The notes beneath the pieces were generated by a model. The model did no database searches. It was not told the DNA's origin and saw nothing but the letters and a program-made list of their open reading frames with translations. A DNA stretch of 64,000 nucleotides from an uncultured Myxococcales bacterium (GTDB lineage Bacteria; Myxococcota_A; UBA9042; CAIXZC01): assembly GCA_903895725.1 (NCBI GenBank), contig CAITUV010000030.1, forward strand, positions 8,603 through 72,602, given 5' to 3'. A program made the position numbers and the translations under genes. Shown in pieces: positions 1 through 64,000 of the stretch. How positions within the stretch are numbered: position 1 is the stretch's first letter; every line of letters starts with the position of its first letter.

Positions 1-477
1 GTAGACCCGTCCTCCCAAGAGCTCCTCCCCGGGGATCCCGGGATGCAGCGGCACGGTTCCACAGGCGAGCACCACCGACCGCGCCGCAAGCTCGCCGAAG
101 TCGCCGGTCACCCGAAAGCCGGGCCTCGATGTCTCGAGAGGGGCAGGAAGCGGCTGATCATCGTACGGGTCCACGTTCCGGGGCGACTCCGGCACCCGCC
201 TCTCTACCGGCCGGATCGAAGCAACCTCTCCCCGGCGAACCTTGAGCCCGAAACGGTCGAGGAACTGGCCCAGGCGCTGTGCCAGCTCGGAGCCTCGCAG
301 AGGGCGCTCGCTGCCCGGGTAGTTCTCCACCCGGAAGGCATTGGAGATCAGTCCTCCTGCAACCCCGCTCCGGTCCAACAGCACGGGGCTGCCTCCCAGG
401 CGCTTGAACTGGACTGCAGCGGCGCAGCCCGCCGGTCCCGCTCCCACCACCAGCAGCTCGATGTTCGAGTCGCTCAT
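1..477 (-). CDS. FAD/NAD(P)-binding oxidoreductase (pyridine nucleotide-disulfide / thioredoxin-reductase-like), N-terminal part; gene continues past window start
   Basis: Minus-strand translation from ATG (revcomp of cat 475-477) gives MSDSNIELLVVGAGPAGCAAAVQFKRLGG..., a classic GxGxxG dinucleotide-binding N-terminus. The reading frame stays open to position 1. Confidence 0.6.
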   Translation of the reverse strand, partial: MSDSNIELLVVGAGPAGCAAAVQFKRLGGSPVLLDRSGVAGGLISNAFRVENYPGSERPLRGSELAQRLGQFLDRFGLKVRRGEVASIRPVERRVPESPRNVDPYDDQPLPAPLETSRPGFRVTGDFGELAARSVVLACGTVPLHPGIPGEELLGGRVY

Positions 478-498
478 TGTCACACCTCTCCCGTCCCG

Positions 499-1167
499 TC
501 AGTCAGCGCACATGTCCAGGATTTCACGGGTCCCGAGAACGACAGCGACACAGCTTGCCATTCCGGCAAGCGACGCGAGATGATGCCGCTCGCCGGTCGT
601 GGCGGTGGCATCGGCAGCAACGAAGGTTTCAAACCCGAGGACGAACGCCGAGCGAGCCGTAGTCTCGCAGCACATCTGGGTGAGCACGCCGGTGACCAGC
701 ACCTGGTCGCAGCCCGTGAGGCGTAGGTGCGTTTCGAGCCCCGTGCCAGCGAAGGCATCATAGGTGGTCTTGCGAAGGACGAGGTCCGACTCGGCTACGG
801 GCTGCAATGCGTCGACGAGCTCTGCCTCCGGCTCTCCGAAGTGAATGTAGTCCGAAAAGAACTTCCCGAGCATGCCGAGGTCGTGCGGCCCCTCGTGGGC
901 ATGGCGGGTGAACACCACGGCTCCGCCCCTGCGGTGCCAGGCATCCACGAGGCGGCCCACGTTCGGCAAGATGGCCTTCGTGGCCGGGAGATACGCTCGT
1001 CCCCGCGGACTTGCGAAGTAGTGGACCAGGTCGATGACCAGCAGCGCACAGCGGCTCGGATTGAGGCGAAGGTTCGGCCTCGGTCGGACTCGTCGGCGCA
1101 GTGATGCGAGCCACGCCTCACCCTTGCGCTCGATGTTCTGACTCGTCACGTACGCTCTGCTACGCAT
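499..1167 (-). CDS. isochorismatase-family cysteine hydrolase
   Basis: 222 aa; LLVIDLVHYF, VFTRHAH and KTTYDAFAGTGLETHLRLTGCDQVLVTGVLTQMC motifs typical of isochorismatase-like hydrolases (catalytic Cys in TQMCC). Confidence 0.75.
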   Translation of the reverse strand: MRSRAYVTSQNIERKGEAWLASLRRRVRPRPNLRLNPSRCALLVIDLVHYFASPRGRAYLPATKAILPNVGRLVDAWHRRGGAVVFTRHAHEGPHDLGMLGKFFSDYIHFGEPEAELVDALQPVAESDLVLRKTTYDAFAGTGLETHLRLTGCDQVLVTGVLTQMCCETTARSAFVLGFETFVAADATATTGERHHLASLAGMASCVAVVLGTREILDMCAD

Positions 1168-1200
1168 GGGCGGTACCGCATTCCCATCTGGAGCACGTGG

Positions 1201-2562
1201 TCAACTTCCCGAGACTACCATCTCCCGGATGAGCAGGGAAGGACTGTCCGTCCCGTAGCGGAGCTCGAGGTCGTTCCCAACTCCGATGACATCCTTGAGC
1301 ATCGTTCCCAGGTTGCCCGACACGGTGACTTCCTGGACCGGCTTTCCAGGCTTCCCGCTCTCCACCCAGAACCCCCTCACCCCCCGAGAGAAGTCTCCGG
1401 TCGCGTGGTTGAAGCTGAACCCGACGAAGGAGTTCACCAGGAGCCCGGTCCCCAGTTGGGCAAGCAGGGCCTCACGACTTTGAGTGCCGTTGGCCACGCT
1501 GAGGTTGTAGGAGCGGATCGCCCCGCCGCCGGCCGAGTGACCCGTGCTTGCTCGATTCAGCTTGCGTGCGGCGAAGGTATCGCACGGATAGAGCTTGAGG
1601 ATTCCCCGGTCCACCAGCGTGCGGGTTGCCGTCGCCACGCCCTCGTTGTCGAACGGGGCCGAGGCCAACCCCCGCTGTCGGAGCGGATCGTCGACGATCG
1701 TGACCTGGTTGGAGGCCACGCTCTCCCCCTCCTTGCCCGCCAGGAAGCTGGCCCCCTTGTAGATGCGGTCACCCGAGATGCACTCGAACAGGTGCGTGAG
1801 AAGCCCCATGGCCGTCTCCGGGGAAAAGAGGACCGGGTAACGCCCCGTGGTCACCTTGTTGTCCGCCCCGATCTGGTCGAGACAGCGGCGGGCGGCAACC
1901 CGGCCGATGGCCTCGGCCTCCTCCAGGTCGCCAAGGTGTCGGGCCGAGCAGAACCAACCGTCCGAATACTTGTTCCCGGCATCATCCTCGGCCACGGGAG
2001 AGACCGACAAGGTGATGGCGCTCCCCGGACGGAACGCCGCAAGCCCCAGGGTGTTGAAGCGCATCACGCCCCCACGGGCAAGACCCACGTCCGCTCCCGA
2101 CGAGTTCTTGATTCGTGGATCCGCCGCCATGGCCGCTGCCTCGCCCCGGATGGCCATTTCCCTGGCGAGCTGCGCCGAGACGTCGGTCACCTTGGGATCG
2201 TACAGGTCGAGGTCCGGCCCCCCGGCATAGAGCAGCTCCCTTTCCGGCATCCCCGTGGCCGGATCCTCGTCCACCAGGTCGACTGTGGCCGAAAGCCTCT
2301 CCACCAGGGACAGCAACCGCTCCCTCTCCAGGTGGGACGTGCTCGAGCTCACGCTCCGCTTCCCCTTGTAGACCCGGATGGAGAACCCGACAGGGGCACT
2401 CTGGCGGATCTCCTCCAGCTTGCCCAGCCGCACCTTGACCGTCAGGTCATCCTGGGCCGAGAAGGCCATCGAGGCCTCGAGCCCGAGCGCTGACGAGCGC
2501 TGGAGCACAGCATCGGCCAGCCCTTTCCATTCCTTCTGCAGGCGTTCGAAATCGAAGCTCAT
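1201..2562 (-). CDS. pmbA: PmbA/TldE metalloprotease subunit
   Basis: Start trimmed to MSFDFERLQKEW (ATG at 2560-2562). Full-length similarity to the PmbA/TldE family (C-terminal ...GDFSRGVRGFWVESGK...). Overlaps the upstream tldD by ATGA. No signal peptide. Confidence 0.8.
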   Translation of the reverse strand: MSFDFERLQKEWKGLADAVLQRSSALGLEASMAFSAQDDLTVKVRLGKLEEIRQSAPVGFSIRVYKGKRSVSSSTSHLERERLLSLVERLSATVDLVDEDPATGMPERELLYAGGPDLDLYDPKVTDVSAQLAREMAIRGEAAAMAADPRIKNSSGADVGLARGGVMRFNTLGLAAFRPGSAITLSVSPVAEDDAGNKYSDGWFCSARHLGDLEEAEAIGRVAARRCLDQIGADNKVTTGRYPVLFSPETAMGLLTHLFECISGDRIYKGASFLAGKEGESVASNQVTIVDDPLRQRGLASAPFDNEGVATATRTLVDRGILKLYPCDTFAARKLNRASTGHSAGGGAIRSYNLSVANGTQSREALLAQLGTGLLVNSFVGFSFNHATGDFSRGVRGFWVESGKPGKPVQEVTVSGNLGTMLKDVIGVGNDLELRYGTDSPSLLIREMVVSGS

Positions 2563-4109
2563 GCCGTTCCTCCCACCGTGATCCCGTCGATGCGCGTGGT
2601 CGGGATTCCGACTCCCACGGGGACCCGCTGGTCCCCCTTGCCGCAGGTCCACCGGCCGTCACTCTGCACCAGGTCGTTGCCGACCATGGCAACCTTGGAC
2701 AACGCATCGGGGCCGTTGCCGATGATCACCACGTCCTTGAGCGGTGCCGTCAGCTTCCCGTCCTCGATGAGGTAGCTCTCGACGACCTGGAACACGAAGT
2801 CCCCGTTGGAGATGTTCACCTGCCCGCCCGAGAACGTCTGGCAGTAGATCCCCTTCTTGACGCTCGCAATGACCTCTTCCGGCGTGGCCGTCCCGGGCAA
2901 CATGTAGGTGCACGTCATGCGGGGCATGGGCGGGAAGCGGTAGGCCTCTCGGCGCCCGTTTCCGGACGGGGAGAGCCCGTAATGCCTCGCACTGATGAAG
3001 TCGTGCATGTACCCCTTGAGGATTCCGTTCTCGATGAGCACGTTGCGGGTTGCAGGTGCCCCCTCGTCGTCGACGTGGATGGCCCCTCTGGAGCCCTCCT
3101 GGAGCCCCTCGTCCACGACCGTGCACAGCGTGCTGGCCACCGGCTGGCCTACGCGTCCCGAGTATTTCGACGTGCCCTTCCGGTTGAAATCGGCCTCGAG
3201 CCCGTGCCCCACGGCCTCGTGAAGGAGCACTCCCGAATCCCCCGGAGCCAGCACCACGACCTGCTCACCCGCCGGTGCGGGCTTTGCATCGAGCATGTCC
3301 ACCGCCAGGTGCGCTGCCTTCTTCGCCAGCACCTCCGGCGTCGTCGTGTCGAAGTACTCGAGCCCCGCCCTTCCGCCGCCGGCAGCGTAGCCCTGCTGTC
3401 GCCTGCCGTCCTTCTCGGCCACCACCGTGACCCGGAACGTGAGCATGGGCTGGAGATCCACAAACAGCGCTCCCCGGGAGTTGACAAGCCCTAGAATCCG
3501 CAGCTCCTCGGACAGGCCAATGTCCACCTGCTTGACATACGGAGAGTACGCCCTGGCTGCCTTGTCCGCCCGGGCCAGCAGCTGCAGCTTGTCCCTGGCC
3601 GGGATGAGCACCGAGGGGTTCTCTCCCGTATACAGCCGACCGGCGGCCGGAACACTTCCCGCCGGCGTAATCACCTTTGCCCCGTCTCCCCCTTCGGCCA
3701 CTCCAGCCACTTCGCCGGCGATGCGCAGAAACTCGTCCGGCTCGAGCTTCTGTGTGTAGCCGTAAGCCTGGGTATCCCCCAGCACGGCTCTCAGCCCGGC
3801 CCCGGAATCCTCGACGTAGCTCACGTCGCGGATTCTGCCATCTTCCTGGATGATGGACGTGCGCACGGTATCCTCCAGGAACAGCTCGCCCAGCTCGGCC
3901 CCTTTGCCCACCATGCGGGTCACGGCCTTCATGGCATCGTCCAGCGGAATCCTGAAATGCCTCGCCAGAACGTCTTCCTTCGTCATCGTCGTCTCCCCCG
4001 CAAGCAGCCCGGAAGACCACCGGGGCAGGAGCATCATCCCGCCCGCAGCCGCCGCTCCGGCAACCAGGAACTTCCTGCGACTCCATCCTGTCGGCTCAAC
4101 CATCGGCAT
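2559..4109 (-). CDS. tldD: TldD metalloprotease with twin-arginine (Tat) signal peptide
   Basis: HEAVGHGLEADFNRKGTS zinc-binding motif; collinear with E. coli TldD through the C-terminus ...VGGTA. N-terminus MPMVEPTGWSRRKFLVAGAAAAGGMMLLP carries an S-R-R-x-F-L Tat motif. Start chosen at cat 4107-4109; the upstream 66 codons of the ORF are likely non-coding. Confidence 0.8.
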   Translation of the reverse strand: MPMVEPTGWSRRKFLVAGAAAAGGMMLLPRWSSGLLAGETTMTKEDVLARHFRIPLDDAMKAVTRMVGKGAELGELFLEDTVRTSIIQEDGRIRDVSYVEDSGAGLRAVLGDTQAYGYTQKLEPDEFLRIAGEVAGVAEGGDGAKVITPAGSVPAAGRLYTGENPSVLIPARDKLQLLARADKAARAYSPYVKQVDIGLSEELRILGLVNSRGALFVDLQPMLTFRVTVVAEKDGRRQQGYAAGGGRAGLEYFDTTTPEVLAKKAAHLAVDMLDAKPAPAGEQVVVLAPGDSGVLLHEAVGHGLEADFNRKGTSKYSGRVGQPVASTLCTVVDEGLQEGSRGAIHVDDEGAPATRNVLIENGILKGYMHDFISARHYGLSPSGNGRREAYRFPPMPRMTCTYMLPGTATPEEVIASVKKGIYCQTFSGGQVNISNGDFVFQVVESYLIEDGKLTAPLKDVVIIGNGPDALSKVAMVGNDLVQSDGRWTCGKGDQRVPVGVGIPTTRIDGITVGGTA

Positions 4110-4305
4110 GCTCCAAATGTGTGCGCAGAACGTCCGGCGCTCGGCACATTCTAGCCAACAGGGCAGCCAGGGAACAACGGAAATCGGCGCGGCCCGCAAG
4201 GGCTCCGTTGATGCACCCGACGTTGCGAGATTGACACCCACATGGGCACGAGCCGATAATGGGCCGGTCGATGTGGTCGTCGAACACAGAAACGGAGCCG
4301 GTGCC

Positions 4306-7300
4306 ATGAAGAAGGGAATGCTGCTGCTCGCGTGCGGTTTCCTCTGGACGTTGTCCGCCTTCCCCGCAATGGGCCAGGAGGTGGGCGGAGCGAAGGTTGG
4401 GCTCGACTACCAGCGGCTTGGGCATCGTGTCCAGCTCGTGAGCCCGCACGTGGTCGAGTGGATCCAGGGTAAGAAGAGCCCGCTGCCGGATGGAATCCAC
4501 GTGGATCGCCATCACGCTCCGGTCAATCCCATCCAGGAGCTTGCCGGCTACGAGACGGTGGCCGCTTCCCGCATGGTTCACCAGTTCGTCCCCGGCGATG
4601 CCGTTGTGTACCACTTCAGCAGCGGCAAGATGGCGTGGGAGGCCGTTACCCCGGACTCGGCGACGACGCTGACCGACAGTGCCGTCGAGGCGGTCGGTCT
4701 GGCCCCCGACTGGATCAAGGTCCGGCTGGTCAGCACGCTGGCACGCCTCAACGGACCGCTCCAGGACGAGCTGGCCGGGCTGATGCTCGAGGCCGAGGAC
4801 CCGAAATACCTGGACGAAATCGCCTTTCTTATCGCCACTCTGACGACCACCGACATCACGCACCCGAGCTTCCGCTCCCGCTACATTGCCGATCAGCCGA
4901 AGTTCATCTACGCGGCCGACCCGATGCTGGACTATGTCGAGCTGGTCGATGTCGGCGAGCCGGGCAAGGGGGACTACTACACCACCGCGACCTACAAGCT
5001 GTCGAAGGACGGCCAGGAATTCGATTGGTCGCTGCCCAAGGAGTACTACTACTGGTGGATCGTACACACCCGACTTGACGGCGAGGAGCTCTTCGACGTC
5101 AACCCCGAGACCGGGAAGTTTTCCGGCTATCCAAAAGGCCTCACGTTCCGGGAGTACTTCCTCTTCCCGGACCCGGCCAAGGTCGATACCTACATGCGGC
5201 ACTACGTGTTCAAGAAGCCGCCCGAGTGGGAGATCTTCGGCGGCCTCGACGACAACCCCTTCGACGCCCTGTCCGGCTGGAAGCCCTCGCAGAAGGGGTA
5301 CTTCACGCAGATGGCCATCGGCCCGAGCCTGCTCACCACGGATTCCAAGGGACAGCCGACCACAGTCGAGTTCAAGGTGCGCCCCAAGGGGCACGTGCTG
5401 GCCACCACCCTGATGGTGGAGAAGGCCTACTCGCAGAAGAAGTCGAACCTGCTGCGGTCGATGCTTCGCTACGGGCCCGGGCTCGTGGTGCAGGATCCCA
5501 AGCACAAGCACCTGGTGATCATGGAGCGGGCACCGTTCGGCCTCGAGGGGATCATCGAGGGCGTGCTGGACGAGTACGAGGTGGACTACCAGGTCATCAC
5601 TGCGGCCGAGCTGGCCGAGGTGGACCTTTCCGAGGTCCGGAAGATCATCGTCCCGTCCGACCAGCCGCTGGCCGTCTACCAGGCGCTGGCCGACAACCGG
5701 GAGAAGCTGGAGAAGTGGCTCTCCGAGCAGTGGCGGATCCTTGAGCTGCACGGGGCGGTTGCCTCCAAGGAGGACGACTGGTCCGGCCTCGTGATGCCGG
5801 GCAACTTCACGGCAGCGGACCTTGCCGGAGCAGGCGACGACGAGGTCAACGTCGAGGGCTTCCCCAGGCTGACGAGGATCATGGCGGACACCACGATCGC
5901 CTGGGATGGCAAGAGCTACAATCTCTCGGGCGACCGCATCTTCGATCCGGCCACCTTCGCCATCGACAAGGTCGGCTGGTTCTCCTCCCAGAACATCTGG
6001 GACAGCATCATCGACTGGTCGGAGAAGCATCCCTGGCTGCCGGGCCCTGAGCGCACCGTGCAGGCCAACCGGCTCATCTACAACCACTTCGGCAACTGCG
6101 GCGAGAACCAGGACATCGTGACGGCTTCGACGCGCTCGGCTCTCATCCCGGCATCGAACACCAACAACAGCTGCGAGGACCATGTCTGGTCCGAGTTCTA
6201 CCTGGACGGCGGCTGGCACACCTACCAGATCGGGTGGGCCGACGGCGGAACCGACATCGATGCACCCGGCATTTCCTCGGGGAAGAAGTTCGGCGGCGGC
6301 AAGAACAACAGCTTCGTCGTCCAGACCAAGGGGGACGGCTCCCTCGTCAACCACACCGATACCTACCACTTCACCGGCCAGATCCACTTCACCGTGCTCG
6401 ATGGCGCGGGCAACCCCATCCAGGGGGCTGCCGTCCTTATCGTCACGGAGTCCTACTACCAGGAAGCGGACGGAACGTTCCCGCTCACGTTCGGCTTCTG
6501 GGACATCACCGACTCGCAGGGGAAGGTCACCATCCAGGCCGGGGCCAACATCGAGGACCCCATGAGCAACTGCCTGGAGAATCCCGACCTGCGCTGCAAC
6601 AACTACTACGTCAAGGTGGTGACGGGCATCGGCAACTTCCCCCCGGAGGAAGGATACGTGAGCAAGGTCGTGGACCAGCTCGAGGCGGTCAAGGACTTCG
6701 AGAAGGACGTGACCATCACGGTGGACGCCCTGCCTCCTGCCCCCGTGCGCCCCGACGGATCGGCCCAGTACGCCGGCGGGGACGAAGCATCCGGCATCGC
6801 CATTGAGGTCGGACTGCTCCGGGAGATGGCCTGCGGTCTCAGCCTCTACTCCGGCAAGTACTGCGGCGAGGTCGGCGACCCGCTGTTCGGCTTCCCCCCT
6901 GCACCTCAGGATGGCAGTGAGACCCAGTCGGCCGGCGCCCTGGATTTCTACCTGCTCGATTCGGCCGCATTCCAGGCGTACTCCGCTGGCCAGCCGTTCC
7001 AGGCGCTCGTCATCGAAGAGGGGCTGACCGAGGGATATGAGCTCGCCATTCATCCGCCCAAGTTCGGCGATTGGTACGCCCTGTTCCGCCACCAGTCCAG
7101 GTACCAGCACGAGATGCTGGCCGACGTGAAGCTGTCGGTGCTGAGCGGGAGCGATGTCTCTCTGGAGCCGTCCCCGGAGCCGGTCGACTCGGACGTGACG
7201 GCCCCGGTCGAAACCGATGCCGCAACGGGTGTCGACGTGGCCGGAGAAGTCGCTCCCTCTCCGGCCGATGACGATGCGCCGTCCCCCGCCGAGAAGAAGG

Positions 7301-7410
7301 ACTCGGGATGCAGCGCCGGCCCTGGAGCTTCAGGATCGACTCTGCTCATCTGCCTGCTGCTGCTTGCCGCAACCCTGGTTCTGCGCCGGGCGAACCGAGC
7401 CGGGCAATAG
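4306..7410 (+). CDS. secreted transglutaminase-like cysteine protease domain protein with MYXO-CTERM sorting tail
   Basis: Start trimmed to MKKGMLLLACGFLWTLSAFPAMGQE (signal peptide, ATG 4306); the upstream part of the 3850 ORF overlaps tldD antisense. Transglutaminase core ...GNCGENQDIVTASTRSALIPAS...EDHVWSEFYLDGGWHTYQ (Cys/His/Asp). C-terminus DSGCSAGPGASGSTLLICLLLLAATLVLRRANRAGQ is a MYXO-CTERM-type motif. Confidence 0.7.
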   Translation: MKKGMLLLACGFLWTLSAFPAMGQEVGGAKVGLDYQRLGHRVQLVSPHVVEWIQGKKSPLPDGIHVDRHHAPVNPIQELAGYETVAASRMVHQFVPGDAVVYHFSSGKMAWEAVTPDSATTLTDSAVEAVGLAPDWIKVRLVSTLARLNGPLQDELAGLMLEAEDPKYLDEIAFLIATLTTTDITHPSFRSRYIADQPKFIYAADPMLDYVELVDVGEPGKGDYYTTATYKLSKDGQEFDWSLPKEYYYWWIVHTRLDGEELFDVNPETGKFSGYPKGLTFREYFLFPDPAKVDTYMRHYVFKKPPEWEIFGGLDDNPFDALSGWKPSQKGYFTQMAIGPSLLTTDSKGQPTTVEFKVRPKGHVLATTLMVEKAYSQKKSNLLRSMLRYGPGLVVQDPKHKHLVIMERAPFGLEGIIEGVLDEYEVDYQVITAAELAEVDLSEVRKIIVPSDQPLAVYQALADNREKLEKWLSEQWRILELHGAVASKEDDWSGLVMPGNFTAADLAGAGDDEVNVEGFPRLTRIMADTTIAWDGKSYNLSGDRIFDPATFAIDKVGWFSSQNIWDSIIDWSEKHPWLPGPERTVQANRLIYNHFGNCGENQDIVTASTRSALIPASNTNNSCEDHVWSEFYLDGGWHTYQIGWADGGTDIDAPGISSGKKFGGGKNNSFVVQTKGDGSLVNHTDTYHFTGQIHFTVLDGAGNPIQGAAVLIVTESYYQEADGTFPLTFGFWDITDSQGKVTIQAGANIEDPMSNCLENPDLRCNNYYVKVVTGIGNFPPEEGYVSKVVDQLEAVKDFEKDVTITVDALPPAPVRPDGSAQYAGGDEASGIAIEVGLLREMACGLSLYSGKYCGEVGDPLFGFPPAPQDGSETQSAGALDFYLLDSAAFQAYSAGQPFQALVIEEGLTEGYELAIHPPKFGDWYALFRHQSRYQHEMLADVKLSVLSGSDVSLEPSPEPVDSDVTAPVETDAATGVDVAGEVAPSPADDDAPSPAEKKDSGCSAGPGASGSTLLICLLLLAATLVLRRANRAGQ

Positions 7411-7434
7411 CTGGGGAGCTGGCTGTCTGGTGCC

Positions 7435-10400
7435 CTACAGGTCGAACTTGGTGTAGGCAGGAACGGTGGTGCCGGTGATCTGAGCGCCCTTGACCGCGAT
7501 GCGGCCCACGCCGCCCGTGCCACCGTCGTAGCCTCCGCACGTGCACACGCCGCCGCCGCCACCGGAGGACTTGATCAGCGAGCTGCCCAGTGCCGCCGTC
7601 TGGGCAACGAAGTACATGCCGCCGCCAGCGCCGCCGCCGCCGCCGGCCATGCCGCAGCCCCAGCCTCCGCACGAGCCCTGGTTGCCGTTGGCACCGCCGC
7701 CGCCGTGTGACGTGACGCCGTTTCCCGCGATGCTGATGTCGACCGCCTTGATGATCACGATGCCGCCGCCGTTGCCGCCTGCACCGGGGTTGCCGCCGTC
7801 CTCGTCGCCGCCGCCTTCACCGCCGGCCCCGCCGAACAGGATCAGCGTGCCGGTGTTCGCATTCCCAGCGGACAGCCCGCCCAGTCCTCCGAGGTTCGGG
7901 CAGGGGGCACAGGTGCCGCAGCCACCGTTGGCCCCAGCCGATCCGTCGCTGCCGTAGCCACCGCCGCCGCCGGCCGCACAATCCTGGCCCCTGTTACCCC
8001 CGCCGCCACCCTGGCCGTTGCGGGCCGGAGCCGCTCCTCCGGTTCCAACGGGGCCCGATGCGGATTCGCCCGATATGCCGTCCGCACACCGGTAGAAGCA
8101 GCCATGCGAGCTCCCGCGGAACCCGCTGGCGTTCATGGAGATCGCACCGCTGCCCGACACGACCAGCTTCCCCGTCGCCAGGAAGGCCAGGATACCTCCG
8201 GAATTACCGTTGAAGGCCGGTGCAGCGAGGGTGCCGCCCGAAACGGTGACGTCGGTGTACTCCATGACTACGACCGCCTGAGCCCGGTTGTTACCGCCGA
8301 CCTTGTAGGTGTACTTGAGCGGCTCCGTCAGCGTCAGCGTGCCTCCCTGCCGTGACTGGATGACCTTCTCCTCCCACTGTCCAGCCCCCTCTCCCATGGT
8401 CTGGTGGAAGAGCACCCGACGTCCTGCGGCAAAGCCGGGGGCAGCCGCATCGATGCTGGCCGTCTTGGCAGCAGCGATTCCCTGAGCCGAGCTGTGCTGA
8501 GTGTTGATGGTCGTGGTCCCCGACGTCACGTTGAGCACGCCGTCCACTCCGGTCCCGTACAGCGAGCACTTGCCGGCATGGCACACGGCGTCGGCGATGC
8601 AGTCGGAGGAGAGGTTGCAGGGGACTCCGTGGCCGCACGGGGCGCAGGAGCCTCCGCAGTCCACTCCGGTCTCGGTGCCGTTCTTGACCTTGTCGTCGCA
8701 AGTGGGCGTGGCACACTTCCCTCCCGTACAGATCTTGCTGGCACAGTCCTGGTTCACCACACAGTCCAGACCCGGAGCGCAACCGGGGCAGAGCGCCCCG
8801 CAGTCGAGGTCGGTCTCGTCCCCGTTCTTCACGCCATCGTCGCAAGCCGGCTCCTGGCAGAGGTCGCCGTCGCACACCTGGCTCTCACAGTCCTTGTCCT
8901 CGATGCAGCCCAGGCCGTCGGCACATGGTGGGCAGGGACCGCCGCAGTCGAGGTCGGTCTCGTCCCCGTTGGGCTGGTTGTCGTCGCAAGCCGGGACCTG
9001 GCAGATGCCGCCGGTGCACACATAGCTGGCGCAATCGCCGTGGATGACGCACTTCTTGCCGTCCGCACACTTGGGGCACACCCCTCCGCAGTCCACGTCC
9101 GATTCCTTCCCGTTGGCGAACGTGTCGTTGCACGTGGGAAGCTGGCAGATGTAAGTGCAGTCGTCGTTGTTGGCGTGATTGCCGTCGTCGCATGCCTCCG
9201 GAGCTTCCACGATGCCGTTGCCGCAACAGGGCTTGAGGAGAACGTGCGTGCACCCGAGGGCCGCGTCGCATCCATCCACCGTGCAGAGCAGGCCGTCGTT
9301 GCAGTCGAGCGGTGCCCCCCCCTTGCACTTGCCCGCAAGGCACTGGTCCGCTGTGGTGCAGGCGCTCCCGTCGTCACATCCGGCGGAGTTGGGTGCGTTC
9401 ACGCATCCCTTGACCGAATCGCACGAGTCGTCGGTGCAGACGTTCCCGTCATCGCACGATGCCTCCTGACCCGGAATGCAGGCCCCGTCGAGGCATTCGT
9501 CGTCCACCGTGCAGGCGTTGCCGTCCGAGCAGGGCGCAGTGTTGTTCCCATGAGCACATCCGGAATTCGAATCGCACGAGTCATCGGTGCAAGGGTTCTC
9601 GTCGTCGCAGTCGAGCGCTGGGCCCCCCAGACACTCGCCGGCCTTGCAGAAGTCTCCGACGGTGCACGCATTGCCGTCGTCGCACGAAGAGCTGATGTTG
9701 GCGCTCTTGCACCCGCTCTTCGGGTCGCACCAGTCCGTCGTGCAAGGGTTCTTGTCGTTGCAGTCCTTGGGGGCTCCACCGCACGCTCCCTCGGAGCACA
9801 AGTCATTCTCGGTGCACACGTTTCCGTCGTCACATGCCTGCGTGTTGGGAGCGAACTTGCACACGCCGTCGACGCACGAATCGTCCGTGCATCCGTTCTT
9901 GTCGTCGCACGTCACCACCGCTCCGGACAGGCACTTCCCGTTCTTGCAGAAGTCGTTGACCGTGCAGGCATCGCCGTCCGTGCAGGCCACGGAGATGTTC
10001 TCGTGGGCGCAGCCTCCTCCGGGCAGGCAGATGTCCTTGGTGCATGGGTTCTTGTCATCGCATTCCAGCGACCCGGAGCCTTTGCAGATGCCGTTGACGC
10101 AGACGTCACCCGTGGTGCACGTGTTGTTGTCGTCGCAGGGGCTCGAGTTGGTCTTGAAGGTGCAGCCGGCCTGCGGATCGCAGCCGTCATCCGTGCACGG
10201 GTTGCCGTCGCTGCAGACGACGGGAACGAGCCCCGAGCACATGCCGTCTGCGCACTGGTCCGCGGACGTGCACGCGTTGGAGTCGTTGCAAGGGGCCGTG
10301 TTGGGGGTGTGGAAGCATCCGGAGTCGGGCAGGCAGCCGTCGTCGGTGCAGGGGTTGAAGTCGTTGCACTCGAGTGCCCCCTGTCCGATGCAGGCCCCCG

Positions 10401-11967
10401 CGCTGCACGCGTCACCCACGGTGCACGCGTTGAGATCATCGCAGGGCAACGAATTCGGGGTGAACGCACACCCCTTGTCCGGAAGGCAGGCGTCGTCCGT
10501 GCACGGGTTGGAATCGTTGCAGACCACCTCGGCCTGCCCGGTGCACGCTCCCGCCACGCACACATCCCCGAGCGTGCAGGCATTCTGATCCCCGCAAGGC
10601 AAACCCTCGTGGGTCGGAGCAAACGTGCATTCCCCGCTCTCGGGCACGCAGGCCGCCACCAGGCAGGCCGCATCCTTTCCGTCCGGATCGGGGCAGACCA
10701 CCTCGGTTCCGGCCTTGACCGCACACTGGTAGGGCAGCTTCGCCTGGTTGCAGAACAGAGTGCCGTTGCACAGGTTGCCGTCCTCCAGCTTGGCGCAGTC
10801 CGCATCGGCCTGGCAGTCGCAACTGACCGCAACTCCCTTGCAGGCTCCCGCGTCGCATTGGTCCGCCACGGTGCATGGATCTCCGTCGTCGCACTTGGCC
10901 ACATTCGGCTCGAACACGCAGCCTCCGCCGATGCCGCACGAGTCGTCGGTGCAAGGGTTGTCGTCCTGGCAGACGACGGGCGTTCCGCCGCATGTCCCCT
11001 CGGTACAATGGTCGGCCACCGAGCATGGATCGCCATCCTGGCATTCCGTCCCGTCCTCCGCCGGCGGGTTCTTGCAGCCCTCTTCCCCCTCGCACGAGTC
11101 CACCGTGCAGGGATTTGCATCGTCGCACAGGTTCACGAGGTCGCCCCCGTTTTCGGCAGGCTCGTCCACGTCGCCATCACAATCATTGTCCACGCCGTCG
11201 CACGTCTCCTGCGCCGGAGTCGAGGCATCGCAGGCCGAGAGCCCCTCTTCTCCGCAGACCCTCTTGCCCGTGCACTTACCCCACTCGTTCTGCACGAAGC
11301 ACTCGGTCCAGAGTTGCTTGTCCATGGCCAGGTCGGTGCATCCGCACTCACCGTCGACCTTGACGCACTGCTCCACGTCGAGCCCGTCCACCGTCTTTCC
11401 CGACTGGCATTCGAATCCGTCCGGGCAGGCCCCGTTCTTGCCGCAGTTTCCGCCGCAGAAGCTCCCCTGCGGGCCGTAGGCGACGCAGTAGTCCTGCGCT
11501 CCGCCGACGCTCTCGCAGTCGGCGGCCACGGCGCACGGCTTGCAGAGGTTCGCCAGCGTCGACACGCACGCAAACATGATGTCGACTCCGGTCTCGCCGA
11601 TCTGCTTGCACTCGAATCCGTCCGGGCATTCTTCGACGCACGCCTGGGAGCAGACCCCCTGGCCCATGTGCTCGATGCACCCTCCGCTCAGACACTGGGA
11701 GTTGTCGGTGCAGGGGTCGAGGAAGCAGCCGGTTCCGGGCACGCAGGCCGGCGGCCCTCCCGCCTCGTCCACAGCCTCTGCAAGTCGGTCGAGATCCACG
11801 TCCGGCATCCCTCCCAGGTCGGCCGGAACGTCGATGGTCTCACTCTGTGCGGTGGTCTCCAGAGCATCCGTCACGGCGGTGTCGCCGGTCGTCGTGACCC
11901 CTCCGCCACACGAGAGCAGGAGCAATGCCGCCGAAGTCACTATCAGTCTGTCCGTCTCAAAACGCAT
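7435..11967 (-). CDS. giant cysteine-rich repeat lipoprotein (NPCTDD-type repeats, DUF4215/Myxococcus cysteine-rich repeats, C-terminal Gly-rich beta-helix-like region)
   Basis: 1510 aa. N-terminus MRFETDRLIVTSAALLLLSCGGG has a lipobox. About 20 copies of a ~38-aa C-x-D-x-NPCT-DD-x-C...C-x-D-G/D-N-x-CT unit; then CGNGIVEAPEACDDGNHANNDDC (DUF4215-like) and NGxETDxDCGGxCxxC repeats; C-terminal ~450 aa Gly/Asn-rich (GGxGG tracts). The long + strand ORFs 8404..12015 and 7541..7957 are antisense artefacts of this gene. Confidence 0.7.
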   Translation of the reverse strand: MRFETDRLIVTSAALLLLSCGGGVTTTGDTAVTDALETTAQSETIDVPADLGGMPDVDLDRLAEAVDEAGGPPACVPGTGCFLDPCTDNSQCLSGGCIEHMGQGVCSQACVEECPDGFECKQIGETGVDIMFACVSTLANLCKPCAVAADCESVGGAQDYCVAYGPQGSFCGGNCGKNGACPDGFECQSGKTVDGLDVEQCVKVDGECGCTDLAMDKQLWTECFVQNEWGKCTGKRVCGEEGLSACDASTPAQETCDGVDNDCDGDVDEPAENGGDLVNLCDDANPCTVDSCEGEEGCKNPPAEDGTECQDGDPCSVADHCTEGTCGGTPVVCQDDNPCTDDSCGIGGGCVFEPNVAKCDDGDPCTVADQCDAGACKGVAVSCDCQADADCAKLEDGNLCNGTLFCNQAKLPYQCAVKAGTEVVCPDPDGKDAACLVAACVPESGECTFAPTHEGLPCGDQNACTLGDVCVAGACTGQAEVVCNDSNPCTDDACLPDKGCAFTPNSLPCDDLNACTVGDACSAGACIGQGALECNDFNPCTDDGCLPDSGCFHTPNTAPCNDSNACTSADQCADGMCSGLVPVVCSDGNPCTDDGCDPQAGCTFKTNSSPCDDNNTCTTGDVCVNGICKGSGSLECDDKNPCTKDICLPGGGCAHENISVACTDGDACTVNDFCKNGKCLSGAVVTCDDKNGCTDDSCVDGVCKFAPNTQACDDGNVCTENDLCSEGACGGAPKDCNDKNPCTTDWCDPKSGCKSANISSSCDDGNACTVGDFCKAGECLGGPALDCDDENPCTDDSCDSNSGCAHGNNTAPCSDGNACTVDDECLDGACIPGQEASCDDGNVCTDDSCDSVKGCVNAPNSAGCDDGSACTTADQCLAGKCKGGAPLDCNDGLLCTVDGCDAALGCTHVLLKPCCGNGIVEAPEACDDGNHANNDDCTYICQLPTCNDTFANGKESDVDCGGVCPKCADGKKCVIHGDCASYVCTGGICQVPACDDNQPNGDETDLDCGGPCPPCADGLGCIEDKDCESQVCDGDLCQEPACDDGVKNGDETDLDCGALCPGCAPGLDCVVNQDCASKICTGGKCATPTCDDKVKNGTETGVDCGGSCAPCGHGVPCNLSSDCIADAVCHAGKCSLYGTGVDGVLNVTSGTTTINTQHSSAQGIAAAKTASIDAAAPGFAAGRRVLFHQTMGEGAGQWEEKVIQSRQGGTLTLTEPLKYTYKVGGNNRAQAVVVMEYTDVTVSGGTLAAPAFNGNSGGILAFLATGKLVVSGSGAISMNASGFRGSSHGCFYRCADGISGESASGPVGTGGAAPARNGQGGGGGNRGQDCAAGGGGGYGSDGSAGANGGCGTCAPCPNLGGLGGLSAGNANTGTLILFGGAGGEGGGDEDGGNPGAGGNGGGIVIIKAVDISIAGNGVTSHGGGGANGNQGSCGGWGCGMAGGGGGAGGGMYFVAQTAALGSSLIKSSGGGGGVCTCGGYDGGTGGVGRIAVKGAQITGTTVPAYTKFDL

Positions 11968-12166
11968 ACGATCCTCCTGGTTTCCGAGCTGCAGCGAATT
12001 CGACGGTCAGTCTAGTCTTTCGGAGATCGATTGTCCACGCCCTCAGCCGTTCTCTCCTGCCCCGCCATCAATCGGCATCGGGATCGGCATCGGGATCGGC
12101 ATCGCAATCGTAGTCGCAGTTCTGGTGGTAGTCGCAGTCGCAGCCGCAGTAGCGGTCGCAGCCGCG

Positions 12167-14485
12167 CTACTGGCAGGGAACGTTCGTGTTGCGCGGGGTT
12201 CCGTACGTGCCCGTGGCACCGATCACGTACACCGGCTGGTTGGGCGTGAAGCACCAGTTGGTTTCGGTATCGTTGGCCGTGCCGGTCAACGTCCCGGCCT
12301 TGAGCTGGTACGACTGGGTTGCCTTGACCGCGTAGGTTGCCTCGTCGATGACGAAGGTCGCCTGGCGCAGAGTGGCCTTGGCCTTGGAATTCTTGAGAGC
12401 GAAGCTGGCAAAGACCATGTCGGCCTGACCGAGCCCGGCCCCGAGCGGCTCCTTCTCACCGGCAGCCATCAGGTAGATGGAGGGGATGGCCGGGATGCAG
12501 TCCGCACTGTCGAACGTCCCCTTGGAGCTGCCGTCGATGAGCAGCTCGAGACCGTTGAGGTGCTTTCCCGAGGCGGACGGGGCCACATAGAACTCGAGCC
12601 ATTCCTTCCCGTTGGTACCCGGGTCGGGCATGAACTCGGTGAACACCAGGTCACCCGCGGCCAGCGCCGAGATCGGCACGCAGTTGTCCCCCGAAGCGCA
12701 CTGCCCCGCTCCGCAGGCAGCGGGGCAGGCCTGATTGCCCTGGCCCGGGGTGCCGTACGTCTTGACTCCCCCCGTCGTGGTGTACATCAGGAGCAGATCG
12801 CTGGCCGGCGTCGCACACCAGGAGGTCGGGTTGTCATTCGACACGGGGTCGAGTGCCTTGGGCGAGACCTGCCAGGAGATCCCCTTCTGTGCGTTGTAGG
12901 GAGCGGCGTCCACCACGGTACCCGCAATCTTGAGCTCGACCAGCGTGGCATCTTCGTTGGGGAGGACCATCGTGGTCAGCTCTGCAGAAGGTGTCAGCGC
13001 CGGTGCGAGCGTGGTCAGGGCGACCTTGTTGCGGGCGACCCAGAAGTACTGGCCGGCCGGGGCCGCAAGGCAGGAACCGTCTGCCGGCGAGATCTTGCCT
13101 CGGGACTTGCCCCCCGAGAACAGCTCGAGGCCGTTCATGTGCTTGCCCTGAGCGGTGGGCGACACGTACATCTCGACCCACTCCTCACCGTCGTCCGAAT
13201 CGGGATCGGCCATGACTTCGGAAATGGTGATGTCACCGACGGCCACGGGCGTGAGCGTCTGGCACGACCCGTTGGCCATGCACTGGTCCGCCCCGCAGAT
13301 CAGGGGGCATGTGTAATTGGCGTTGGCAGGCGTTCCCCACAGCGTGAGCGTCTGCCCGCTCACCTGGTCCACACCATCCACCTTGTAGGTGTCGGTCTTG
13401 GGGGTCGAGCACCAGTTGGCAGCGGAGTCATTGTCGATGGGGCTCAGGGCCGCTGCGCTGAGCTGGTACGAAACGGAATTCGAGGACTGGTACGTGGCGG
13501 CATCGACCAGCACACCGTTGCTGTAGACCTCGATGGTCTTTCCGGAGTTGGCCAGGCTGAGCTTGGGAAGGACCACGGCTACGGCAAACGGCGGGCTCGT
13601 CCCCAGCGCCTCGGCGGTCTTGGCCACGAGGTAGTACTTGCCGGCCTCGAGCGGGAAGCAGGTCGTGGCGTTCTCGAGCAGGTACCCCTTGCTGTCGCCC
13701 CCGATGCGGATCTCCAGCCCGTTGAGGTTCTTCCCGGAAGCGGAAGGAAGAGCATACAGCTCGAACCATTCTCCCTTGTCCTCGTCGGGGGCATCGGCCA
13801 GCACTTCGGAAATCACGAGGTCTCCCGGCTGGGCGGGCGGGCAGTCGACGATCTCCCCGCCGTCCCCTTCGACGACATCTCCGCCACCGCCCGAGCACTG
13901 CGAGTTGGCAGCCCCCGGCGTGCCGAAGTTTTTCTCGTCGAACTTCTCGCTGGCCTCCACGGTCCAGTTGGAGGGGAACGTCTTGCAGCTCTTGTCCCGG
14001 CAGTGCCCGCACAGGGAGAACGACTTTCCGTCCACCGGCTTGCCCAGCAGAGCGCCGTCCGCCGCATTGTCGGAGTAAGTGACCGAATCGACCACGGTCA
14101 CGCCCGACTTGATCTCGATCATCGAAGAGGTAGCGGGCAGCTTGATCGCGTCGTTCACGAAGTCCACGTAGTCATGCTGCATGGCCCCGAGGACGAAGAA
14201 CTCCCCGGCTCCCACGCAGACCGGCGGCTCGGCCGGAACCGTGAACTCGTTCGTGCTGAAGTTGCCTGCCTTGATCCTCAACCCGCCCAGGCAGATCTCC
14301 TGGTCGGTCGTGTTGTAGATCTCAAACCAGTCGTCATTGGCGGAGTTGTCGTTGCCGTTGTCGGCCATGAACTCCGTGATGACCAGGGCTCCCTCCGGGA
14401 GTCCCGTCGGTCCCGTGCTCTCCTCGCCTCCAGATCCACACGCCGATGCGAGCAGCGCCAATCCAACCAGCCAGATCTTCTTCAT
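12167..14485 (-). CDS. lipoprotein with four lamin-tail-domain (LTD) repeats
   Basis: 772 aa; MKKIWLVGLALLASACGSGG lipobox. Four LTD signatures: ITEFMADNGN..DDWFEIYN, ISEVLADAP..GEWFELYA, ISEVMADPD..EEWVEMYV, FTEFMPDPG..KEWLEFYV, each followed by NGLE/LxIGG. Confidence 0.75.
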   Translation of the reverse strand: MKKIWLVGLALLASACGSGGEESTGPTGLPEGALVITEFMADNGNDNSANDDWFEIYNTTDQEICLGGLRIKAGNFSTNEFTVPAEPPVCVGAGEFFVLGAMQHDYVDFVNDAIKLPATSSMIEIKSGVTVVDSVTYSDNAADGALLGKPVDGKSFSLCGHCRDKSCKTFPSNWTVEASEKFDEKNFGTPGAANSQCSGGGGDVVEGDGGEIVDCPPAQPGDLVISEVLADAPDEDKGEWFELYALPSASGKNLNGLEIRIGGDSKGYLLENATTCFPLEAGKYYLVAKTAEALGTSPPFAVAVVLPKLSLANSGKTIEVYSNGVLVDAATYQSSNSVSYQLSAAALSPIDNDSAANWCSTPKTDTYKVDGVDQVSGQTLTLWGTPANANYTCPLICGADQCMANGSCQTLTPVAVGDITISEVMADPDSDDGEEWVEMYVSPTAQGKHMNGLELFSGGKSRGKISPADGSCLAAPAGQYFWVARNKVALTTLAPALTPSAELTTMVLPNEDATLVELKIAGTVVDAAPYNAQKGISWQVSPKALDPVSNDNPTSWCATPASDLLLMYTTTGGVKTYGTPGQGNQACPAACGAGQCASGDNCVPISALAAGDLVFTEFMPDPGTNGKEWLEFYVAPSASGKHLNGLELLIDGSSKGTFDSADCIPAIPSIYLMAAGEKEPLGAGLGQADMVFASFALKNSKAKATLRQATFVIDEATYAVKATQSYQLKAGTLTGTANDTETNWCFTPNQPVYVIGATGTYGTPRNTNVPCQ

Positions 14486-14695
14486 GGTTTCCCTCCAGGC
14501 GGCAAATTGCCAGAGCGAATCCTACCCCAAGGGGACGGGACAAGGCAAGGACCGAGCCTGTCGACTCGAGAGAGCACGCCGAAAGGAAGCAGGCAGTATG
14601 CTGCATCTGCAGCCGGGAGCGGTCGCGGCGGCCCTTGCACGCGCAACGTCGCGGGAGTACCCTGCAGGGCGAGTTCAACGGAGGTCGAGCCGCAC

Positions 14696-17098
14696 ATGCC
14701 ACGATTGCGCCTTCTCCCCGCCCTGCTCGCTCTGGTGGCCGGGTGCTCAGCCCAGCCGGAAGCTGATTCCATTCTGTTGGTCGTCCGGGACGGTGCGGGG
14801 AAGACCCCTGCCCGGTTCGCCCTCACCGTCAGTCCCGAGTCCGGCCTCCTTCGGGTCGTCGAGTGCGGGGCCGGCGTCGAGGCCCCCGCCGGGTTCGAGT
14901 GCGTCGATGAGGGCGTGCGCATCGAGCCGCCGCCCTCGCAGGTCTTTCTCACGGTTCGCGCCCCCGGGTACGCCCCCTCGCAGATGGAGACAGAGCTTGT
15001 TCCGGCGCCAGGCGAGGCCCCGGTCCAGGTCGTGTTCGAAGTAACCCGGCTTCCGGAGTTCGAGCAGACGGACGACTACTCCACTGGTCTTGCCGAGGAC
15101 CAGGGGATTGCCCCGCTTGTCGAGCTGGCCTGGGAATCGTCCAGCGAGCTTGGCCCTGCCCACGCGGTCAAGTTCTTCATCAATGACCTGCCCGGAGATA
15201 CCGAGGTGTACTTCCAGGACACGGGCAAACACCCGATCCACTACGACTTTGCCCACGACGTGCTCGGCATTCCCTGGGACCCCATCGAGTTCGGAAACCA
15301 CACCTACGTCGGCCAGGACCGGACCTGCATGGCCGGCACCCTCGTGTACTATCCGGACATGAAGCTCGTCGTGGACCGCCTGGGGGGTGTCGTTTCGGCC
15401 CCGGTCTTCCTCGAGTTCTTCCCGAGCGACGACATCACGCCGGACCAGGTCGAACTCGCACTGCGGCTTCTCGAGCCCCGGCTCGGCTTCCTCCGCCTGT
15501 CCGGCACGGGGAACCGCCTGATCTACGTTCCGGCCGGCGATGTCCAGGAGCAACAGCTCCTTGTGGGCCCGATGGCAATCGAGAGGGCGGGCTTCCTCTG
15601 GATGACTCACGAGGAGATCTACCAGGGCCTCGACATGCAGCTCCTCAACCCCGGAATCGCGTACGGCACGCTCCGGCTGCTGTCGCCGGAAGAGCTCGAG
15701 AAGACCGTCGTGTCTTACACCGACATCCTGCTGCTGACCCGCCTGCCCATCGAGCTGCCCATCGTGGGCGGGACCATCACCGAGGAGCTCCAGACCCCGC
15801 TTGCTCACGTCAACGTGGCGGCGCGCACGCGCGGCACACCCAACCTGGCGCTTCCGGGGGCCAGCACCCGCCCGGAGATCGCTCCACTCATCGGCAAGCT
15901 GGTCCGGTTCGAGGTGGCTGCATCCGGGTTTTCGCTCGAGGAAACGACGCTCGAGGAGGCGCAGGAGTTCTGGAAGTCCCAGCACAAGGAGGCCAAGGTC
16001 CCCGAATCGGACGATGAGCGGGACGGGCTTCCCCTGTTTGCCGAGATCGGATTCGGCGATTCCGCTGCGGTGGGCGTCAAGGCCGCCAACCTGGCCGAGC
16101 TCCACAAGCTCCTCAAGGACAAGGCTCCATATGGTTTTGCCGTCCCGTTCCACTACTACCTGGAATTCATGCAGGGCTCCACGCTACCTTCCGGAATCTG
16201 CGGAGAGGCCAAGGCCGACTGCCTGTCGGAAGGACGAGCCCAGGAGGTCTGCGAAAAGGCCCGTAGCTTCTGCGAAGAAGGGGAGGGGGACACCGATGGC
16301 CAGGGGGATGCGGAAACCCTGTGGCAGTATGCTTCCCGCCTGGTTCAGGACGATGCGGTCCAGGCCGATTCGCTTTACCGGGAGGCCGTGCTCGACGGGC
16401 TCGTGTTCCTCATCGGCCACATCCCCGTCGAAGTCGAGCTCGCTGCCGAGCTCGATTTGCGGGTCGCCGAGGTCTTCGGAGATCTGAAGGTCAAGCTGCG
16501 CTCCAGCACGAACACCGAGGATCTCGAGGACTTCTCCGGGGCCGGACTGTACGAGTCGTACGCTGCCTACGCTTCGGGCGAGCAGGCGGCATCGCTGCGC
16601 ATCCGCAAGGTCTGGGCATCGGTTTGGGCTTGGCGGGCCTACGAGGAGCGGGCCTTCTGGAACATAGACCACCTGGCCGTTCGCATGGGGGTGGCGGTCA
16701 ACCAGGCATTCCCCGACGAACAGGCCAACGGCGTGATCATCACACAGAACATCGCAGACCCGCTCGTCGTCGGCATGTACGTCAACGTCCAGCTCGGCGA
16801 GGTCCCGGTCACCAACCCGGAGAACGGAGCCCTGCCCGAGGTCTTTTCGATTTTGCCGAAGCCGGGCGGAGGGGTCCAGGTCGCCAGGCAGCGCTTCTCC
16901 TCTCTGTCACCGGACCAGCCGATCCTGAGCGAAGGTGAGGTGATCTCCCTGTACCTGACGTCGACCCAGGTGCACAAGCACTTCGCCGTTCTCTACCAGG
17001 AGCCCGAGAACGGAATCGCGTTCGACCTGGAGTTCAAGTTCCACGGTCCCGAGCGGGCGCTGTTCATCAAGCAGGCCAGGCCCTTCACCGACTGGTAG
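14696..17098 (+). CDS. exported (lipobox) protein with C-terminal PPDK_N-type PEP/pyruvate-binding ATP-grasp domain
   Basis: Start trimmed to MPRLRLLPALLALVAGCSAQ (ATG 14696, lipobox LVAG-C); upstream in-frame ORF portion is antisense to the LTD gene. C-terminal half matches the PEP synthase/PPDK N-terminal domain: GVKAANLAEL (~GGKxANL), KVKLRSSTNTEDLEDFSGAGLYESY (~VRSSAtaEDlpxaSFAGqqeT), RKVWASVWAWRAYEER. Confidence 0.65.
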   Translation: MPRLRLLPALLALVAGCSAQPEADSILLVVRDGAGKTPARFALTVSPESGLLRVVECGAGVEAPAGFECVDEGVRIEPPPSQVFLTVRAPGYAPSQMETELVPAPGEAPVQVVFEVTRLPEFEQTDDYSTGLAEDQGIAPLVELAWESSSELGPAHAVKFFINDLPGDTEVYFQDTGKHPIHYDFAHDVLGIPWDPIEFGNHTYVGQDRTCMAGTLVYYPDMKLVVDRLGGVVSAPVFLEFFPSDDITPDQVELALRLLEPRLGFLRLSGTGNRLIYVPAGDVQEQQLLVGPMAIERAGFLWMTHEEIYQGLDMQLLNPGIAYGTLRLLSPEELEKTVVSYTDILLLTRLPIELPIVGGTITEELQTPLAHVNVAARTRGTPNLALPGASTRPEIAPLIGKLVRFEVAASGFSLEETTLEEAQEFWKSQHKEAKVPESDDERDGLPLFAEIGFGDSAAVGVKAANLAELHKLLKDKAPYGFAVPFHYYLEFMQGSTLPSGICGEAKADCLSEGRAQEVCEKARSFCEEGEGDTDGQGDAETLWQYASRLVQDDAVQADSLYREAVLDGLVFLIGHIPVEVELAAELDLRVAEVFGDLKVKLRSSTNTEDLEDFSGAGLYESYAAYASGEQAASLRIRKVWASVWAWRAYEERAFWNIDHLAVRMGVAVNQAFPDEQANGVIITQNIADPLVVGMYVNVQLGEVPVTNPENGALPEVFSILPKPGGGVQVARQRFSSLSPDQPILSEGEVISLYLTSTQVHKHFAVLYQEPENGIAFDLEFKFHGPERALFIKQARPFTDW

Positions 17099-17159
17099 GG
17101 CCGGCATTGGACGCGGCCTGACCGAATCGTCGGCAGACCGGATGACAAGGAGGTGTGGC

Positions 17160-17978
17160 ATGGAAAAGGGGTGGTGGAAAGCAATCACAGTCGCAGTATT
17201 CGCTGTGGCCGGGTGCTCCGGCGGCAGTGACAAGGACACGACCGGTCAGCCCGATGCCCATGATGCCAACGTCACGGATCAGGCCGCTCCGGACCTGGTG
17301 CAGGATCTCGTCCCCGACGTTCCCGCACCGGACGGCGTCGAGCCCGACGGGAAGCTCCCCGACCTGGCCGAGGATTCGAAAGCTCCCGACGGCGTGACGC
17401 CCGATGTGCCCGAGCCGGACGGCGGGCCGACCGACGATTTCGGCTTCAACATCCGCATTCCGGAGAACCATTCGGTCACCTGCAGCAAGTACCCCGACGG
17501 GTTTCCCAAGGACCCGATGGAGCAGGCCGACGTGGACTGGATCTGCACGTTCGACTACGGCGATCAGCACGGCCACATCTACGTTCAGGCGACTCCCGTG
17601 GACTGCCAGGTGTTCTACGGCCCAATCCCGATCTTCGAGTGTCCGGCGGCCTACATGTCCATCGACGGCAAGGTGGAGAAGCTGCTCAACCCGGTCTACA
17701 ATGCGGGCGGAAACCACTTGAACGACTACATCGAGTTCGACTGGCAGGGCAAGCACTTCAAGTACTACCACTCCAGCTTCGGTTTCGGGTTTCGCGCTTG
17801 TCAGCCCATGGACTGCATCCAGGTCCTCGACAAGGCAGGCGGCGATTCCATCGAGGACGGGTGCAAGCCGAAGGACCGCTCGCTGCCGGCAGTCTGCGTC
17901 CAGGTGGGGATGGACGGTACCTATCCGCCCCTGGTGGACCAGTTCGAGCCGTGCAACGGCGATGACAAGTGGAAGTAG
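17160..17978 (+). CDS. hypothetical lipoprotein
   Basis: MEKGWWKAITVAVFAVAGCSGGS lipobox; Pro/Asp-rich linker (PDVPAPDGVEPDGKLPD...) then a Cys-containing globular domain. No recognisable family. Confidence 0.5.
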   Translation: MEKGWWKAITVAVFAVAGCSGGSDKDTTGQPDAHDANVTDQAAPDLVQDLVPDVPAPDGVEPDGKLPDLAEDSKAPDGVTPDVPEPDGGPTDDFGFNIRIPENHSVTCSKYPDGFPKDPMEQADVDWICTFDYGDQHGHIYVQATPVDCQVFYGPIPIFECPAAYMSIDGKVEKLLNPVYNAGGNHLNDYIEFDWQGKHFKYYHSSFGFGFRACQPMDCIQVLDKAGGDSIEDGCKPKDRSLPAVCVQVGMDGTYPPLVDQFEPCNGDDKWK

Positions 17979-18055
17979 CCCACCTCCCGAAACTCTTTGC
18001 GGCCTGAGGCGTACAGCGCTATCCTCTTTCTTGCCTCACTGGCTGGGAGGTCGCC

Positions 18056-18649
18056 ATGAAGGAAATGCTGCTTGCCGGATGGAAATGGGTTCTGCTGGGT
18101 TCGATCCTTGCGCTTGTAGGGGTGCTGACCGTAGTGGGGGCCGGCCGCCGCCGAGGGACACGGGCCTATGCCTGGCGCATGGCCCTGCTGGCCGTAGCCG
18201 TGACCCTGGCCACGGGGGGTGCCGCCGCGGTCGCCGCATCAACCGGTTCATCGAAAGGCAAGGCCGCCGGGAAGACCACCGCCATGGTGGCCGGCAGCGT
18301 CGAGGACGAGGACGACAAGCCGACGGTGACCTGCTACAAGCCGGTCCCACCACCACCTCCGCCCGATCCTCCGGTTCCTCCCGACCCTGAGGGAACGGTG
18401 ACCTGCTATGCCAAGATCGACCCGGGCCTTCCTCCGGTCGAGCCGGGGGACAAGGACGATGACAAGGACGGCAAGACCGACGACAAGGACGACGACAAGG
18501 ACGGCGACAAGGACGGCAAGACCGACGAGGGCGTGATTGGTCCCATCGATCCGGTCCAGCCCACCTGCTACGCTCCGATGCCTACCTGCTACGAGCCTCC
18601 TCCGATGCCCACCTGCTACGAACCCGTGGACCCGGACTCGCAGCTCTAG
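18056..18649 (+). CDS. hypothetical membrane-anchored protein with poly-Pro, KDDDKDG and PTCY repeats
   Basis: 197 aa; N-terminal TM helices (WKWVLLGSILALVGVLTVVGAG, MALLAVAVTLATGGAAAVAA); PVPPPPPPDPPVPPDP; KDDDKDGKTDDKDDDKDGDKDGKTD; three PTCY(A/E)P motifs at the C-terminus. Good codon usage and GC3, but no homology recognised. Confidence 0.45.
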   Translation: MKEMLLAGWKWVLLGSILALVGVLTVVGAGRRRGTRAYAWRMALLAVAVTLATGGAAAVAASTGSSKGKAAGKTTAMVAGSVEDEDDKPTVTCYKPVPPPPPPDPPVPPDPEGTVTCYAKIDPGLPPVEPGDKDDDKDGKTDDKDDDKDGDKDGKTDEGVIGPIDPVQPTCYAPMPTCYEPPPMPTCYEPVDPDSQL

Positions 18650-18688
18650 TGCTCGCCTCGGCCGGGGCTCGCACGCCTGATGAGCTTT

Positions 18689-20113
18689 CTACCGGCGGTT
18701 CTGCCGCATCATCGAGCACAGGGCAGCCATTCCTGCGGCGCAGGCGGCGGTGAGCAGTGCCGTGCTGAACGCGGAGTAGTCGGTGGCAGCCCAGGTCGCG
18801 CCCGAGTGCCCCCCTGCCAACAGGAAGATGCCCGCTCCCGACGCCGTGCCGATCAGCATGCCGAGGTTGCGGGAGACGGCCAGGACAGCGGACGCGATTC
18901 CCTGCTGATGGTGCGCGGCTGCCCCCATCAGACTGCTCGAGTTTGGCGAGATGAAGACGCCGGTCCCCAGACCGGCAACGGCCAGGAACAGGCCTGCCAG
19001 CACGAGCGGTGACTCTGCCGAGAGCATGGACAGTGCCGCGAGCCCGACGGCCATGACTCCCATCCCAGCGACACACAGGTTGCGCGTCCCGAGCCGGTCC
19101 GACGCCCGGCCGGCGGGGAACGCGACGAGCGCCATCACCGCCGGCTGGGCCGTCATGAACAGGCCGGTGTGCCAGGCGTCCAGCCCCCGCCCTTCCTCGA
19201 AATAGAACGGCATGAGAAGGATGAGGACGAAGAGTGCGATGTAGTTGAACAGGGCTGCCGCCACAGAGCCCGTGAACTCCCGGTTCCGAAACAGCGTCAA
19301 GTTCAGCAGAGGCGTGGCGGTCCGCAGCTCGGCAACGATGAAGAGTCCCATGAGGATCAGCCCCGCAACCCCGGCCAGCGGGCTCCACCAGGGCGGAGCT
19401 CCCTTGCCTCCCATGGCAAGCGGAAGCATGAGCAGCGGCAATCCGGTCAGGAGCAGAAGGGCACCGGGAATGTCCATGCGTCCGCCCCGGGGCGCCTTGC
19501 CTGCAGGGAGGTGGCGGTGCGCCAGCACGAGCACAATGGCCGCAAACGGTACGTTCATCAGGAACACGCCGCGCCAGCTCACCCAGCTCACCAGCAGGCC
19601 GCCGAGCACCGGACCCGCCGTCAGGCCGGCGTAGGTGGCCGTGCTCACGGTTCCGAGTACACGACCCCGCTGCTCCGGTGGGAAGTTCGTGGTCAGCAGG
19701 GCCGGGCCGGTCGCCATGACCAGGGCGCCTCCCACGCCGTGGAGGCCACGAAACGCCGCCAGCGCCGGAAACACTGGTGCCAGACCGCACAGGAGGGAGG
19801 CGACCGCAATGATCCAGAAGCCCACCAGGAAGACCGTGCGAAGGCCGAACAGGTCACCCAGCCTCCCGGCCACGAGCATGACCGACGAGGAGGCCAGTAG
19901 GAATGCCAGCATCACCCATCGGGTCTCCCCGATGCTCTGGCCGAACTCACGGCCGATGGAAGGCAGCGCCAACGTGATCCCCGACATCCCCAGCGTCGTG
20001 AGCAGTGTCGAAACGCCGACCACGATCATCACCATGCGTCGTTCGTGCTGCAACGCATTTTCGCCGTCTTGTGCGGCCGGATCCGCTGCGGTCTGTCGAT
20101 GGGTCGATGCCAT
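18689..20113 (-). CDS. MFS transporter, DHA2 (EmrB/QacA-like) drug:H+ antiporter family
   Basis: 474 aa, ~14 predicted TM segments; GRLGDLFGLR motif (MFS motif A-like), typical DHA2 layout. Confidence 0.8.
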   Translation of the reverse strand: MASTHRQTAADPAAQDGENALQHERRMVMIVVGVSTLLTTLGMSGITLALPSIGREFGQSIGETRWVMLAFLLASSSVMLVAGRLGDLFGLRTVFLVGFWIIAVASLLCGLAPVFPALAAFRGLHGVGGALVMATGPALLTTNFPPEQRGRVLGTVSTATYAGLTAGPVLGGLLVSWVSWRGVFLMNVPFAAIVLVLAHRHLPAGKAPRGGRMDIPGALLLLTGLPLLMLPLAMGGKGAPPWWSPLAGVAGLILMGLFIVAELRTATPLLNLTLFRNREFTGSVAAALFNYIALFVLILLMPFYFEEGRGLDAWHTGLFMTAQPAVMALVAFPAGRASDRLGTRNLCVAGMGVMAVGLAALSMLSAESPLVLAGLFLAVAGLGTGVFISPNSSSLMGAAAHHQQGIASAVLAVSRNLGMLIGTASGAGIFLLAGGHSGATWAATDYSAFSTALLTAACAAGMAALCSMMRQNRR

Positions 20114-20265
20114 CTCCCCTCCCGTGAGGGCGCATCATAGAACGCATCGCTCCACGTGTCCATCCCGGCTCGACACGCCGATGCATGGCGGGCAGGCGTG
20201 ACGCAGCCTCGCCAGGATGGTACACTGCCGCACGGCTGTGCATCTGCTGACCGAGAGGGAGCGAC

Positions 20266-22917
20266 ATGAGAGCTGCGTGGTACCTGGGCGTGCTTTTCGT
20301 TGCGATGGGGTCGGCCTGCGGAGGAGGAAGTGGAAACGCAGGAGGTCCTGACTCCTCGGCGGACATTCCGCAGGCCGAGCTCGTCGGCGACGGTGCCGGG
20401 GTCTCGGATGCCACTGGCGACGGCGTGCCCACGGATTCCGGATTGGAGGACGATACTCGGGTGCCGAGCGGCCCGTATGCGTTCGTCCTCGAATCCGAAG
20501 CCGAGGGTCTGCCGGGAATCGACTCGGTGGGACGCAAGGGGGACCTCGCCATCGGGAACGAGCGGATCCAGGCCGTGATCGGCGGCATGGACCATTCCAT
20601 CTGGGGGCCGTACGGTGGCGGCGTGCTCGACTTCTCGGCCGCCGGCCTCGACGACGGCTTCGAGGAGGTGTTCGCCTCGGCCGGCTTCCTCCGGGGTGTC
20701 CGGGCCAAGAGCATTGAAGTGGTCAGCGACGGCAGCGACGGAGAGGCGCTCATCCGGGTCACCGGAACGGACGGGCCCATCCCGCTGGTGGCCGCAGTGG
20801 TTCCAACGCCCCCTGCTGGAATCGAGGTGGTCGTGGAATACGCGCTCCGGGCCGATTCCGATTGCCTCGAGATCCGGACGTCCGTCACCAACCCGACCGA
20901 CCTGGAGAAGGACGCTCCAGTCGGCGACGGGCTCGTGTTTTCCGAGGTCGGACGCACGTTCGGCGCCTCGGGGGGATTCGACGTCGACAAGGTCATCTCC
21001 GCAGGGGAGCTGGACTTCATCGGCTCCGACGTGTCCACCGTGTCCTTCCTGATGACACCGCCGTCCGGCAAGCACGTCACCGTAGCCCTGTCCGAAGAGG
21101 AGCTCAATGTCGTCACGTATGAGACGCTGCAACTGGACCCGGGGGAGACTCGGACCGCCAAGCGCTGTCTCTATGCCGCTCCGGGCCGCAGCATTGGGGT
21201 GCTCGAGCGGTACTGGGAAGACCGGAACGTGAAGCTGGTGGACGTGGCCGGGGACATGGCCATCGACACTCCGGGCTACGATTTCAGCCAGGTGGCCCTG
21301 GACATCACCGACTCGGAGGGCGGCTTCTTCGGAGCTGCTCAGCCCGATGCCACGGGCAAAATCAGATTTCGCGTGCCCGAGGGGAGTTACTCCGTGACGG
21401 TTTCGGGGCCCGGGCTCGAGACGTACGTGGTCCCTCTCGAAGTCGAGGAGGGGCCGGCGGAGGGGCAGTCGGATCGCTCGGGCGAGGTTCCGGGAGAGGA
21501 CCGGGACAGGGCGTGGCAGGGGGTGTTCTTCGACCTCGACCCTGCGGACCCGGGGCGCATCGACGTGCAGATCTCAGGAGAGGACGGCAACCCGGTTTCC
21601 GCCCGGATCATGGCCTTTGCCGGGGCCGATGCGGACCTGCATGCCTCCCGCCTCGGTATCTGGCCGGACATCCAGGGGAAGACGACGCTGTTCCTGCCCG
21701 CAGGTCAGTACACGTTCCAGGGATCCCGGGGGCCGCAGTGGACCTACTGTCGCACCAACGTGGACGTGTCGGCCGGCAAGGTGGTGCAGGCTGCCTGCTC
21801 CATTGCGCTCGAGCTCGAGGTTGAGGGATGGTATTCCGGGGACATGCACACCCACTCCGAGTTCTCCATCGACAGTCAGGTGCGACGACACGTTCGGGTT
21901 GCCTCCGAGCTGGCCGAGGGGATGTCGTTTTGGGTGGCGACGGAGCACGACGTGTTTGCACGGTATGCCCCGGTCGTGGAGTCGCTCGGCCTCCAAGGCG
22001 TCATCCTCCCGTGCGTGGGCAACGAGGTTTCTCCCGTGGGCAGGCACTTCAACGGGCTTGGTTGTACGCCGAAGCCGGAGCAGCTGCAGAGGTACTTCGT
22101 GGTCCCGTGGGTCTCATTCACTCCGGAAGGGGAGGTGGCGGGGTTCCTGCCGGCCCCGGCCGTCTGGAAGAGCATGCACGAGGACTTCGGCTGCAAGGTC
22201 GTGCAGCTCAACCACCCTCGTGGCGGCCAGGGCTACTTCGACTTCGCCAAGTATGACCCTGCCATCGGCCCATCGTCGGCCAAGCCCGGGGAGCTCGACC
22301 TCACCTTCGATGCCATCGAAGTGTGGAACGCCGGGGAGGACTGGGGGCACCTCGAGGGGGCGACGCTGGTGGACTGGTACAGCTTTTTGAACCGCGGGCA
22401 CCGCAAGATCGCGACCGGCAATGCCGACACCCATGATCTCTCCCAGTGGGTCGGACAGCCGAGGAACTTCGTCCCGGTGGAAGGGGGGCTGACCGAGGAG
22501 GGGTACTTCGATTCGCTGTTGGGCTCCCGCAGCCAGGTGACGAGCGCTCCGTTCATCGAGTTCACCCTGGACGAGCAGGGACTGGGGGCCACGGTGACTC
22601 CCTCCGCTCCCGGTGGTTCCGTGACGGCCACGATTCGGGTGTCGGCCGTCTCCTGGGCACCCCTGACCACCGTCCGGCTCATCGGGAACGGCGAGATCGT
22701 CCAGGAGTGGGACGTGTCGGACCAGACCGGTCTCGTCCGTCTGGACACGACAGCGGAGATCACTCCCGAGGCCGATACCTGGTACCACGTGGTGGCGTTT
22801 GCCGCAGCCGGAGACCTGGCACCGCTCTATCCCGGGCGGACATCTGCCGCGCTCACGAATCCGATCTGGGTGGATCTGGCGGGCGACGGCTTCGATCCCC
22901 CCATCCCCGGTGAGTGA
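20266..22917 (+). CDS. lipoprotein, PHP-domain (CehA/McbA-family) metallohydrolase
   Basis: MRAAWYLGVLFVAMGSACGGG lipobox. C-terminal half has PHP metal-binding motifs GDMHTHSEFS, ATEHD, LNHPRGG, GNADTHD. N-terminal ~480 aa beta-rich domain of unknown function. Confidence 0.7.
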   Translation: MRAAWYLGVLFVAMGSACGGGSGNAGGPDSSADIPQAELVGDGAGVSDATGDGVPTDSGLEDDTRVPSGPYAFVLESEAEGLPGIDSVGRKGDLAIGNERIQAVIGGMDHSIWGPYGGGVLDFSAAGLDDGFEEVFASAGFLRGVRAKSIEVVSDGSDGEALIRVTGTDGPIPLVAAVVPTPPAGIEVVVEYALRADSDCLEIRTSVTNPTDLEKDAPVGDGLVFSEVGRTFGASGGFDVDKVISAGELDFIGSDVSTVSFLMTPPSGKHVTVALSEEELNVVTYETLQLDPGETRTAKRCLYAAPGRSIGVLERYWEDRNVKLVDVAGDMAIDTPGYDFSQVALDITDSEGGFFGAAQPDATGKIRFRVPEGSYSVTVSGPGLETYVVPLEVEEGPAEGQSDRSGEVPGEDRDRAWQGVFFDLDPADPGRIDVQISGEDGNPVSARIMAFAGADADLHASRLGIWPDIQGKTTLFLPAGQYTFQGSRGPQWTYCRTNVDVSAGKVVQAACSIALELEVEGWYSGDMHTHSEFSIDSQVRRHVRVASELAEGMSFWVATEHDVFARYAPVVESLGLQGVILPCVGNEVSPVGRHFNGLGCTPKPEQLQRYFVVPWVSFTPEGEVAGFLPAPAVWKSMHEDFGCKVVQLNHPRGGQGYFDFAKYDPAIGPSSAKPGELDLTFDAIEVWNAGEDWGHLEGATLVDWYSFLNRGHRKIATGNADTHDLSQWVGQPRNFVPVEGGLTEEGYFDSLLGSRSQVTSAPFIEFTLDEQGLGATVTPSAPGGSVTATIRVSAVSWAPLTTVRLIGNGEIVQEWDVSDQTGLVRLDTTAEITPEADTWYHVVAFAAAGDLAPLYPGRTSAALTNPIWVDLAGDGFDPPIPGE

Positions 22918-22961
22918 CAGCGGTACCTTTGCTGCCTGCTGCAGTGCTGCTGCCGACTGCC

Positions 22962-25133
22962 TCAGCTTCCGAGTTCGGAGGGCTTCATCGAAAGGCCGAT
23001 GCGTCCCCGCATCCGGTCCACCTCGACCACTTTGACGGTGACGGTCATGCCGGGGCGGCAGACCTCGAACGGCGACGAAACACGGCGGTCGGCCATGCGG
23101 GAAACGTGGACCAGCCCGTCCCGGTGAACCCCGATGTCCACGAACGCTCCAAAGTCGGTCACGCTGTTGACGCGACCGGGCAGCACCATCCCTTCCTGGA
23201 GGTCTTCCAGCGAATGCACCCGGTCGGAGAAGCGGAATTCTTTTCGTTCTCCACGGGGGTCTCTACCGGGCCGCTCCAACTCCGACAGGATGTCGGCCCA
23301 GGTCTCTGCACCGACCCCGAGAGAGTCGGCCCGCAAGTCGTTTCTCATCCGGGCAACCAGAGACTGGCTGCCTACCAATTCAGCCGTTGCCAGTCCCAGC
23401 AACCTCGCCGCCCGTCCGACTGCTTCGTAGCGCTCCGGGTGGATTCCGGTGCAATCGAGCGCCTCCGGTCCATTCGGGATCCGGAGGAAGCCGGCACACT
23501 GGAGAAAACGGGCCGGACCGATGCCCGGGACCTTGAGCAGCGCCGCCCGGCGCTGAAACGGCCCGTTGGAATCCCGGTGAGCCACGATGGCCCGCGCCGT
23601 TGCCGGACCGATGCCCGCGACGTGAGCCAGCAGGGCCGGCGAAGCGGTGTTGAGCTCGACTCCCACCCGGTTGACACACTCCTCGACGACAGCGGACAGG
23701 CCACTCTCGAGCAGCGTCTGGTCCACGTCGTGCTGGTACTGCCCCACTCCAATCGACTTGGGCTCGATCTTCACCAGCTCGGCAAGCGGATCCTGGTATC
23801 TGCGGGCAATCGAGACCGCCCCCCGCAAGGTCACGTCGAGATCGGGAAGCTCGGCCACGGCCGCTTCCGAGGCCGAGTACACCGAGGCTCCAGCCTCGCG
23901 CACCGCAGTCACCTGCACGGCGAAAGGCCATGGCACGGTCGCCAGGAAGGCCAGTGTCTCCCGGTGCGCGGTCCCGTCCCCCACCCCGGCCACGTCGAAC
24001 CGGTGGCGGCGCACCAGCTCCACCAGAGACCGTCGTGCCTCCTCCGCCCGCTCCTGCGGGGGATGGGGGTACACGACTCCGGTCCCCAGCACCCGGCCGG
24101 TATCGTCCACCACGGCCAGCTTGCAGCCGTTCCGGAATCCCGGGTCCACTCCGAGCACGCGGTGCCCACGTGCGGGAGGCTCCATCAGCAGGGAGCGAAG
24201 GTTCTCCTCGAACACGGTGACCGAGGAGCGGTCCGCTCGCTCCTTGAGCTGGCCAAGCACCTCCCGCTCCACCGAGGGCCAGAGGAGCCGTTCGAACCCG
24301 TCGGCCACCGCAGCTTCGAAGTCCTGCGAGAAGAGCTGGGGCACCTTGCGGAAGAACGGGGAGGCCATGAGGGCCTGAGCCCGCCGCTCCGGGACTTCGA
24401 CCTTGACCGACAGCGCCCCCGCCGTCTCCCCTCGCAGCATGGCCAGGATCCGGTGTGCCGGGATGTCGGCCACACGCTCGCTGCGGTCGAAATAGTCCTC
24501 GAACTGCGCCGCATCCTCTCCGGCCCCCCGCTTGCGAGAGCTTGCGATCTTCCCGGTCGACCCCGCCAGATCCCGAACCGCCCGCCGCGAGGTCGGTTCC
24601 GTCGACAGCACTTCCGCGACGATGTCCCGCGCACCCGCCAGCGCCGCATCCGGCGAGCCCACTTCCGGCCCTTCCCCCGACGGGGAGCGGATGAACCCGG
24701 CGGCGATCGCCAGGCGGGTACCGGAGGGGCATGGCGACAGCCCCAGGATGATCCGGGCCAGCGGCTCGAGCCCCGCCTTGCGAGCCACATCGGCCCTCGT
24801 GCTCTTGCGTTGCTTGAACGGAAGATAGAGATCCTCCAGCTGCTGCCGGTCTTGGCAGGATTCGATCTGCTGCCGGAGCTCGTCGGTCAGCTTGCCCGCC
24901 TTCTCGATGGCCGCCAGCACCGTCTTCTTGCGCTCATCGAGCGACGTGACGTACTCCCACGCCTCCTGGACCTTCCGGATGGCCGTCTCATCCAGCCCTC
25001 CGGTCTGCTCCTTTCGATAGCGGGCGATGAACGGAACGGTGTTCCCCTCGGACAGCAGCCGTATGCACCCGTCCACCCCCCGGTCCGGCAGCCCGCAGCG
25101 CCCGGCCACCCGGGATTCCAACGTCCTGGTCAT
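22962..25133 (-). CDS. tex: Tex-like transcription accessory protein (S1 RNA-binding domain protein)
   Basis: Start trimmed to MTRTLESRVAG (cat 25131-25133); the upstream 102 codons are Arg-rich read-through. FIARYRKEQTGGLDE (Tex N-terminal HTH), YqgF/RuvC-like region, HhH, and C-terminal S1 domain (GMVLPGRVNSVTDFGAFVDIG). Overlaps upstream gene by ATGA. Confidence 0.85.
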   Translation of the reverse strand: MTRTLESRVAGRCGLPDRGVDGCIRLLSEGNTVPFIARYRKEQTGGLDETAIRKVQEAWEYVTSLDERKKTVLAAIEKAGKLTDELRQQIESCQDRQQLEDLYLPFKQRKSTRADVARKAGLEPLARIILGLSPCPSGTRLAIAAGFIRSPSGEGPEVGSPDAALAGARDIVAEVLSTEPTSRRAVRDLAGSTGKIASSRKRGAGEDAAQFEDYFDRSERVADIPAHRILAMLRGETAGALSVKVEVPERRAQALMASPFFRKVPQLFSQDFEAAVADGFERLLWPSVEREVLGQLKERADRSSVTVFEENLRSLLMEPPARGHRVLGVDPGFRNGCKLAVVDDTGRVLGTGVVYPHPPQERAEEARRSLVELVRRHRFDVAGVGDGTAHRETLAFLATVPWPFAVQVTAVREAGASVYSASEAAVAELPDLDVTLRGAVSIARRYQDPLAELVKIEPKSIGVGQYQHDVDQTLLESGLSAVVEECVNRVGVELNTASPALLAHVAGIGPATARAIVAHRDSNGPFQRRAALLKVPGIGPARFLQCAGFLRIPNGPEALDCTGIHPERYEAVGRAARLLGLATAELVGSQSLVARMRNDLRADSLGVGAETWADILSELERPGRDPRGERKEFRFSDRVHSLEDLQEGMVLPGRVNSVTDFGAFVDIGVHRDGLVHVSRMADRRVSSPFEVCRPGMTVTVKVVEVDRMRGRIGLSMKPSELGS

Positions 25134-27271
25134 GAGCTTCTCCTTGCACCGCCGGTCTCTTTCTTGAGGCCCTTCCTCGAGCCAACGAATCCCAGGAAGA
25201 GCAGGGAACTGAGCAGCCATGCGGCCCCGCACCCGGGCGAGGGAGGCTTCCCCCCGGCCGCACATCCTCCCGAGCTTCTCGGCCCGGACCACGCGGCGTC
25301 CTCTCCCTCGCCGTCCTGCAGATCTGCCTGTCCAGTGTCCTGCTGCCCGGAAGCGTCGGGCTTCGGCGGCAGCTCGCCGGCCACGTCGGCGATCGTCTCG
25401 CCAAGGGCCTCCTCGAAGGGCTCCCCGCGCACCTCCCATTCGCTTTCCGGTTGCGGCTCGACGAGCGGCTCGGGCCCCGGCTCCGGCTCGGGGTCAGGCT
25501 CGGGCAGCTTGACGAGCTGGAGCTCCACCCAGTTTTCGTGCAGAGGCTCTGTCTGGATCGTCACCGGCTCGGACGGCTCGTAACCGTCCGCCACCGCAGT
25601 CACCGTGAACTCGGCCGGGGCTCCCATGTCGATGATGGCGATACCGTTGGCACCCGTCTGTCCGCTCGAGCTGCCGAACGGGCCTTCCGGCTGACCCGGT
25701 ACCGGGTCCACGTAGACCACTGCCCCCTGGAGGCCCACCCCGTCCGGAGACTCCCTCACCTTGGCGAAGATCGGGGCCGGGTGGTCGGTCGGATCCGCCA
25801 GCGGGAGCGAGGGAGGCCAATGCCCGTAAGTCCCGAAGTTGTTCCGGTAGATCGGGCGGTAGAAGTCCTCCTGCTCGATGAACCAGAGCCGATCCCACGA
25901 TGTGGTGAGCCACGGCTGCTTCTCCGCATCCAGGTACATCTCCAGGTAGAACCCCGTGACACCCCACGGGTCTGCCTCGAACTGCACCGTGAGCTGCGTC
26001 CTCGGAATCGTGATGTACTGCGTGGGATCGATTGACACGTCTACGCTTGCCTTGCCAAGCACCGGGTCCGTCCCGGTGTAGAATCCGGGCTGGTCCCCGC
26101 GCACGATGCCGGTTACCTTTCCCTTCAGCGGCAGAGCCGAGAAGAACGTGACCACTACCTGGAGCTTCTGGTCTTCCAGAACCTGGGCTACCTCCGAAAT
26201 CGGGTTCCCGCCCGCATCCTGCCAGGTCACCTCGTCCACGGTCAGCCCGGGCGTGACGTGGTAGTAGTCGGGCAGGTAGCTCATCACCGACTGGATGTTG
26301 CCGCAGATCACGGCGTTGCCGTCGTACGAAGGCCAGCCGGCCGACCCGGGCTTTGCCGCCAGGAGAGCCTTGGTGAACGCCACGCCGGTGGGAAAGATGT
26401 CGTCATATAGAGACCAGAAATCCTTGTCGACGAGCACGCTCTTCTTGAGCCGCTCTACCTCGCTGTCGAACTCGTCGGATTTCTCGACCTCGCCGGAGAG
26501 CATCGACGTGAATCCTCCGCTCATTGCGAGTCCGATGAGGTCCTCCATGGGCGAGGCCAGCATCATCGCGACGAACTCCAATGCCTCCTCACGCGTCATG
26601 GCCCCGAGCAACGGTTCTGCCTTGGCCAGCTTCGCCTCGAGATCCGCCTGCACCATGGCGCAGTCCGTCGGTTTTCCGAGGAAGTCGGAGCCGGTCGCAC
26701 AGTACCAGGCCAGGACATCCGATGCCCTCGCCTTGGCCGCCTCGTCCTCGAACCAGAAGTCATAGAGCACATCGACCATGGTGAGCCAGTCTCCCACCAC
26801 CAGGTCGCCCAGGCTCTCGACGATCCCCTCGCTGTCTCCTCGCCCGTCCGAGTACTCGCCGAACAGGCTGAAGATGCCGATGGCAGCGGACGAGAAGAAC
26901 GGGGCCACGTCGAGCGAGTGCATGGCGGCATCGGAGCCCTGGTGACACAGATGGCCCAGGGCGAACAGCTTATACTCGGGAGCCGTATCGAGAGCCACGT
27001 CGAGCAGGTGATAGCTCAGCTCCCGGCTGTGCCCGAACGTGAGGGCCTCGCTCGCCAGGTCGAAGTCGGGGGAGAGCGCACCAAACAGAACGTAGGATTT
27101 CGCCAGCGGCAACTTGGCCAGGGCTTCCCACTCCGGATCCGTGGCCACTAGATCGGTCAGCACGGCCTGGCACTCCCGGAGGTGGACTCCGGGGCCGGCG
27201 GCCCAAGCCATTGCGCACGGAAACACTGCCATGGTTGCCAGCAACAGGAGCCCCAGACCGCTGCGAGCCAT
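25130..27271 (-). CDS. secreted protein with MYXO-CTERM-like tail; N-terminal region resembles Zn-dependent phospholipase C / S1-P1 nuclease fold (tentative)
   Basis: Start trimmed to MARSGLGLLLLATMAVFPCAMA|WAAGPGVH (SPase I site; cat 27269-27271). Mature N-terminal Trp followed by a His-rich spacing (H..HxxD, GHLCHQGSDAAMHS) is reminiscent of Zn-PLC/P1 nuclease ligands. C-terminus SGGCAAGGKPPSPGCGAAWLLSSLLFLGFVGSRKGLKK is MYXO-CTERM-like. PEPDPEPEPGPEP linker. Confidence 0.55.
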   Translation of the reverse strand: MARSGLGLLLLATMAVFPCAMAWAAGPGVHLRECQAVLTDLVATDPEWEALAKLPLAKSYVLFGALSPDFDLASEALTFGHSRELSYHLLDVALDTAPEYKLFALGHLCHQGSDAAMHSLDVAPFFSSAAIGIFSLFGEYSDGRGDSEGIVESLGDLVVGDWLTMVDVLYDFWFEDEAAKARASDVLAWYCATGSDFLGKPTDCAMVQADLEAKLAKAEPLLGAMTREEALEFVAMMLASPMEDLIGLAMSGGFTSMLSGEVEKSDEFDSEVERLKKSVLVDKDFWSLYDDIFPTGVAFTKALLAAKPGSAGWPSYDGNAVICGNIQSVMSYLPDYYHVTPGLTVDEVTWQDAGGNPISEVAQVLEDQKLQVVVTFFSALPLKGKVTGIVRGDQPGFYTGTDPVLGKASVDVSIDPTQYITIPRTQLTVQFEADPWGVTGFYLEMYLDAEKQPWLTTSWDRLWFIEQEDFYRPIYRNNFGTYGHWPPSLPLADPTDHPAPIFAKVRESPDGVGLQGAVVYVDPVPGQPEGPFGSSSGQTGANGIAIIDMGAPAEFTVTAVADGYEPSEPVTIQTEPLHENWVELQLVKLPEPDPEPEPGPEPLVEPQPESEWEVRGEPFEEALGETIADVAGELPPKPDASGQQDTGQADLQDGEGEDAAWSGPRSSGGCAAGGKPPSPGCGAAWLLSSLLFLGFVGSRKGLKKETGGARRSS

Positions 27272-27545
27272 GTTCTCCCTCCCAGGCTGCACGCACACGG
27301 CCACTTCGCCGGCGGGACGAAGCGCCCCCGTGCGCCGAGCCTCCATGATGCGCCACTGCAAGAACGGATTCAATGCGTTCCGCTAGTCTGCAGGATCCCC
27401 GGCCGGACTCGAAGGTGCCCCCTTGGGTCCCTCTCGGGGGGCACAGTTATCTGCGGAGGAGAGCCATCTTGACGCGGAAGTATGTGATGGTCATAATGCG
27501 CCCATCGCTGATGCTGTACCCACATGAACGTGAAGGGAGGGGAGG

Positions 27546-30500
27546 ATGACTGGGCGAGGATTGTGTGCTTTTGTCGGGGCAGCGCTTCTGGGAGTGATTC
27601 TGGCGTCCTGTTCAGGGGGAGGGACGGTCACAATCGGAGATGGAGACGTGGCGGGGGAATCCCGCCAGGTCACCTGCGAAGAGGGGGAGGTGGACTGCGG
27701 CGGAATCTGCGTCGACCTGGACTCTGACGGGCAGCACTGCGGGAAGTGCGGCAACGCCTGTCCTGTCGGTCAGGGATGCCAGGACGGTGAGTGCGTGACG
27801 GTCTGCCCCGAAGGCCAGGACGTTTGTTCCGGGAAGTGCGTGGATCTGGCGGCGGATCCCGCCAACTGTGGAGAGTGCGGAAAGGCCTGTGACGTGGGGC
27901 TGGCCTGTGCCGAAGGGGAGTGCGTGGTCTCCTGTCCACCGGGCACTGCGGACTGTGAAGGGGCGTGTGTGAACCTGCTGGCGGATGCAGCCCATTGCGG
28001 CAAGTGCGGGGATGCATGCCAGGAAGGGCAGGTCTGTACCAACGGGCAGTGTGCGCTGACCTGTCAGCAGGGACTCGTCGACTGCAATGGGTTCTGCGTG
28101 AATCTCCAGACCGATCTGGCCAACTGCGGCGAGTGCGGCAAGCCATGCGAAGAAGGCGAGGTGTGTTCTGCCGGCACTTGTGCGCTGAGCTGTCAGGAAG
28201 GGCTGGTCGAGTGTGACGGCCTGTGCGTGAACCTGCTCTCTGACAATGCCCACTGCGGCGAGTGCGGCAAGGTGTGCCCGGCCGGCCAGCTCTGTTCCAA
28301 CGGCCAGTGCGAGGTGAGCTGCCTCCAGGGACTGTCCGAGTGCGACGGGCTGTGCGTGAACCTCATGACGGATCTGGGCAACTGCGGCGAGTGCGGCAAG
28401 GAGTGCGAAGCGGGCCAGGTCTGTTCGGCCGGCGAGTGCGCCCTGTCGTGCCAGGAGGGGCTTGAGAACTGTGACGGGCTCTGTGTGAACCTGTTGTCCG
28501 ACAATGCCAACTGCGGCGAATGCGGCAAGGTGTGCCCGGCCGGCCAGCTCTGTTCCAACGGCCAGTGTGAGGTGAGCTGCCTCCAGGGATTGTCCGAGTG
28601 CGACGGGCTATGCGTGAACCTCATGACGGACCTGGGCAACTGCGGCGAGTGCGGCAAGGGGTGCGAGGCGGGCCAGGTCTGCTCGGCCGGCACGTGCGCC
28701 CTGTCGTGCCAGGAAGGGCTCGAAAACTGTGACGGGCTGTGCGTGAATCTGCTGTCCGACAACGCCAACTGCGGCGAATGCGGGAAGGCGTGCCAGGCCG
28801 GCCAGATCTGCTCCAACGGGACCTGCCAGCTGTGGTGCCAGCAGGGGCTCAAGGAGTGCGCCGGCGTGTGCGTGAACCTGCTGACCGACACGGCCAACTG
28901 CGGGGAATGCGGAGTCGCGTGCGAGGCCGGCCAGGTGTGCTCGAACGGTGACTGTGCGCTGTCGTGCCAGGAGGGGCTTGAGAACTGTGACGGGCTGTGC
29001 GTGAACCTGTTGACCGACAACGCCAACTGCGGCGACTGCGGGACTTCGTGCCTGGCCGGTTGGGTCTGCTCGAACGGTGACTGCGCCCTCTCCTGCCAGC
29101 AGGGGCTTGCCGACTGCAACGGTCTTTGTGTGAACCTCCTGTCCAACAACCTCAACTGTGGGGAGTGCGGCCAGGCCTGCGAGGAAGGAACCAAGTGCTC
29201 AGGAGGGGTCTGTCTGCTGACCTGCCAGGAGGGGCTCGACGAGTGTCAGGGGCTGTGCGTGAACCTGCTGGCCGACAACGCCAACTGCGGTGAGTGCGGG
29301 CTGGGCTGCCCCGCCGGTCAGATCTGCTCCAACGGTCTTTGCCAGCTCTCCTGCCAGCAGGGGCTGAGCGAGTGCAACGGGGTTTGCGTCAACCTCAAGA
29401 CCGACGTGAAGAACTGTGGCAAGTGCCAGAATGCGTGCCTTGCCGGTCAGGTCTGCTCGGACGGCGGCTGCTCGCTGACCTGCCAGGAGGGGCTTGCCGA
29501 TTGCGGCGGCCTGTGCGTGAACCTGGCGACCGACAATGCCAACTGCGGGGAGTGCGGGACGGTTTGTGCTCCCGGCCAGGTCTGCTCGGGTGGCAAGTGC
29601 GGCCTGTCGTGCCAGGAGGGGCTTGCCGACTGTGACGGCCTGTGCGTGAATCTGCTCACCGACAACGCCAACTGCGGCCAGTGCGGCACCCTGTGCGGTG
29701 CCGGTGAGCTTTGCATCGGGGGCAAGTGCGAAGTCACCTGCCAGCCCGGCAACGAGATTTGCGACGGAACTTGCGTGAACCTGCTCACCGACAATGCCAA
29801 CTGCGGCCAGTGCGGGCTCGTCTGCGATCCGGGCATGCTCTGCTCCAACGGCTTCTGCCTCCTGTCCTGCCAGCAGGGGCTGACCGACTGCGGCGGAATC
29901 TGCGTGAACCTTCTGAGCGACAACGACAGCTGCGGCGAGTGCGGGAAGTTGTGCGCAGCGGGCCAGGTCTGCTCGGCCGGCAAGTGCCAGCTGTCGTGCC
30001 AGCAGGGGCTCAGCGACTGCGGCGGCCTGTGCGTGAATCTGCAGGTCGACAACGGCAACTGCGGTGACTGCGGTGTCGTGTGCGCGCCCGGGACCGTGTG
30101 TCTGAAGGGCAAGTGCGAGATAGCGTGCCTCGAGGGGCTCACCCTGTGCGGCAGCATCTGCGCCAATCTGATGGTCGACAACACCAACTGTGGCGGCTGC
30201 GGGAAGCCCTGCGAGTCCGGTACTCAGTGCGTCGACGGCAAGTGCGAGATCTCCTGCCTCCAGGGGCTTACCAACTGCGACGGCGTCTGCGTGAACCTGC
30301 TGTCCGATAATGCCAACTGCGGGCAGTGCGGAACGACTTGCGATGCGGGAAAGATCTGCTCCAACGGCAGTTGCCAGCTCAGCTGCCAGCAGGGGCTGTC
30401 CGTGTGCGACGGAATCTGCGTGAACCTGCTGTCGGACAACGCCAATTGCGGGAAGTGCGGCACGAAGTGCGTTGCGGGTACCATCTGCTCCGGGGGGTCC

Positions 30501-31886
30501 TGCTCCCTGACTTGCCAGGGAGGCCTCTCGAATTGCAGTGGCGTCTGCGTGAACCTGACCAACGACAATGCCAACTGCGGCCAATGCGGCAAGGCCTGTG
30601 ATGCCGGCAACGTGTGCTCCAACTCGTCGTGCCAGGTGAGCTGCCAGGCCGGCCTTTCCGAATGCGGGGGCGTGTGTGTGAACCTGCAGACCGACCTCTC
30701 CAACTGCGGCCAGTGCGGCAAGGCCTGTGATGCCGGCAACGTGTGCTCCAACGGTTCGTGCCAGGTGAGCTGCCTGGCCGGCTTGTCCCTGTGCAACGGG
30801 ACGTGCGTGAACCTGCTCTCGGACAATGCCAACTGCGGCGAGTGCGGGAAGGCCTGTGCGGCGGGCAATCTCTGCTCGAACGGTTCATGCCAGGTGAGCT
30901 GTCAAGCCGGCCTCACCTTGTGCAACGGAACCTGCGTCAACCTGCAGTCCGACAACGCCAATTGCGGCGGGTGCGGGAAGGCCTGTGCGGCCGGCAACGT
31001 GTGCTCCAGCGGCACCTGCCAGGTGACCTGCCAGGCCGGTCTGACCGTCTGCGGCGGAACCTGCGTCAACACGCAGAGCGACAACGCGCACTGCGGCGGA
31101 TGCAGCAAGCCGTGCCCCGCCGGCTCCATCTGTACGAACGGGGCCTGTGCGGTCAATTGCCAGGTCGGGCTGACCAACTGCTCGGGAACCTGCACGAACC
31201 TGACCTACGACCCGAACAACTGTGGCTCGTGCGGCGCTGCGTGCAACGCCGGCTACGCGTGCTTCAACAGCAAGTGCCTCAAGCTCGGTGCCATCAAGGT
31301 TGCCGTCATGGGCGGGAGCTGGTACACGGATGACACCCGCACCTACCTGGCATCGCAGCCGATGATCGAGTCGGCGGCGTCCCTGAACAGTTGTGCGCTG
31401 GCCAGCCTCCAGCAGTATGATGTCGTCGTGCTGTACGGCAACATGAGCTGCTTCGACGGGGCGGCATTCACGTCCTACATCCAGGGGGGCGGAGGCATCG
31501 TGGCAACCCCGTGGATCCACAACAACAACAGCGGGTTTGCAGGACTGCCGGTCAGCTACGGTGGGGGCTCCAACGCCGTGTACTCGACCGCACTCAACGT
31601 GAACGTGACCAACGCGGCCGATACGCTGTTGTCCGGAGTCTCCTTCACCGGCGGCTCGGTGGGGTACGAAGATGCCTCGTTCACGCTGAAGGCGGGGGCA
31701 ACCAACTCGGTGATCTGGAACAACAACAACACGCGGCTGGCCGTCGCCAAATGGGAGTACGGTTCAGGGCGTTCCGTGTACCTCGACTTCCACTACATCA
31801 CATCCGACTGCGGCCGTGCGATTTCCTACGACTGGGGCAAGAAGCTCCTGTACAACTCCGTCCTGTGGGCCGGCAAGCGGCTGTAG
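27546..31886 (+). CDS. giant tandem cysteine-rich repeat lipoprotein (~30 x 40-aa 6-Cys modules) with C-terminal ~210-aa globular domain
   Basis: MTGRGLCAFVGAALLGVILASCSGGG lipobox. Modules of form C-x2-G-L-x-x-C-x-G-x-C-V-N-L-x-x-D-x-x-N-C-G-x-C-G-x-x-C-x-x-G-x-x-C-S-x-G-x-C-x-x-S repeated from residue ~45 to ~1225. DNA-level near-identical 240-bp duplicate (28224..28464 vs 28465..28705). C-terminal domain LGAIKVAVMGGSWYTDD...DVVVLYGN... unassigned. Confidence 0.75.
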   Translation: MTGRGLCAFVGAALLGVILASCSGGGTVTIGDGDVAGESRQVTCEEGEVDCGGICVDLDSDGQHCGKCGNACPVGQGCQDGECVTVCPEGQDVCSGKCVDLAADPANCGECGKACDVGLACAEGECVVSCPPGTADCEGACVNLLADAAHCGKCGDACQEGQVCTNGQCALTCQQGLVDCNGFCVNLQTDLANCGECGKPCEEGEVCSAGTCALSCQEGLVECDGLCVNLLSDNAHCGECGKVCPAGQLCSNGQCEVSCLQGLSECDGLCVNLMTDLGNCGECGKECEAGQVCSAGECALSCQEGLENCDGLCVNLLSDNANCGECGKVCPAGQLCSNGQCEVSCLQGLSECDGLCVNLMTDLGNCGECGKGCEAGQVCSAGTCALSCQEGLENCDGLCVNLLSDNANCGECGKACQAGQICSNGTCQLWCQQGLKECAGVCVNLLTDTANCGECGVACEAGQVCSNGDCALSCQEGLENCDGLCVNLLTDNANCGDCGTSCLAGWVCSNGDCALSCQQGLADCNGLCVNLLSNNLNCGECGQACEEGTKCSGGVCLLTCQEGLDECQGLCVNLLADNANCGECGLGCPAGQICSNGLCQLSCQQGLSECNGVCVNLKTDVKNCGKCQNACLAGQVCSDGGCSLTCQEGLADCGGLCVNLATDNANCGECGTVCAPGQVCSGGKCGLSCQEGLADCDGLCVNLLTDNANCGQCGTLCGAGELCIGGKCEVTCQPGNEICDGTCVNLLTDNANCGQCGLVCDPGMLCSNGFCLLSCQQGLTDCGGICVNLLSDNDSCGECGKLCAAGQVCSAGKCQLSCQQGLSDCGGLCVNLQVDNGNCGDCGVVCAPGTVCLKGKCEIACLEGLTLCGSICANLMVDNTNCGGCGKPCESGTQCVDGKCEISCLQGLTNCDGVCVNLLSDNANCGQCGTTCDAGKICSNGSCQLSCQQGLSVCDGICVNLLSDNANCGKCGTKCVAGTICSGGSCSLTCQGGLSNCSGVCVNLTNDNANCGQCGKACDAGNVCSNSSCQVSCQAGLSECGGVCVNLQTDLSNCGQCGKACDAGNVCSNGSCQVSCLAGLSLCNGTCVNLLSDNANCGECGKACAAGNLCSNGSCQVSCQAGLTLCNGTCVNLQSDNANCGGCGKACAAGNVCSSGTCQVTCQAGLTVCGGTCVNTQSDNAHCGGCSKPCPAGSICTNGACAVNCQVGLTNCSGTCTNLTYDPNNCGSCGAACNAGYACFNSKCLKLGAIKVAVMGGSWYTDDTRTYLASQPMIESAASLNSCALASLQQYDVVVLYGNMSCFDGAAFTSYIQGGGGIVATPWIHNNNSGFAGLPVSYGGGSNAVYSTALNVNVTNAADTLLSGVSFTGGSVGYEDASFTLKAGATNSVIWNNNNTRLAVAKWEYGSGRSVYLDFHYITSDCGRAISYDWGKKLLYNSVLWAGKRL

Positions 31887-31902
31887 TGGCTTGAGCGGCC
31901 TG

Positions 31903-31924
31903 GCGGAGGGCCGGGCTTCGCCTC
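31903..31924. terminator. possible bidirectional terminator hairpin between convergent genes
   Basis: GGCGGA-gggccgggc-TTCGCC (6-bp stem with one G-T pair, 9-nt loop) in the 36-bp gap between the repeat-lipoprotein gene (+) and lipase gene (-). Weak. Confidence 0.25.
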
Positions 31925-33374
31925 ACTTCCCCAGAGTATCGACGATCCAATCCTGAGCGAAAGAGCTGGCCACCAGGTCCCAATGATTGAGCAGGGCGAA
32001 ATGCTTTGTCTCAGCCAGGCCGGGAAGCATGGCGGCATCCTCCGCACTCTTGCGGAAGACGACTCCGTCTGACGGACCGGTCGCTTCCCAGGTGACCCCG
32101 TTGATGATCGGGTTTCCTCCGGAGGCAACATGGACGGCAACGGAGGCCGGGACGTCGTGAGTCCTCAGGTCGCCCAGGAAGCCCCCGCCCAGCTCGATCG
32201 CTGCCGCAATGCCGAGCGAGTGGCTCACGAACCCCTGGCCACCGTAATAGGTGGTGTACCAGTCCTGCTCGAACATCGAAAGGGCATATTCCTCGTCCCA
32301 GGCCGCCTGGAGCTGGAGCAGCCCGTCGAACGCACCGCCGTAGATGCTGTCGGCGTAGGTGTCCTTCCAGACGCCCCACTCGAGCACCTTGTCCCACGAG
32401 GAGGGCATCGAGAGCTGGAAATATTCGGCCGGGAAGTTGAACGCCGGATGTCGGAAAGAGAAATCCGTTCCCCCGAGCGGGACGCCGAGGAGCACCAGGC
32501 GGTCAATGTCATCCTGATAGGTGAGACCGACCTCCCCGGCGAATCCGGAGGCCAGCGTCACCGCAACCATTCCTCCCTTGGAATGGGCGACCACGCTCAG
32601 CTTCGAAAGACCGGACAGAAGACGAGCCTGCTCCAGGGCGGCTGCGAGCTCGATTGCCTGGTTGAAGTTGTTCCCGAAGGGGTGGGGGAACGTGATTGCG
32701 AGCACGCAATGGCCCGCCTTGGTGAGTGCCTGGTAGAGCCCGGTCCCGATCAGGGCCGGCTCCACGAAGCTCTGCATCGCGTTGCTGCCTGCGCCGTGGA
32801 CCAGCATGACGGCATCCGTCGGGCCCTCCAGCTTGCCGCATCCGGTTCCGACGTGCAGCACGAAGCGGTCCGGGCCTGGCTTGGTCTGGCCGCCGAACAG
32901 GGTGGCAATGTCGGGATCCTTCTGCGTCGTCTGGTCGACGGACTTCTCGGCCAGCAGCCCGGGATGGGCGACGCTGTACAGCCGGCAGGAGGCAAATGGG
33001 GCACATGCATTCTCGGCCACGAGCTCGGTGGCGAATACTGTAGGCGGATCTGTTGCGTCGACCCCCTCGACGTCAAAATCGGCATCGGCATCACAATCGG
33101 CATCGGCATCGTAATCGCCATCGGCATCGGCATCACAATCGGCATCGCCATCGCCATCGTAATCGCCATCCCCATCGTAATCGCCATCGGCACCGTCGTC
33201 GTATTCGGAATCGCTGTCAGCGCCGTAGTCGTACTGGTAGTCCCCCCCTTCAACCTCATGCCCCGAGTCTGTCCCGACGTACTTCACCGGCCCCGAGCCG
33301 CTGCACGACAGCACAAGCCCGGCAACCGCGGTCATCAGCCAAAGAACCACCGTCACGAGCCGGTCCCCGCTCAT
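31923..33374 (-). CDS. lipoprotein alpha/beta-hydrolase (secreted lipase/esterase-like) with poly-(Asp-Gly/Ala-Asp) acidic linker
   Basis: Start trimmed to MSGDRLVTVVLWLMTAVAGLVLSCSGSG (cat 33372-33374). Acidic low-complexity DGDYDGDGDYDGDGDADCDADADGDYDADADCDADADFD encoded by GATGCC/GATTGC repeats. Hydrolase core with VVAHSKGGM (GxSxG) nucleophile elbow. Confidence 0.7.
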   Translation of the reverse strand: MSGDRLVTVVLWLMTAVAGLVLSCSGSGPVKYVGTDSGHEVEGGDYQYDYGADSDSEYDDGADGDYDGDGDYDGDGDADCDADADGDYDADADCDADADFDVEGVDATDPPTVFATELVAENACAPFASCRLYSVAHPGLLAEKSVDQTTQKDPDIATLFGGQTKPGPDRFVLHVGTGCGKLEGPTDAVMLVHGAGSNAMQSFVEPALIGTGLYQALTKAGHCVLAITFPHPFGNNFNQAIELAAALEQARLLSGLSKLSVVAHSKGGMVAVTLASGFAGEVGLTYQDDIDRLVLLGVPLGGTDFSFRHPAFNFPAEYFQLSMPSSWDKVLEWGVWKDTYADSIYGGAFDGLLQLQAAWDEEYALSMFEQDWYTTYYGGQGFVSHSLGIAAAIELGGGFLGDLRTHDVPASVAVHVASGGNPIINGVTWEATGPSDGVVFRKSAEDAAMLPGLAETKHFALLNHWDLVASSFAQDWIVDTLGK

Positions 33375-34462
33375 TCCCGCCCCCCATGCTGTCCGTCGTC
33401 CGTTTCGGCGAGCCACGCCGTGATGCGATTCCACACCTTGCTGAACGATCCTTCCCCGACCGAAAGGCCGATATGGCCAACGGGAAATACCTGGTTCTCG
33501 AAGCGGCGGCTTCCCGTGAACACTTTTTCGGCTGCAAGAGAGCAGGCGGGCGGGATGATGTGGTCCGATTTTGCGATCACATTGAGCACCGGACACGTGA
33601 TCCGGGTGAAATCGAGCGTTTGCCCGCCTGCTGCAAGCCCACCCCGCATCACCCGGTTCTCACGGTACCAGTGCTGCACGTACTCCCGGAACGCCTCGCC
33701 TGCCACCGGGACCGGATCGTTGACCCACTTGGAGATGGCCAGGTAGCTGCGCAGGAACTCCTGGCTCCAACCGTACTTCCAGAGCGAGTAGCTGTTGCGG
33801 GCCTGCCAGCTCGGCTTGAGCATGGTGAATGCCATGTTGAGGACATCGGGCGAGACCAGGCCGCTCGAGCTGACGAAGGCATCCAGATTGAACGCCGAGC
33901 TCTTGGCCCACAGACGGAGCAGCCCCGCCTCATCGAAGTCGATGGGGGTGGCCAGCAGCACCAGCGATGCCACTTTCTCGGGGTGGAGGGCCGCGTACAT
34001 CATGGCCAGGCTTCCACCCATGCAGTAGCCGGCCAGGACCGGGGCGGCCTTATCCCTTGCCAGGATCCGGTCGACAGCCAGCCCCAGACGCCCATCCGCA
34101 TAGTCCGAGAGCGACGTGTTCCGGTCCCCTGTGCCCGGGATTCCCCAGTCCAGCAGGTACACGCAGAACCCTGCCCCCTGCAGATACCTCACCACGCTGC
34201 GGTCGGGCAGAAGGTCGAGCACGTAGGCCCGGTTCACGAGCGACGGGACGAAGAGCACCGGATGACTGTGCTTTCGAGCCGACTCATCCGAGTAGCGCAG
34301 AAGCCGGCTTCCCGCCACGTCGAGGACGACCTCGTGCGGCGTGGTGCCGGTTTCCGGTGCCCGGATTGCCCCGGTCGCGAGCTTCACCCCATTGGACAGA
34401 CGTCCTGCAACGGCCTTGAGCTCCACCCGAGCTGCCTGGAGTGCGTCCCGCACTTTCTTCAT
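33371..34462 (-). CDS. phaC: poly(R)-hydroxyalkanoate synthase, class III/IV catalytic subunit PhaC
   Basis: Start trimmed to MKKVRDALQAARVELK (cat 34460-34462), 364 aa. Lipase-box G-Y-C-M-G-G (LAGYCMGGSLAMMYAAL) with catalytic Cys; FVPSLVNRAYVLDL; size typical of class III/IV PhaC. Overlaps the upstream phaE-like gene by ATGA. Confidence 0.8.
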   Translation of the reverse strand: MKKVRDALQAARVELKAVAGRLSNGVKLATGAIRAPETGTTPHEVVLDVAGSRLLRYSDESARKHSHPVLFVPSLVNRAYVLDLLPDRSVVRYLQGAGFCVYLLDWGIPGTGDRNTSLSDYADGRLGLAVDRILARDKAAPVLAGYCMGGSLAMMYAALHPEKVASLVLLATPIDFDEAGLLRLWAKSSAFNLDAFVSSSGLVSPDVLNMAFTMLKPSWQARNSYSLWKYGWSQEFLRSYLAISKWVNDPVPVAGEAFREYVQHWYRENRVMRGGLAAGGQTLDFTRITCPVLNVIAKSDHIIPPACSLAAEKVFTGSRRFENQVFPVGHIGLSVGEGSFSKVWNRITAWLAETDDGQHGGRE

Positions 34463-34872
34463 GCGCCCTTCCTGCTCTTTCGAGTCCCCGAAGCGGACTT
34501 GGACGGTCCGGCCACCGGGGCCGGTGCCTCGGCGGTTGCCGAAGCCTCTGCCAGCCGGCTCAGCGCGGACAGAGCCTCGGTCATGGCCGCAAGACCGTCC
34601 TGGAGAAGGTCCATGCGCGTCACGAGCTTCTGCTGTTCCACCTCGATGCGGCGGATGGCGGAGAGGGCATCTTCCATGTCCTTGCGCGTGGGGAGCTGGA
34701 CGCTCTCCAACGCCTTGATGATGGAACGGTCGACGACCATCCGGAACAGGTTGCTCCCTTCCATCAGCTTTCCCATCTGCGTCAGGAACGCCTGGTTGCG
34801 GACGAGCTGGTCCATGAAGGTCGAAAATCCTTTTTCCCACTGCTTGAAAATCATGTCGCTGAAATCCACCAT
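34459..34872 (-). CDS. PHA synthase second subunit (PhaE/PhaR-type, class III/IV)
   Basis: 137 aa; ...LESVQLPTRKDMEDALSAIRRIEVEQQKLVTRMDLL... matches the conserved (V)NxPTR(E/K)D(I/M)...core of the PhaE/PhaR (synthase subunit) family. Translationally coupled to phaC. Confidence 0.6.
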   Translation of the reverse strand: MVDFSDMIFKQWEKGFSTFMDQLVRNQAFLTQMGKLMEGSNLFRMVVDRSIIKALESVQLPTRKDMEDALSAIRRIEVEQQKLVTRMDLLQDGLAAMTEALSALSRLAEASATAEAPAPVAGPSKSASGTRKSRKGA

Positions 34873-34881
34873 GGCATCCTC

Positions 34882-36411
34882 CTAGTGCGGTTCTGTGCGG
34901 GTGAGCTCTTCAGCGAGCTGCCGCTTCAGGATCTTGCCTGCAGCGCTGACCGGCAGGGCGTCACGAACGATCACCTGGCGAGGCATCTTGAACCGGGCCA
35001 GGCGGGGTCCGAGGTAATCGAGCAGCGCCTCAGGAGCCGGCTTCCGACCAGGGGCCGGCGTCACGAAGGCCACCGGCACCTCCCCCCACTTGTCATCCTT
35101 GATTCCGACTACGGCGGCCATTCCCACGTCGGGGTGGTTGGTCAGTAGCTGCTCGATCTCGGCCGGATACACGTTCTCGCCGCCCGAGATGATCATTTCC
35201 TTCTTCCGGCCCGCGATGGTCAGGAACCCGTCTTCATCGAAATGGCCGAGGTCGCCGGTCCTGAGCCACCCGTCCACGATGGTCCGTGCGGTTTCTTCCG
35301 GCAGGTTCCAGTATCCGAGCATGATGTTGGGCCCCTTGCACACGACCTCGCCGGTCTGGCCGGGCGGGAGAATCTGCCCGTTTTCGTCGATGACTTCGAC
35401 CTCGGTGTACAGGCAGCGCTTGCCGACGGTACCGGGCTTGCGCCGGCAATCTCCCGGTCCCATCCCGGTAACCCCCGGCGAGGCCTCGGTCAGCCCATAC
35501 CCCTGCCGCATCTCGAAGCCCCGGGAATGGTAGGTCTCCAGGAGAGACAGCGGCAGCGGTGCCCCGCCGGAGAGCAGGACCGACAGCGACGACAGATCCC
35601 GCTTCTCGAAGTCCGGATGGTCAAGCAGCATCTGGTAGACCGTCGGGACTGCCATGATCCCGACGACCTTCCACCGTTCGACCCGCTCCAGCACGTCGGC
35701 CGGATCGAACTTCGGAATCAGGATCGTCGTGGCTCCAATGTGGATCATCGGGGTCACCGAGCCATTGAGCCCCCCCACGTGGAAGAGCGGCAGGACCACC
35801 AGCGTCACCGCATCGGGCGAGTTCCCGAACGCCCAGCCGTTCACCGTCTGGAAGAAGCAGTTGTGGTGCGAGAGCATCACTCCCTTGGCCCGGCCCGTGG
35901 TCCCCGCCGTGTACATGATGAGCAGCAGGTCGTCCCCGCCCGCCTTCTCGTCGAGGGCCTCGGCATCGGCTGCGCTGGCGAGCAGTGCATCGTACTCGCC
36001 GGAGCCGGCCAGCGGGGTGGATACCCGCCGCTGCAGGGCGCCCACGGCTGAGCCCAGCTCATCGGCCTGCTTCGCGAACACGGGATCATGGAACAACACC
36101 CGTGGCGAGCAATCCTCGAGGATGAACTGGAGCTCCGGCACGGACAGGCGGAAGTTGAGTGGGACGAACACCATGCCCCTCTTGGCGCAGGCAAAAAGGA
36201 GCTCGATGTACTCGATGCTGTTCAGCATCAGGGCAGCGACCCGATCCCCGGCCACAAGCCCCATCGCGGACAGGGCATTGGCCAGCCGGTTGACCCGCTG
36301 GTCCATCTCCCGGTAGGTCACGGCCCGCCCCGCACAGATCAGGGCTTTCTTCTCCGGGTACAACCGAGCGTTCTTGGAAATCCAGAATCCGATGTTGATC
36401 CGCATCCCCAT
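34882..36411 (-). CDS. AMP-dependent acyl-CoA synthetase/ligase (fatty-acid--CoA ligase-like)
   Basis: Start trimmed to MGMRINIGFW (cat 36409-36411). AMP-binding motif LLLIMYTAGTTGRAKGVMLSHHN, YGLTEASP, GWLRTGDLG, C-terminal PVSAAGKILK. Confidence 0.8.
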   Translation of the reverse strand: MGMRINIGFWISKNARLYPEKKALICAGRAVTYREMDQRVNRLANALSAMGLVAGDRVAALMLNSIEYIELLFACAKRGMVFVPLNFRLSVPELQFILEDCSPRVLFHDPVFAKQADELGSAVGALQRRVSTPLAGSGEYDALLASAADAEALDEKAGGDDLLLIMYTAGTTGRAKGVMLSHHNCFFQTVNGWAFGNSPDAVTLVVLPLFHVGGLNGSVTPMIHIGATTILIPKFDPADVLERVERWKVVGIMAVPTVYQMLLDHPDFEKRDLSSLSVLLSGGAPLPLSLLETYHSRGFEMRQGYGLTEASPGVTGMGPGDCRRKPGTVGKRCLYTEVEVIDENGQILPPGQTGEVVCKGPNIMLGYWNLPEETARTIVDGWLRTGDLGHFDEDGFLTIAGRKKEMIISGGENVYPAEIEQLLTNHPDVGMAAVVGIKDDKWGEVPVAFVTPAPGRKPAPEALLDYLGPRLARFKMPRQVIVRDALPVSAAGKILKRQLAEELTRTEPH

Positions 36412-36480
36412 GTCTCCCTCCCGCCTGCCCTGTGTACCCCGCCCTTCCCGACTTGTCCACCCCTGCCTGTGCCCCCGTCT

Positions 36481-36624
36481 GCTGCGCATCCAAAGGGCCC
36501 CTCCCGCGTGGTCGGGGCTGCGTTTGCCCGTGCCCGTGGCCTGACCGTTCCCTGCCCGTGGCCGCTGCGCATCCAAAGGGCCCCTCCCGCGTGGTCGGGG
36601 CTGTGTTGGCCCGTGCCCGTGGCC
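36481..36624. repeat. two copies of a 61-bp direct repeat (GCTGCGCATCCAAAGGGCCCCTCCCGCGTGGTCGGGGCTG(C/T)GTT(T/G)GCCCGTGCCCGTGGCC) separated by 22 bp, in the phasin-3'/acyl-CoA-synthetase-5' intergenic region
   Basis: Read directly: copy 1 at 36481-36541, copy 2 at 36564-36624, 2-3 mismatches. Not coding in a credible frame (an antisense ORF-track entry only). Confidence 0.8.
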
Positions 36625-36628
36625 GCTG

Positions 36629-37027
36629 CTACTTGCACTTCGGTTCCATGCTCCGAAGCTTGCCGGCCAGGTCCATGGCGGCCTTGGCAGCCTGCTGGAA
36701 GCTGTGGCTCCCCTGCTCGAGCGCCTTGACGTAGTTGTCCATCAGCATGGTCATGCCCTTGCGGTTCATCCCGTGCATCTTGTGGGCCACGTCGATGGGC
36801 ATCTGCACGGCCTTGGCGGCCTCGGGGTGTCCTTCGAAGCCCTTGTGCAGCGCGTCCTCGATGGGCTGGAAGGCCTTCTCCATCTGGTCGAACCCGTTGT
36901 CCATGAGGGTCCGGGCCTGCTCGACCCCTTCCTTGTGCATCTGCACAACGGCGCCGAATCCCTTCTCCATGTTCTTGACCATCTCCACCGTCCAATCGCC
37001 CATGTTCGCTACGAATTCCTTCTCCAT
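36629..37027 (-). CDS. phasin-family PHA granule-associated protein
   Basis: 132 aa, alpha-helical, Lys/Glu/Ala/Met-rich (MEKEFVANMGDWTVEMVKNMEKGF...); divergent from phaR, as in classical phaP-phaR arrangements. Confidence 0.7.
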   Translation of the reverse strand: MEKEFVANMGDWTVEMVKNMEKGFGAVVQMHKEGVEQARTLMDNGFDQMEKAFQPIEDALHKGFEGHPEAAKAVQMPIDVAHKMHGMNRKGMTMLMDNYVKALEQGSHSFQQAAKAAMDLAGKLRSMEPKCK

Positions 37028-37069
37028 GACAACCTCCCGTATGCTCGCCGCCGCTCCGTGCGGTGGGGA

Positions 37070-37084
37070 TGCTGCAATGCAGCA
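37070..37084. promoter_or_regulatory. putative operator: palindrome TGCTGCA-A-TGCAGCA in the phasin/phaR divergent promoter (TGC-rich, PhaR-site-like)
   Basis: Perfect 7-bp arms around one central base. A second palindromic element T6-GTTGCAAC-GC-A8 lies at 37126-37148. PhaR repressors are known to bind TGC-rich repeats in phaP/phaR intergenic DNA (established knowledge); assignment here is inference. Confidence 0.4.
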
Positions 37085-37188
37085 ATCGCCCTCAATATAG
37101 GCGCGGTCCGGTGGCTGTCAACCTCTTTTTTGTTGCAACGCAAAAAAAACTCCGCTACGGTTCAGCCAGTCAGCGTTGGAGGGCAGCC

Positions 37189-37797
37189 TTGACCGACAGG
37201 ACCATCATCAAGAAGTACGGCAACCGCCGTCTCTACGACACGACCCGGAGCCGCTACATCAACCTGGAGGACATCCCTGCGATTCTCAAGAGCGGCAGTG
37301 ACGTGGAGGTGCGGGATGCCTCCACCAACGAGGAGATCACGGCCGCAGTCCTGCTGCAGCTCATCGTGGAGCGGGAAAAGCGCAAGGTCGAGGGGCTCCC
37401 CCTGGACCTGCTCAAAGAGTTCGTGATCCTCCAGGATACGCCGGGGCGACGGTTCTTCGACCAGGCCATCCGGCAGGGGCTTGCGGTGCTTCGCGAGATG
37501 AAGAAGGCCGGCCTCCCGTCGGTCGAGTCCGCCGCAACCTGGCTCGATCCGGCCGCATGGATGGCCCGGTTCTTCCCGGGAGCCTCGGGGGCCGAGCCCT
37601 CGCACGCAGGCGCTGCGCACGCGGATCCTTCCAATGCGCATGGGGATGCTCCCGACGCACCACCGGACGCCCCCGCCGATGGCCCCGAAGAACCGCCCGA
37701 GCCGAATCGATCGGGGGCAGCCCCGCAGGATTCCATCCTGAAGCAGCTCGAGGAGCTCAAGAAGCGCCTGGAGCGCATCGAACGAAAGCGGAGGTAG
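37189..37797 (+). CDS. phaR: polyhydroxyalkanoate synthesis repressor PhaR
   Basis: TTG start at 37189 preceded by GGAGGG (37178-37183). IIKKYGNRRLYDTTRSRYINLEDI matches the PhaR DNA-binding N-terminus (cf. IKKYPNRRLYDTxTSxYITLxDV). C-terminal Ala/Pro/Asp-rich tail and coiled KQLEELKKRLERIERKRR. Confidence 0.75.
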   Translation: MTDRTIIKKYGNRRLYDTTRSRYINLEDIPAILKSGSDVEVRDASTNEEITAAVLLQLIVEREKRKVEGLPLDLLKEFVILQDTPGRRFFDQAIRQGLAVLREMKKAGLPSVESAATWLDPAAWMARFFPGASGAEPSHAGAAHADPSNAHGDAPDAPPDAPADGPEEPPEPNRSGAAPQDSILKQLEELKKRLERIERKRR

Positions 37798-38988
37798 GTG
37801 ATGCTCAAGGGTCTCCTCGGCTCCACCCCGGTTCGGCAGGGGGCAGCCTGTTCGACATGGTTCCGTGGGCGATCGGGCGAGTCCCGGGAGCCTGCGGTAT
37901 GGAGCCCGCTTCGTCATCTAGGCACGGTTGCCCCGTCGGGGCCTGCACTCCTGCTCGTCCTTCAGCTCTCATGCTCCGGGGTATCGCCGTCGGACCTCGA
38001 CCTGCCCATGCAGGCGGACGTCGATACCGGCGACGGCCGCTTCGAGGTGAGCGATTCGGCCTTGGCTGGCGAGTCGGTTGGGGAAGGGCAGCAGCTTCCT
38101 GCCGATGGGCAGCCGGAGAGCGACGGGTCGGACGTTTTCCAGGGGCTGCTGGACTTCCGCTTCGAGACCGAACAGGACGTCGAGGCGCCCGATTTCTCCC
38201 CCCCGCCCGACATCCAGTCGGGATGCATCGGCAACGGCGACGGAGTGATCGAGCTGTCCGAGTTTCCGGCCATGCAGGCACTGGGCCTGGTCGCCACGTA
38301 CACGTTGAACAAGCCGGGTACCCAGGTTCCGGTCCCGAACCTCGGCGGCAAGCAGCAGGAGGACAAGGTCTCGTGGGCCTGGGACTTTTCCGCCAAAATC
38401 TCCGGCAAGGATGAGGTGCACTACGAGAGCATCCTTCCCCTCTCGTCCTTCTGGTTCCAGGAACATTACCCCGACGGCGAGTTCGTCCAGCCGTTCAGCG
38501 CCGAAACCATGGGCATCTATCGGCTGGACGAGGAAGGGCTGTTCCTGTTGGGGATTGCCTCGGCCGAAGAGGACGTGACCGCACTGGCCTATGCCGAGCC
38601 CGTGCTGCTGCTGCCCCTCCCTCTGTCCGCAGGCCAGGCCTGGGAGGCGCTGGAGGTGCCCGCAGAAGGACTCTACGAGGGGCAGGCGTATCCCGCCAGC
38701 TACGGGGCTGCGGGGACGCTGTCCGTCACGCACTCCTACTCGTTCCTCTCCGACAAGAAGGGGACCGTCAAGGTGCCGGCCGGCAGCTTCCCCGTGCAGC
38801 GGGTTTACCTGGACCTGGAGATGGCGGTGCACAACTCGCTCATGCTCGTCCCGGTGGCACAGAAGCGGGTGCGGATTGCTCTTTTCGTTGCGGAGTGCGC
38901 AGGCACGGTGGCGCTGGTGCGAAGTCTCGAAGGAGAGACCCAGAAGGAGTTCCAATGGGCATCGGAATACAAGCGGCTGGGCTTCTGA
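37798..38988 (+). CDS. hypothetical lipoprotein (paralog A of a local two-member family)
   Basis: Lipobox-like LLLVLQLSCSGVS ~55 aa into the ORF (true start uncertain, possibly downstream of 37798). C-terminal region ...GTVKVPAGSFPVQRVYLDLEMAVHNSLMLVPVAQKRVRIALFVAECAGTVALVRSLEGETQKEFQWASEYKRLGF parallels the 41846..42760 product. Confidence 0.5.
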   Translation: MMLKGLLGSTPVRQGAACSTWFRGRSGESREPAVWSPLRHLGTVAPSGPALLLVLQLSCSGVSPSDLDLPMQADVDTGDGRFEVSDSALAGESVGEGQQLPADGQPESDGSDVFQGLLDFRFETEQDVEAPDFSPPPDIQSGCIGNGDGVIELSEFPAMQALGLVATYTLNKPGTQVPVPNLGGKQQEDKVSWAWDFSAKISGKDEVHYESILPLSSFWFQEHYPDGEFVQPFSAETMGIYRLDEEGLFLLGIASAEEDVTALAYAEPVLLLPLPLSAGQAWEALEVPAEGLYEGQAYPASYGAAGTLSVTHSYSFLSDKKGTVKVPAGSFPVQRVYLDLEMAVHNSLMLVPVAQKRVRIALFVAECAGTVALVRSLEGETQKEFQWASEYKRLGF

Positions 38989-41789
38989 ACACCGTCGTTC
39001 TGGGGGTGGCACTGACGGCCGGTTGTGCAACGTTCCAGACCGGTCCTGCGGACCTGCCCGAGCTGCCGGAGGAAACGCAGTTCGCCCAGGTGCAGGGATT
39101 CAACCTTCACGTTCGTCAGGTCGGCGACCACGGAGACTGGCTTCTCTTCATCCACGGCTACTCGGCCGCGTTGGTCGAGTGGATGCCCGTGGTGCCCCGG
39201 CTTTGCCAGGATCACCGTTGCCTCCTGGTCGACCTTCCCGGGTTCGGGCTGTCCGACAAGAAGGAGGGCGATTACTCCCCGGCACACCTGGCCGAGATGC
39301 TGGCAGACCTGCTCGATCAGTTCGGGGTGGAGCGCACGGGCATCGTGGCTCACTCGTGGGGCTCGAGCATCGCCCTGGCACTTGCCCACCAATTCCCCGA
39401 GCGGGTAGGCAAGGTGGTCCTGGTGGGGGCTTGGGTTTACTACGAGCAGCTCCCCACGTTTCTGCTGTGGGCCCGGGTCCCCCTGCTGGGGGAGGCCATC
39501 TACACCGCATTCTTCGCCGAGCAGCCGGAGATGCGCTACCAGCAGATCTACTTTGAGCCCGACCGACACGTCACCCAGCGGGACGTGGCGGCCATCCGAC
39601 GGTATCTCAAGCGTCGGGGAGCGGTCCGAGCCGCGCTCCAGGCGGCCCGGGACCAGCGGTTCGAGACCATGCAGGGCTGGTATTCCGAAGTGGACAAGGA
39701 GACGCTGCTGGTGTGGGGGGAGCAGGACCGGGTGTCGCTCCCGTTCTACGGGAAGCGCCTGGCCGGGGACCTGCCCAACTCGCGGCTGGTGCTGCTGCCT
39801 CGCTGCGGGCACATGCCCCATCACGAGGATCCCGAGGGGTTCGTGCGGGAAGTATTGGAGTTCCTCGCTGCCCCCACACCCGTGCCGCCTGCTCCCGCAC
39901 CCGCAGATGGTGCCGCCGTCGCTCCAGCCGTCCCCCTATCGGCCTTGGCTGCCCCACAGCACACCAGTGCCCCCCCGCTCCGGGAATCGCTCCTGCTGGC
40001 GGCCGGCTGTCTCCCTCTGGCCTTCTTCTCGGCCCCCTGGCGGGCGCGCAGGGGCACCGGGCGGAAGGGAAGGGACTCCAAAACGTCACGACAGGGCCAT
40101 TCTGCAAGAGGGAGAGTGAAGAACTCTACCGCGGCTGCGACCTCGATTCTTGCGGGAATCGTGGCTGTTGTGGCGTTGCCCGCCGGAGTCGGCCTGGCCC
40201 AGGAGACGCGGGCCGTGACTCCCTACCGGAATCTGCTCTACGAGGATCCGCTGGAAGTGGACCACGAGTCGCTACGAGTCCCCCCGTGGCTGGAGCTCTC
40301 GGGCGCCGTGCGGGTTCGAGGGGCGCACATGGCGAACCTGGACCTCGACCGAGGCACCTGTCCCACCGGCGGCAAGACCATTCTCGGGCTGTCCGAAGGG
40401 GCAGCGGACACGTTCTCCTCCGCAGACATGCGGCTCCTGGTGGACCCCGTGTTCAGGCTCGGTCCCGAAGTCACGGTGCGCACCGGCCTGGTCCTGTTCG
40501 ACAATCTCACGCTGGGGAGCACGCCGTCCGCCTATCCGGCCACGCCCGAAGTGCCCATGCCCGCCGGCTCGACGAGCCAGGCGCAACCGAGGAGCGGCGT
40601 CAACTCGCTGGCCGATTCCATCGGGGTCAACACGCTTTCCCTCGAGTGGCTGTCTCCCGTCGGGCTGCTGCTGGCCGGCAGGACCGCCGGCGATTGGGGG
40701 CTTGGGCTGGTGGCCAATTCCGGACGCTGTACCGATTGCGACTTCCTCCAGAGCGCCGACCGGGTCGCCTGGATTACCTCGCTGTTCGATGCCCTGGTGG
40801 CCATCTCGTACGATTTCGATGCCAACGGCGGCCATGCCGGCTCGTGGGGGAATCCGGCTGGCGGCACCTACGATCTGACCGACCGGGACGACTTGAGGAC
40901 GGTCAACCTGGCCATCGCTCACTACAAGCTGCCGGGTGTCACCCGGCGCCAGGTCGTGGGAGGGGAGACGGCGTTCCACTGGGGCGTTTCCCTGTCCTAT
41001 CGTTGGCAGGGCGATGATCTCCCCGGGTACTACCTGGGCGCACCCGAGGATTGGAGCGGGGATGCGCAGGAGAGCGAGTACGTCGCACGGGGGCTGTCCG
41101 CCTGGTTGGTCGACGGGTGGTTCCGGGTGGTCCTCGAGTCCGTGCTCGTGGAAGGGGAGGGGGCCTGGCTCCATACCACCCTCGACAACGCGTCCATGAT
41201 GCCCGGCGTTGCCACCGCCTCGGTCACGGGCCAGCAGTACGGCGGAGTCCTTCGTGCCCGCTGGAGACTGCCGGTGCTCCAGCTCACGCTCACGGCGGAG
41301 GCCGGCCTCGCCTCGGGGGACGAGGCGTACGGCTTTGGAATCCGTACGGGAGGCGCATCCAGGGCGGGCGACATGGACGGAAGCCAGGTGTCGTTCGGCG
41401 GCAATTCCCCGGACCTGGAGGTGAACAACTTCCGGTTCAACTCGAATTTCCTCGTGGACGAGATTCTCTGGCGGAGGATTGTAGGGACGGTGACGGACGG
41501 CGTGTACGGAAAGGGCTCGGTGGGAATTCGGCCGGTTTCCTGGCTGGAGGGTTCGCTGTCCGGCATCTACTCCAGGACTCTGTACGCCCAGTCCGCTCCG
41601 GGCATCGCCAGGGACCTCGGCTTCGAGGGGGATCTCCGGTTGAGTGCGGACGTGGCGGATGGACTTCGATTCCACGTGATCGGTGCGTGGCTTCATCCGC
41701 TCGACGGGTTCCGGAACCTCAACGTGGTCCCGGCCCTCGAGCCGACCGACGCCTGGCTGGTACGGGGCATGGCGGAGGCGAGGTTCTAG
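38955..41789 (+). CDS. lipoprotein alpha/beta-hydrolase fused in-frame (no intervening stop) to an outer-membrane-beta-barrel-like domain carrying its own signal-peptide-like segment
   Basis: MGIGIQAAGLLNTVVLGVALTAGCATFQ lipobox. AB-hydrolase fold (HGYSAAL, VAHSWGSS nucleophile elbow, PRCGHMPHHEDPEGF catalytic His). Pro/Ala linker. Then, at GTG 40116 with upstream GAGGGAGAG, an internal VKNSTAAATSILAGIVAVVALPAGVGLAQE signal-like segment followed by ~550 aa beta-rich sequence ending ...LVRGMAEARF (C-terminal Phe, OMP signature). Confidence 0.55.
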   Translation: MGIGIQAAGLLNTVVLGVALTAGCATFQTGPADLPELPEETQFAQVQGFNLHVRQVGDHGDWLLFIHGYSAALVEWMPVVPRLCQDHRCLLVDLPGFGLSDKKEGDYSPAHLAEMLADLLDQFGVERTGIVAHSWGSSIALALAHQFPERVGKVVLVGAWVYYEQLPTFLLWARVPLLGEAIYTAFFAEQPEMRYQQIYFEPDRHVTQRDVAAIRRYLKRRGAVRAALQAARDQRFETMQGWYSEVDKETLLVWGEQDRVSLPFYGKRLAGDLPNSRLVLLPRCGHMPHHEDPEGFVREVLEFLAAPTPVPPAPAPADGAAVAPAVPLSALAAPQHTSAPPLRESLLLAAGCLPLAFFSAPWRARRGTGRKGRDSKTSRQGHSARGRVKNSTAAATSILAGIVAVVALPAGVGLAQETRAVTPYRNLLYEDPLEVDHESLRVPPWLELSGAVRVRGAHMANLDLDRGTCPTGGKTILGLSEGAADTFSSADMRLLVDPVFRLGPEVTVRTGLVLFDNLTLGSTPSAYPATPEVPMPAGSTSQAQPRSGVNSLADSIGVNTLSLEWLSPVGLLLAGRTAGDWGLGLVANSGRCTDCDFLQSADRVAWITSLFDALVAISYDFDANGGHAGSWGNPAGGTYDLTDRDDLRTVNLAIAHYKLPGVTRRQVVGGETAFHWGVSLSYRWQGDDLPGYYLGAPEDWSGDAQESEYVARGLSAWLVDGWFRVVLESVLVEGEGAWLHTTLDNASMMPGVATASVTGQQYGGVLRARWRLPVLQLTLTAEAGLASGDEAYGFGIRTGGASRAGDMDGSQVSFGGNSPDLEVNNFRFNSNFLVDEILWRRIVGTVTDGVYGKGSVGIRPVSWLEGSLSGIYSRTLYAQSAPGIARDLGFEGDLRLSADVADGLRFHVIGAWLHPLDGFRNLNVVPALEPTDAWLVRGMAEARF

Positions 41790-41845
41790 AGGGGAGATGG
41801 TCGCCGGAGGTGAACGGGAAAGTGGCGGAAGGAGGAGGCTCTACG

Positions 41846-42760
41846 ATGTGGACGGGACTCGCCAGGCGTTGCGTGGCCAAGTGGATGCTGGTGGGGCTGC
41901 TGGCCTCGGCGTGCGGGGATGCGCCCGCAGTCACGGTGGAGGTCGAAGGGGACTGCACGGTCCTGTATGTGGGTGATGAGGCGGATGCCGAAGCACCGCC
42001 CGTGTTCGACTCGGTGGAATCGGCCCCCTGGTGCGTCGGCAATAATGACGGCACGGTGACCGCCGACGAGATGCCTGCGGTGGTCGGTGCGTACGTGACC
42101 TACAACGTCAACGCCCAGGGGGTGGCGGTGCCGGTCGATTCCGCCGGCCAGACATTGTCCGGAGGGCACACGTGGGACTTTCGAGAGGCAGCCGGCAACC
42201 TGGCGGTCGGAGTCAAGGTCGTGGACCCGGAAGACTACTGGTTCGCACCGTATTTCCCCGGGGCGGGATATGCGTCGCCCGTGTCGCTCTGGACCCCTGG
42301 CATCTTCGGGATCTTCCGTAGCGAGCCGGGACGCATCCTGATGCTTGGACTGGCCTCGGAAAAGCCGCAGTCCGAGCCTGCGCACACCCTGCTTGTGTAT
42401 GACGAGCCGCTCGTGGTGTACCAGTTCCCGCTGTCCCTGGGGGCCAACTGGCAGCAGACCGTGACGTTCTCCGATGCTGTGATTCAGGGGGTCAAAAATG
42501 CCGGGAAGGAGACTTACAAGTTCGTGGTGGACGGCCGCGGCACCGTCCTGCTGCCGCAGTTCTCGCTCGAGAACACGCTGAGGGTCCGCCTGGAGCTTTC
42601 CCAGTCTTTCGTGGTCAGCCAGGGAAAGCCCGAGGTCCGCCACGTGCAGTTCTTCTACGTGCACGAGTGCCTGGGCGAGGTGGCCCGGCTCGTCTCGCTG
42701 CAAGACCCGGTCGGCGTCGAGCTGACCGAGGCCTCGGAGTTTCGTCGTCTCGGCTGGTAG
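41846..42760 (+). CDS. hypothetical lipoprotein (paralog B)
   Basis: ATG 41846 with GGAGGAGG RBS (41831-41838). MWTGLARRCVAKWMLVGLLASACGDAP lipobox. C-terminus ...FVVSQGKPEVRHVQFFYVHECLGEVARLVSLQDPVGVELTEASEFRRLGW is collinear with the 37798..38988 C-terminus. Confidence 0.55.
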   Translation: MWTGLARRCVAKWMLVGLLASACGDAPAVTVEVEGDCTVLYVGDEADAEAPPVFDSVESAPWCVGNNDGTVTADEMPAVVGAYVTYNVNAQGVAVPVDSAGQTLSGGHTWDFREAAGNLAVGVKVVDPEDYWFAPYFPGAGYASPVSLWTPGIFGIFRSEPGRILMLGLASEKPQSEPAHTLLVYDEPLVVYQFPLSLGANWQQTVTFSDAVIQGVKNAGKETYKFVVDGRGTVLLPQFSLENTLRVRLELSQSFVVSQGKPEVRHVQFFYVHECLGEVARLVSLQDPVGVELTEASEFRRLGW

Positions 42761-42797
42761 GGGGCGGTCGAATTGTCGACGGTGACGGGGCTTCTTC

Positions 42798-44333
42798 CTA
42801 CTTCTTGACCTGCGGGGGAGGCGTGGGGGAAGCGGGCCTGGCGGCCTGGGGGGCCGGGCCGGGGGCGGGCTGATCCTTCTGCTCTCCCCCGAACCGACCG
42901 AGGTATTCGGGCAGCTCGAGGCCTACCTGGCGTGCGAGTTCGTGCATCGGGGGAAGGGCCCCCATCAGCCGCTGCCCGAGGTTGCTCATGCCTCCCTTTT
43001 CTCCGCCCGAATCCCAGACGAAGATCTTCTCGATGGGCAGGTTCTGGATGGCCTTGGCCTGGATGCCCGCCAGGTCGGTGAGCTTCTCGACCACGAGGAG
43101 GACGCCGGCTCTGTCGCCGCCGCCGCACGCTTCGATGAACTTGAGGTAGCCCTGGGCCTTGGCTTCGAGGATTGCCTGCTCGCCGCGGGCCTCGGCGGTC
43201 TTGCGGGCGATGACGGCCTCAGCATCGCCTTCGGCCAGGCGGATGGCCTCCATCTTGCGGGCCTCGGCCGCGATCACGACTTTTTCCCGCTCGATACCGG
43301 CGGGGACCACGACTTCCGCATTGAGGCGGGACTGCTCTCGCTGGGAGCGGGCGTCTTCGGCCTTCTTCTGGGCCATTTCCTGGGCCACGCGGATGGCGCC
43401 GTCGGCCTCCCTTCCGGCGGATTCGCCCTTCCGGCGGGCCTCTTCCTCGGCCACGCGCTGGGTGGCCAGCGAGGCGGCCTTGTTCGCATTGGCACGGGCC
43501 TCGGCCTCGACCGCTTCGGCATCCAGTCCGGCAACCCGCATACGCCGGTCCCTGGCGGCACTGGCTTCACCGATCTCCGCGTCCGCATTGGCCGCAGCGA
43601 CGGCCTTTCGGGTGTCACGCTGTCTCTCCGCCACGCCGGTCTTTCCGGTCCGTTCCTGCTCGGCCACGTCGACGTTGGCCTGGTTGATGGCCTCGGCAGC
43701 GGCCTTGCGGCCGAGAGCCGTGATGTAGCCGGACTCGTCCTGGATGTCTCGGATGTTGACGTTGATGACCTGGAGGCCGATCTTCTCCATTTCCACGGAC
43801 ACGGCCTCGTTCACCTTGCCCATGAAAGCCTGCCGGTCCCGGTTGATCTCCTCGATTCCCATGGTGGCAATCACGGCACGCATCTGGCCCAGAATGATGT
43901 CCTGCGCCTGGCTTTCGATCTGCTTGGTGCTCAGCCCGAGCAGACGGACTGCGGCGTTTTCCATGACACCCGGCTGGTTGGAGATCGCAGCGGTGACCGT
44001 GGTCGGGACCGCCACTCGAATGTTCTCCTGAGACAGCGCATTGGTCAGATCGATGGGCACGACGAACGGCTCCAGGTCCAGGTAGGCACACGACTGGAAG
44101 AGCGGCCAGACGAAGGCCGCACCGCCATGCACGCACCGGGATGCGCCGCTACCGGTCTTTCCGAAGATGACGAGGATCTTGTTCGAGGGGCAGCGCTTGT
44201 ACCGCTGCACCAGCGTGATGAACAGCACGATCACCACCAGGGCGATGATCAGCGCCAGGATGAAGGGCGTCGGAATGTCCACACGCCCAAGCGGTGGAAG
44301 CCAGGCACTCGCAATCAGCAATGAGCTCATCAT
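42798..44333 (-). CDS. flotillin-family SPFH/band-7 protein (YqiK-like)
   Basis: 511 aa; N-terminal TM, SPFH domain, long Ala/Glu/Arg-rich coiled region (AEAVEAEARANANKAASLATQRVAEEEARRKGESAGREADGAIRVAQEMAQKKAEDARSQ) typical of flotillins. Confidence 0.8.
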   Translation of the reverse strand: MMSSLLIASAWLPPLGRVDIPTPFILALIIALVVIVLFITLVQRYKRCPSNKILVIFGKTGSGASRCVHGGAAFVWPLFQSCAYLDLEPFVVPIDLTNALSQENIRVAVPTTVTAAISNQPGVMENAAVRLLGLSTKQIESQAQDIILGQMRAVIATMGIEEINRDRQAFMGKVNEAVSVEMEKIGLQVINVNIRDIQDESGYITALGRKAAAEAINQANVDVAEQERTGKTGVAERQRDTRKAVAAANADAEIGEASAARDRRMRVAGLDAEAVEAEARANANKAASLATQRVAEEEARRKGESAGREADGAIRVAQEMAQKKAEDARSQREQSRLNAEVVVPAGIEREKVVIAAEARKMEAIRLAEGDAEAVIARKTAEARGEQAILEAKAQGYLKFIEACGGGDRAGVLLVVEKLTDLAGIQAKAIQNLPIEKIFVWDSGGEKGGMSNLGQRLMGALPPMHELARQVGLELPEYLGRFGGEQKDQPAPGPAPQAARPASPTPPPQVKK

Positions 44334-44341
44334 CTTCCTCC

Positions 44342-45016
44342 TTATCGGGTTGCGTCCCTGGGTTCTTCCAGGCGCGCCACTTCGAGAAGCCCTGCCGCAA
44401 TGACCCGGGTCACCTTGACCGGGCTGCCGGCATCAATCGCCCGGCCGTCCGCCGAGCGGGCTTTCTGGACACTGAGCACGTTTCCCACCATCAGGCGGAC
44501 CTCACCCGTGCCCCCTGCCGGAATGTTGAGGTAGACCGTTCCCTCCTGGCCGACAGCCTTGATCAGGCGCAGGTTGCCGGTTTCCGTCAGCCGCTGCAGC
44601 ATCGAGAAGATGGCGGAAACCGCCAGGGCCGCCGCAAGACCCCACAGGAGCGCATAGAGCAGCGCCATGGACACGGACGAGCCTTCCTGCAGATAGAGGG
44701 CTCCGGCCCAGGTGAACAGCGTGAAGAACGCCACGATGGACCGCACGCTGAAGAGCTTGAACGCCCCTACGGTTGCGCTTGCATCCTGGGCCCCGTCGTG
44801 GGTGGCGACACCAGGTTCCGCCCCGGGATCATGGGCCGTCTCGCCGACACCATCGTGACCGCCGCCGACGTCGTGATCCGCACCGACTTCGGCATCACCG
44901 CCGCCCAGCCCCAGCAGGGCCGCAACGAGCTGCCACAGGAAGAAGACGCTGAAGAAGACCGCAGCGGCGTAGAAGCCCTGGTTCAAGGGCGACAGGCTGT
45001 CCCACCATTCCATCAT
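44342..45016 (-). CDS. NfeD-like (YqiJ-like) membrane protein, flotillin partner
   Basis: Start trimmed to MMEWWDSLSPLNQGFYAAAVFF. Two N-terminal TM segments, a His/Asp/Gly-rich loop, and a C-terminal OB-fold-like segment (GEVRLMVGNVLSVQKARSADGRAIDAGSPVKVTRV). Immediately upstream of the flotillin gene, the conserved yqiJ-yqiK arrangement. Confidence 0.6.
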   Translation of the reverse strand: MMEWWDSLSPLNQGFYAAAVFFSVFFLWQLVAALLGLGGGDAEVGADHDVGGGHDGVGETAHDPGAEPGVATHDGAQDASATVGAFKLFSVRSIVAFFTLFTWAGALYLQEGSSVSMALLYALLWGLAAALAVSAIFSMLQRLTETGNLRLIKAVGQEGTVYLNIPAGGTGEVRLMVGNVLSVQKARSADGRAIDAGSPVKVTRVIAAGLLEVARLEEPRDATR

Positions 45017-45098
45017 CGTCGTTCCTCCTGGGAATGAGCCCCCGTTGCCCATCGACGCTAGCAAAGGCCCCCGGAGGATGCAAGAGTTCGGTGCTGCC

Positions 45099-48000
45099 TC
45101 AGTCGTCCAGGAACGCCGCGGCCCACGCAGGCAGGTAGGAACGGACCCTGGCCGGCTCGCTCGTCACTAGCTTCCACCACGACGCATCATCGAGGCGGTT
45201 GGGGTCAGTGAACTCGTAGAAGCTGAGCATCGCCCCCTCGACGATGCGCTCCCTCCCGTCGAAAGGCACATGGGCGAATAGGAGGAACGGCTTCCCAACT
45301 GCCTCGTGCAGGACCAGCTTGCGCTGCACGTTGGTGTACACGTCCGCAACCAGGGCGATTCCTCGCTCCTGTCTGCCCTGGTCCGCACCGGTCATGCCTG
45401 AATCCTGCTTCTCCTGGACCAGGAACAGCTCTTCGAGCGTGGCCCCGAAGGTTCTGACGACTCTGTATTCCCATTCGTCGAGCGGAGTCCCCGCAAGCTC
45501 CTTGTCGGCCACGGCGGCGAGCACCTCCAGGACCCAGGCAAGTACCTGGAGCGGGCTTCGACCCTGGTAGCGGGCCATCATGCACGTGCCCGGGCAGATG
45601 GGGGCGGTATCATCCCAGATGTTGTTGCAGGTCAGCTCGAGCCGCTCGGGACACTCGTCCGTCGGGGCCGGAAGGGGTAGCACGTTGCCGCCCATTGCCG
45701 CCGCCGCTTCCGCACACAGCTTTGCGAGCCCTCGGTAGAAGGCGGGGACCGGTTCGACGTAGGCGGCCGGCCGAGGCTTGACCGGCTGCTCGTACAGCAC
45801 CACGATGGGCGACCAGGCATCACACTCCACCCCGTAGTTCTGGAAGCTGTAGAGGACCATCTGGTGCTTCACCTGCGCCAGTCCCGCAAGAGCCGACATG
45901 AGCAGCCGAAGCCGGTAAGGGGAGCTCTCCATGAAGCGGGGAAGCTTGCCCGTGGGCGTCAGCGCTGCCAGCCCAGCGAGCAGCTCGAGCCACTGATCAT
46001 TGAGATTGCCGCTGCCCGGTCCCCTCGACCCGGCCTCCCATTCCTCCCGCAGCGTCCTGACCTTCGAGCGCCAGGCATCGAGGGTCCAGCTCTCCCCTTC
46101 CGGAACCTGGACTTGCGACTCGACCCAGGCCGCCCCGAGGACCGCCATCAGGTCCAGCGCAGCGGGCAGTCCACGCATCTCCACATCCGGGTGAGTCAGC
46201 TTCTTCCAGACCTTCGAGTCGGCCGAGAGTCTCTTGGGAAGCACGAAGAACTCCTGCCCCTCCGAAGCCCCCCCGTGCCCCACGGCATCTTCGAGCGTCC
46301 TGATCTCGAGCGGCCCCAGGACCTTCTTGAGCTCTGCGGTCACCTCCCGAGGGCTGGGCGGGTTGCCCATCGGTGTCCGGCCAAAGCGGTCCCGCAGGAG
46401 CTGAACCAGGTGCACGACCCCGGGAAGGGCAGCCGGACCGGCCAGGGCTCCCGCAAACCGGTCCGTGGCCAGGAGCGCCTCGGCCGGACACGCCCTATAC
46501 CAGTCCAGCTCCGCCTCGGACGGCTCGCCGTCCGCGGGGGCCGGGGACCCCTCCCCCGCGTTCTCATCGGCCGGTGCTTCGCCGCCCTCGGCATCTGGCG
46601 GTGCATTGCCCTCCGCGTCGTGGCCCGCATTTCCCTCGGTATGATCGGGCGTACCGCCCTCCGTTCCCTCTGTGCCATGGGTCTCAGCTTTCCCTGTCGC
46701 TCCTCTGACCCCGGGGGCGGCCTGCGTGCAGGGGGTGGCCAGCCACCAGGTCCACGCCACCGTGGAGGAATCGACCGGCAGCGGCCAGAGTCCGAGCCAG
46801 GTCACGGCCTGGAAATACTGTCGGAACCCCGGGGCGTCGTAGTGGCCCCTCGGAATCGCCATGGAGAAGTCGATGAGCACCTTCCGTGGGGCACCGAGCT
46901 CCCCCTCGACCAGCTCCACCGTGGCCCCGTCCCTGAGCATCTGGATTGCCTTGCGGACGTCCTCCCGGAACCACTCGTCGGTCAGGGCATCGAGCGTCAG
47001 ATCGAAGTTGACCCGGGCCAGCTCCTCCAACTCCTCCTGGGTTTCCTGCTCTTCCTCGGGCGGCTCGTAGTAGCCGGAAAAGCGCGGCTCGAACTGGGCC
47101 ATCCCGGTCTCGAGCAGCACCGCCGGAACCGCCAGGCCGACCGCAAGGTGTCGCCACGGCCCTCTCTTGGCGCTCTGGGCATGCTCCCTCACCCAATCCA
47201 GGGAGGCCTTCAGGAACGCGAGCAGGACTGCCGCCTGCCTTTTCTCCTGCTCCTGGCTCAGGCGACTTACCGCATCGGCAAACGCCTGCAGCATCATATC
47301 CGGGGTCACGAGGATGCCCCTACCTGCGTAGCGGGCCTTCTCGAGGATGTGGAAGAACTCCTTGTCCTCGGAGCTGCCGGCCGCAAAGCCGTTCTCCGCC
47401 ATATGGGCGGACAACCCCGGCTGATGAAGGGCCGGGTAGTCGACGAGGTCGGACAGATCCTGGAGCGGACACGTGGTCTCGGTCACGCAGACATGGCGTT
47501 TCCCCTCGTGATTGCAGGAGAAGTACAGCTTCTTGCCGTCCGGGGACCAGGCTGGCCATGCGGCCGAGTCCGCCAGGGCGAAGTCCTGCCATTCCCCGCG
47601 GGCATCGAGCGTGGAAGCCCCTGCGAGCCCGGTCCCCCCCTGCTTCGAGGAGCGGGTCCCCAGCGCCACCATCTGGTTGAGCGAGAGCGTGCTTTGCCCG
47701 ACGTTGCCCCCGGAAGTCCAGATGGGCTCTCCGAACGAAAGGAACAACTTGATCCGGAGAGGATCGTTGAGGAGCTTCTCCCGGTCGGTCGTGTTGTCTT
47801 CCTCGCTGCGGTAGTCGTTGTCGTTCTGCTTCTCGATGGCCTGGCTCGCCTGCGAGATCCTGGCAGGATCGAGGCGGGCCAGAGCGCTGCCCGGATCGAG
47901 CTGGTCGGCCCGTGCGAGCTGAAGCTGCCCCCCGCAGTTGAACAGCATGCCGAGGCCGTCCGAGGTCCACGAGGCCTCTTCGCACTTCTCGCGGACCAGG

Positions 48001-48629
48001 CCGCTGACCATGCCGTCGTCGCTGACGAAGCGGATGTCCGTCCGCCCCTTCTGGCGGTGTGCGAACACAACCTTGTGGTAGCGGGTGACGTCGCTGGAGG
48101 AAGGCCCCCCGCACGTCTCGGGGTGGAGGCCCTGGATCGAGTAGAGAATGGGGCTGAGACGGGGGACCAGCTCGTCCCCCGGAAGCTCCGTGAGCTGCTC
48201 GATGTGGCTCACTGCGGGGGCGACTCTCCAGATGTCATAGCCTTTCCCCCGCACGGCCTTTCGGGAGAAGACGACGGCCTGACAATCGGGCTGGAAGTCG
48301 GGGTAGAGGTCGTCCTCGGGGCCCTGGGTGGCCTGGTACTCCCTGCCATCTCGCAGGTCACGCACCCAGATGTCGTGGTCTCCCTCCTGGCCACGCACGA
48401 AGACGACGAGCGGCTGGTCGGGACAGACTCGCGGCTGGTCTCCCTGGAAGAGGGGGGTGACCGGACCGAAGCACCCCCCCTCGGGAAGCGACGGGATGCG
48501 CGGTGCGCGGGGGGAACCGGAGCTCTTCGACTCCTCCACGGTCTTCGAGGGGCGGGCTCCGGCCCGCACCGGCGGGGGCAACACGGCAAGGAGCAACAGC
48601 ACGACAATACAGGACCGGCACGTTCTCAT
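45099..48629 (-). CDS. large secreted hypothetical protein with N-terminal TolB/PD40-like beta-propeller-type repeats
   Basis: Start trimmed to MRTCRSCIVVLLLLAVLPPPVRAGA (cat 48627-48629). Repeats such as PLVVFVRGQEGDHDIWVRDLRDGREYQATQGP / CQAVVFSRKAVRGKGYDIWRV / SPDGKKLYFSCNHEGKRHVCV; acidic GTEGTEGGTPDHTEGNAGHDAEGNAPPDAEGGEAPADENAGEG linker. C-terminal ~450 aa unassigned. Confidence 0.55.
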   Translation of the reverse strand: MRTCRSCIVVLLLLAVLPPPVRAGARPSKTVEESKSSGSPRAPRIPSLPEGGCFGPVTPLFQGDQPRVCPDQPLVVFVRGQEGDHDIWVRDLRDGREYQATQGPEDDLYPDFQPDCQAVVFSRKAVRGKGYDIWRVAPAVSHIEQLTELPGDELVPRLSPILYSIQGLHPETCGGPSSSDVTRYHKVVFAHRQKGRTDIRFVSDDGMVSGLVREKCEEASWTSDGLGMLFNCGGQLQLARADQLDPGSALARLDPARISQASQAIEKQNDNDYRSEEDNTTDREKLLNDPLRIKLFLSFGEPIWTSGGNVGQSTLSLNQMVALGTRSSKQGGTGLAGASTLDARGEWQDFALADSAAWPAWSPDGKKLYFSCNHEGKRHVCVTETTCPLQDLSDLVDYPALHQPGLSAHMAENGFAAGSSEDKEFFHILEKARYAGRGILVTPDMMLQAFADAVSRLSQEQEKRQAAVLLAFLKASLDWVREHAQSAKRGPWRHLAVGLAVPAVLLETGMAQFEPRFSGYYEPPEEEQETQEELEELARVNFDLTLDALTDEWFREDVRKAIQMLRDGATVELVEGELGAPRKVLIDFSMAIPRGHYDAPGFRQYFQAVTWLGLWPLPVDSSTVAWTWWLATPCTQAAPGVRGATGKAETHGTEGTEGGTPDHTEGNAGHDAEGNAPPDAEGGEAPADENAGEGSPAPADGEPSEAELDWYRACPAEALLATDRFAGALAGPAALPGVVHLVQLLRDRFGRTPMGNPPSPREVTAELKKVLGPLEIRTLEDAVGHGGASEGQEFFVLPKRLSADSKVWKKLTHPDVEMRGLPAALDLMAVLGAAWVESQVQVPEGESWTLDAWRSKVRTLREEWEAGSRGPGSGNLNDQWLELLAGLAALTPTGKLPRFMESSPYRLRLLMSALAGLAQVKHQMVLYSFQNYGVECDAWSPIVVLYEQPVKPRPAAYVEPVPAFYRGLAKLCAEAAAAMGGNVLPLPAPTDECPERLELTCNNIWDDTAPICPGTCMMARYQGRSPLQVLAWVLEVLAAVADKELAGTPLDEWEYRVVRTFGATLEELFLVQEKQDSGMTGADQGRQERGIALVADVYTNVQRKLVLHEAVGKPFLLFAHVPFDGRERIVEGAMLSFYEFTDPNRLDDASWWKLVTSEPARVRSYLPAWAAAFLDD

Positions 48630-48933
48630 TGCACTCTCCACGTGGCTTCCCGAACGTAGCATCGGGCAGGTTGCGAGTCAAAGGGCACGGGCCCGCCACC
48701 CCATCGACCCCATTCTTTCGAACCCCATGGGGAACCGGGGGGTGGCCCTGCGGCCGGTTCCTCACGTCGGCCTGCCATAGCCCCGGGGCCGGGAGCGGAC
48801 CCGGGGTCACTCTCTGAACCTTTTGACCGACCGCTTGGTCCGCTGCTATCATGCGCTCCGCAGGGTGGATTGATCGGACGGGGCACGAGCTGCGCACGGA
48901 GCAGGCGTGCAGGCAACCAGGATTGGTGCAGTG

Positions 48934-50946
48934 ATGGAGAAGGTTCGAAACTACCTCAAGGCCGCCCGTGTTCCAAAGCCGGTCGTGCGTCGTCTCCGCA
49001 TCCTGGCCTTTGACCCCAGCCTGGCAACCAGGCTGGCGACGGCGGCATTCAACGAGATCACAATCGTCGTGCCCTGGGAGGAGCTCCCCGCGGGACCTGT
49101 GGGAGAGTATGTGGAAGTCGTGGATGTCGACCCTGGAAGCGGGGTCTGCTACCACCCGGTCGAGCTGGACGACGCCCATCTACTTGCTCAAGATGGGCTT
49201 GCGCCTTCGGAATCCAATCCTCGGTTCCACCAGCAGATGGTGTATGCCGTCGCCATGACGACCATCAAGCATTTCGAGCGTGCGCTTGGTCGCGTGGCTC
49301 TCTGGGCCGACCGTCGGGTGAGGAAGGCTGACGGAAGCTATGTCGAGCAGTTCGTGCGGCGGCTGCGCATCTACCCGCACGCACTTCGCGGTCGCAACGC
49401 CTACTACTCGCCGGACAGGAAGGCGCTTCTGTTCGGCTATTTTCCGGTTGCGGCCAAGGATGAGCACAACACGCCGGGCACGGTCGTCTTCACGTGCCTG
49501 TCGCACGACATCATCGCCCACGAAACCACGCATGCGTTGCTGGACGGGGTCCACCCGCGCTTCTCCGAGCCCACCAATCCGGACGTGCATGCGTTTCACG
49601 AGGCATTCGCGGACATCGTGGCCCTGTTCCAGCACTTCACCTATCCGACGGTTCTTGAGAGCCAGATCCGCTGCACACGGGGGGATCTCGACAGCGAGAG
49701 TCTCCTCGGGCAGTTGGCACAGCAGTTCGGCAGGGCCACCGGACGCGGTGCGGCTCTGCGCGACGCCCTGGGCAGCTTCGATCCTCAAGCGAAGCGCTGG
49801 GTGCCCCGCCGACCCGATCCTCACGCCCTGGACCGGACCTGGGGGGCTCATGCCCGCGGCGCCATTCTGGTTGCAGCGGTGTTTCGAGCGTTCCTCCTCA
49901 TCTACCGAGCACGCACAGCGGACCTCTTTCGGATTGCCTCGCAGGGTACCGGAAAGCTCCCGGATGGGGAGATCCATCCCGACCTGACGACCCGACTCGC
50001 TTCGGAAGCCGCCCATTGTGCCGACCGCGTCCTGCAGATGTGTATCCGGGCAATCGACTACTGCCCGCCTGTGGACATCACCTTCGGGGGCTTCCTGCGA
50101 GGCATTATCACCGCCGACCTCGACTACTCGCCCGAGGAGAAGACCAGCTTCCGCATCGTCTTCATCGAGAGCTTCCGGGAGTGGGGGATCTATCCCCGAG
50201 GGATCGTCGGCATGGGGATCGATGCGCTGGAGTGGCCCACCGGCGAGGACCTGATGAAGGAGATGATGGCCGATGGCTCGCTGCAGAACATGCCGGACCA
50301 GATGAGGGTGCAGCTCGGGAGGTTCGTCCTGGAAGCCTCACGCAATTGGAATCTCGAAAGCGACCGGTTCAATGTGTGGCAGGATCTGGTCCGCGTGCGC
50401 CAGTTCCTGTGGACGTGGTTGCGCGAGGGCGACAGCCTTGGCCGTGACTACGCCCGGCTCTTCGGTCTCATCATCGATCACTCGGCGCCGCCGACCGTGA
50501 AACGAAAAGACGGCCAGCCGAGCGTCGAGATCCATTCGGTGCGTCCGGCCCTTCGCCGTACCGCCGCCGGCATGACCTCGACAGACCTGGTGATCGAGAT
50601 TACCCAGCGCCGCGACGGGTACTTCTGTCCCAGGAAGCAGGAGGAAATGGACGCCCCGGGAAGTCCTCCTCGAGGTGCCCGTGATCCCAAGCCCGATTTC
50701 TACTACCGCGCCGGTGCCACGATCATTATCGACCCAGCGACTCGTGAAGTGCGCCGCGTGATCCGTACGCCCGGCACCATTGCGGACAACGGGGAGCTCG
50801 ACCGCATGCGGAGATTCCTGTGCAGGGAAGGCTCCGGAGCGGACAACGCCTTCGATGGAGGCCTGGCTCGCAGCCTGAGCACCCTGGACCCGAGAGAGCG
50901 CGTGGAGCCGTTTGCGCTCATACACCGCATGGGGGAGGTGCGCTGA
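48934..50946 (+). CDS. cytoplasmic thermolysin-like (gluzincin, HExxH...E) zinc metallopeptidase domain protein, 670 aa
   Basis: ATG 48934 (the ORF track's GTG 48907 is also possible). No signal peptide. IIAHETTHALLDGVHPRFSEPTNPDVHAFHEAFADIVALFQHF gives HExxH plus a third-ligand Glu ~23 residues downstream followed by D (NEAxSD-like), as in M4/M36 gluzincins. ~330-aa C-terminal extension of unknown function. Stop TGA overlaps next start (TGATG). Confidence 0.6.
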   Translation: MEKVRNYLKAARVPKPVVRRLRILAFDPSLATRLATAAFNEITIVVPWEELPAGPVGEYVEVVDVDPGSGVCYHPVELDDAHLLAQDGLAPSESNPRFHQQMVYAVAMTTIKHFERALGRVALWADRRVRKADGSYVEQFVRRLRIYPHALRGRNAYYSPDRKALLFGYFPVAAKDEHNTPGTVVFTCLSHDIIAHETTHALLDGVHPRFSEPTNPDVHAFHEAFADIVALFQHFTYPTVLESQIRCTRGDLDSESLLGQLAQQFGRATGRGAALRDALGSFDPQAKRWVPRRPDPHALDRTWGAHARGAILVAAVFRAFLLIYRARTADLFRIASQGTGKLPDGEIHPDLTTRLASEAAHCADRVLQMCIRAIDYCPPVDITFGGFLRGIITADLDYSPEEKTSFRIVFIESFREWGIYPRGIVGMGIDALEWPTGEDLMKEMMADGSLQNMPDQMRVQLGRFVLEASRNWNLESDRFNVWQDLVRVRQFLWTWLREGDSLGRDYARLFGLIIDHSAPPTVKRKDGQPSVEIHSVRPALRRTAAGMTSTDLVIEITQRRDGYFCPRKQEEMDAPGSPPRGARDPKPDFYYRAGATIIIDPATREVRRVIRTPGTIADNGELDRMRRFLCREGSGADNAFDGGLARSLSTLDPRERVEPFALIHRMGEVR

Positions 50947-52448
50947 TGCCAATGCTCATGCCACCCAAGAACGGCGCAACCGTGCGCATGTACCGGCTGG
51001 GCCACGGCGACTGCTTTCTCATCGCGTTCGAGCGTGTTGGCGGGGAACGGCCGTACTACGTGATGATCGATTGTGGGTACAAGCCCGGCTCCCCCAACTT
51101 TCTCGAACACGGGATGAAGATTGGCGAAGTCGTCAAGCACCTCCACGATTCGTGTGGAGGGCATCTCGATCTCGTCATCCTCACGCACGAGCATCAGGAC
51201 CATCTGAACGGCATCTGGAAGTCCAGCAGTCCCTACTTCAAAGACTTCGAGATCGAGGAGGCCTGGGTCGCATGGACGGAGGATCCGATCAACTCCCTCG
51301 CCAACGACCTCCGTGAGCGCCACAAGGACCAGCTCCTGGGCATTCTCTCCGCCCGACGCGAGCTGGCTCTCAGTGTCGGCGAAGAGGATCCCACGGTGAA
51401 ACGTCTCGACTCGCTTCTCGGGATGGAGTTGGGAGGCAACAAGGAACGGCCGAGCCTGAAAGCGATGCTGGCCGCGGCCGAAGACCCGGAGAAGTCGGTC
51501 AACAAGCAGAGCATGAAGTTCATCAAGGAGAAGGCCGACACGAGGCGCGGCCGGCAGTACTGCTATCCGGGCCGGAAGCCCCTGTCTCTTGAAGGAACCG
51601 CGGGAATTCGGGCATTCATCTTCGGCCCTCCGGAAAGCGAGGAACTGATCGTGGACGAAGATCCGCATCCGGGAGAAGGCTTCCCGCAGGGACAGGCGTT
51701 CTCCTTTGTGGCGGCTGCCCGTTCCCCCCGGGAGGAGCGTGTCTCGCCGTTCAGCCGCCACTACTTCGTGCCCCGGGACGTCGCGTGCCAGGAGTGTCAA
51801 TTCTTCGCAGACCACTATGGCCAGGACGACAAAGCTGCAGACGTCTCCGACCGCAGCGAGGTGGCCGGCGACGCTCCGTGGCGGCGTATCGACGACGAGT
51901 GGCTCTACTCTGCAGAGGACCTGGCCATCAAGATCAGCGAGGGAATCAACAACACCTGCCTGGTCGTGGGCTTCGAGCTCCCGAAATCGAAGAAGGTTCT
52001 GTTCTTCGCCGCAGATGCCCAGCGGGGGAATTGGTACTCGTGGAAGGACCTGGAGTTCGAGGATGGCGGAGAGTCGGTCTCGGCCAGGGATCTGCTCAGC
52101 CGTGCCGTTTTCTACAAGGTCGGCCATCACGGCAGCCACAACGCCACCCTCTTCGGGTCCGCTGACGATGAGCATCCCAATCTGGGCTGGATGGGCCTCG
52201 GCTCGGCTGCCTCGGAGTTCACTGCGATGATTTCGGCGGTGAACGAATGGGCGCTGGGCGCTGGCTGGGTGCATCCACTGCCCTCGATCAAGGCGGCTCT
52301 CATCGAAAAGGCGCACGGCCGCGTGTTCCAGATCGACGAGAACGTGCCGGAGAAGCCGAGCTGGGTTTCAGCGGCGGAATGGAAGAAGTTCGAGGACAGA
52401 TCCGTCTTCGACGAGCTGTATTTCGATTGGCAAGTCACCGATGACTGA
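50946..52448 (+). CDS. metallo-beta-lactamase-fold metallohydrolase with ~250-aa insertion
   Basis: Start MPMLMPPKNGATVRMYRLGHGDCFLIAF (ATG 50946, translationally coupled). LDLVILTHEHQDHLNG (HxHxDH), later FFAADAQ (Asp) and YKVGHHGSHNA (His) complete the MBL motifs. The long ORF-track N-terminal extension from 50820 overlaps the upstream gene and is rejected. Confidence 0.7.
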   Translation: MPMLMPPKNGATVRMYRLGHGDCFLIAFERVGGERPYYVMIDCGYKPGSPNFLEHGMKIGEVVKHLHDSCGGHLDLVILTHEHQDHLNGIWKSSSPYFKDFEIEEAWVAWTEDPINSLANDLRERHKDQLLGILSARRELALSVGEEDPTVKRLDSLLGMELGGNKERPSLKAMLAAAEDPEKSVNKQSMKFIKEKADTRRGRQYCYPGRKPLSLEGTAGIRAFIFGPPESEELIVDEDPHPGEGFPQGQAFSFVAAARSPREERVSPFSRHYFVPRDVACQECQFFADHYGQDDKAADVSDRSEVAGDAPWRRIDDEWLYSAEDLAIKISEGINNTCLVVGFELPKSKKVLFFAADAQRGNWYSWKDLEFEDGGESVSARDLLSRAVFYKVGHHGSHNATLFGSADDEHPNLGWMGLGSAASEFTAMISAVNEWALGAGWVHPLPSIKAALIEKAHGRVFQIDENVPEKPSWVSAAEWKKFEDRSVFDELYFDWQVTDD

Positions 52449-52968
52449 GAACAGCCCCACGCACAGCGTGCCGGTCCCGGGTGAAGTCATGAAGACTGAA
52501 TCCGACGTAGTGGCCGTCCGTGGCGACTGGCTCGTTCGCGCAGACCGCCAGTCGGTCTACGCGATTGTTTCGGACTTCGAGCGCATGCCGGAGCATTTCC
52601 CGAAGGTCGCCCGCTCCATGCGCCTCGTTCAGCGCCATGGCGATGTGCTCACGCTCGAAGCGGAAGCGGCCTCATTCGGCTCGCTGTTCCCGGGAGTCAA
52701 GATCGAGCTGACGGCCACCCTGCTTCCTGGCCGAGGCTATCGCTGCACCACCCACAACTTGACATTCGATACCACCGGAGACGAGGAGCTTCTGCTCGTC
52801 GACGATCCGGAGGGCACGCGCATCCACTACACCTATTTCGTGAAGGTTCGCCGACGCTGGCTCAAGCCCCTGTACGCGTGGCTCGTTGCCAGGCTTGGCC
52901 TGCCCTTCTGGAAGCGGGCGTTCGTCGATCCCCTCGAATCGCTGGTGAAGAAGCGGCGCGAGACCTGA
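52441..52968 (+). CDS. SRPBCC (polyketide cyclase/dehydrase-like, Bet v1 fold) ligand-binding protein
   Basis: 175 aa; GDWLVRADRQSVYAIVSDFERMPEHFPKV... typical SRPBCC N-terminal strand-helix; overlaps the upstream MBL gene by 8 bp (operonic). Confidence 0.65.
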   Translation: MTENSPTHSVPVPGEVMKTESDVVAVRGDWLVRADRQSVYAIVSDFERMPEHFPKVARSMRLVQRHGDVLTLEAEAASFGSLFPGVKIELTATLLPGRGYRCTTHNLTFDTTGDEELLLVDDPEGTRIHYTYFVKVRRRWLKPLYAWLVARLGLPFWKRAFVDPLESLVKKRRET

Positions 52969-53092
52969 CGCAACTTGTCAACTGCAGGCCCGGCCCCGAC
53001 GGGTTGCTCGCACCTGCGGCTAGGGAGAGCATCGGCCTTGCAAACCACAGCGTATCCGTGCACAACGGACTGCGTAGACCGGGAGGCGATCC

Positions 53093-53857
53093 ATGGAGCG
53101 TTTCGCTCCGCCCACGTTCGCGCACACAGCCCAGGCCATCGGGGCCGGACGGTCCCCTGCCGCAGCGCTGGTGACCGTTGCGATGTTGAACGTTGCGTTG
53201 CTCCTGAGTGCGGCGTGCTCCGGTCAGACCGTCGGTTCGGGAACCTGTCCGGCCGTCGGTCCGAGCCCAGGTCCAGGTGAGTTGGGTCCGGGACGGGGAG
53301 AAGGCCCGGCATCCGGGGAGGGCAGCAGGGGGCAGAACGACCGGGTGCAACTCGACGGCAGCGTCGAGTTGGTCCGAACGGACGGAGTGCTCGAGCTGGT
53401 CCGCTCGGCCGACGGTGTTCCGCTGGCCCGTTTCCCAGGCGTGCTCCACTTCGAGGTGGCCGAAGTCGACGGAAAGGACGGGGCAGAGCTCCTCGTGCTC
53501 TGGCAGCCCGATGCCCCCGGGCAACAGCCCCGCATCTGGGTTCTGAGGCCCTCGGACAGAGGGTTTGGATACCTCTGGCGAGGCAGCCGGATGAGCGGTG
53601 CCGTGGAGGCTTTCGGCGTCGTCGAGCCCGCTGGAGACGGCCAGGAGCCGAAGTCCAGCTGCCTCGTCACTCGGGAAATGGCAGCGGATGGCTCGTCCGC
53701 TCTCCTGTCCTATCGATGGACCGGGTTCGGCTTCGGCCAGGGAAGGAGCGGGAAGGATGGCGTGATCGACTGCCTGGGACGCCGCTGGACGTGTGGACCG
53801 GGAAACTACCCGGAGAAGCTGCTCTGCTCCGAATCGGACGAATCTGTTTCCCCCTGA
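53093..53857 (+). CDS. hypothetical lipoprotein
   Basis: LNVALLLSAACSGQ lipobox (start may be at 53093 or the internal Met ~53180). Gly/Pro-rich linker then beta-rich domain; no family recognised. Confidence 0.45.
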   Translation: MERFAPPTFAHTAQAIGAGRSPAAALVTVAMLNVALLLSAACSGQTVGSGTCPAVGPSPGPGELGPGRGEGPASGEGSRGQNDRVQLDGSVELVRTDGVLELVRSADGVPLARFPGVLHFEVAEVDGKDGAELLVLWQPDAPGQQPRIWVLRPSDRGFGYLWRGSRMSGAVEAFGVVEPAGDGQEPKSSCLVTREMAADGSSALLSYRWTGFGFGQGRSGKDGVIDCLGRRWTCGPGNYPEKLLCSESDESVSP

Positions 53858-53906
53858 GTCGGCCGGGAGTATACTGCGCCGTCGTTGTGCCTACCCGGGA
53901 GGCTTC

Positions 53907-54833
53907 ATGGGCTTTGACGGGGCTACGCTCAAGGGGATCGGCCTGATGGTCGGAGCGGCCCTGTGCTTTGCCGTCATGAGCGCGATGTTCAAGATTGCCG
54001 TGGAGGACCTGTCAGTCTTCGAAGTGGTCTTCTTTCGAGGCTTCATCGGCTACCTGTTCATCGTAGCCGTGGAACGGTTCAAGCCCTCCCTCCGGATTGC
54101 GGGCAAAGACCGCAGGGGGCTGTTCCTCCGTGCCCTGTACGGGTACCTGTCCCTGGTCCTCTACATCCTCGTCATCGACCACGTCGAGCTGGGACTCGCC
54201 AGTGCGTTGAACCAGAGCTCTCCCATGTTCGTCGTGCTGCTGTCCTACTTCCTCCTGGGAGAGCATCCAAGGCTTCTGCTGCCGATGCTGGTTGCCGTGG
54301 CGTTTGCCGGCGTCTGTCTGATTGTGTCCCCGGATCTGAGCCGGCTCGACCCCTACGCAGCGCTCGGCGTCCTGTCGTCCGTGCTGGCGGCCATGGCCTA
54401 CATCACGGTGCGCAAGCTGCGGAACTCGGACCACCCCTGGGTGATCGTGCGGAATTTCACGATGTGGGGGGCGCTGCTGGCACTGCCCCCCATGCTGGCG
54501 CTGGGGTGGAAGTGGCCCACGCCGACACAGTGGGTCGTCGTGGGAGTATCCGGCCTGGCCGGGCTGTTCGGGCAGTTCATGATGACCCACTCCTACCGCC
54601 TGGCAGAGGCTTCGGTGGTCAGCCCCTTCCTCTATGTTTCCGTTCTGGCGAGCTTCCTGTTCGGCTGGTTCTTCTGGAGCGAGTGGCCGGCGCAGGGGGC
54701 GCTGATGGGCTGTCTTCTCCTGGTCGGCGCATCCCTGGCCATCGTGATCACCAACAGCCGCCAGCCAAAGCCTGGAGCGACCACGCCTCAGTCGGGGGCT
54801 CCAGTAGTCCCGACGGGACGACTCAATTCGTGA
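53907..54833 (+). CDS. EamA/DMT-superfamily transporter
   Basis: Start trimmed to MGFDGATLKGIGLMVGAALCFAVMSAMFKI. Ten TM segments in two EamA repeats; the upstream in-frame extension overlaps the preceding gene. Confidence 0.75.
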   Translation: MGFDGATLKGIGLMVGAALCFAVMSAMFKIAVEDLSVFEVVFFRGFIGYLFIVAVERFKPSLRIAGKDRRGLFLRALYGYLSLVLYILVIDHVELGLASALNQSSPMFVVLLSYFLLGEHPRLLLPMLVAVAFAGVCLIVSPDLSRLDPYAALGVLSSVLAAMAYITVRKLRNSDHPWVIVRNFTMWGALLALPPMLALGWKWPTPTQWVVVGVSGLAGLFGQFMMTHSYRLAEASVVSPFLYVSVLASFLFGWFFWSEWPAQGALMGCLLLVGASLAIVITNSRQPKPGATTPQSGAPVVPTGRLNS

Positions 54834-54921
54834 GCCTTTCGCAGTTCCTGCTGCCGTCCGGCCCTTCGCATTCCCTTCCGCCCGTCGCCTGCCCCCAACC
54901 CCGGGCTCCGGACCCTGGACG

Positions 54922-56880
54922 CTACTCCTCCACCTTCCCGTTGAGCCCCCCGGGATACGCGTAGCTGACCTTGTTGGCATAGCCGTAGGAGATGAGGCCG
55001 AAGGGCGCATCGGCCTCCAGGTGCACGACCCCCTCGGGAACGGGGACGTTGGCCACCTGCCAGTCGGTCCCCCCGATGAGCTCGAACGCAGCGGTCACCG
55101 GCTGGCCGTTGAGCTTGATCGGAGTGCCCCCCTTCCGCACCACGTTGACGAAGTTGTCCTCGTAGGCAGCGGGAACGAGGATCGGGTAGTCGGAGCGGAA
55201 CTGGTGCACCGGGATCAGGATCGTCATCGAGGGGTCGACCAGGACGTTGCCTCCTTCGGAATTCCCCGCGATGAACTGCACCACCTGGACCGGTCCGGTC
55301 CCCGTGATCTCGAAGCTCGAGTTGCTCGCGAAATGCTTCCATTCCCCCTTGTTGAGCGTTTGCCCGTCGATGTCGCCCACCGACGGAATCGTGTGGATCT
55401 CGTTGCCATTGGAGCCTGAAACGACCCGGTACTCGTTGGGAGCGGGCGTGTTCATGCGGCCCGCCACGTACGTCAGCCCCCACTCCTCCATAGGGAGGAG
55501 CTGCGTTTCCAGGTGGTCGCAATTGCTGTTCCCCACGACCCAGCACTGGTGACCGCCGAACACCGCCACCTTCTGGTTCGAGAGGATGTGACTCCCCGTC
55601 ATGTCGATCTCCGCGGCCATCATGGAGTTGGCCAGGCTGTTGACGGTCAGGACCTCCCACTGCTCCAACTCCACCTCGATGGTGCTCCCCTTTCCATACC
55701 CCGGGAAGTCGGGCCCCGGCTCGGTCGCCGCCGTCATGACCAGCGTCACGTTGGTCGTCCCCGGCTCCACTGCCACGATCACGGCGTACCCCCAGACCGA
55801 CGGCATCTTGCCGACCATGGGCAGCTCGGCACCGATCTTCGACGGCATGGAGACGACGTAGTGCTCCTTGCCCAGAATCGTCGTGGGGTAGAGCAGCGAG
55901 GCATCGGTCGTGTGCACGAAGTCCTCGTTGGTGGGAGGGTTGAATTGCGCCGCGGTCACCGGGTGATTGGTGCGCAGCCGGATACTCTTCTTCGTGATTC
56001 CGGTCTCCTGCAGGGACAACACCGGCATGATGAATGCCCTCGCTTCCCCGGGCGGCACGACCGGGTCATCGACCTGCACGGGCGTGCCGTCCCCCACCTC
56101 GAACGTGACCTTGGCCGGCAGCGCGTTCGGATTCCCCACCACGACCGCATGCGGGATGGTGCTGGCCGACGGGTCGAGGTTCGCTTCCCCCGGCTTGACC
56201 TCCCACTGCCCCAGATCCACGGACCAGAACTCGCATCCGACGTTGGACTGGTTGTACTTGATGTCCCCCGCACACCCGCTCAGGCACTTGCCGCCGATGC
56301 AGGTTTCCCCGTCCTCGCACGCTACCGCCGGACCCCAGCCGCTGCCGTCGGGCAGGCACTCGACGTAGGTCGCCGGATCCTGGCACTGACGCACCCCCGG
56401 GTTGCACTCGAACTCCCCGCAGGCGCCGTCGGCGCACTTCTGCCCCTCGGGGCACGGAAGTCCGACGTACCCCTTGCCCGACACGTGACACAGCTTGCGT
56501 GCCGACAGGGAGAAGCAGCCGGAAATCGACCCCGGCTCGCAGTCCTCTCCCGTCACACACGTTCCGGAAAGGCAGATCATCTCGCCAGAGCACACCTGGG
56601 TCGTGACCCATTGCCCATTCTGGCAGAGCTGGGCCGTCTTGTCGTCGAGGCATTGGGTGCCTCCGTCGGTGCAGACAGGGGGGGAGACCTGGTCGACCCC
56701 CTGCACATCGGTGGATTGGTCGGGGCGGAGATCGGTCCCCGGAACGACGTCGGCTGGAACGCCGCGTCCATCCGGAACATCGTCTCCGGCAAGGCCGTCC
56801 GGCTGCCCGACGTCCCCACTTCCGGAAGCCCCTGAAGCGCACGATGCCAGCACCAAGACCGTCAGGATCCATTTGGCCAT
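54922..56880 (-). CDS. lipoprotein with N-terminal Cys-rich (EGF-like) modules and C-terminal IgGFc-binding-protein-N-terminal-like beta-helix domain
   Basis: Start trimmed to MAKWILTVLVLASCASG (cat 56878-56880, lipobox). Cys modules CTDGGTQCLDDKTAQLCQNGQWVTTQVCSGEMICLSGTCV...; C-terminal ...QKVAVFGGHQCWVVGNSNCDHLETQLLPMEEWGLTYV... resembles the IgGFc_binding domain family. Confidence 0.6.
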   Translation of the reverse strand: MAKWILTVLVLASCASGASGSGDVGQPDGLAGDDVPDGRGVPADVVPGTDLRPDQSTDVQGVDQVSPPVCTDGGTQCLDDKTAQLCQNGQWVTTQVCSGEMICLSGTCVTGEDCEPGSISGCFSLSARKLCHVSGKGYVGLPCPEGQKCADGACGEFECNPGVRQCQDPATYVECLPDGSGWGPAVACEDGETCIGGKCLSGCAGDIKYNQSNVGCEFWSVDLGQWEVKPGEANLDPSASTIPHAVVVGNPNALPAKVTFEVGDGTPVQVDDPVVPPGEARAFIMPVLSLQETGITKKSIRLRTNHPVTAAQFNPPTNEDFVHTTDASLLYPTTILGKEHYVVSMPSKIGAELPMVGKMPSVWGYAVIVAVEPGTTNVTLVMTAATEPGPDFPGYGKGSTIEVELEQWEVLTVNSLANSMMAAEIDMTGSHILSNQKVAVFGGHQCWVVGNSNCDHLETQLLPMEEWGLTYVAGRMNTPAPNEYRVVSGSNGNEIHTIPSVGDIDGQTLNKGEWKHFASNSSFEITGTGPVQVVQFIAGNSEGGNVLVDPSMTILIPVHQFRSDYPILVPAAYEDNFVNVVRKGGTPIKLNGQPVTAAFELIGGTDWQVANVPVPEGVVHLEADAPFGLISYGYANKVSYAYPGGLNGKVEE

Positions 56881-56937
56881 CGATAATCTCCCCTTCAGCG
56901 GCGGCGGCGGCGGGGCGGCGGCGGCGGCGCAGAAGAC

Positions 56938-57145
56938 ATAGGACGAATAGGACAAATAGGACGAATAGGACTGATAGGACCCGCCGCCGCCCCCGAGAAA
57001 GAACGGCCCCTATCGCTGGATTGGCTTCCTAACATGAACAGCCGAGTCGCCCCATCTGCCATTGGTCAAACCCACCCCCTAGATCCGCGCCGCGTCCTAT
57101 GCCTCCCATGCGTCCTATTCGTCCCATGCGTCCTATTCGTCCTAT
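56938..57145. repeat. inverted pair of 7-mer arrays: 5 x ATAGGAC (period 9) at 56938-56982 and 5-6 x GTCCTAT at 57083-57145
   Basis: Read directly: ATAGGACGAATAGGACAAATAGGACGAATAGGACTGATAGGAC ... ~100 bp ... GCGTCCTATGCCTCCCATGCGTCCTATTCGTCCCATGCGTCCTATTCGTCCTATTCGTCC. Lies between the 3' end of the MopE-like lipoprotein gene and the 5' end of the IgGFc-binding-like lipoprotein gene; locally AT-richer than the surrounding sequence. Confidence 0.8.
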
Positions 57146-57161
57146 TCGTCCCTCCCCCCCC

Positions 57162-59063
57162 TCACATCTGCACAAACTTCGCCCAGATATCCAGCCCGCT
57201 GGCAATGCCAGAGCGCGCCCAGGTCACCAGCACCTTGCCCCCCGCGAACGCCACCAGGGAGAGACTGCCTTCCGGATCCATCGCCCCCACGTCCACCAGG
57301 TAGCTCGCCCCGAACGTCGTGCCGCCCGCAAACGGTGCCAGCTTGACCTTGTTGTTCTGCGACGGCCCTTCCTGCCACGCCACCGCCACCTCGTCGTCGC
57401 CAAGAACGGCCAGCGCTACCGCCTGCACCCCGCCGGACTCGGCATTCATGCACACCGCATCGCCTGCCGACGACAGGTCCGGCTTGAACCGACGGACGCA
57501 GATGCGCTTGGCCTGTTCCTCGAGCCAGGCGATGTACACGTAGGCCCCGGAGGCACTGATGGTTGGTTTCGTTTCGACTTCCATGACTCCCGTTGCTACG
57601 GGAATCTCCGAGGCGAGACTCCACTCCAGCCCTGCGACGTTGCTTGCTCTACGAGCGAAGAGATCCGGAAGCGGTCCCACCTTCCTCTCCCACACCACCA
57701 CGGCCGCATCGGTCCCGACGACGGCGACGGCCGGGCGGGTGTCGTCGTCCTTGCTCTGCGTCGTGATTTCGACCTCCAGCGTCCAGGGCCAGCCCGCATT
57801 GGCGATGTGGCCGCCCTTGAGGCGGAAATTGCCCTGGCTGTTGTCGGCCCAAACCGCAATCACGTCACCCGCCTCCCCCAACGGGGCAAACGCAAGATCC
57901 TTCTGGTCCAGAGTCGTGGTTGCAGGGAGGACCAGCTCCGACCCTGCGGAGCCGCCCTCCAGGATGATCCTTCCGAACAGCCCCACGCCGCTTCCGTCCT
58001 GGTCCGCACTCTCCCAGCCGGCAAAGAAGGCATCGGCCCCCATGGCCACGGCGGCAGGGTGCTGCTGCGCTCCCTTGGTGAACAGGTTGAGCTTCTGCTC
58101 GGGCAGCAGCTCGTTCCCCGTCCCGCCGAAAGTGCGGTAGGCGATGCCATAGGAGCTGGTATCGAGGCCCTCCGACTGCCATGTGACGGAGAACCCGTCG
58201 CCCAGGCGTGCGGCGGAGGGCTTGGCCTGCCCGTCCGTGGCAAACGTGTTGATCTGCCAGATGTCCTTGCGGGTGCATTCGCCCAGCCCCATGCAGCTCT
58301 CGGTGGGCTTGCAGGCCTTGGGGGCCCCCCAGCTGTTCCCGTCGCCCTGGAGCACATGGTAGGAGTCATTGTCGATGCACTCCGTGTCGCCCGGGGTCCC
58401 TTCCTGGCACAGCTCCTCGTCCGGCGTGCCGTCACAGTCGTTGTCGATGCCGTCGCACGAGAGCTCGGGCTCCTGCTGGTATTGGGCCAGCGCCCCATAG
58501 CCGCAATCCCAGTTGCCATTGGTGCAGACGGGAACGGCCTCGGCGCAAGCACCCTGGAACAGGCAGGTGTCGGGCGGCGGAATGAGGGCCTCGTCGACCG
58601 CTCCGTCGCAATCATTGTCGAGCCCGTCACAGGTGAGCTCTCCACCCCACTCGAGCCCCTGGACCAGGTCGTAGCTGCAGCGCCATTCGGTCCCGTCACA
58701 CCAGGAGAGCACCTTGCCGGAACAGATTCCCTTTTCGAAGCAGTCCGGGGTCCCGTCGCAGGTCGGTCCCAGGTCCCCGGCGAGGTCGAGCTGGTCCTTG
58801 TCTCCCCCGTCGTCTCCGGCCGAATCTCCGACTTCGGTCGTGTCGTCCTTCCCCGTGTCCACCTGGTCCGACGGGACGGCCGCGTCGATCTCGCCGAGGT
58901 CCGCACCGCTTCCGTCGGCCTTCAGGTCGAACGGACAGCCCTCGCCGTCCGCACCGAGGCAATCGCACTTCGATGCTACCGGTTCAGGGGGTGGACACCC
59001 CTGGAGAAACACGAGCAGCACGACGGACAGGACCTGCAGAATCACTCTGGAAAGCACGTTCAT
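57162..59063 (-). CDS. lipoprotein with MopE-like putative metal-binding CDGxDNDCDG repeats and C-terminal beta-propeller-like domain
   Basis: Start trimmed to MNVLSRVILQVLSVVLLVFLQGCPPP (cat 59061-59063). CDGLDNDCDGAVDE and CDGIDNDCDGTPDE motifs (Cu-binding_MopE-like); recurrent ...VAVAW / VIAVWAD / VVVWE strands suggesting a propeller. Confidence 0.65.
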   Translation of the reverse strand: MNVLSRVILQVLSVVLLVFLQGCPPPEPVASKCDCLGADGEGCPFDLKADGSGADLGEIDAAVPSDQVDTGKDDTTEVGDSAGDDGGDKDQLDLAGDLGPTCDGTPDCFEKGICSGKVLSWCDGTEWRCSYDLVQGLEWGGELTCDGLDNDCDGAVDEALIPPPDTCLFQGACAEAVPVCTNGNWDCGYGALAQYQQEPELSCDGIDNDCDGTPDEELCQEGTPGDTECIDNDSYHVLQGDGNSWGAPKACKPTESCMGLGECTRKDIWQINTFATDGQAKPSAARLGDGFSVTWQSEGLDTSSYGIAYRTFGGTGNELLPEQKLNLFTKGAQQHPAAVAMGADAFFAGWESADQDGSGVGLFGRIILEGGSAGSELVLPATTTLDQKDLAFAPLGEAGDVIAVWADNSQGNFRLKGGHIANAGWPWTLEVEITTQSKDDDTRPAVAVVGTDAAVVVWERKVGPLPDLFARRASNVAGLEWSLASEIPVATGVMEVETKPTISASGAYVYIAWLEEQAKRICVRRFKPDLSSAGDAVCMNAESGGVQAVALAVLGDDEVAVAWQEGPSQNNKVKLAPFAGGTTFGASYLVDVGAMDPEGSLSLVAFAGGKVLVTWARSGIASGLDIWAKFVQM

Positions 59064-59256
59064 CCGCGACACCTCGAGAGCAAGGTTGCTGTCGACACGG
59101 GGTTTATACTGCCTGGGTCGGATCGGAGCAAGATTGTGGGTTGGATTGATTCTTGACTTTGAGAGGTTGTGGCGCGAGTTTCGGCCCAATTCGGGCGGCT
59201 CGTCTGCAGTCCGCCCCCCAATGTGGAACCCATTGCGGATCAGTGAGGAGGTTGGG

Positions 59257-60543
59257 ATGGAGAACCAGAAGGTCATGAATCGGTGGCTGGCCGTCGTCGG
59301 GGCGATTCTCATTCAACTCTGTCTGGGGGCGATCTACGCGTGGAGCGTGTTCACCAAGACTCTGACGGACCCGGCGGGGCTGTTCAAGTTCACGGCGACG
59401 CAGTCGCAGATCATCTTCTCGGTCGGCCTGGCATTTTTCGCTCTGACGATGCCGTTTGCAGGTCGCCTCCAGGCCAAGATCGGACCGCGCAAGGTCGCGC
59501 TGGCGGGCGGTCTGGTTCTCGGTCTCGGGTACGTCCTTGCCGGTCTGCTGGGGCAGACTTTCATGATGCAGCTCATCTTCATCGGCATCCTGGGTGGCAT
59601 CGGAATCGGCCTGGCGTACGTGGTGCCGATTGCGGTCGGCATGCGCTGGTTCCCGGACAAGAAGGGGCTCATCACGGGTCTTGCCGTGGCCGGCTTCGGC
59701 TTCGGCGCTCTGGGCTGGGTGCAGATGGCGGGTGAGTGGGGCCAGCTCCTGGCCAAGGTCGGCGTTCTGCAGACCTTCCTGTACTACGGCATTGCGTTTG
59801 CCGTGATCGTGTCCATCGGCTCCATCTTCATGGTCTACCCGCCCGACGGTTGGAAGCCCGAGGGATGGAATCCGCAGGCGGCCGGTACCAAGGCCTCCGC
59901 GGCTCCGGCCGCTGAGCTGCTTCCCGGCGAGATGCTTCGCACTCCGACGTTCTTCATGGTGTGGACCAGCTACGTGTTCTGCGCCCTGGCGGGCCTGATG
60001 GTCATCGGCATCGTGAAGCTGTACGGCGCGGATGCCCTGTTCGGCTCCGGCTCCTACCCGACGCTGGAAGCTGCGGCCGCTGCGGCCGGAACGGCGTACG
60101 CCATCTTCTTTGCTCTGGCCAACGGCCTGGGCCGCATCGGCTGGGGCATGATTGCGGACAAGATCGGCTGGAAGAACTCCATCCTGATCATGGCGGCGAC
60201 TCAGGGCATCGGCATGGCGGCATTCTACTTCCTGGGCGGGACGTACGGAGCCCTGTGCTTCTTCCTGGTGGTCGTCGGCGCCAACTTCGGCGGTACCCTG
60301 GCGCTGTTCCCGCTGGCCACGGCCGGCAACTTCGGCACCAAGAACGTCGGTCTGAACTACGGCTACATGTTCACCGCGTACGGGGTGGGCGGCATCGTCG
60401 GCCCCATCGTTGCCGGCGTGTTCAAGGACATGGGACAGGGCAAGGGAGTTGCCGCCTGGATGCCCCCCTTCATGCTGGCCGCCGTCCTCTGCATCGTGGC
60501 CGTGGCCATCATGTTCGTCGTGAAGCCGCCCAAGAAGGCGTAG
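59257..60543 (+). CDS. MFS transporter, oxalate:formate antiporter (OFA) family
   Basis: ATG 59257 with GAGGAGGT RBS (59245-59252); MENQKVMNRWLAVVGAILIQLCLGAIYAWSVF... 12 TM, OFA-type N-terminus. ORF-track extension from 58714 is antisense to the upstream gene and rejected. Confidence 0.8.
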   Translation: MENQKVMNRWLAVVGAILIQLCLGAIYAWSVFTKTLTDPAGLFKFTATQSQIIFSVGLAFFALTMPFAGRLQAKIGPRKVALAGGLVLGLGYVLAGLLGQTFMMQLIFIGILGGIGIGLAYVVPIAVGMRWFPDKKGLITGLAVAGFGFGALGWVQMAGEWGQLLAKVGVLQTFLYYGIAFAVIVSIGSIFMVYPPDGWKPEGWNPQAAGTKASAAPAAELLPGEMLRTPTFFMVWTSYVFCALAGLMVIGIVKLYGADALFGSGSYPTLEAAAAAAGTAYAIFFALANGLGRIGWGMIADKIGWKNSILIMAATQGIGMAAFYFLGGTYGALCFFLVVVGANFGGTLALFPLATAGNFGTKNVGLNYGYMFTAYGVGGIVGPIVAGVFKDMGQGKGVAAWMPPFMLAAVLCIVAVAIMFVVKPPKKA

Positions 60544-60583
60544 CGTCTTTCCCCTTCCGTTTCTTTCTGCTAGCATCCCTTTC

Positions 60584-61036
60584 ATGAGTGGCACGTTTCG
60601 CATCGTGAGCCATACTGCCGATGTGGCGTTGAGCCTCAGGGCCTCGACGGAGGGGGAGCTGCTGCACGCTCTCGGCCGCGGGCTGGTCCGCCTGATTGCG
60701 GGCCCGAGATTCGGCAAGGCCAAGGCCCGGCAGGGGTGGACCGGCTTTGCCCACGGCCGAATGCCCGCCGAGTCGCTCGAGGCGCTCCTGGTCAAATGGG
60801 CCAACGAGATGATCTGTGCGTTCGACACGGACGGCCTCCTGTGGATTCCAGGGGACGTTCCCGTGGTGACCGGGAGCGACGAAACCGGCTGGGTTGCCGA
60901 GGCGTGGTTGGCCCTCTATGCCGCCCGGGAGCGAGGGTTGGAGCAGTTCCACGACCTCAAAGCCGCAACCTGGCACGGCCTGAAGGTGACCCGTCGCAAC
61001 GGCATCCTGCGAGCCAGGCTGGTGCTGGACACTTGA
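60584..61036 (+). CDS. archease (RtcB activator)
   Basis: 150 aa; conserved HTADV motif near the N-terminus (IVSHTADVALSL) and size typical of archease; immediately upstream of rtcB. Confidence 0.75.
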   Translation: MSGTFRIVSHTADVALSLRASTEGELLHALGRGLVRLIAGPRFGKAKARQGWTGFAHGRMPAESLEALLVKWANEMICAFDTDGLLWIPGDVPVVTGSDETGWVAEAWLALYAARERGLEQFHDLKAATWHGLKVTRRNGILRARLVLDT

Positions 61037-61043
61037 CCGCCTT

Positions 61044-61100
61044 CTTCTTCTGCGGCATCGGCATCGGCATCGGCATCGGCATCGCAGTCGCAGTCGTACC
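61044..61100. repeat. (GGCATC)5 hexanucleotide microsatellite followed by GCAGTCGCAGTCG, in the archease-rtcB intergenic spacer
   Basis: cggcatcggcatcggcatcggcatcggcatcgcagtcgcagtcgtacccgcaacc read directly; related GGCATCGG(G/C)AT / GCAGTCGCAG repeats occur at 12062..12160 (intergenic) and within the lipase gene at ~33050..33200. Confidence 0.7.
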
Positions 61101-61120
61101 CGCAACCGACGAGGCATCAC

Positions 61121-62557
61121 ATGAAGATCGAACGAACCGACGACTCGACCTACACCATCCCCAGGCAGGGGAAGATGCGGGTTCCAGGAGTCCTCTTTGC
61201 CGATGGCCGACTGTATGCCGGAATCGATGATGGGGCCTGTCTGGAGCAGCTGATGAACGTTGCCTGCCTGCCCGGAATCGTCGAGGCCTCGATGGCCATG
61301 CCGGACATCCACTGGGGGTATGGATTCCCCATCGGCGGCGTGGCTGCGTTTGACATGGAGGAGGGAATCGTGTCGCCCGGCGGTGTCGGCTACGACATCA
61401 ACTGCGGCGTCCGTCTCCTCACGACGGGGCTTGAGAAGGACGAGGTCCAGCCTCGGATCCGTGAGCTCATCGACGTGCTGTTTGCTGCCATCCCGTCGGG
61501 CCTGGGCAGCCATCACCGGGAGTTCCGTCTGTCCGAAAAGGAGATGCGGGCCGTGTGCGAGCGGGGTGCCTCGTGGGCGGTCTCGAAGGGCTACGGAGAC
61601 CGGGGAGACCTTGCCCACATCGAGGATCTCGGCTGCATCGGGGGTGCGGATTTCGAGGCCGTGAGCCAGCGGGCGTACGAGCGCGGGAAGGACCAGCTCG
61701 GGACGCTCGGCTCCGGCAACCACTTCGTCGAGGTGGGGTACGTCGACCAGGTGATTCGCAAGACCCAGGCCGACCAGCTCGGATTGTATCCCGGCAGGGT
61801 CGTCGTGGGCATCCACACGGGCAGTCGGGGATTCGGCTACCAGGTTTGCTCCGAGTCCATCGAGGACCTCATGCCCGCCACGAGGAAGTACGGGATCTCC
61901 CTGCCGGACAAGCAGCTCGTGTGTGCTCCGCTCAAGTCTCCCGAGGGGAGGCGCTACCTGGGTGCCATGGCATGCGCTGCCAACTTTGCGTTTGCCAATC
62001 GGCAGATGATCACCCACTTCCTCCGGGAAGGCATGGAGGCTTTCTTCCGCCGCTCCGCAGGCGAGCTGGGAGTCCGGGTGGTCTACGACGTGGCCCACAA
62101 CATCGCCAAGATCGAAGAGCACGAGGTCCAGGGCCGCCGACAGAAGCTGTGCGTTCACCGGAAAGGGGCCACTCGAGCGCTCCCGCCCGGCCATCCGCTG
62201 GTGCCCGAATCATGCCGCAACGTCGGACAGCCGGTGCTGATCCCGGGGGACATGGGGCGCTACTCCTACGTCCTCGTCGGAGCCCCGGGAGCGTTGAGCC
62301 GAACGTTTGGAAGCTGCGCCCACGGTGCGGGCCGGGTGCTGGGGCGGAACCAGGCCCTCAAGGCAACCCAGGGCCGCCGCATCGAGGACGAGCTGAGCCG
62401 GCAGGGAGTCTACGTCCGGGCCGCAGGACGCACGACGCTGCGGGAGGAGTTCCCTCAAGCCTACAAGGACGTCGCCGATGTCGTCCGGGTGGTCGAGAAG
62501 GCGGGCCTTGCACTTCCCATTGCCCGCCTCAAGCCGATAGGGGTGATCAAAGGCTAG
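61121..62557 (+). CDS. rtcB: RNA-splicing ligase RtcB
   Basis: 478 aa; GYDINCGVR, GSGNHFVE, HTGSRGFG, CAHGAGR metal/GTP-binding signature motifs of RtcB. Confidence 0.9.
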   Translation: MKIERTDDSTYTIPRQGKMRVPGVLFADGRLYAGIDDGACLEQLMNVACLPGIVEASMAMPDIHWGYGFPIGGVAAFDMEEGIVSPGGVGYDINCGVRLLTTGLEKDEVQPRIRELIDVLFAAIPSGLGSHHREFRLSEKEMRAVCERGASWAVSKGYGDRGDLAHIEDLGCIGGADFEAVSQRAYERGKDQLGTLGSGNHFVEVGYVDQVIRKTQADQLGLYPGRVVVGIHTGSRGFGYQVCSESIEDLMPATRKYGISLPDKQLVCAPLKSPEGRRYLGAMACAANFAFANRQMITHFLREGMEAFFRRSAGELGVRVVYDVAHNIAKIEEHEVQGRRQKLCVHRKGATRALPPGHPLVPESCRNVGQPVLIPGDMGRYSYVLVGAPGALSRTFGSCAHGAGRVLGRNQALKATQGRRIEDELSRQGVYVRAAGRTTLREEFPQAYKDVADVVRVVEKAGLALPIARLKPIGVIKG

Positions 62558-63267
62558 TCTTTTCGCGCCACCACGATCAGGAACCCCCCGAATCGACCGA
62601 TGGGAGTGCGCTGGACCATGCGCTCGACCCGGTCGGTCACCTTGCCCACGATGGGCAGGTTGAACAGGTGGTAGGTCGGTGCGAGGCAGCGGATTCCGAC
62701 GGTTTCAATGATGCGAACGGTCCCGGGAAGGTAGCCCCGGATGTCGGCCAGCGTGTCGAAGCGGGTGTAGACGTGATCATCCGTCGTTCCGGCCGCCACC
62801 TTCTGGGCCGGCTTGACGATCTTCACGACATGGCGCAGCGAGTGACGGTTGTAGAACTCGAGCACGAGATGCCCACCGGGGGCCAGCACGCGGGTGCACT
62901 CGGCCAGCGCTGCCTGGATGGCCTCCACGTGGGCCAGCACCTTGAAGGAGACCACGCAGTCGAAGCTGGCATCGGGAAACGGAAGGCTCGTGGCGCAGGC
63001 TTCGTGCACTTCGAGCCCTCGCTCCCGGGCCTTGGCCAGCATCCCGGGGGAAATGTCGATTCCCACGGCCTTGCTCGCAATACGGGACAGAGGCTCCAGG
63101 ACCAGCCCCGTCCCGCATCCCACCTCGAGCACCCGCCGCCCCCTGCAGTACGGCTCCGCAGCCGCAAGCTCACTCTCGTCCAGGAATCGGTGGTATCGCT
63201 TGTGCCGCTCGTTCTCGTAGCCCAGTGCGAACCGGTTGTAGTACTTCGTGTTGTCCAGCCGTGTCAT
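62554..63267 (-). CDS. class I SAM-dependent methyltransferase
   Basis: Start trimmed to MTRLDNTKYYNRFALGYE (cat 63265-63267). VLEVGCGTGL (motif I), DCVVSFKVLAHV, PGGHLVLE. The long upstream extension is Arg/Ser-rich read-through overlapping the next gene. Confidence 0.7.
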   Translation of the reverse strand: MTRLDNTKYYNRFALGYENERHKRYHRFLDESELAAAEPYCRGRRVLEVGCGTGLVLEPLSRIASKAVGIDISPGMLAKARERGLEVHEACATSLPFPDASFDCVVSFKVLAHVEAIQAALAECTRVLAPGGHLVLEFYNRHSLRHVVKIVKPAQKVAAGTTDDHVYTRFDTLADIRGYLPGTVRIIETVGIRCLAPTYHLFNLPIVGKVTDRVERMVQRTPIGRFGGFLIVVARKD

Positions 63268-63277
63268 CGCTCTTCCC

Positions 63278-64000
63278 TCAGCCTCCGTCACCGCGGAGGG
63301 CATCATAGAGTGATTCGCAGGCGCATGCCATGGCCTGCGGTGAAAAACGTTCCAGGACGAGCTGCCGCCCCGTCTCTCCCATGGCGGTCCGACGCTGCGG
63401 GTCGGCCAGGAGGCTGCGGACTGCTGCCGCCAGCGCCTCGTGATTCCCGGTGGGTACCACGAGCCCCGCATCCCTTCCGCCAAGCACCTCCGGCAGCGGG
63501 CCGTAGTCGCTGACGACCACCGGAACCCGCTCCCGCAGCGACTCGAGCAGGACCAGCGGCAGATCCATCTTGGCGTAAAGCGAGTCTGCCGGCTGGACCT
63601 GGAGCGTTGCCGCCGCAGCCAGGGCCTCCATGTCCGGGACCTCATTGAAGAACGAAACCCGGCCGGCAAGCCCCTGAGACCGGATTTCCTCTTTCAGCGC
63701 AGCCTCCACGACCCGGCTCTTCTCCTGCTTGACGCGGCACGCGAAGACGAAATGCGCATCGTTGCCGGCCAGCATCGCGGGCAGCGCCCTGGCGCACACC
63801 GCGGCGGCATTCGAAAACTGGTAATCCCCGGCATAGAGCACCAGGCTGCGATCCTCCGGGAGCCCCAATGCAGACCGTGCGGCCGCCTTCCTCTCCAGGG
63901 CAATCGGCTCACCGACCGGGACCGACGGAGGAATCAGGGACACGGGGCGGGACGTGGCTGCCTCGACCTGCCTGCGGGTGTGCTCGGACAGCACCACCAC
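63278..64000 (-). CDS. glycosyltransferase family 4 (GT-B fold), C-terminal part; gene continues past window end
   Basis: ...LVLYAGDYQFSNAAA..., ...VVSDYGPLPEVLGGRDAGLVVPTGNHEALAAAVRSLLADP... typical GT4 C-terminal domain. ORF open to position 64000. Confidence 0.65.
   Translation of the reverse strand: MVVLSEHTRRQVEAATSRPVSLIPPSVPVGEPIALERKAAARSALGLPEDRSLVLYAGDYQFSNAAAVCARALPAMLAGNDAHFVFACRVKQEKSRVVEAALKEEIRSQGLAGRVSFFNEVPDMEALAAAATLQVQPADSLYAKMDLPLVLLESLRERVPVVVSDYGPLPEVLGGRDAGLVVPTGNHEALAAAVRSLLADPQRRTAMGETGRQLVLERFSPQAMACACESLYDALRGDGG

What the first reader, a model, noticed from the sequence alone, without database searches (positions are those of the whole stretch)
27546..31886. 1446-aa lipoprotein made of ~30 tandem 40-aa six-cysteine modules, with a recent 240-bp tandem duplication
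The protein is almost entirely a C-x2-G-L-x2-C-x-G-x-C-V-N-L-x2-D-x2-N-C-G-x-C-G-x2-C-x2-G-x2-C-S-x-G-x-C module repeated head-to-tail. At DNA level 28224..28464 and 28465..28705 are ~95% identical, so the array is actively expanding or contracting by recombination or slippage. Copy number is likely variable between strains and may be mis-assembled from short reads. The C-terminal 210-aa domain (DVVVLYGN..., Asn-rich) is unassigned. Function is unknown; it could be adhesive or matrix-related, or metal-binding given the CxxC pairs.
Basis: seen in the sequence. Interest (0 to 1): 0.55.

Follow-up and report, generated by a model that had tools for sequence, protein, structure and literature searches.

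The report
Long cysteine-repeat stalk lipoprotein, ThuA-like tip
This is a real but fairly ordinary gene from an uncultured myxobacteria-like bacterium: a lipid-anchored envelope protein with 28 copies of a known cysteine-rich repeat (Stig1 / MXAN_6577-like), probably a stiff stalk, and a small ThuA-like domain at its far end.

Summary
The 1446-aa ORF at 27546..31886 (+) is real and starts with a lipoprotein signal (lipobox LASC, Cys22). The module is 43 aa (129 nt) with 8 invariant Cys, not 40 aa with six. There are exactly 28 copies with no indel (aa 44-1247).

The duplication is a two-module, 258-nt unit (28191-28448 vs 28449-28706), not 240 nt. It is 90.7% identical, not ~95%, with 15 synonymous and 5 non-synonymous codon changes.

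Most modules are close to synonymous saturation, and the longest exact repeat is 47 nt. The array is therefore old, and mis-assembly looks unlikely.

The repeat belongs to known families: Pfam Stig1 (E=3e-166) and NCBIfam "MXAN_6577-like cysteine-rich protein" (1315 bits). More than 855 related proteins exist, mostly in Myxococcota, fused to many different globular domains.

The "unassigned" C-terminal 199 aa has a ThuA-like (class I glutamine-amidotransferase-like) fold. It belongs to a small family that no Pfam or NCBIfam model reached its cut-off for. That family is always extracytoplasmic: it sits on lipoproteins with 4-28 Stig1 modules or other spacers, or carries a PEP-CTERM tag.

Best reading: an anchored stalk presenting the ThuA-like tip. 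It is a new member of a known kind.

The parts
27469..27497 (+). Promoter-like site TTGACG-17-CATAAT upstream of the gene
   Evidence: Consensus scan, 10 of 12 matches. This is a pattern match only.
27532..27545 (+). Purine-rich ribosome-binding stretch GAAGGGAGGGGAGG directly before the ATG
   Evidence: Read from the sequence.
27546..31886 (+). CDS of the 1446-aa lipoprotein (stop codon included)
   Evidence: ORF list. GC3 is 85% against 65% overall. The same gene was called in public assemblies.
27546..27611 (+). Lipoprotein signal peptide (aa 1-21) plus lipobox Cys22 (L-A-S-C); residue +2 is Ser
   Evidence: Sequence inspection. No dedicated signal-peptide predictor was available.
27612..27674 (+). 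Gly/Asp-rich 21-aa tether (SGGGTVTIGDGDVAGESRQVT) between the lipid anchor and module 1
   Evidence: Translation.
27675..31286 (+). Array of 28 x 43-aa (129-nt) Stig1 / MXAN_6577-like modules with 8 invariant Cys each and no indels
   Evidence: Pfam PF04885 E=3e-166 in 28 stretches. NCBIfam NF041328 1315 bits. AF2 model of four modules: pLDDT 91, two beta-hairpins per module.
28191..28448 (+). Modules 5-6, first copy of the youngest two-module (258-nt) duplication
   Evidence: 90.7% nt and 94% aa identity to 28449-28706.
28449..28706 (+). Modules 7-8, second copy of the 258-nt duplication
   Evidence: The longest exact shared run is 47 nt (28263 / 28521).
31287..31883 (+). C-terminal 199-aa globular domain with a ThuA-like (class I glutamine-amidotransferase-like) fold

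Best explanation
The gene encodes a lipid-anchored envelope protein, most likely exposed on the cell surface, of an uncultured Myxococcota-like bacterium. It has three functional parts.

(i) Anchor. An N-terminal lipoprotein signal is cleaved at Cys22, which is then acylated. A 21-aa flexible Gly-rich tether follows.

(ii) Stalk. Twenty-eight identical-length 43-aa Stig1 / MXAN_6577-type modules follow, each with 8 invariant Cys. After export these presumably form about 4 disulfides per module and give a stiff, protease-resistant rod. If each module spans about 2.5-3 nm, as in TNFR or EGF-type modules, the rod would be about 70-85 nm long. That length is my estimate, not a measurement.

(iii) Tip. 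A C-terminal ThuA-like domain is the functional head. The stalk is a generic spacer that sets how far the head sits from the membrane.

The head probably binds or acts on a carbohydrate or matrix component rather than acting as an amidotransferase, because no Cys-His-Glu triad is conserved.

What is shown: the ORF, the lipobox, the repeat anatomy, repeat family membership, the fold of the head, and the recurrence of the anchor-spacer-head architecture.

What is inferred: disulfide formation, rigidity and length of the stalk, surface exposure, and the ligand or activity of the head.
For: Anatomy.

The repeat is a curated, widespread extracytoplasmic module:
- Pfam Stig1 scores 540.8 bits against a cut-off of 24.1.
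- NCBIfam NF041328 scores 1315 bits against a cut-off of 100.
- More than 855 relatives exist, mostly in Myxococcota MAGs. Their arrays are fused to unrelated globular domains (FG-GAP, SBBP and SMP-30 propellers, FGE-sulfatase, GH8, RCC1, choice-of-anchor L, collagen and others). This is the behaviour of a spacer or scaffold module.
- The AF2 model of four modules has pLDDT 91 with pTM 0.48, as expected for an elongated chain of small beta-hairpin units.

Length and Cys constraint:
- All 224 array Cys are invariant and there is no indel, although synonymous divergence is close to saturation (0.406 observed vs 0.452 expected).

The head:
- Sub-threshold Pfam hits all fall on ThuA, LBP_M, Glyco_hydro_42M and DUF7408. 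I recall these as one Pfam clan, but that was not checked here.

The head family is consistently extracytoplasmic and usually terminal:
- Lipobox + 4, 5, 9 or 11 Stig1 modules + head (P0014, P0008/L007, P0007, L006).
- Lipobox + Gly/Ser linker or CBM96 + head (P0011, P0023, P0012).
- Other Cys-rich or MopE-like spacers + head (L001, L004, L009-L011).
- About 240-aa signal peptide + head + PEP-CTERM tag (P0047 and P0054 pass the TIGR02595 / NF035944 cut-offs).

Precedent: the cysteine-rich repeats of Myxococcus TraA were proposed to act as a rigid stalk presenting a distal PA14 domain (PMC3325183).
Against: - Nothing here shows experimentally that the protein reaches the cell surface. A lipoprotein with Ser at +2 could face the periplasm.
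- The head model is only moderately confident (pLDDT 65; residues 85-130 are below 50).
- The link to ThuA is at fold level only: 17% identity, Pfam ThuA 14.2 bits against a cut-off of 33.4, and no significant PDB sequence hit.
- No ThuB-like partner or carbohydrate-utilisation genes are adjacent.
- Plant STIG1 domains are themselves ligands, so the repeats could be more than a passive spacer.
Confidence: 0.6

Rival explanations
1. The repeats themselves are the working part. The array would be a multivalent adhesin, matrix protein or ligand, by analogy with plant STIG1, which binds receptor ectodomains. The C-terminal domain would be accessory, for example an oligomerisation module like the GATase1-like domain of GH42 enzymes.
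For: The modules belong to the Stig1 family. The variable 'x' positions between the invariant Cys and Gly differ among modules. Many family members consist only of Stig1 repeats with no recognisable second domain. The GH42M trimerisation domain is one of the weak hits for relatives of the head.
Against: The same head occurs with unrelated spacers, with short linkers, or directly on a PEP-CTERM tag. The same repeat precedes dozens of unrelated domains. Both facts point to the repeat as the interchangeable part. In the youngest duplicate, changes are mostly synonymous (15 synonymous to 5 non-synonymous), so there is no sign of diversifying selection.
Confidence: 0.2
2. It is a periplasmic protein, anchored to the inner leaflet of the outer membrane or to the inner membrane. 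It would act as an envelope scaffold or spacer rather than a surface protein.
For: A lipobox alone does not imply surface exposure. No surface-export signal was identified.
Against: If the array is a rod of about 70-85 nm (my estimate), it is longer than a typical Gram-negative periplasm of about 25-30 nm (general knowledge). Members of the head family with PEP-CTERM tags are exosortase substrates, which are destined for the cell surface.
Confidence: 0.12
3. It is a metal-binding or redox-buffering protein that uses the CxxC pairs.
For: Each module contains a C-G-x-C-G-x-x-C motif.
Against: The protein is exported through a lipoprotein signal. Each module has an even number (8) of strictly invariant Cys. 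The model is a beta-hairpin, disulfide-type fold at pLDDT 91. It belongs to a family of secreted disulfide-rich proteins (Stig1). No His, Asp or Glu is conserved alongside the Cys.
Confidence: 0.05
4. It is an assembly artefact, or a hypervariable contingency locus whose copy number in this window is not real.
For: Repeats with a 129-nt period can collapse in short-read assemblies. Several relatives of the head domain lie on very short contigs that start inside or just after an array.
Against: The longest exact internal repeat is 47 nt, and only 37 positions begin a 30-mer that occurs earlier in the CDS. Mean module identity is about 69%, and even the youngest duplicate is only 90.7% identical. 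The reading frame is intact across 4.3 kb and all 28 modules are in perfect register. The identical protein is on at least 6 contigs, and the one contig shown is recorded in 2 samples.
Confidence: 0.03

Closest known systems
Pfam PF04885 Stig1 (plant stigma-specific STIG1-like cysteine-rich domain)
   Same: The same cysteine spacing and conserved motif (…C-x-G-x-C-V-[DN]-L-x2-D-x2-N-C-G-x-C-G-x2-C…). The window protein matches the model 28 times, 540.8 bits in total. Both are secreted.
   Different: As I recall, plant STIG1 proteins are small secreted proteins with one domain of about 85 aa (the Pfam model length), and they act as ligands. Here 28 modules of 43 aa form a 1204-aa array on a bacterial lipoprotein with a globular tip. 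No bacterial member has been studied, as far as the literature searches show.
NCBIfam NF041328 'MXAN_6577-like cysteine-rich protein' (Myxococcota)
   Same: A direct hit far above the cut-off (1315 bits against 100). The closest public proteins carry this name, e.g. P0128 and P0196 from Polyangiales MAGs.
   Different: At 28 modules the array is at the top of the range among the 127 proteins counted (only P0128, with 29, has more). It is unusual in having all 27 spacings identical, where others have 0-17 regular spacings. Its C-terminal ThuA-like domain is rare among them.
Myxococcus xanthus TraA (PA14 head, Cys-rich TIGR04201 repeat stalk, MYXO-CTERM anchor)
   Same: The same design logic: a membrane anchor, a cysteine-rich tandem-repeat 'rigid stalk' and a distal globular head (PMC3325183).
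   Different: The repeat family differs (no TIGR04201 hit at E<=0.1). The topology is reversed: here the anchor is N-terminal and the head C-terminal. The head is ThuA-like rather than PA14. There is no MYXO-CTERM tag and no adjacent traB-like gene.
ThuA-like proteins (Pfam PF06283; PDB 1t0b, 4jqs, 4e5v), class I glutamine-amidotransferase-like fold
   Different: Sequence identity is only 16-17% and the Pfam score is below the cut-off (14.2 against 33.4). The domain is exported and sits at the end of a stalk. No ThuB partner is present. ThuAB is described as a dehydrogenase that forms 3-keto-disaccharides (PMC8121099).
Small PEP-CTERM (exosortase-sorted) proteins carrying the same head domain (e.g. 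P0047, P0054)
   Same: They are homologous to the window's C-terminal domain (profile E down to 1e-17) and share the '…G-x-G-R-x-V-Y-L-[ND]-x-H-x-I-T-S-D…' motif. They are also displayed outside the cytoplasm.
   Different: They are anchored by a C-terminal PEP-CTERM tag with no stalk, and they come from other bacterial groups.

Membership tests
Pfam PF04885 Stig1 | Whole-protein HMM score above the gathering cut-off (24.1 bits) | tested here: met
   540.8 bits, E=3e-166, 28 matched stretches.
NCBIfam NF041328 MXAN_6577-like cysteine-rich protein | HMM score above the curated cut-off (100 bits) | tested here: met
   1315.2 bits, 15 stretches.
Bacterial lipoprotein | An n-region with positive charge, a hydrophobic h-region, and a lipobox [LVI][ASTVI][GAS]C within about the first 35 residues | tested here: met
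   MTGRG-LCAFVGAALLGVI-LAS-C22. This is a pattern check only. Lipid modification itself cannot be tested with these tools.
TraA-type Cys-rich repeat (TIGR04201) / MYXO-CTERM (TIGR03901) proteins | A hit to the TIGR04201 repeat model and a C-terminal MYXO-CTERM tag | tested here: not met
   The NCBIfam scan at E<=0.1 lists neither model. The protein ends …NSVLWAGKRL with no C-terminal hydrophobic helix.
ThuA (Pfam PF06283) | HMM score above the gathering cut-off (33.4 bits) | tested here: not met
   14.2 bits, E=0.054. Relatives score 17-18 bits.
ThuA-like / class I glutamine-amidotransferase-like fold | Structural superposition on solved ThuA-like proteins | tested here: met
Catalytic class I glutamine amidotransferase | A conserved Cys-His-Glu triad with a nucleophile-elbow Cys | tested here: not met
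   Among 112 aligned domain stretches from the family, the columns conserved at 70% or more are Gly, hydrophobic residues, Tyr, Asp, Arg, Ser and Asn. No conserved Cys or His was found.
PEP-CTERM / exosortase substrate | A C-terminal PEP motif, a TM helix and a basic tail | tested here: not met
   Absent from the window protein. Present in the distant head-domain relatives P0047 and P0054.
Slippage-prone contingency repeat | Near-identical tandem units that allow frequent gain or loss | tested here: not met
   Mean module DNA identity is about 69%. The best pair is 94% identical. The longest exact repeat is 47 nt. Synonymous divergence is close to saturation.

The most novel reading that the evidence does not exclude
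The C-terminal 199-aa domain founds an undescribed family of surface-displayed ThuA-like domains. The family has 124 representatives among 1.84 billion cluster representatives, and no Pfam or NCBIfam model reaches its cut-off. Bacteria would present this domain at tunable distances from the membrane: directly on a PEP-CTERM anchor, on short linkers, or on cysteine-rich stalks of 4 to 28 modules. In this reading stalk length acts as a molecular ruler. For example, it could let the domain reach through an exopolysaccharide or S-layer to bind or modify a glycan on prey, kin or matrix. The 28-module, perfectly regular stalk here would be the extreme case.
Probability: 0.25. Interest if true: 0.5.

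Novelty: new member of a known kind. Interest (0 to 1): 0.3.

Why it matters
The finding has modest importance.

- It shows that a striking repeat protein is a member of an abundant but functionally unstudied repeat family in Myxococcota (Stig1 / MXAN_6577-like).
- It removes the worries about assembly error and active slippage.
- The architecture comparison suggests the repeat is an interchangeable stalk, and that the real unknown is the small ThuA-like tip domain.
- That tip family is rare, always extracytoplasmic, and lacks any curated model. It is a defined target for structural and binding studies.
- The perfectly regular 28 x 43-aa array would also be a convenient natural example for studying disulfide-rich rods in bacteria.

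Tried and rejected
1. I rejected them in favour of lag 258.
2. PDB sequence search with the whole protein gave no hit. A profile of the C-terminal domain against PDB gave only a meaningless E=0.46 hit.
4. The afdb50 fold library was unavailable.
5. Model coordinates are not exposed, so disulfide connectivity and the rise per module could not be measured.
6. I looked for a strain- or species-level orthologue to compare copy number and found none.
   - The nearest Tex relatives (83-84% identity) lie on contigs that end before the gene.
   - Genome and metagenome scans found no relative of the head above 65% identity.
7. The exact-sequence cluster look-up says the protein is not in that collection, although the contig index holds it.
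8. Literature searches for MXAN_6577 and for bacterial Stig1 found no functional study.
9. I suspected a MYXO-CTERM tag on the upstream neighbour from its Cys/Gly tail and hydrophobic end. NCBIfam gave no hit, so I make no such claim.
10. Rfam and tRNA scans of the window found nothing.


Full report
**1. Observation**

The ORF is real. ATG 27546 to stop 31886 on the + strand encodes 1446 aa. It is preceded by a purine-rich ribosome-binding stretch at 27532-27545 and a sigma-70-like TTGACG-17-CATAAT site at 27469-27497. GC3 is 85% against 65% overall, as expected for a true reading frame in a high-GC genome.

The N-terminus MTGRGLCAFVGAALLGVILAS|C has a basic n-region, a hydrophobic core and a lipobox L-A-S-C (Cys22, Ser at +2). 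The lipoprotein call therefore stands, as a pattern match.

The protein contains 229 Cys (15.8%). Anchoring on the CGxC motif gives 28 anchors with all 27 spacings equal to 43 residues. TRF reports period 129 nt, and the repeat finder places 25 overlapping 300-nt copies at 129-nt steps.

The module is therefore 43 aa with 8 invariant Cys, in 28 copies and with no indel (aa 44-1247, nt 27675-31286). It is not '~30 x 40 aa with six Cys'.

The consensus is C-Q-x-G-L-x2-C-x-G-x-C-V-N-L-x2-D-x2-N-C-G-x-C-G-x2-C-x2-G-x2-C-S-x-G-x-C-x-L-S.

**2. The duplication**

The module-by-module DNA identity matrix shows the closest pairs:
- modules 6 and 8: 94%
- modules 5 and 7: 88%

This is a two-module, 258-nt duplication: 28191-28448 vs 28449-28706, 90.7% identical overall.

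The two copies differ at 24 nt, in 15 synonymous and 5 non-synonymous codons.

Among codons that encode the same amino acid, the fraction that differs is:
- 12% for modules 6 vs 8
- 14% for modules 23 vs 24
- 25% for modules 5 vs 7
- 40.6% on average over all pairs, against 45.2% expected at saturation given this gene's codon usage

The array is therefore old. It has not been homogenised by gene conversion, yet it has kept every Cys and its exact module length. That indicates strong structural constraint rather than ongoing slippage.

Terminal modules (1-3, 27-28) are the most divergent at 50-60%. Modules 5-18 and 23-26 form more similar blocks. This is the usual pattern of internal expansion.

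The longest exact internal repeat is 47 nt. The identical product is recorded on at least 6 contigs of 20-200 kb, including ENA ERZ1426665. Mis-assembly is therefore unlikely.

**3. What the repeat is**

- Pfam: Stig1 (PF04885), E=3e-166, 28 stretches.
- NCBIfam: NF041328 'MXAN_6577-like cysteine-rich protein', 1315 bits against a cut-off of 100.

A search of 5.8 billion proteins returned more than 855 relatives at E<=1e-20. Those that carry a name come mostly from Myxococcota (Polyangiales, Myxococcaceae, Myxococcales, Haliangium ochraceum, 'Deltaproteobacteria' MAGs).

Their Stig1 arrays are joined to many unrelated domains: FG-GAP/VCBS, SBBP and SMP-30 propellers, FGE-sulfatase, GH8, RCC1, choice-of-anchor L, collagen, fibrinogen-C, a protein kinase and others.

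I built an HMM from the window's 28 modules and counted modules in the proteins fetched so far, of which 127 had at least one hit:
- P0128 has 29 modules.
- P0127 has 28.
- Most have 9-20.
- Only the window protein has every spacing equal to 43 aa.

AlphaFold2 on four consecutive modules, using the window's own 25 four-module frames as the alignment, gives pLDDT 91 and pTM 0.48. Each module has two short beta-hairpins, consistent with an elongated chain of small disulfide-stapled units.

I found no functional literature on bacterial members.

**4. The C-terminal domain (aa 1248-1446)**

No Pfam or NCBIfam model passes its threshold. The only hits are weak ones to ThuA and LBP_M, and there are no NCBIfam hits.

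The domain is rare:
- The word-indexed search found only 6 relatives.
- A profile search of all 1.84 billion representatives found 124, of which 34 have E<=1e-30.

An AF2 model (pLDDT 65, pTM 0.68; the N-terminal beta-alpha-beta half scores 72-92) superposes best on ThuA-like proteins:
- 147-157 residues aligned in each case

Relatives give sub-threshold hits to ThuA, Glyco_hydro_42M, LBP_M and DUF7408. I recall these as members of one Pfam clan, but that was not checked here.

Across 112 aligned domain stretches from the family, the conserved columns are mainly Gly and hydrophobic residues. The motifs are G-G-G-[IL]-[IV] and G-x-G-R-x-V-Y-L…I-T-S-D. No Cys-His-Glu triad is conserved. It is a ThuA-like fold, but not a demonstrable ThuA family member and not a catalytic amidotransferase.

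**5. Architecture comparison: the key evidence for mechanism**

The head occurs in these settings:

- (a) After a lipobox and 4, 5, 9 or 11 Stig1 modules. Examples are P0014, P0008 (which also appears within L007 7008-8600), P0007 and L006 3197-5332.
- (b) After a lipobox and a Gly/Ser linker or a CBM96 module. Examples are P0011, P0023 and P0012.
- (c) After other cysteine-rich or Asp-rich spacers. Examples are Polyangium sp. 15x6 (L001 8960-10594), a Myxococcota MAG (L004 268-2283, with MopE-like repeats) and L009-L011.
- (d) As proteins of about 240 aa with a signal peptide and a PEP-CTERM tag. P0047 and P0054 pass the TIGR02595 / NF035944 cut-offs.

Across these examples the anchor and the head are constant in kind, and the spacer is interchangeable and varies in length. 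The same Stig1 spacer also carries dozens of other heads.

This supports a design of anchor, stalk and head. [quoted passage not shown] Here the polarity is reversed and the repeat family is different.

**6. Mechanism proposed**

- After Sec export and lipidation at Cys22, the 224 array cysteines form disulfides (inferred).
- The 28 modules form a stiff rod. I estimate about 70-85 nm by analogy with TNFR or EGF modules of about 40 aa; this was not measured.
- The ThuA-like head at the tip binds or modifies a carbohydrate or matrix component. This is inferred from three points: the carbohydrate-related relatives of the fold, one CBM96-linked homologue, and PEP-CTERM homologues. As I recall, PEP-CTERM proteins are typical of exopolysaccharide-producing bacteria.
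- Surface exposure is inferred from the stalk length and from the exosortase-sorted homologues. It is not shown.

Rivals are listed with estimated probabilities in their own section: a repeat-centred adhesin or ligand, a periplasmic location, metal binding, and an artefact.

**7. Organism and context**

The window's Tex protein is 83-84% identical to proteins from 'Deltaproteobacteria bacterium' MAGs. It is only about 50% identical to Polyangiales, Myxococcales, Sandaracinaceae and Nannocystaceae proteins. The source is therefore an uncultured lineage that is probably, but not certainly, within Myxococcota.

The gene is monocistronic on the + strand, between minus-strand genes:
- Upstream is a 713-aa secreted protein with weak Zn-phospholipase-C and CarboxypepD_reg hits.
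- Downstream is a 497-aa alpha/beta-hydrolase that is also a lipoprotein, followed by a class III PHA synthase cluster.

No functional link between these genes and the target gene is evident.

**8. Verdict**

The repeat is a member of known, curated families, so the finding is a new member of a known kind.

The residual novelty lies in three things:
- the extreme and perfectly regular array;
- the rare, unmodelled ThuA-like tip domain;
- the variable stalk length seen with that tip domain.

Interest: 0.3.

Noticed in passing
window 7435..11967 (-): A second giant lipoprotein of 1510 aa (lipobox LLLSC|GGG). It is built from a different cysteine-rich repeat (Pfam Dicty_CTDC PF00526, E=7e-35; units like 'CxDxNxCTxDxC'). 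Four 'NGxETDxDCGGxC' units and a Gly-rich C-terminal region of about 450 aa follow. The same type of repeat precedes the ThuA-like head in Polyangium sp. 15x6 (L001 8960-10594)..
   Followed up: partly
window 25130..27271 (-) and 31923..33416 (-): Both flanking genes also encode exported proteins. The first is 713 aa, with weak Zn-dependent phospholipase C and CarboxypepD_reg hits and a Cys/Gly-rich tail followed by a hydrophobic and then basic C-terminus. That tail looks like a sorting tag, but no NCBIfam model hit it. The second is a 497-aa alpha/beta-hydrolase (DUF7379) with lipobox VLSC and an Asp-rich 'DYDGDGD' linker..
   Followed up: partly
window 33413..37800 (-/+): A polyhydroxyalkanoate gene cluster lies downstream. 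It holds a class III PhaC, a 137-aa PhaE-like protein (weak hit), an AMP-dependent ligase and a PHB_acc_N protein..
   Followed up: no
L006 3197..5332 (+) versus called genes 4268..5332 (+) and 3424..4302 (-): In a JGI metagenome contig the 711-aa homologue (lipobox + 11 modules + head) was annotated as a truncated 354-aa protein plus a 292-aa antisense ORF inside the array that is probably spurious. In the window too, long antisense ORFs (28193..29194, 29199..30584, 30885..31520) run through the array; they are probably by-products of high-GC repetitive coding sequence..
   Followed up: partly
L002, L003 (genome contigs): Two MAGs labelled 'uncultured Rickettsiales bacterium' encode relatives of the head domain at 40-43% identity. 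The label looks doubtful for such GC-rich, Myxococcota-like sequence.; my ORF extraction for L002 picked the wrong frame.
   Followed up: no
window 45099..48662 (-): A 1187-aa protein with DUF3160 (E=3.5e-66) and a PD40 beta-propeller repeat. It is another large protein of unknown function..
   Followed up: no
window 1..64000: No tRNA gene and no Rfam family at gathering score in the whole 64 kb. The exact 1446-aa protein is indexed by the contig look-up but is reported absent from the clustered protein collection. The two resources are therefore inconsistent.
   Followed up: no
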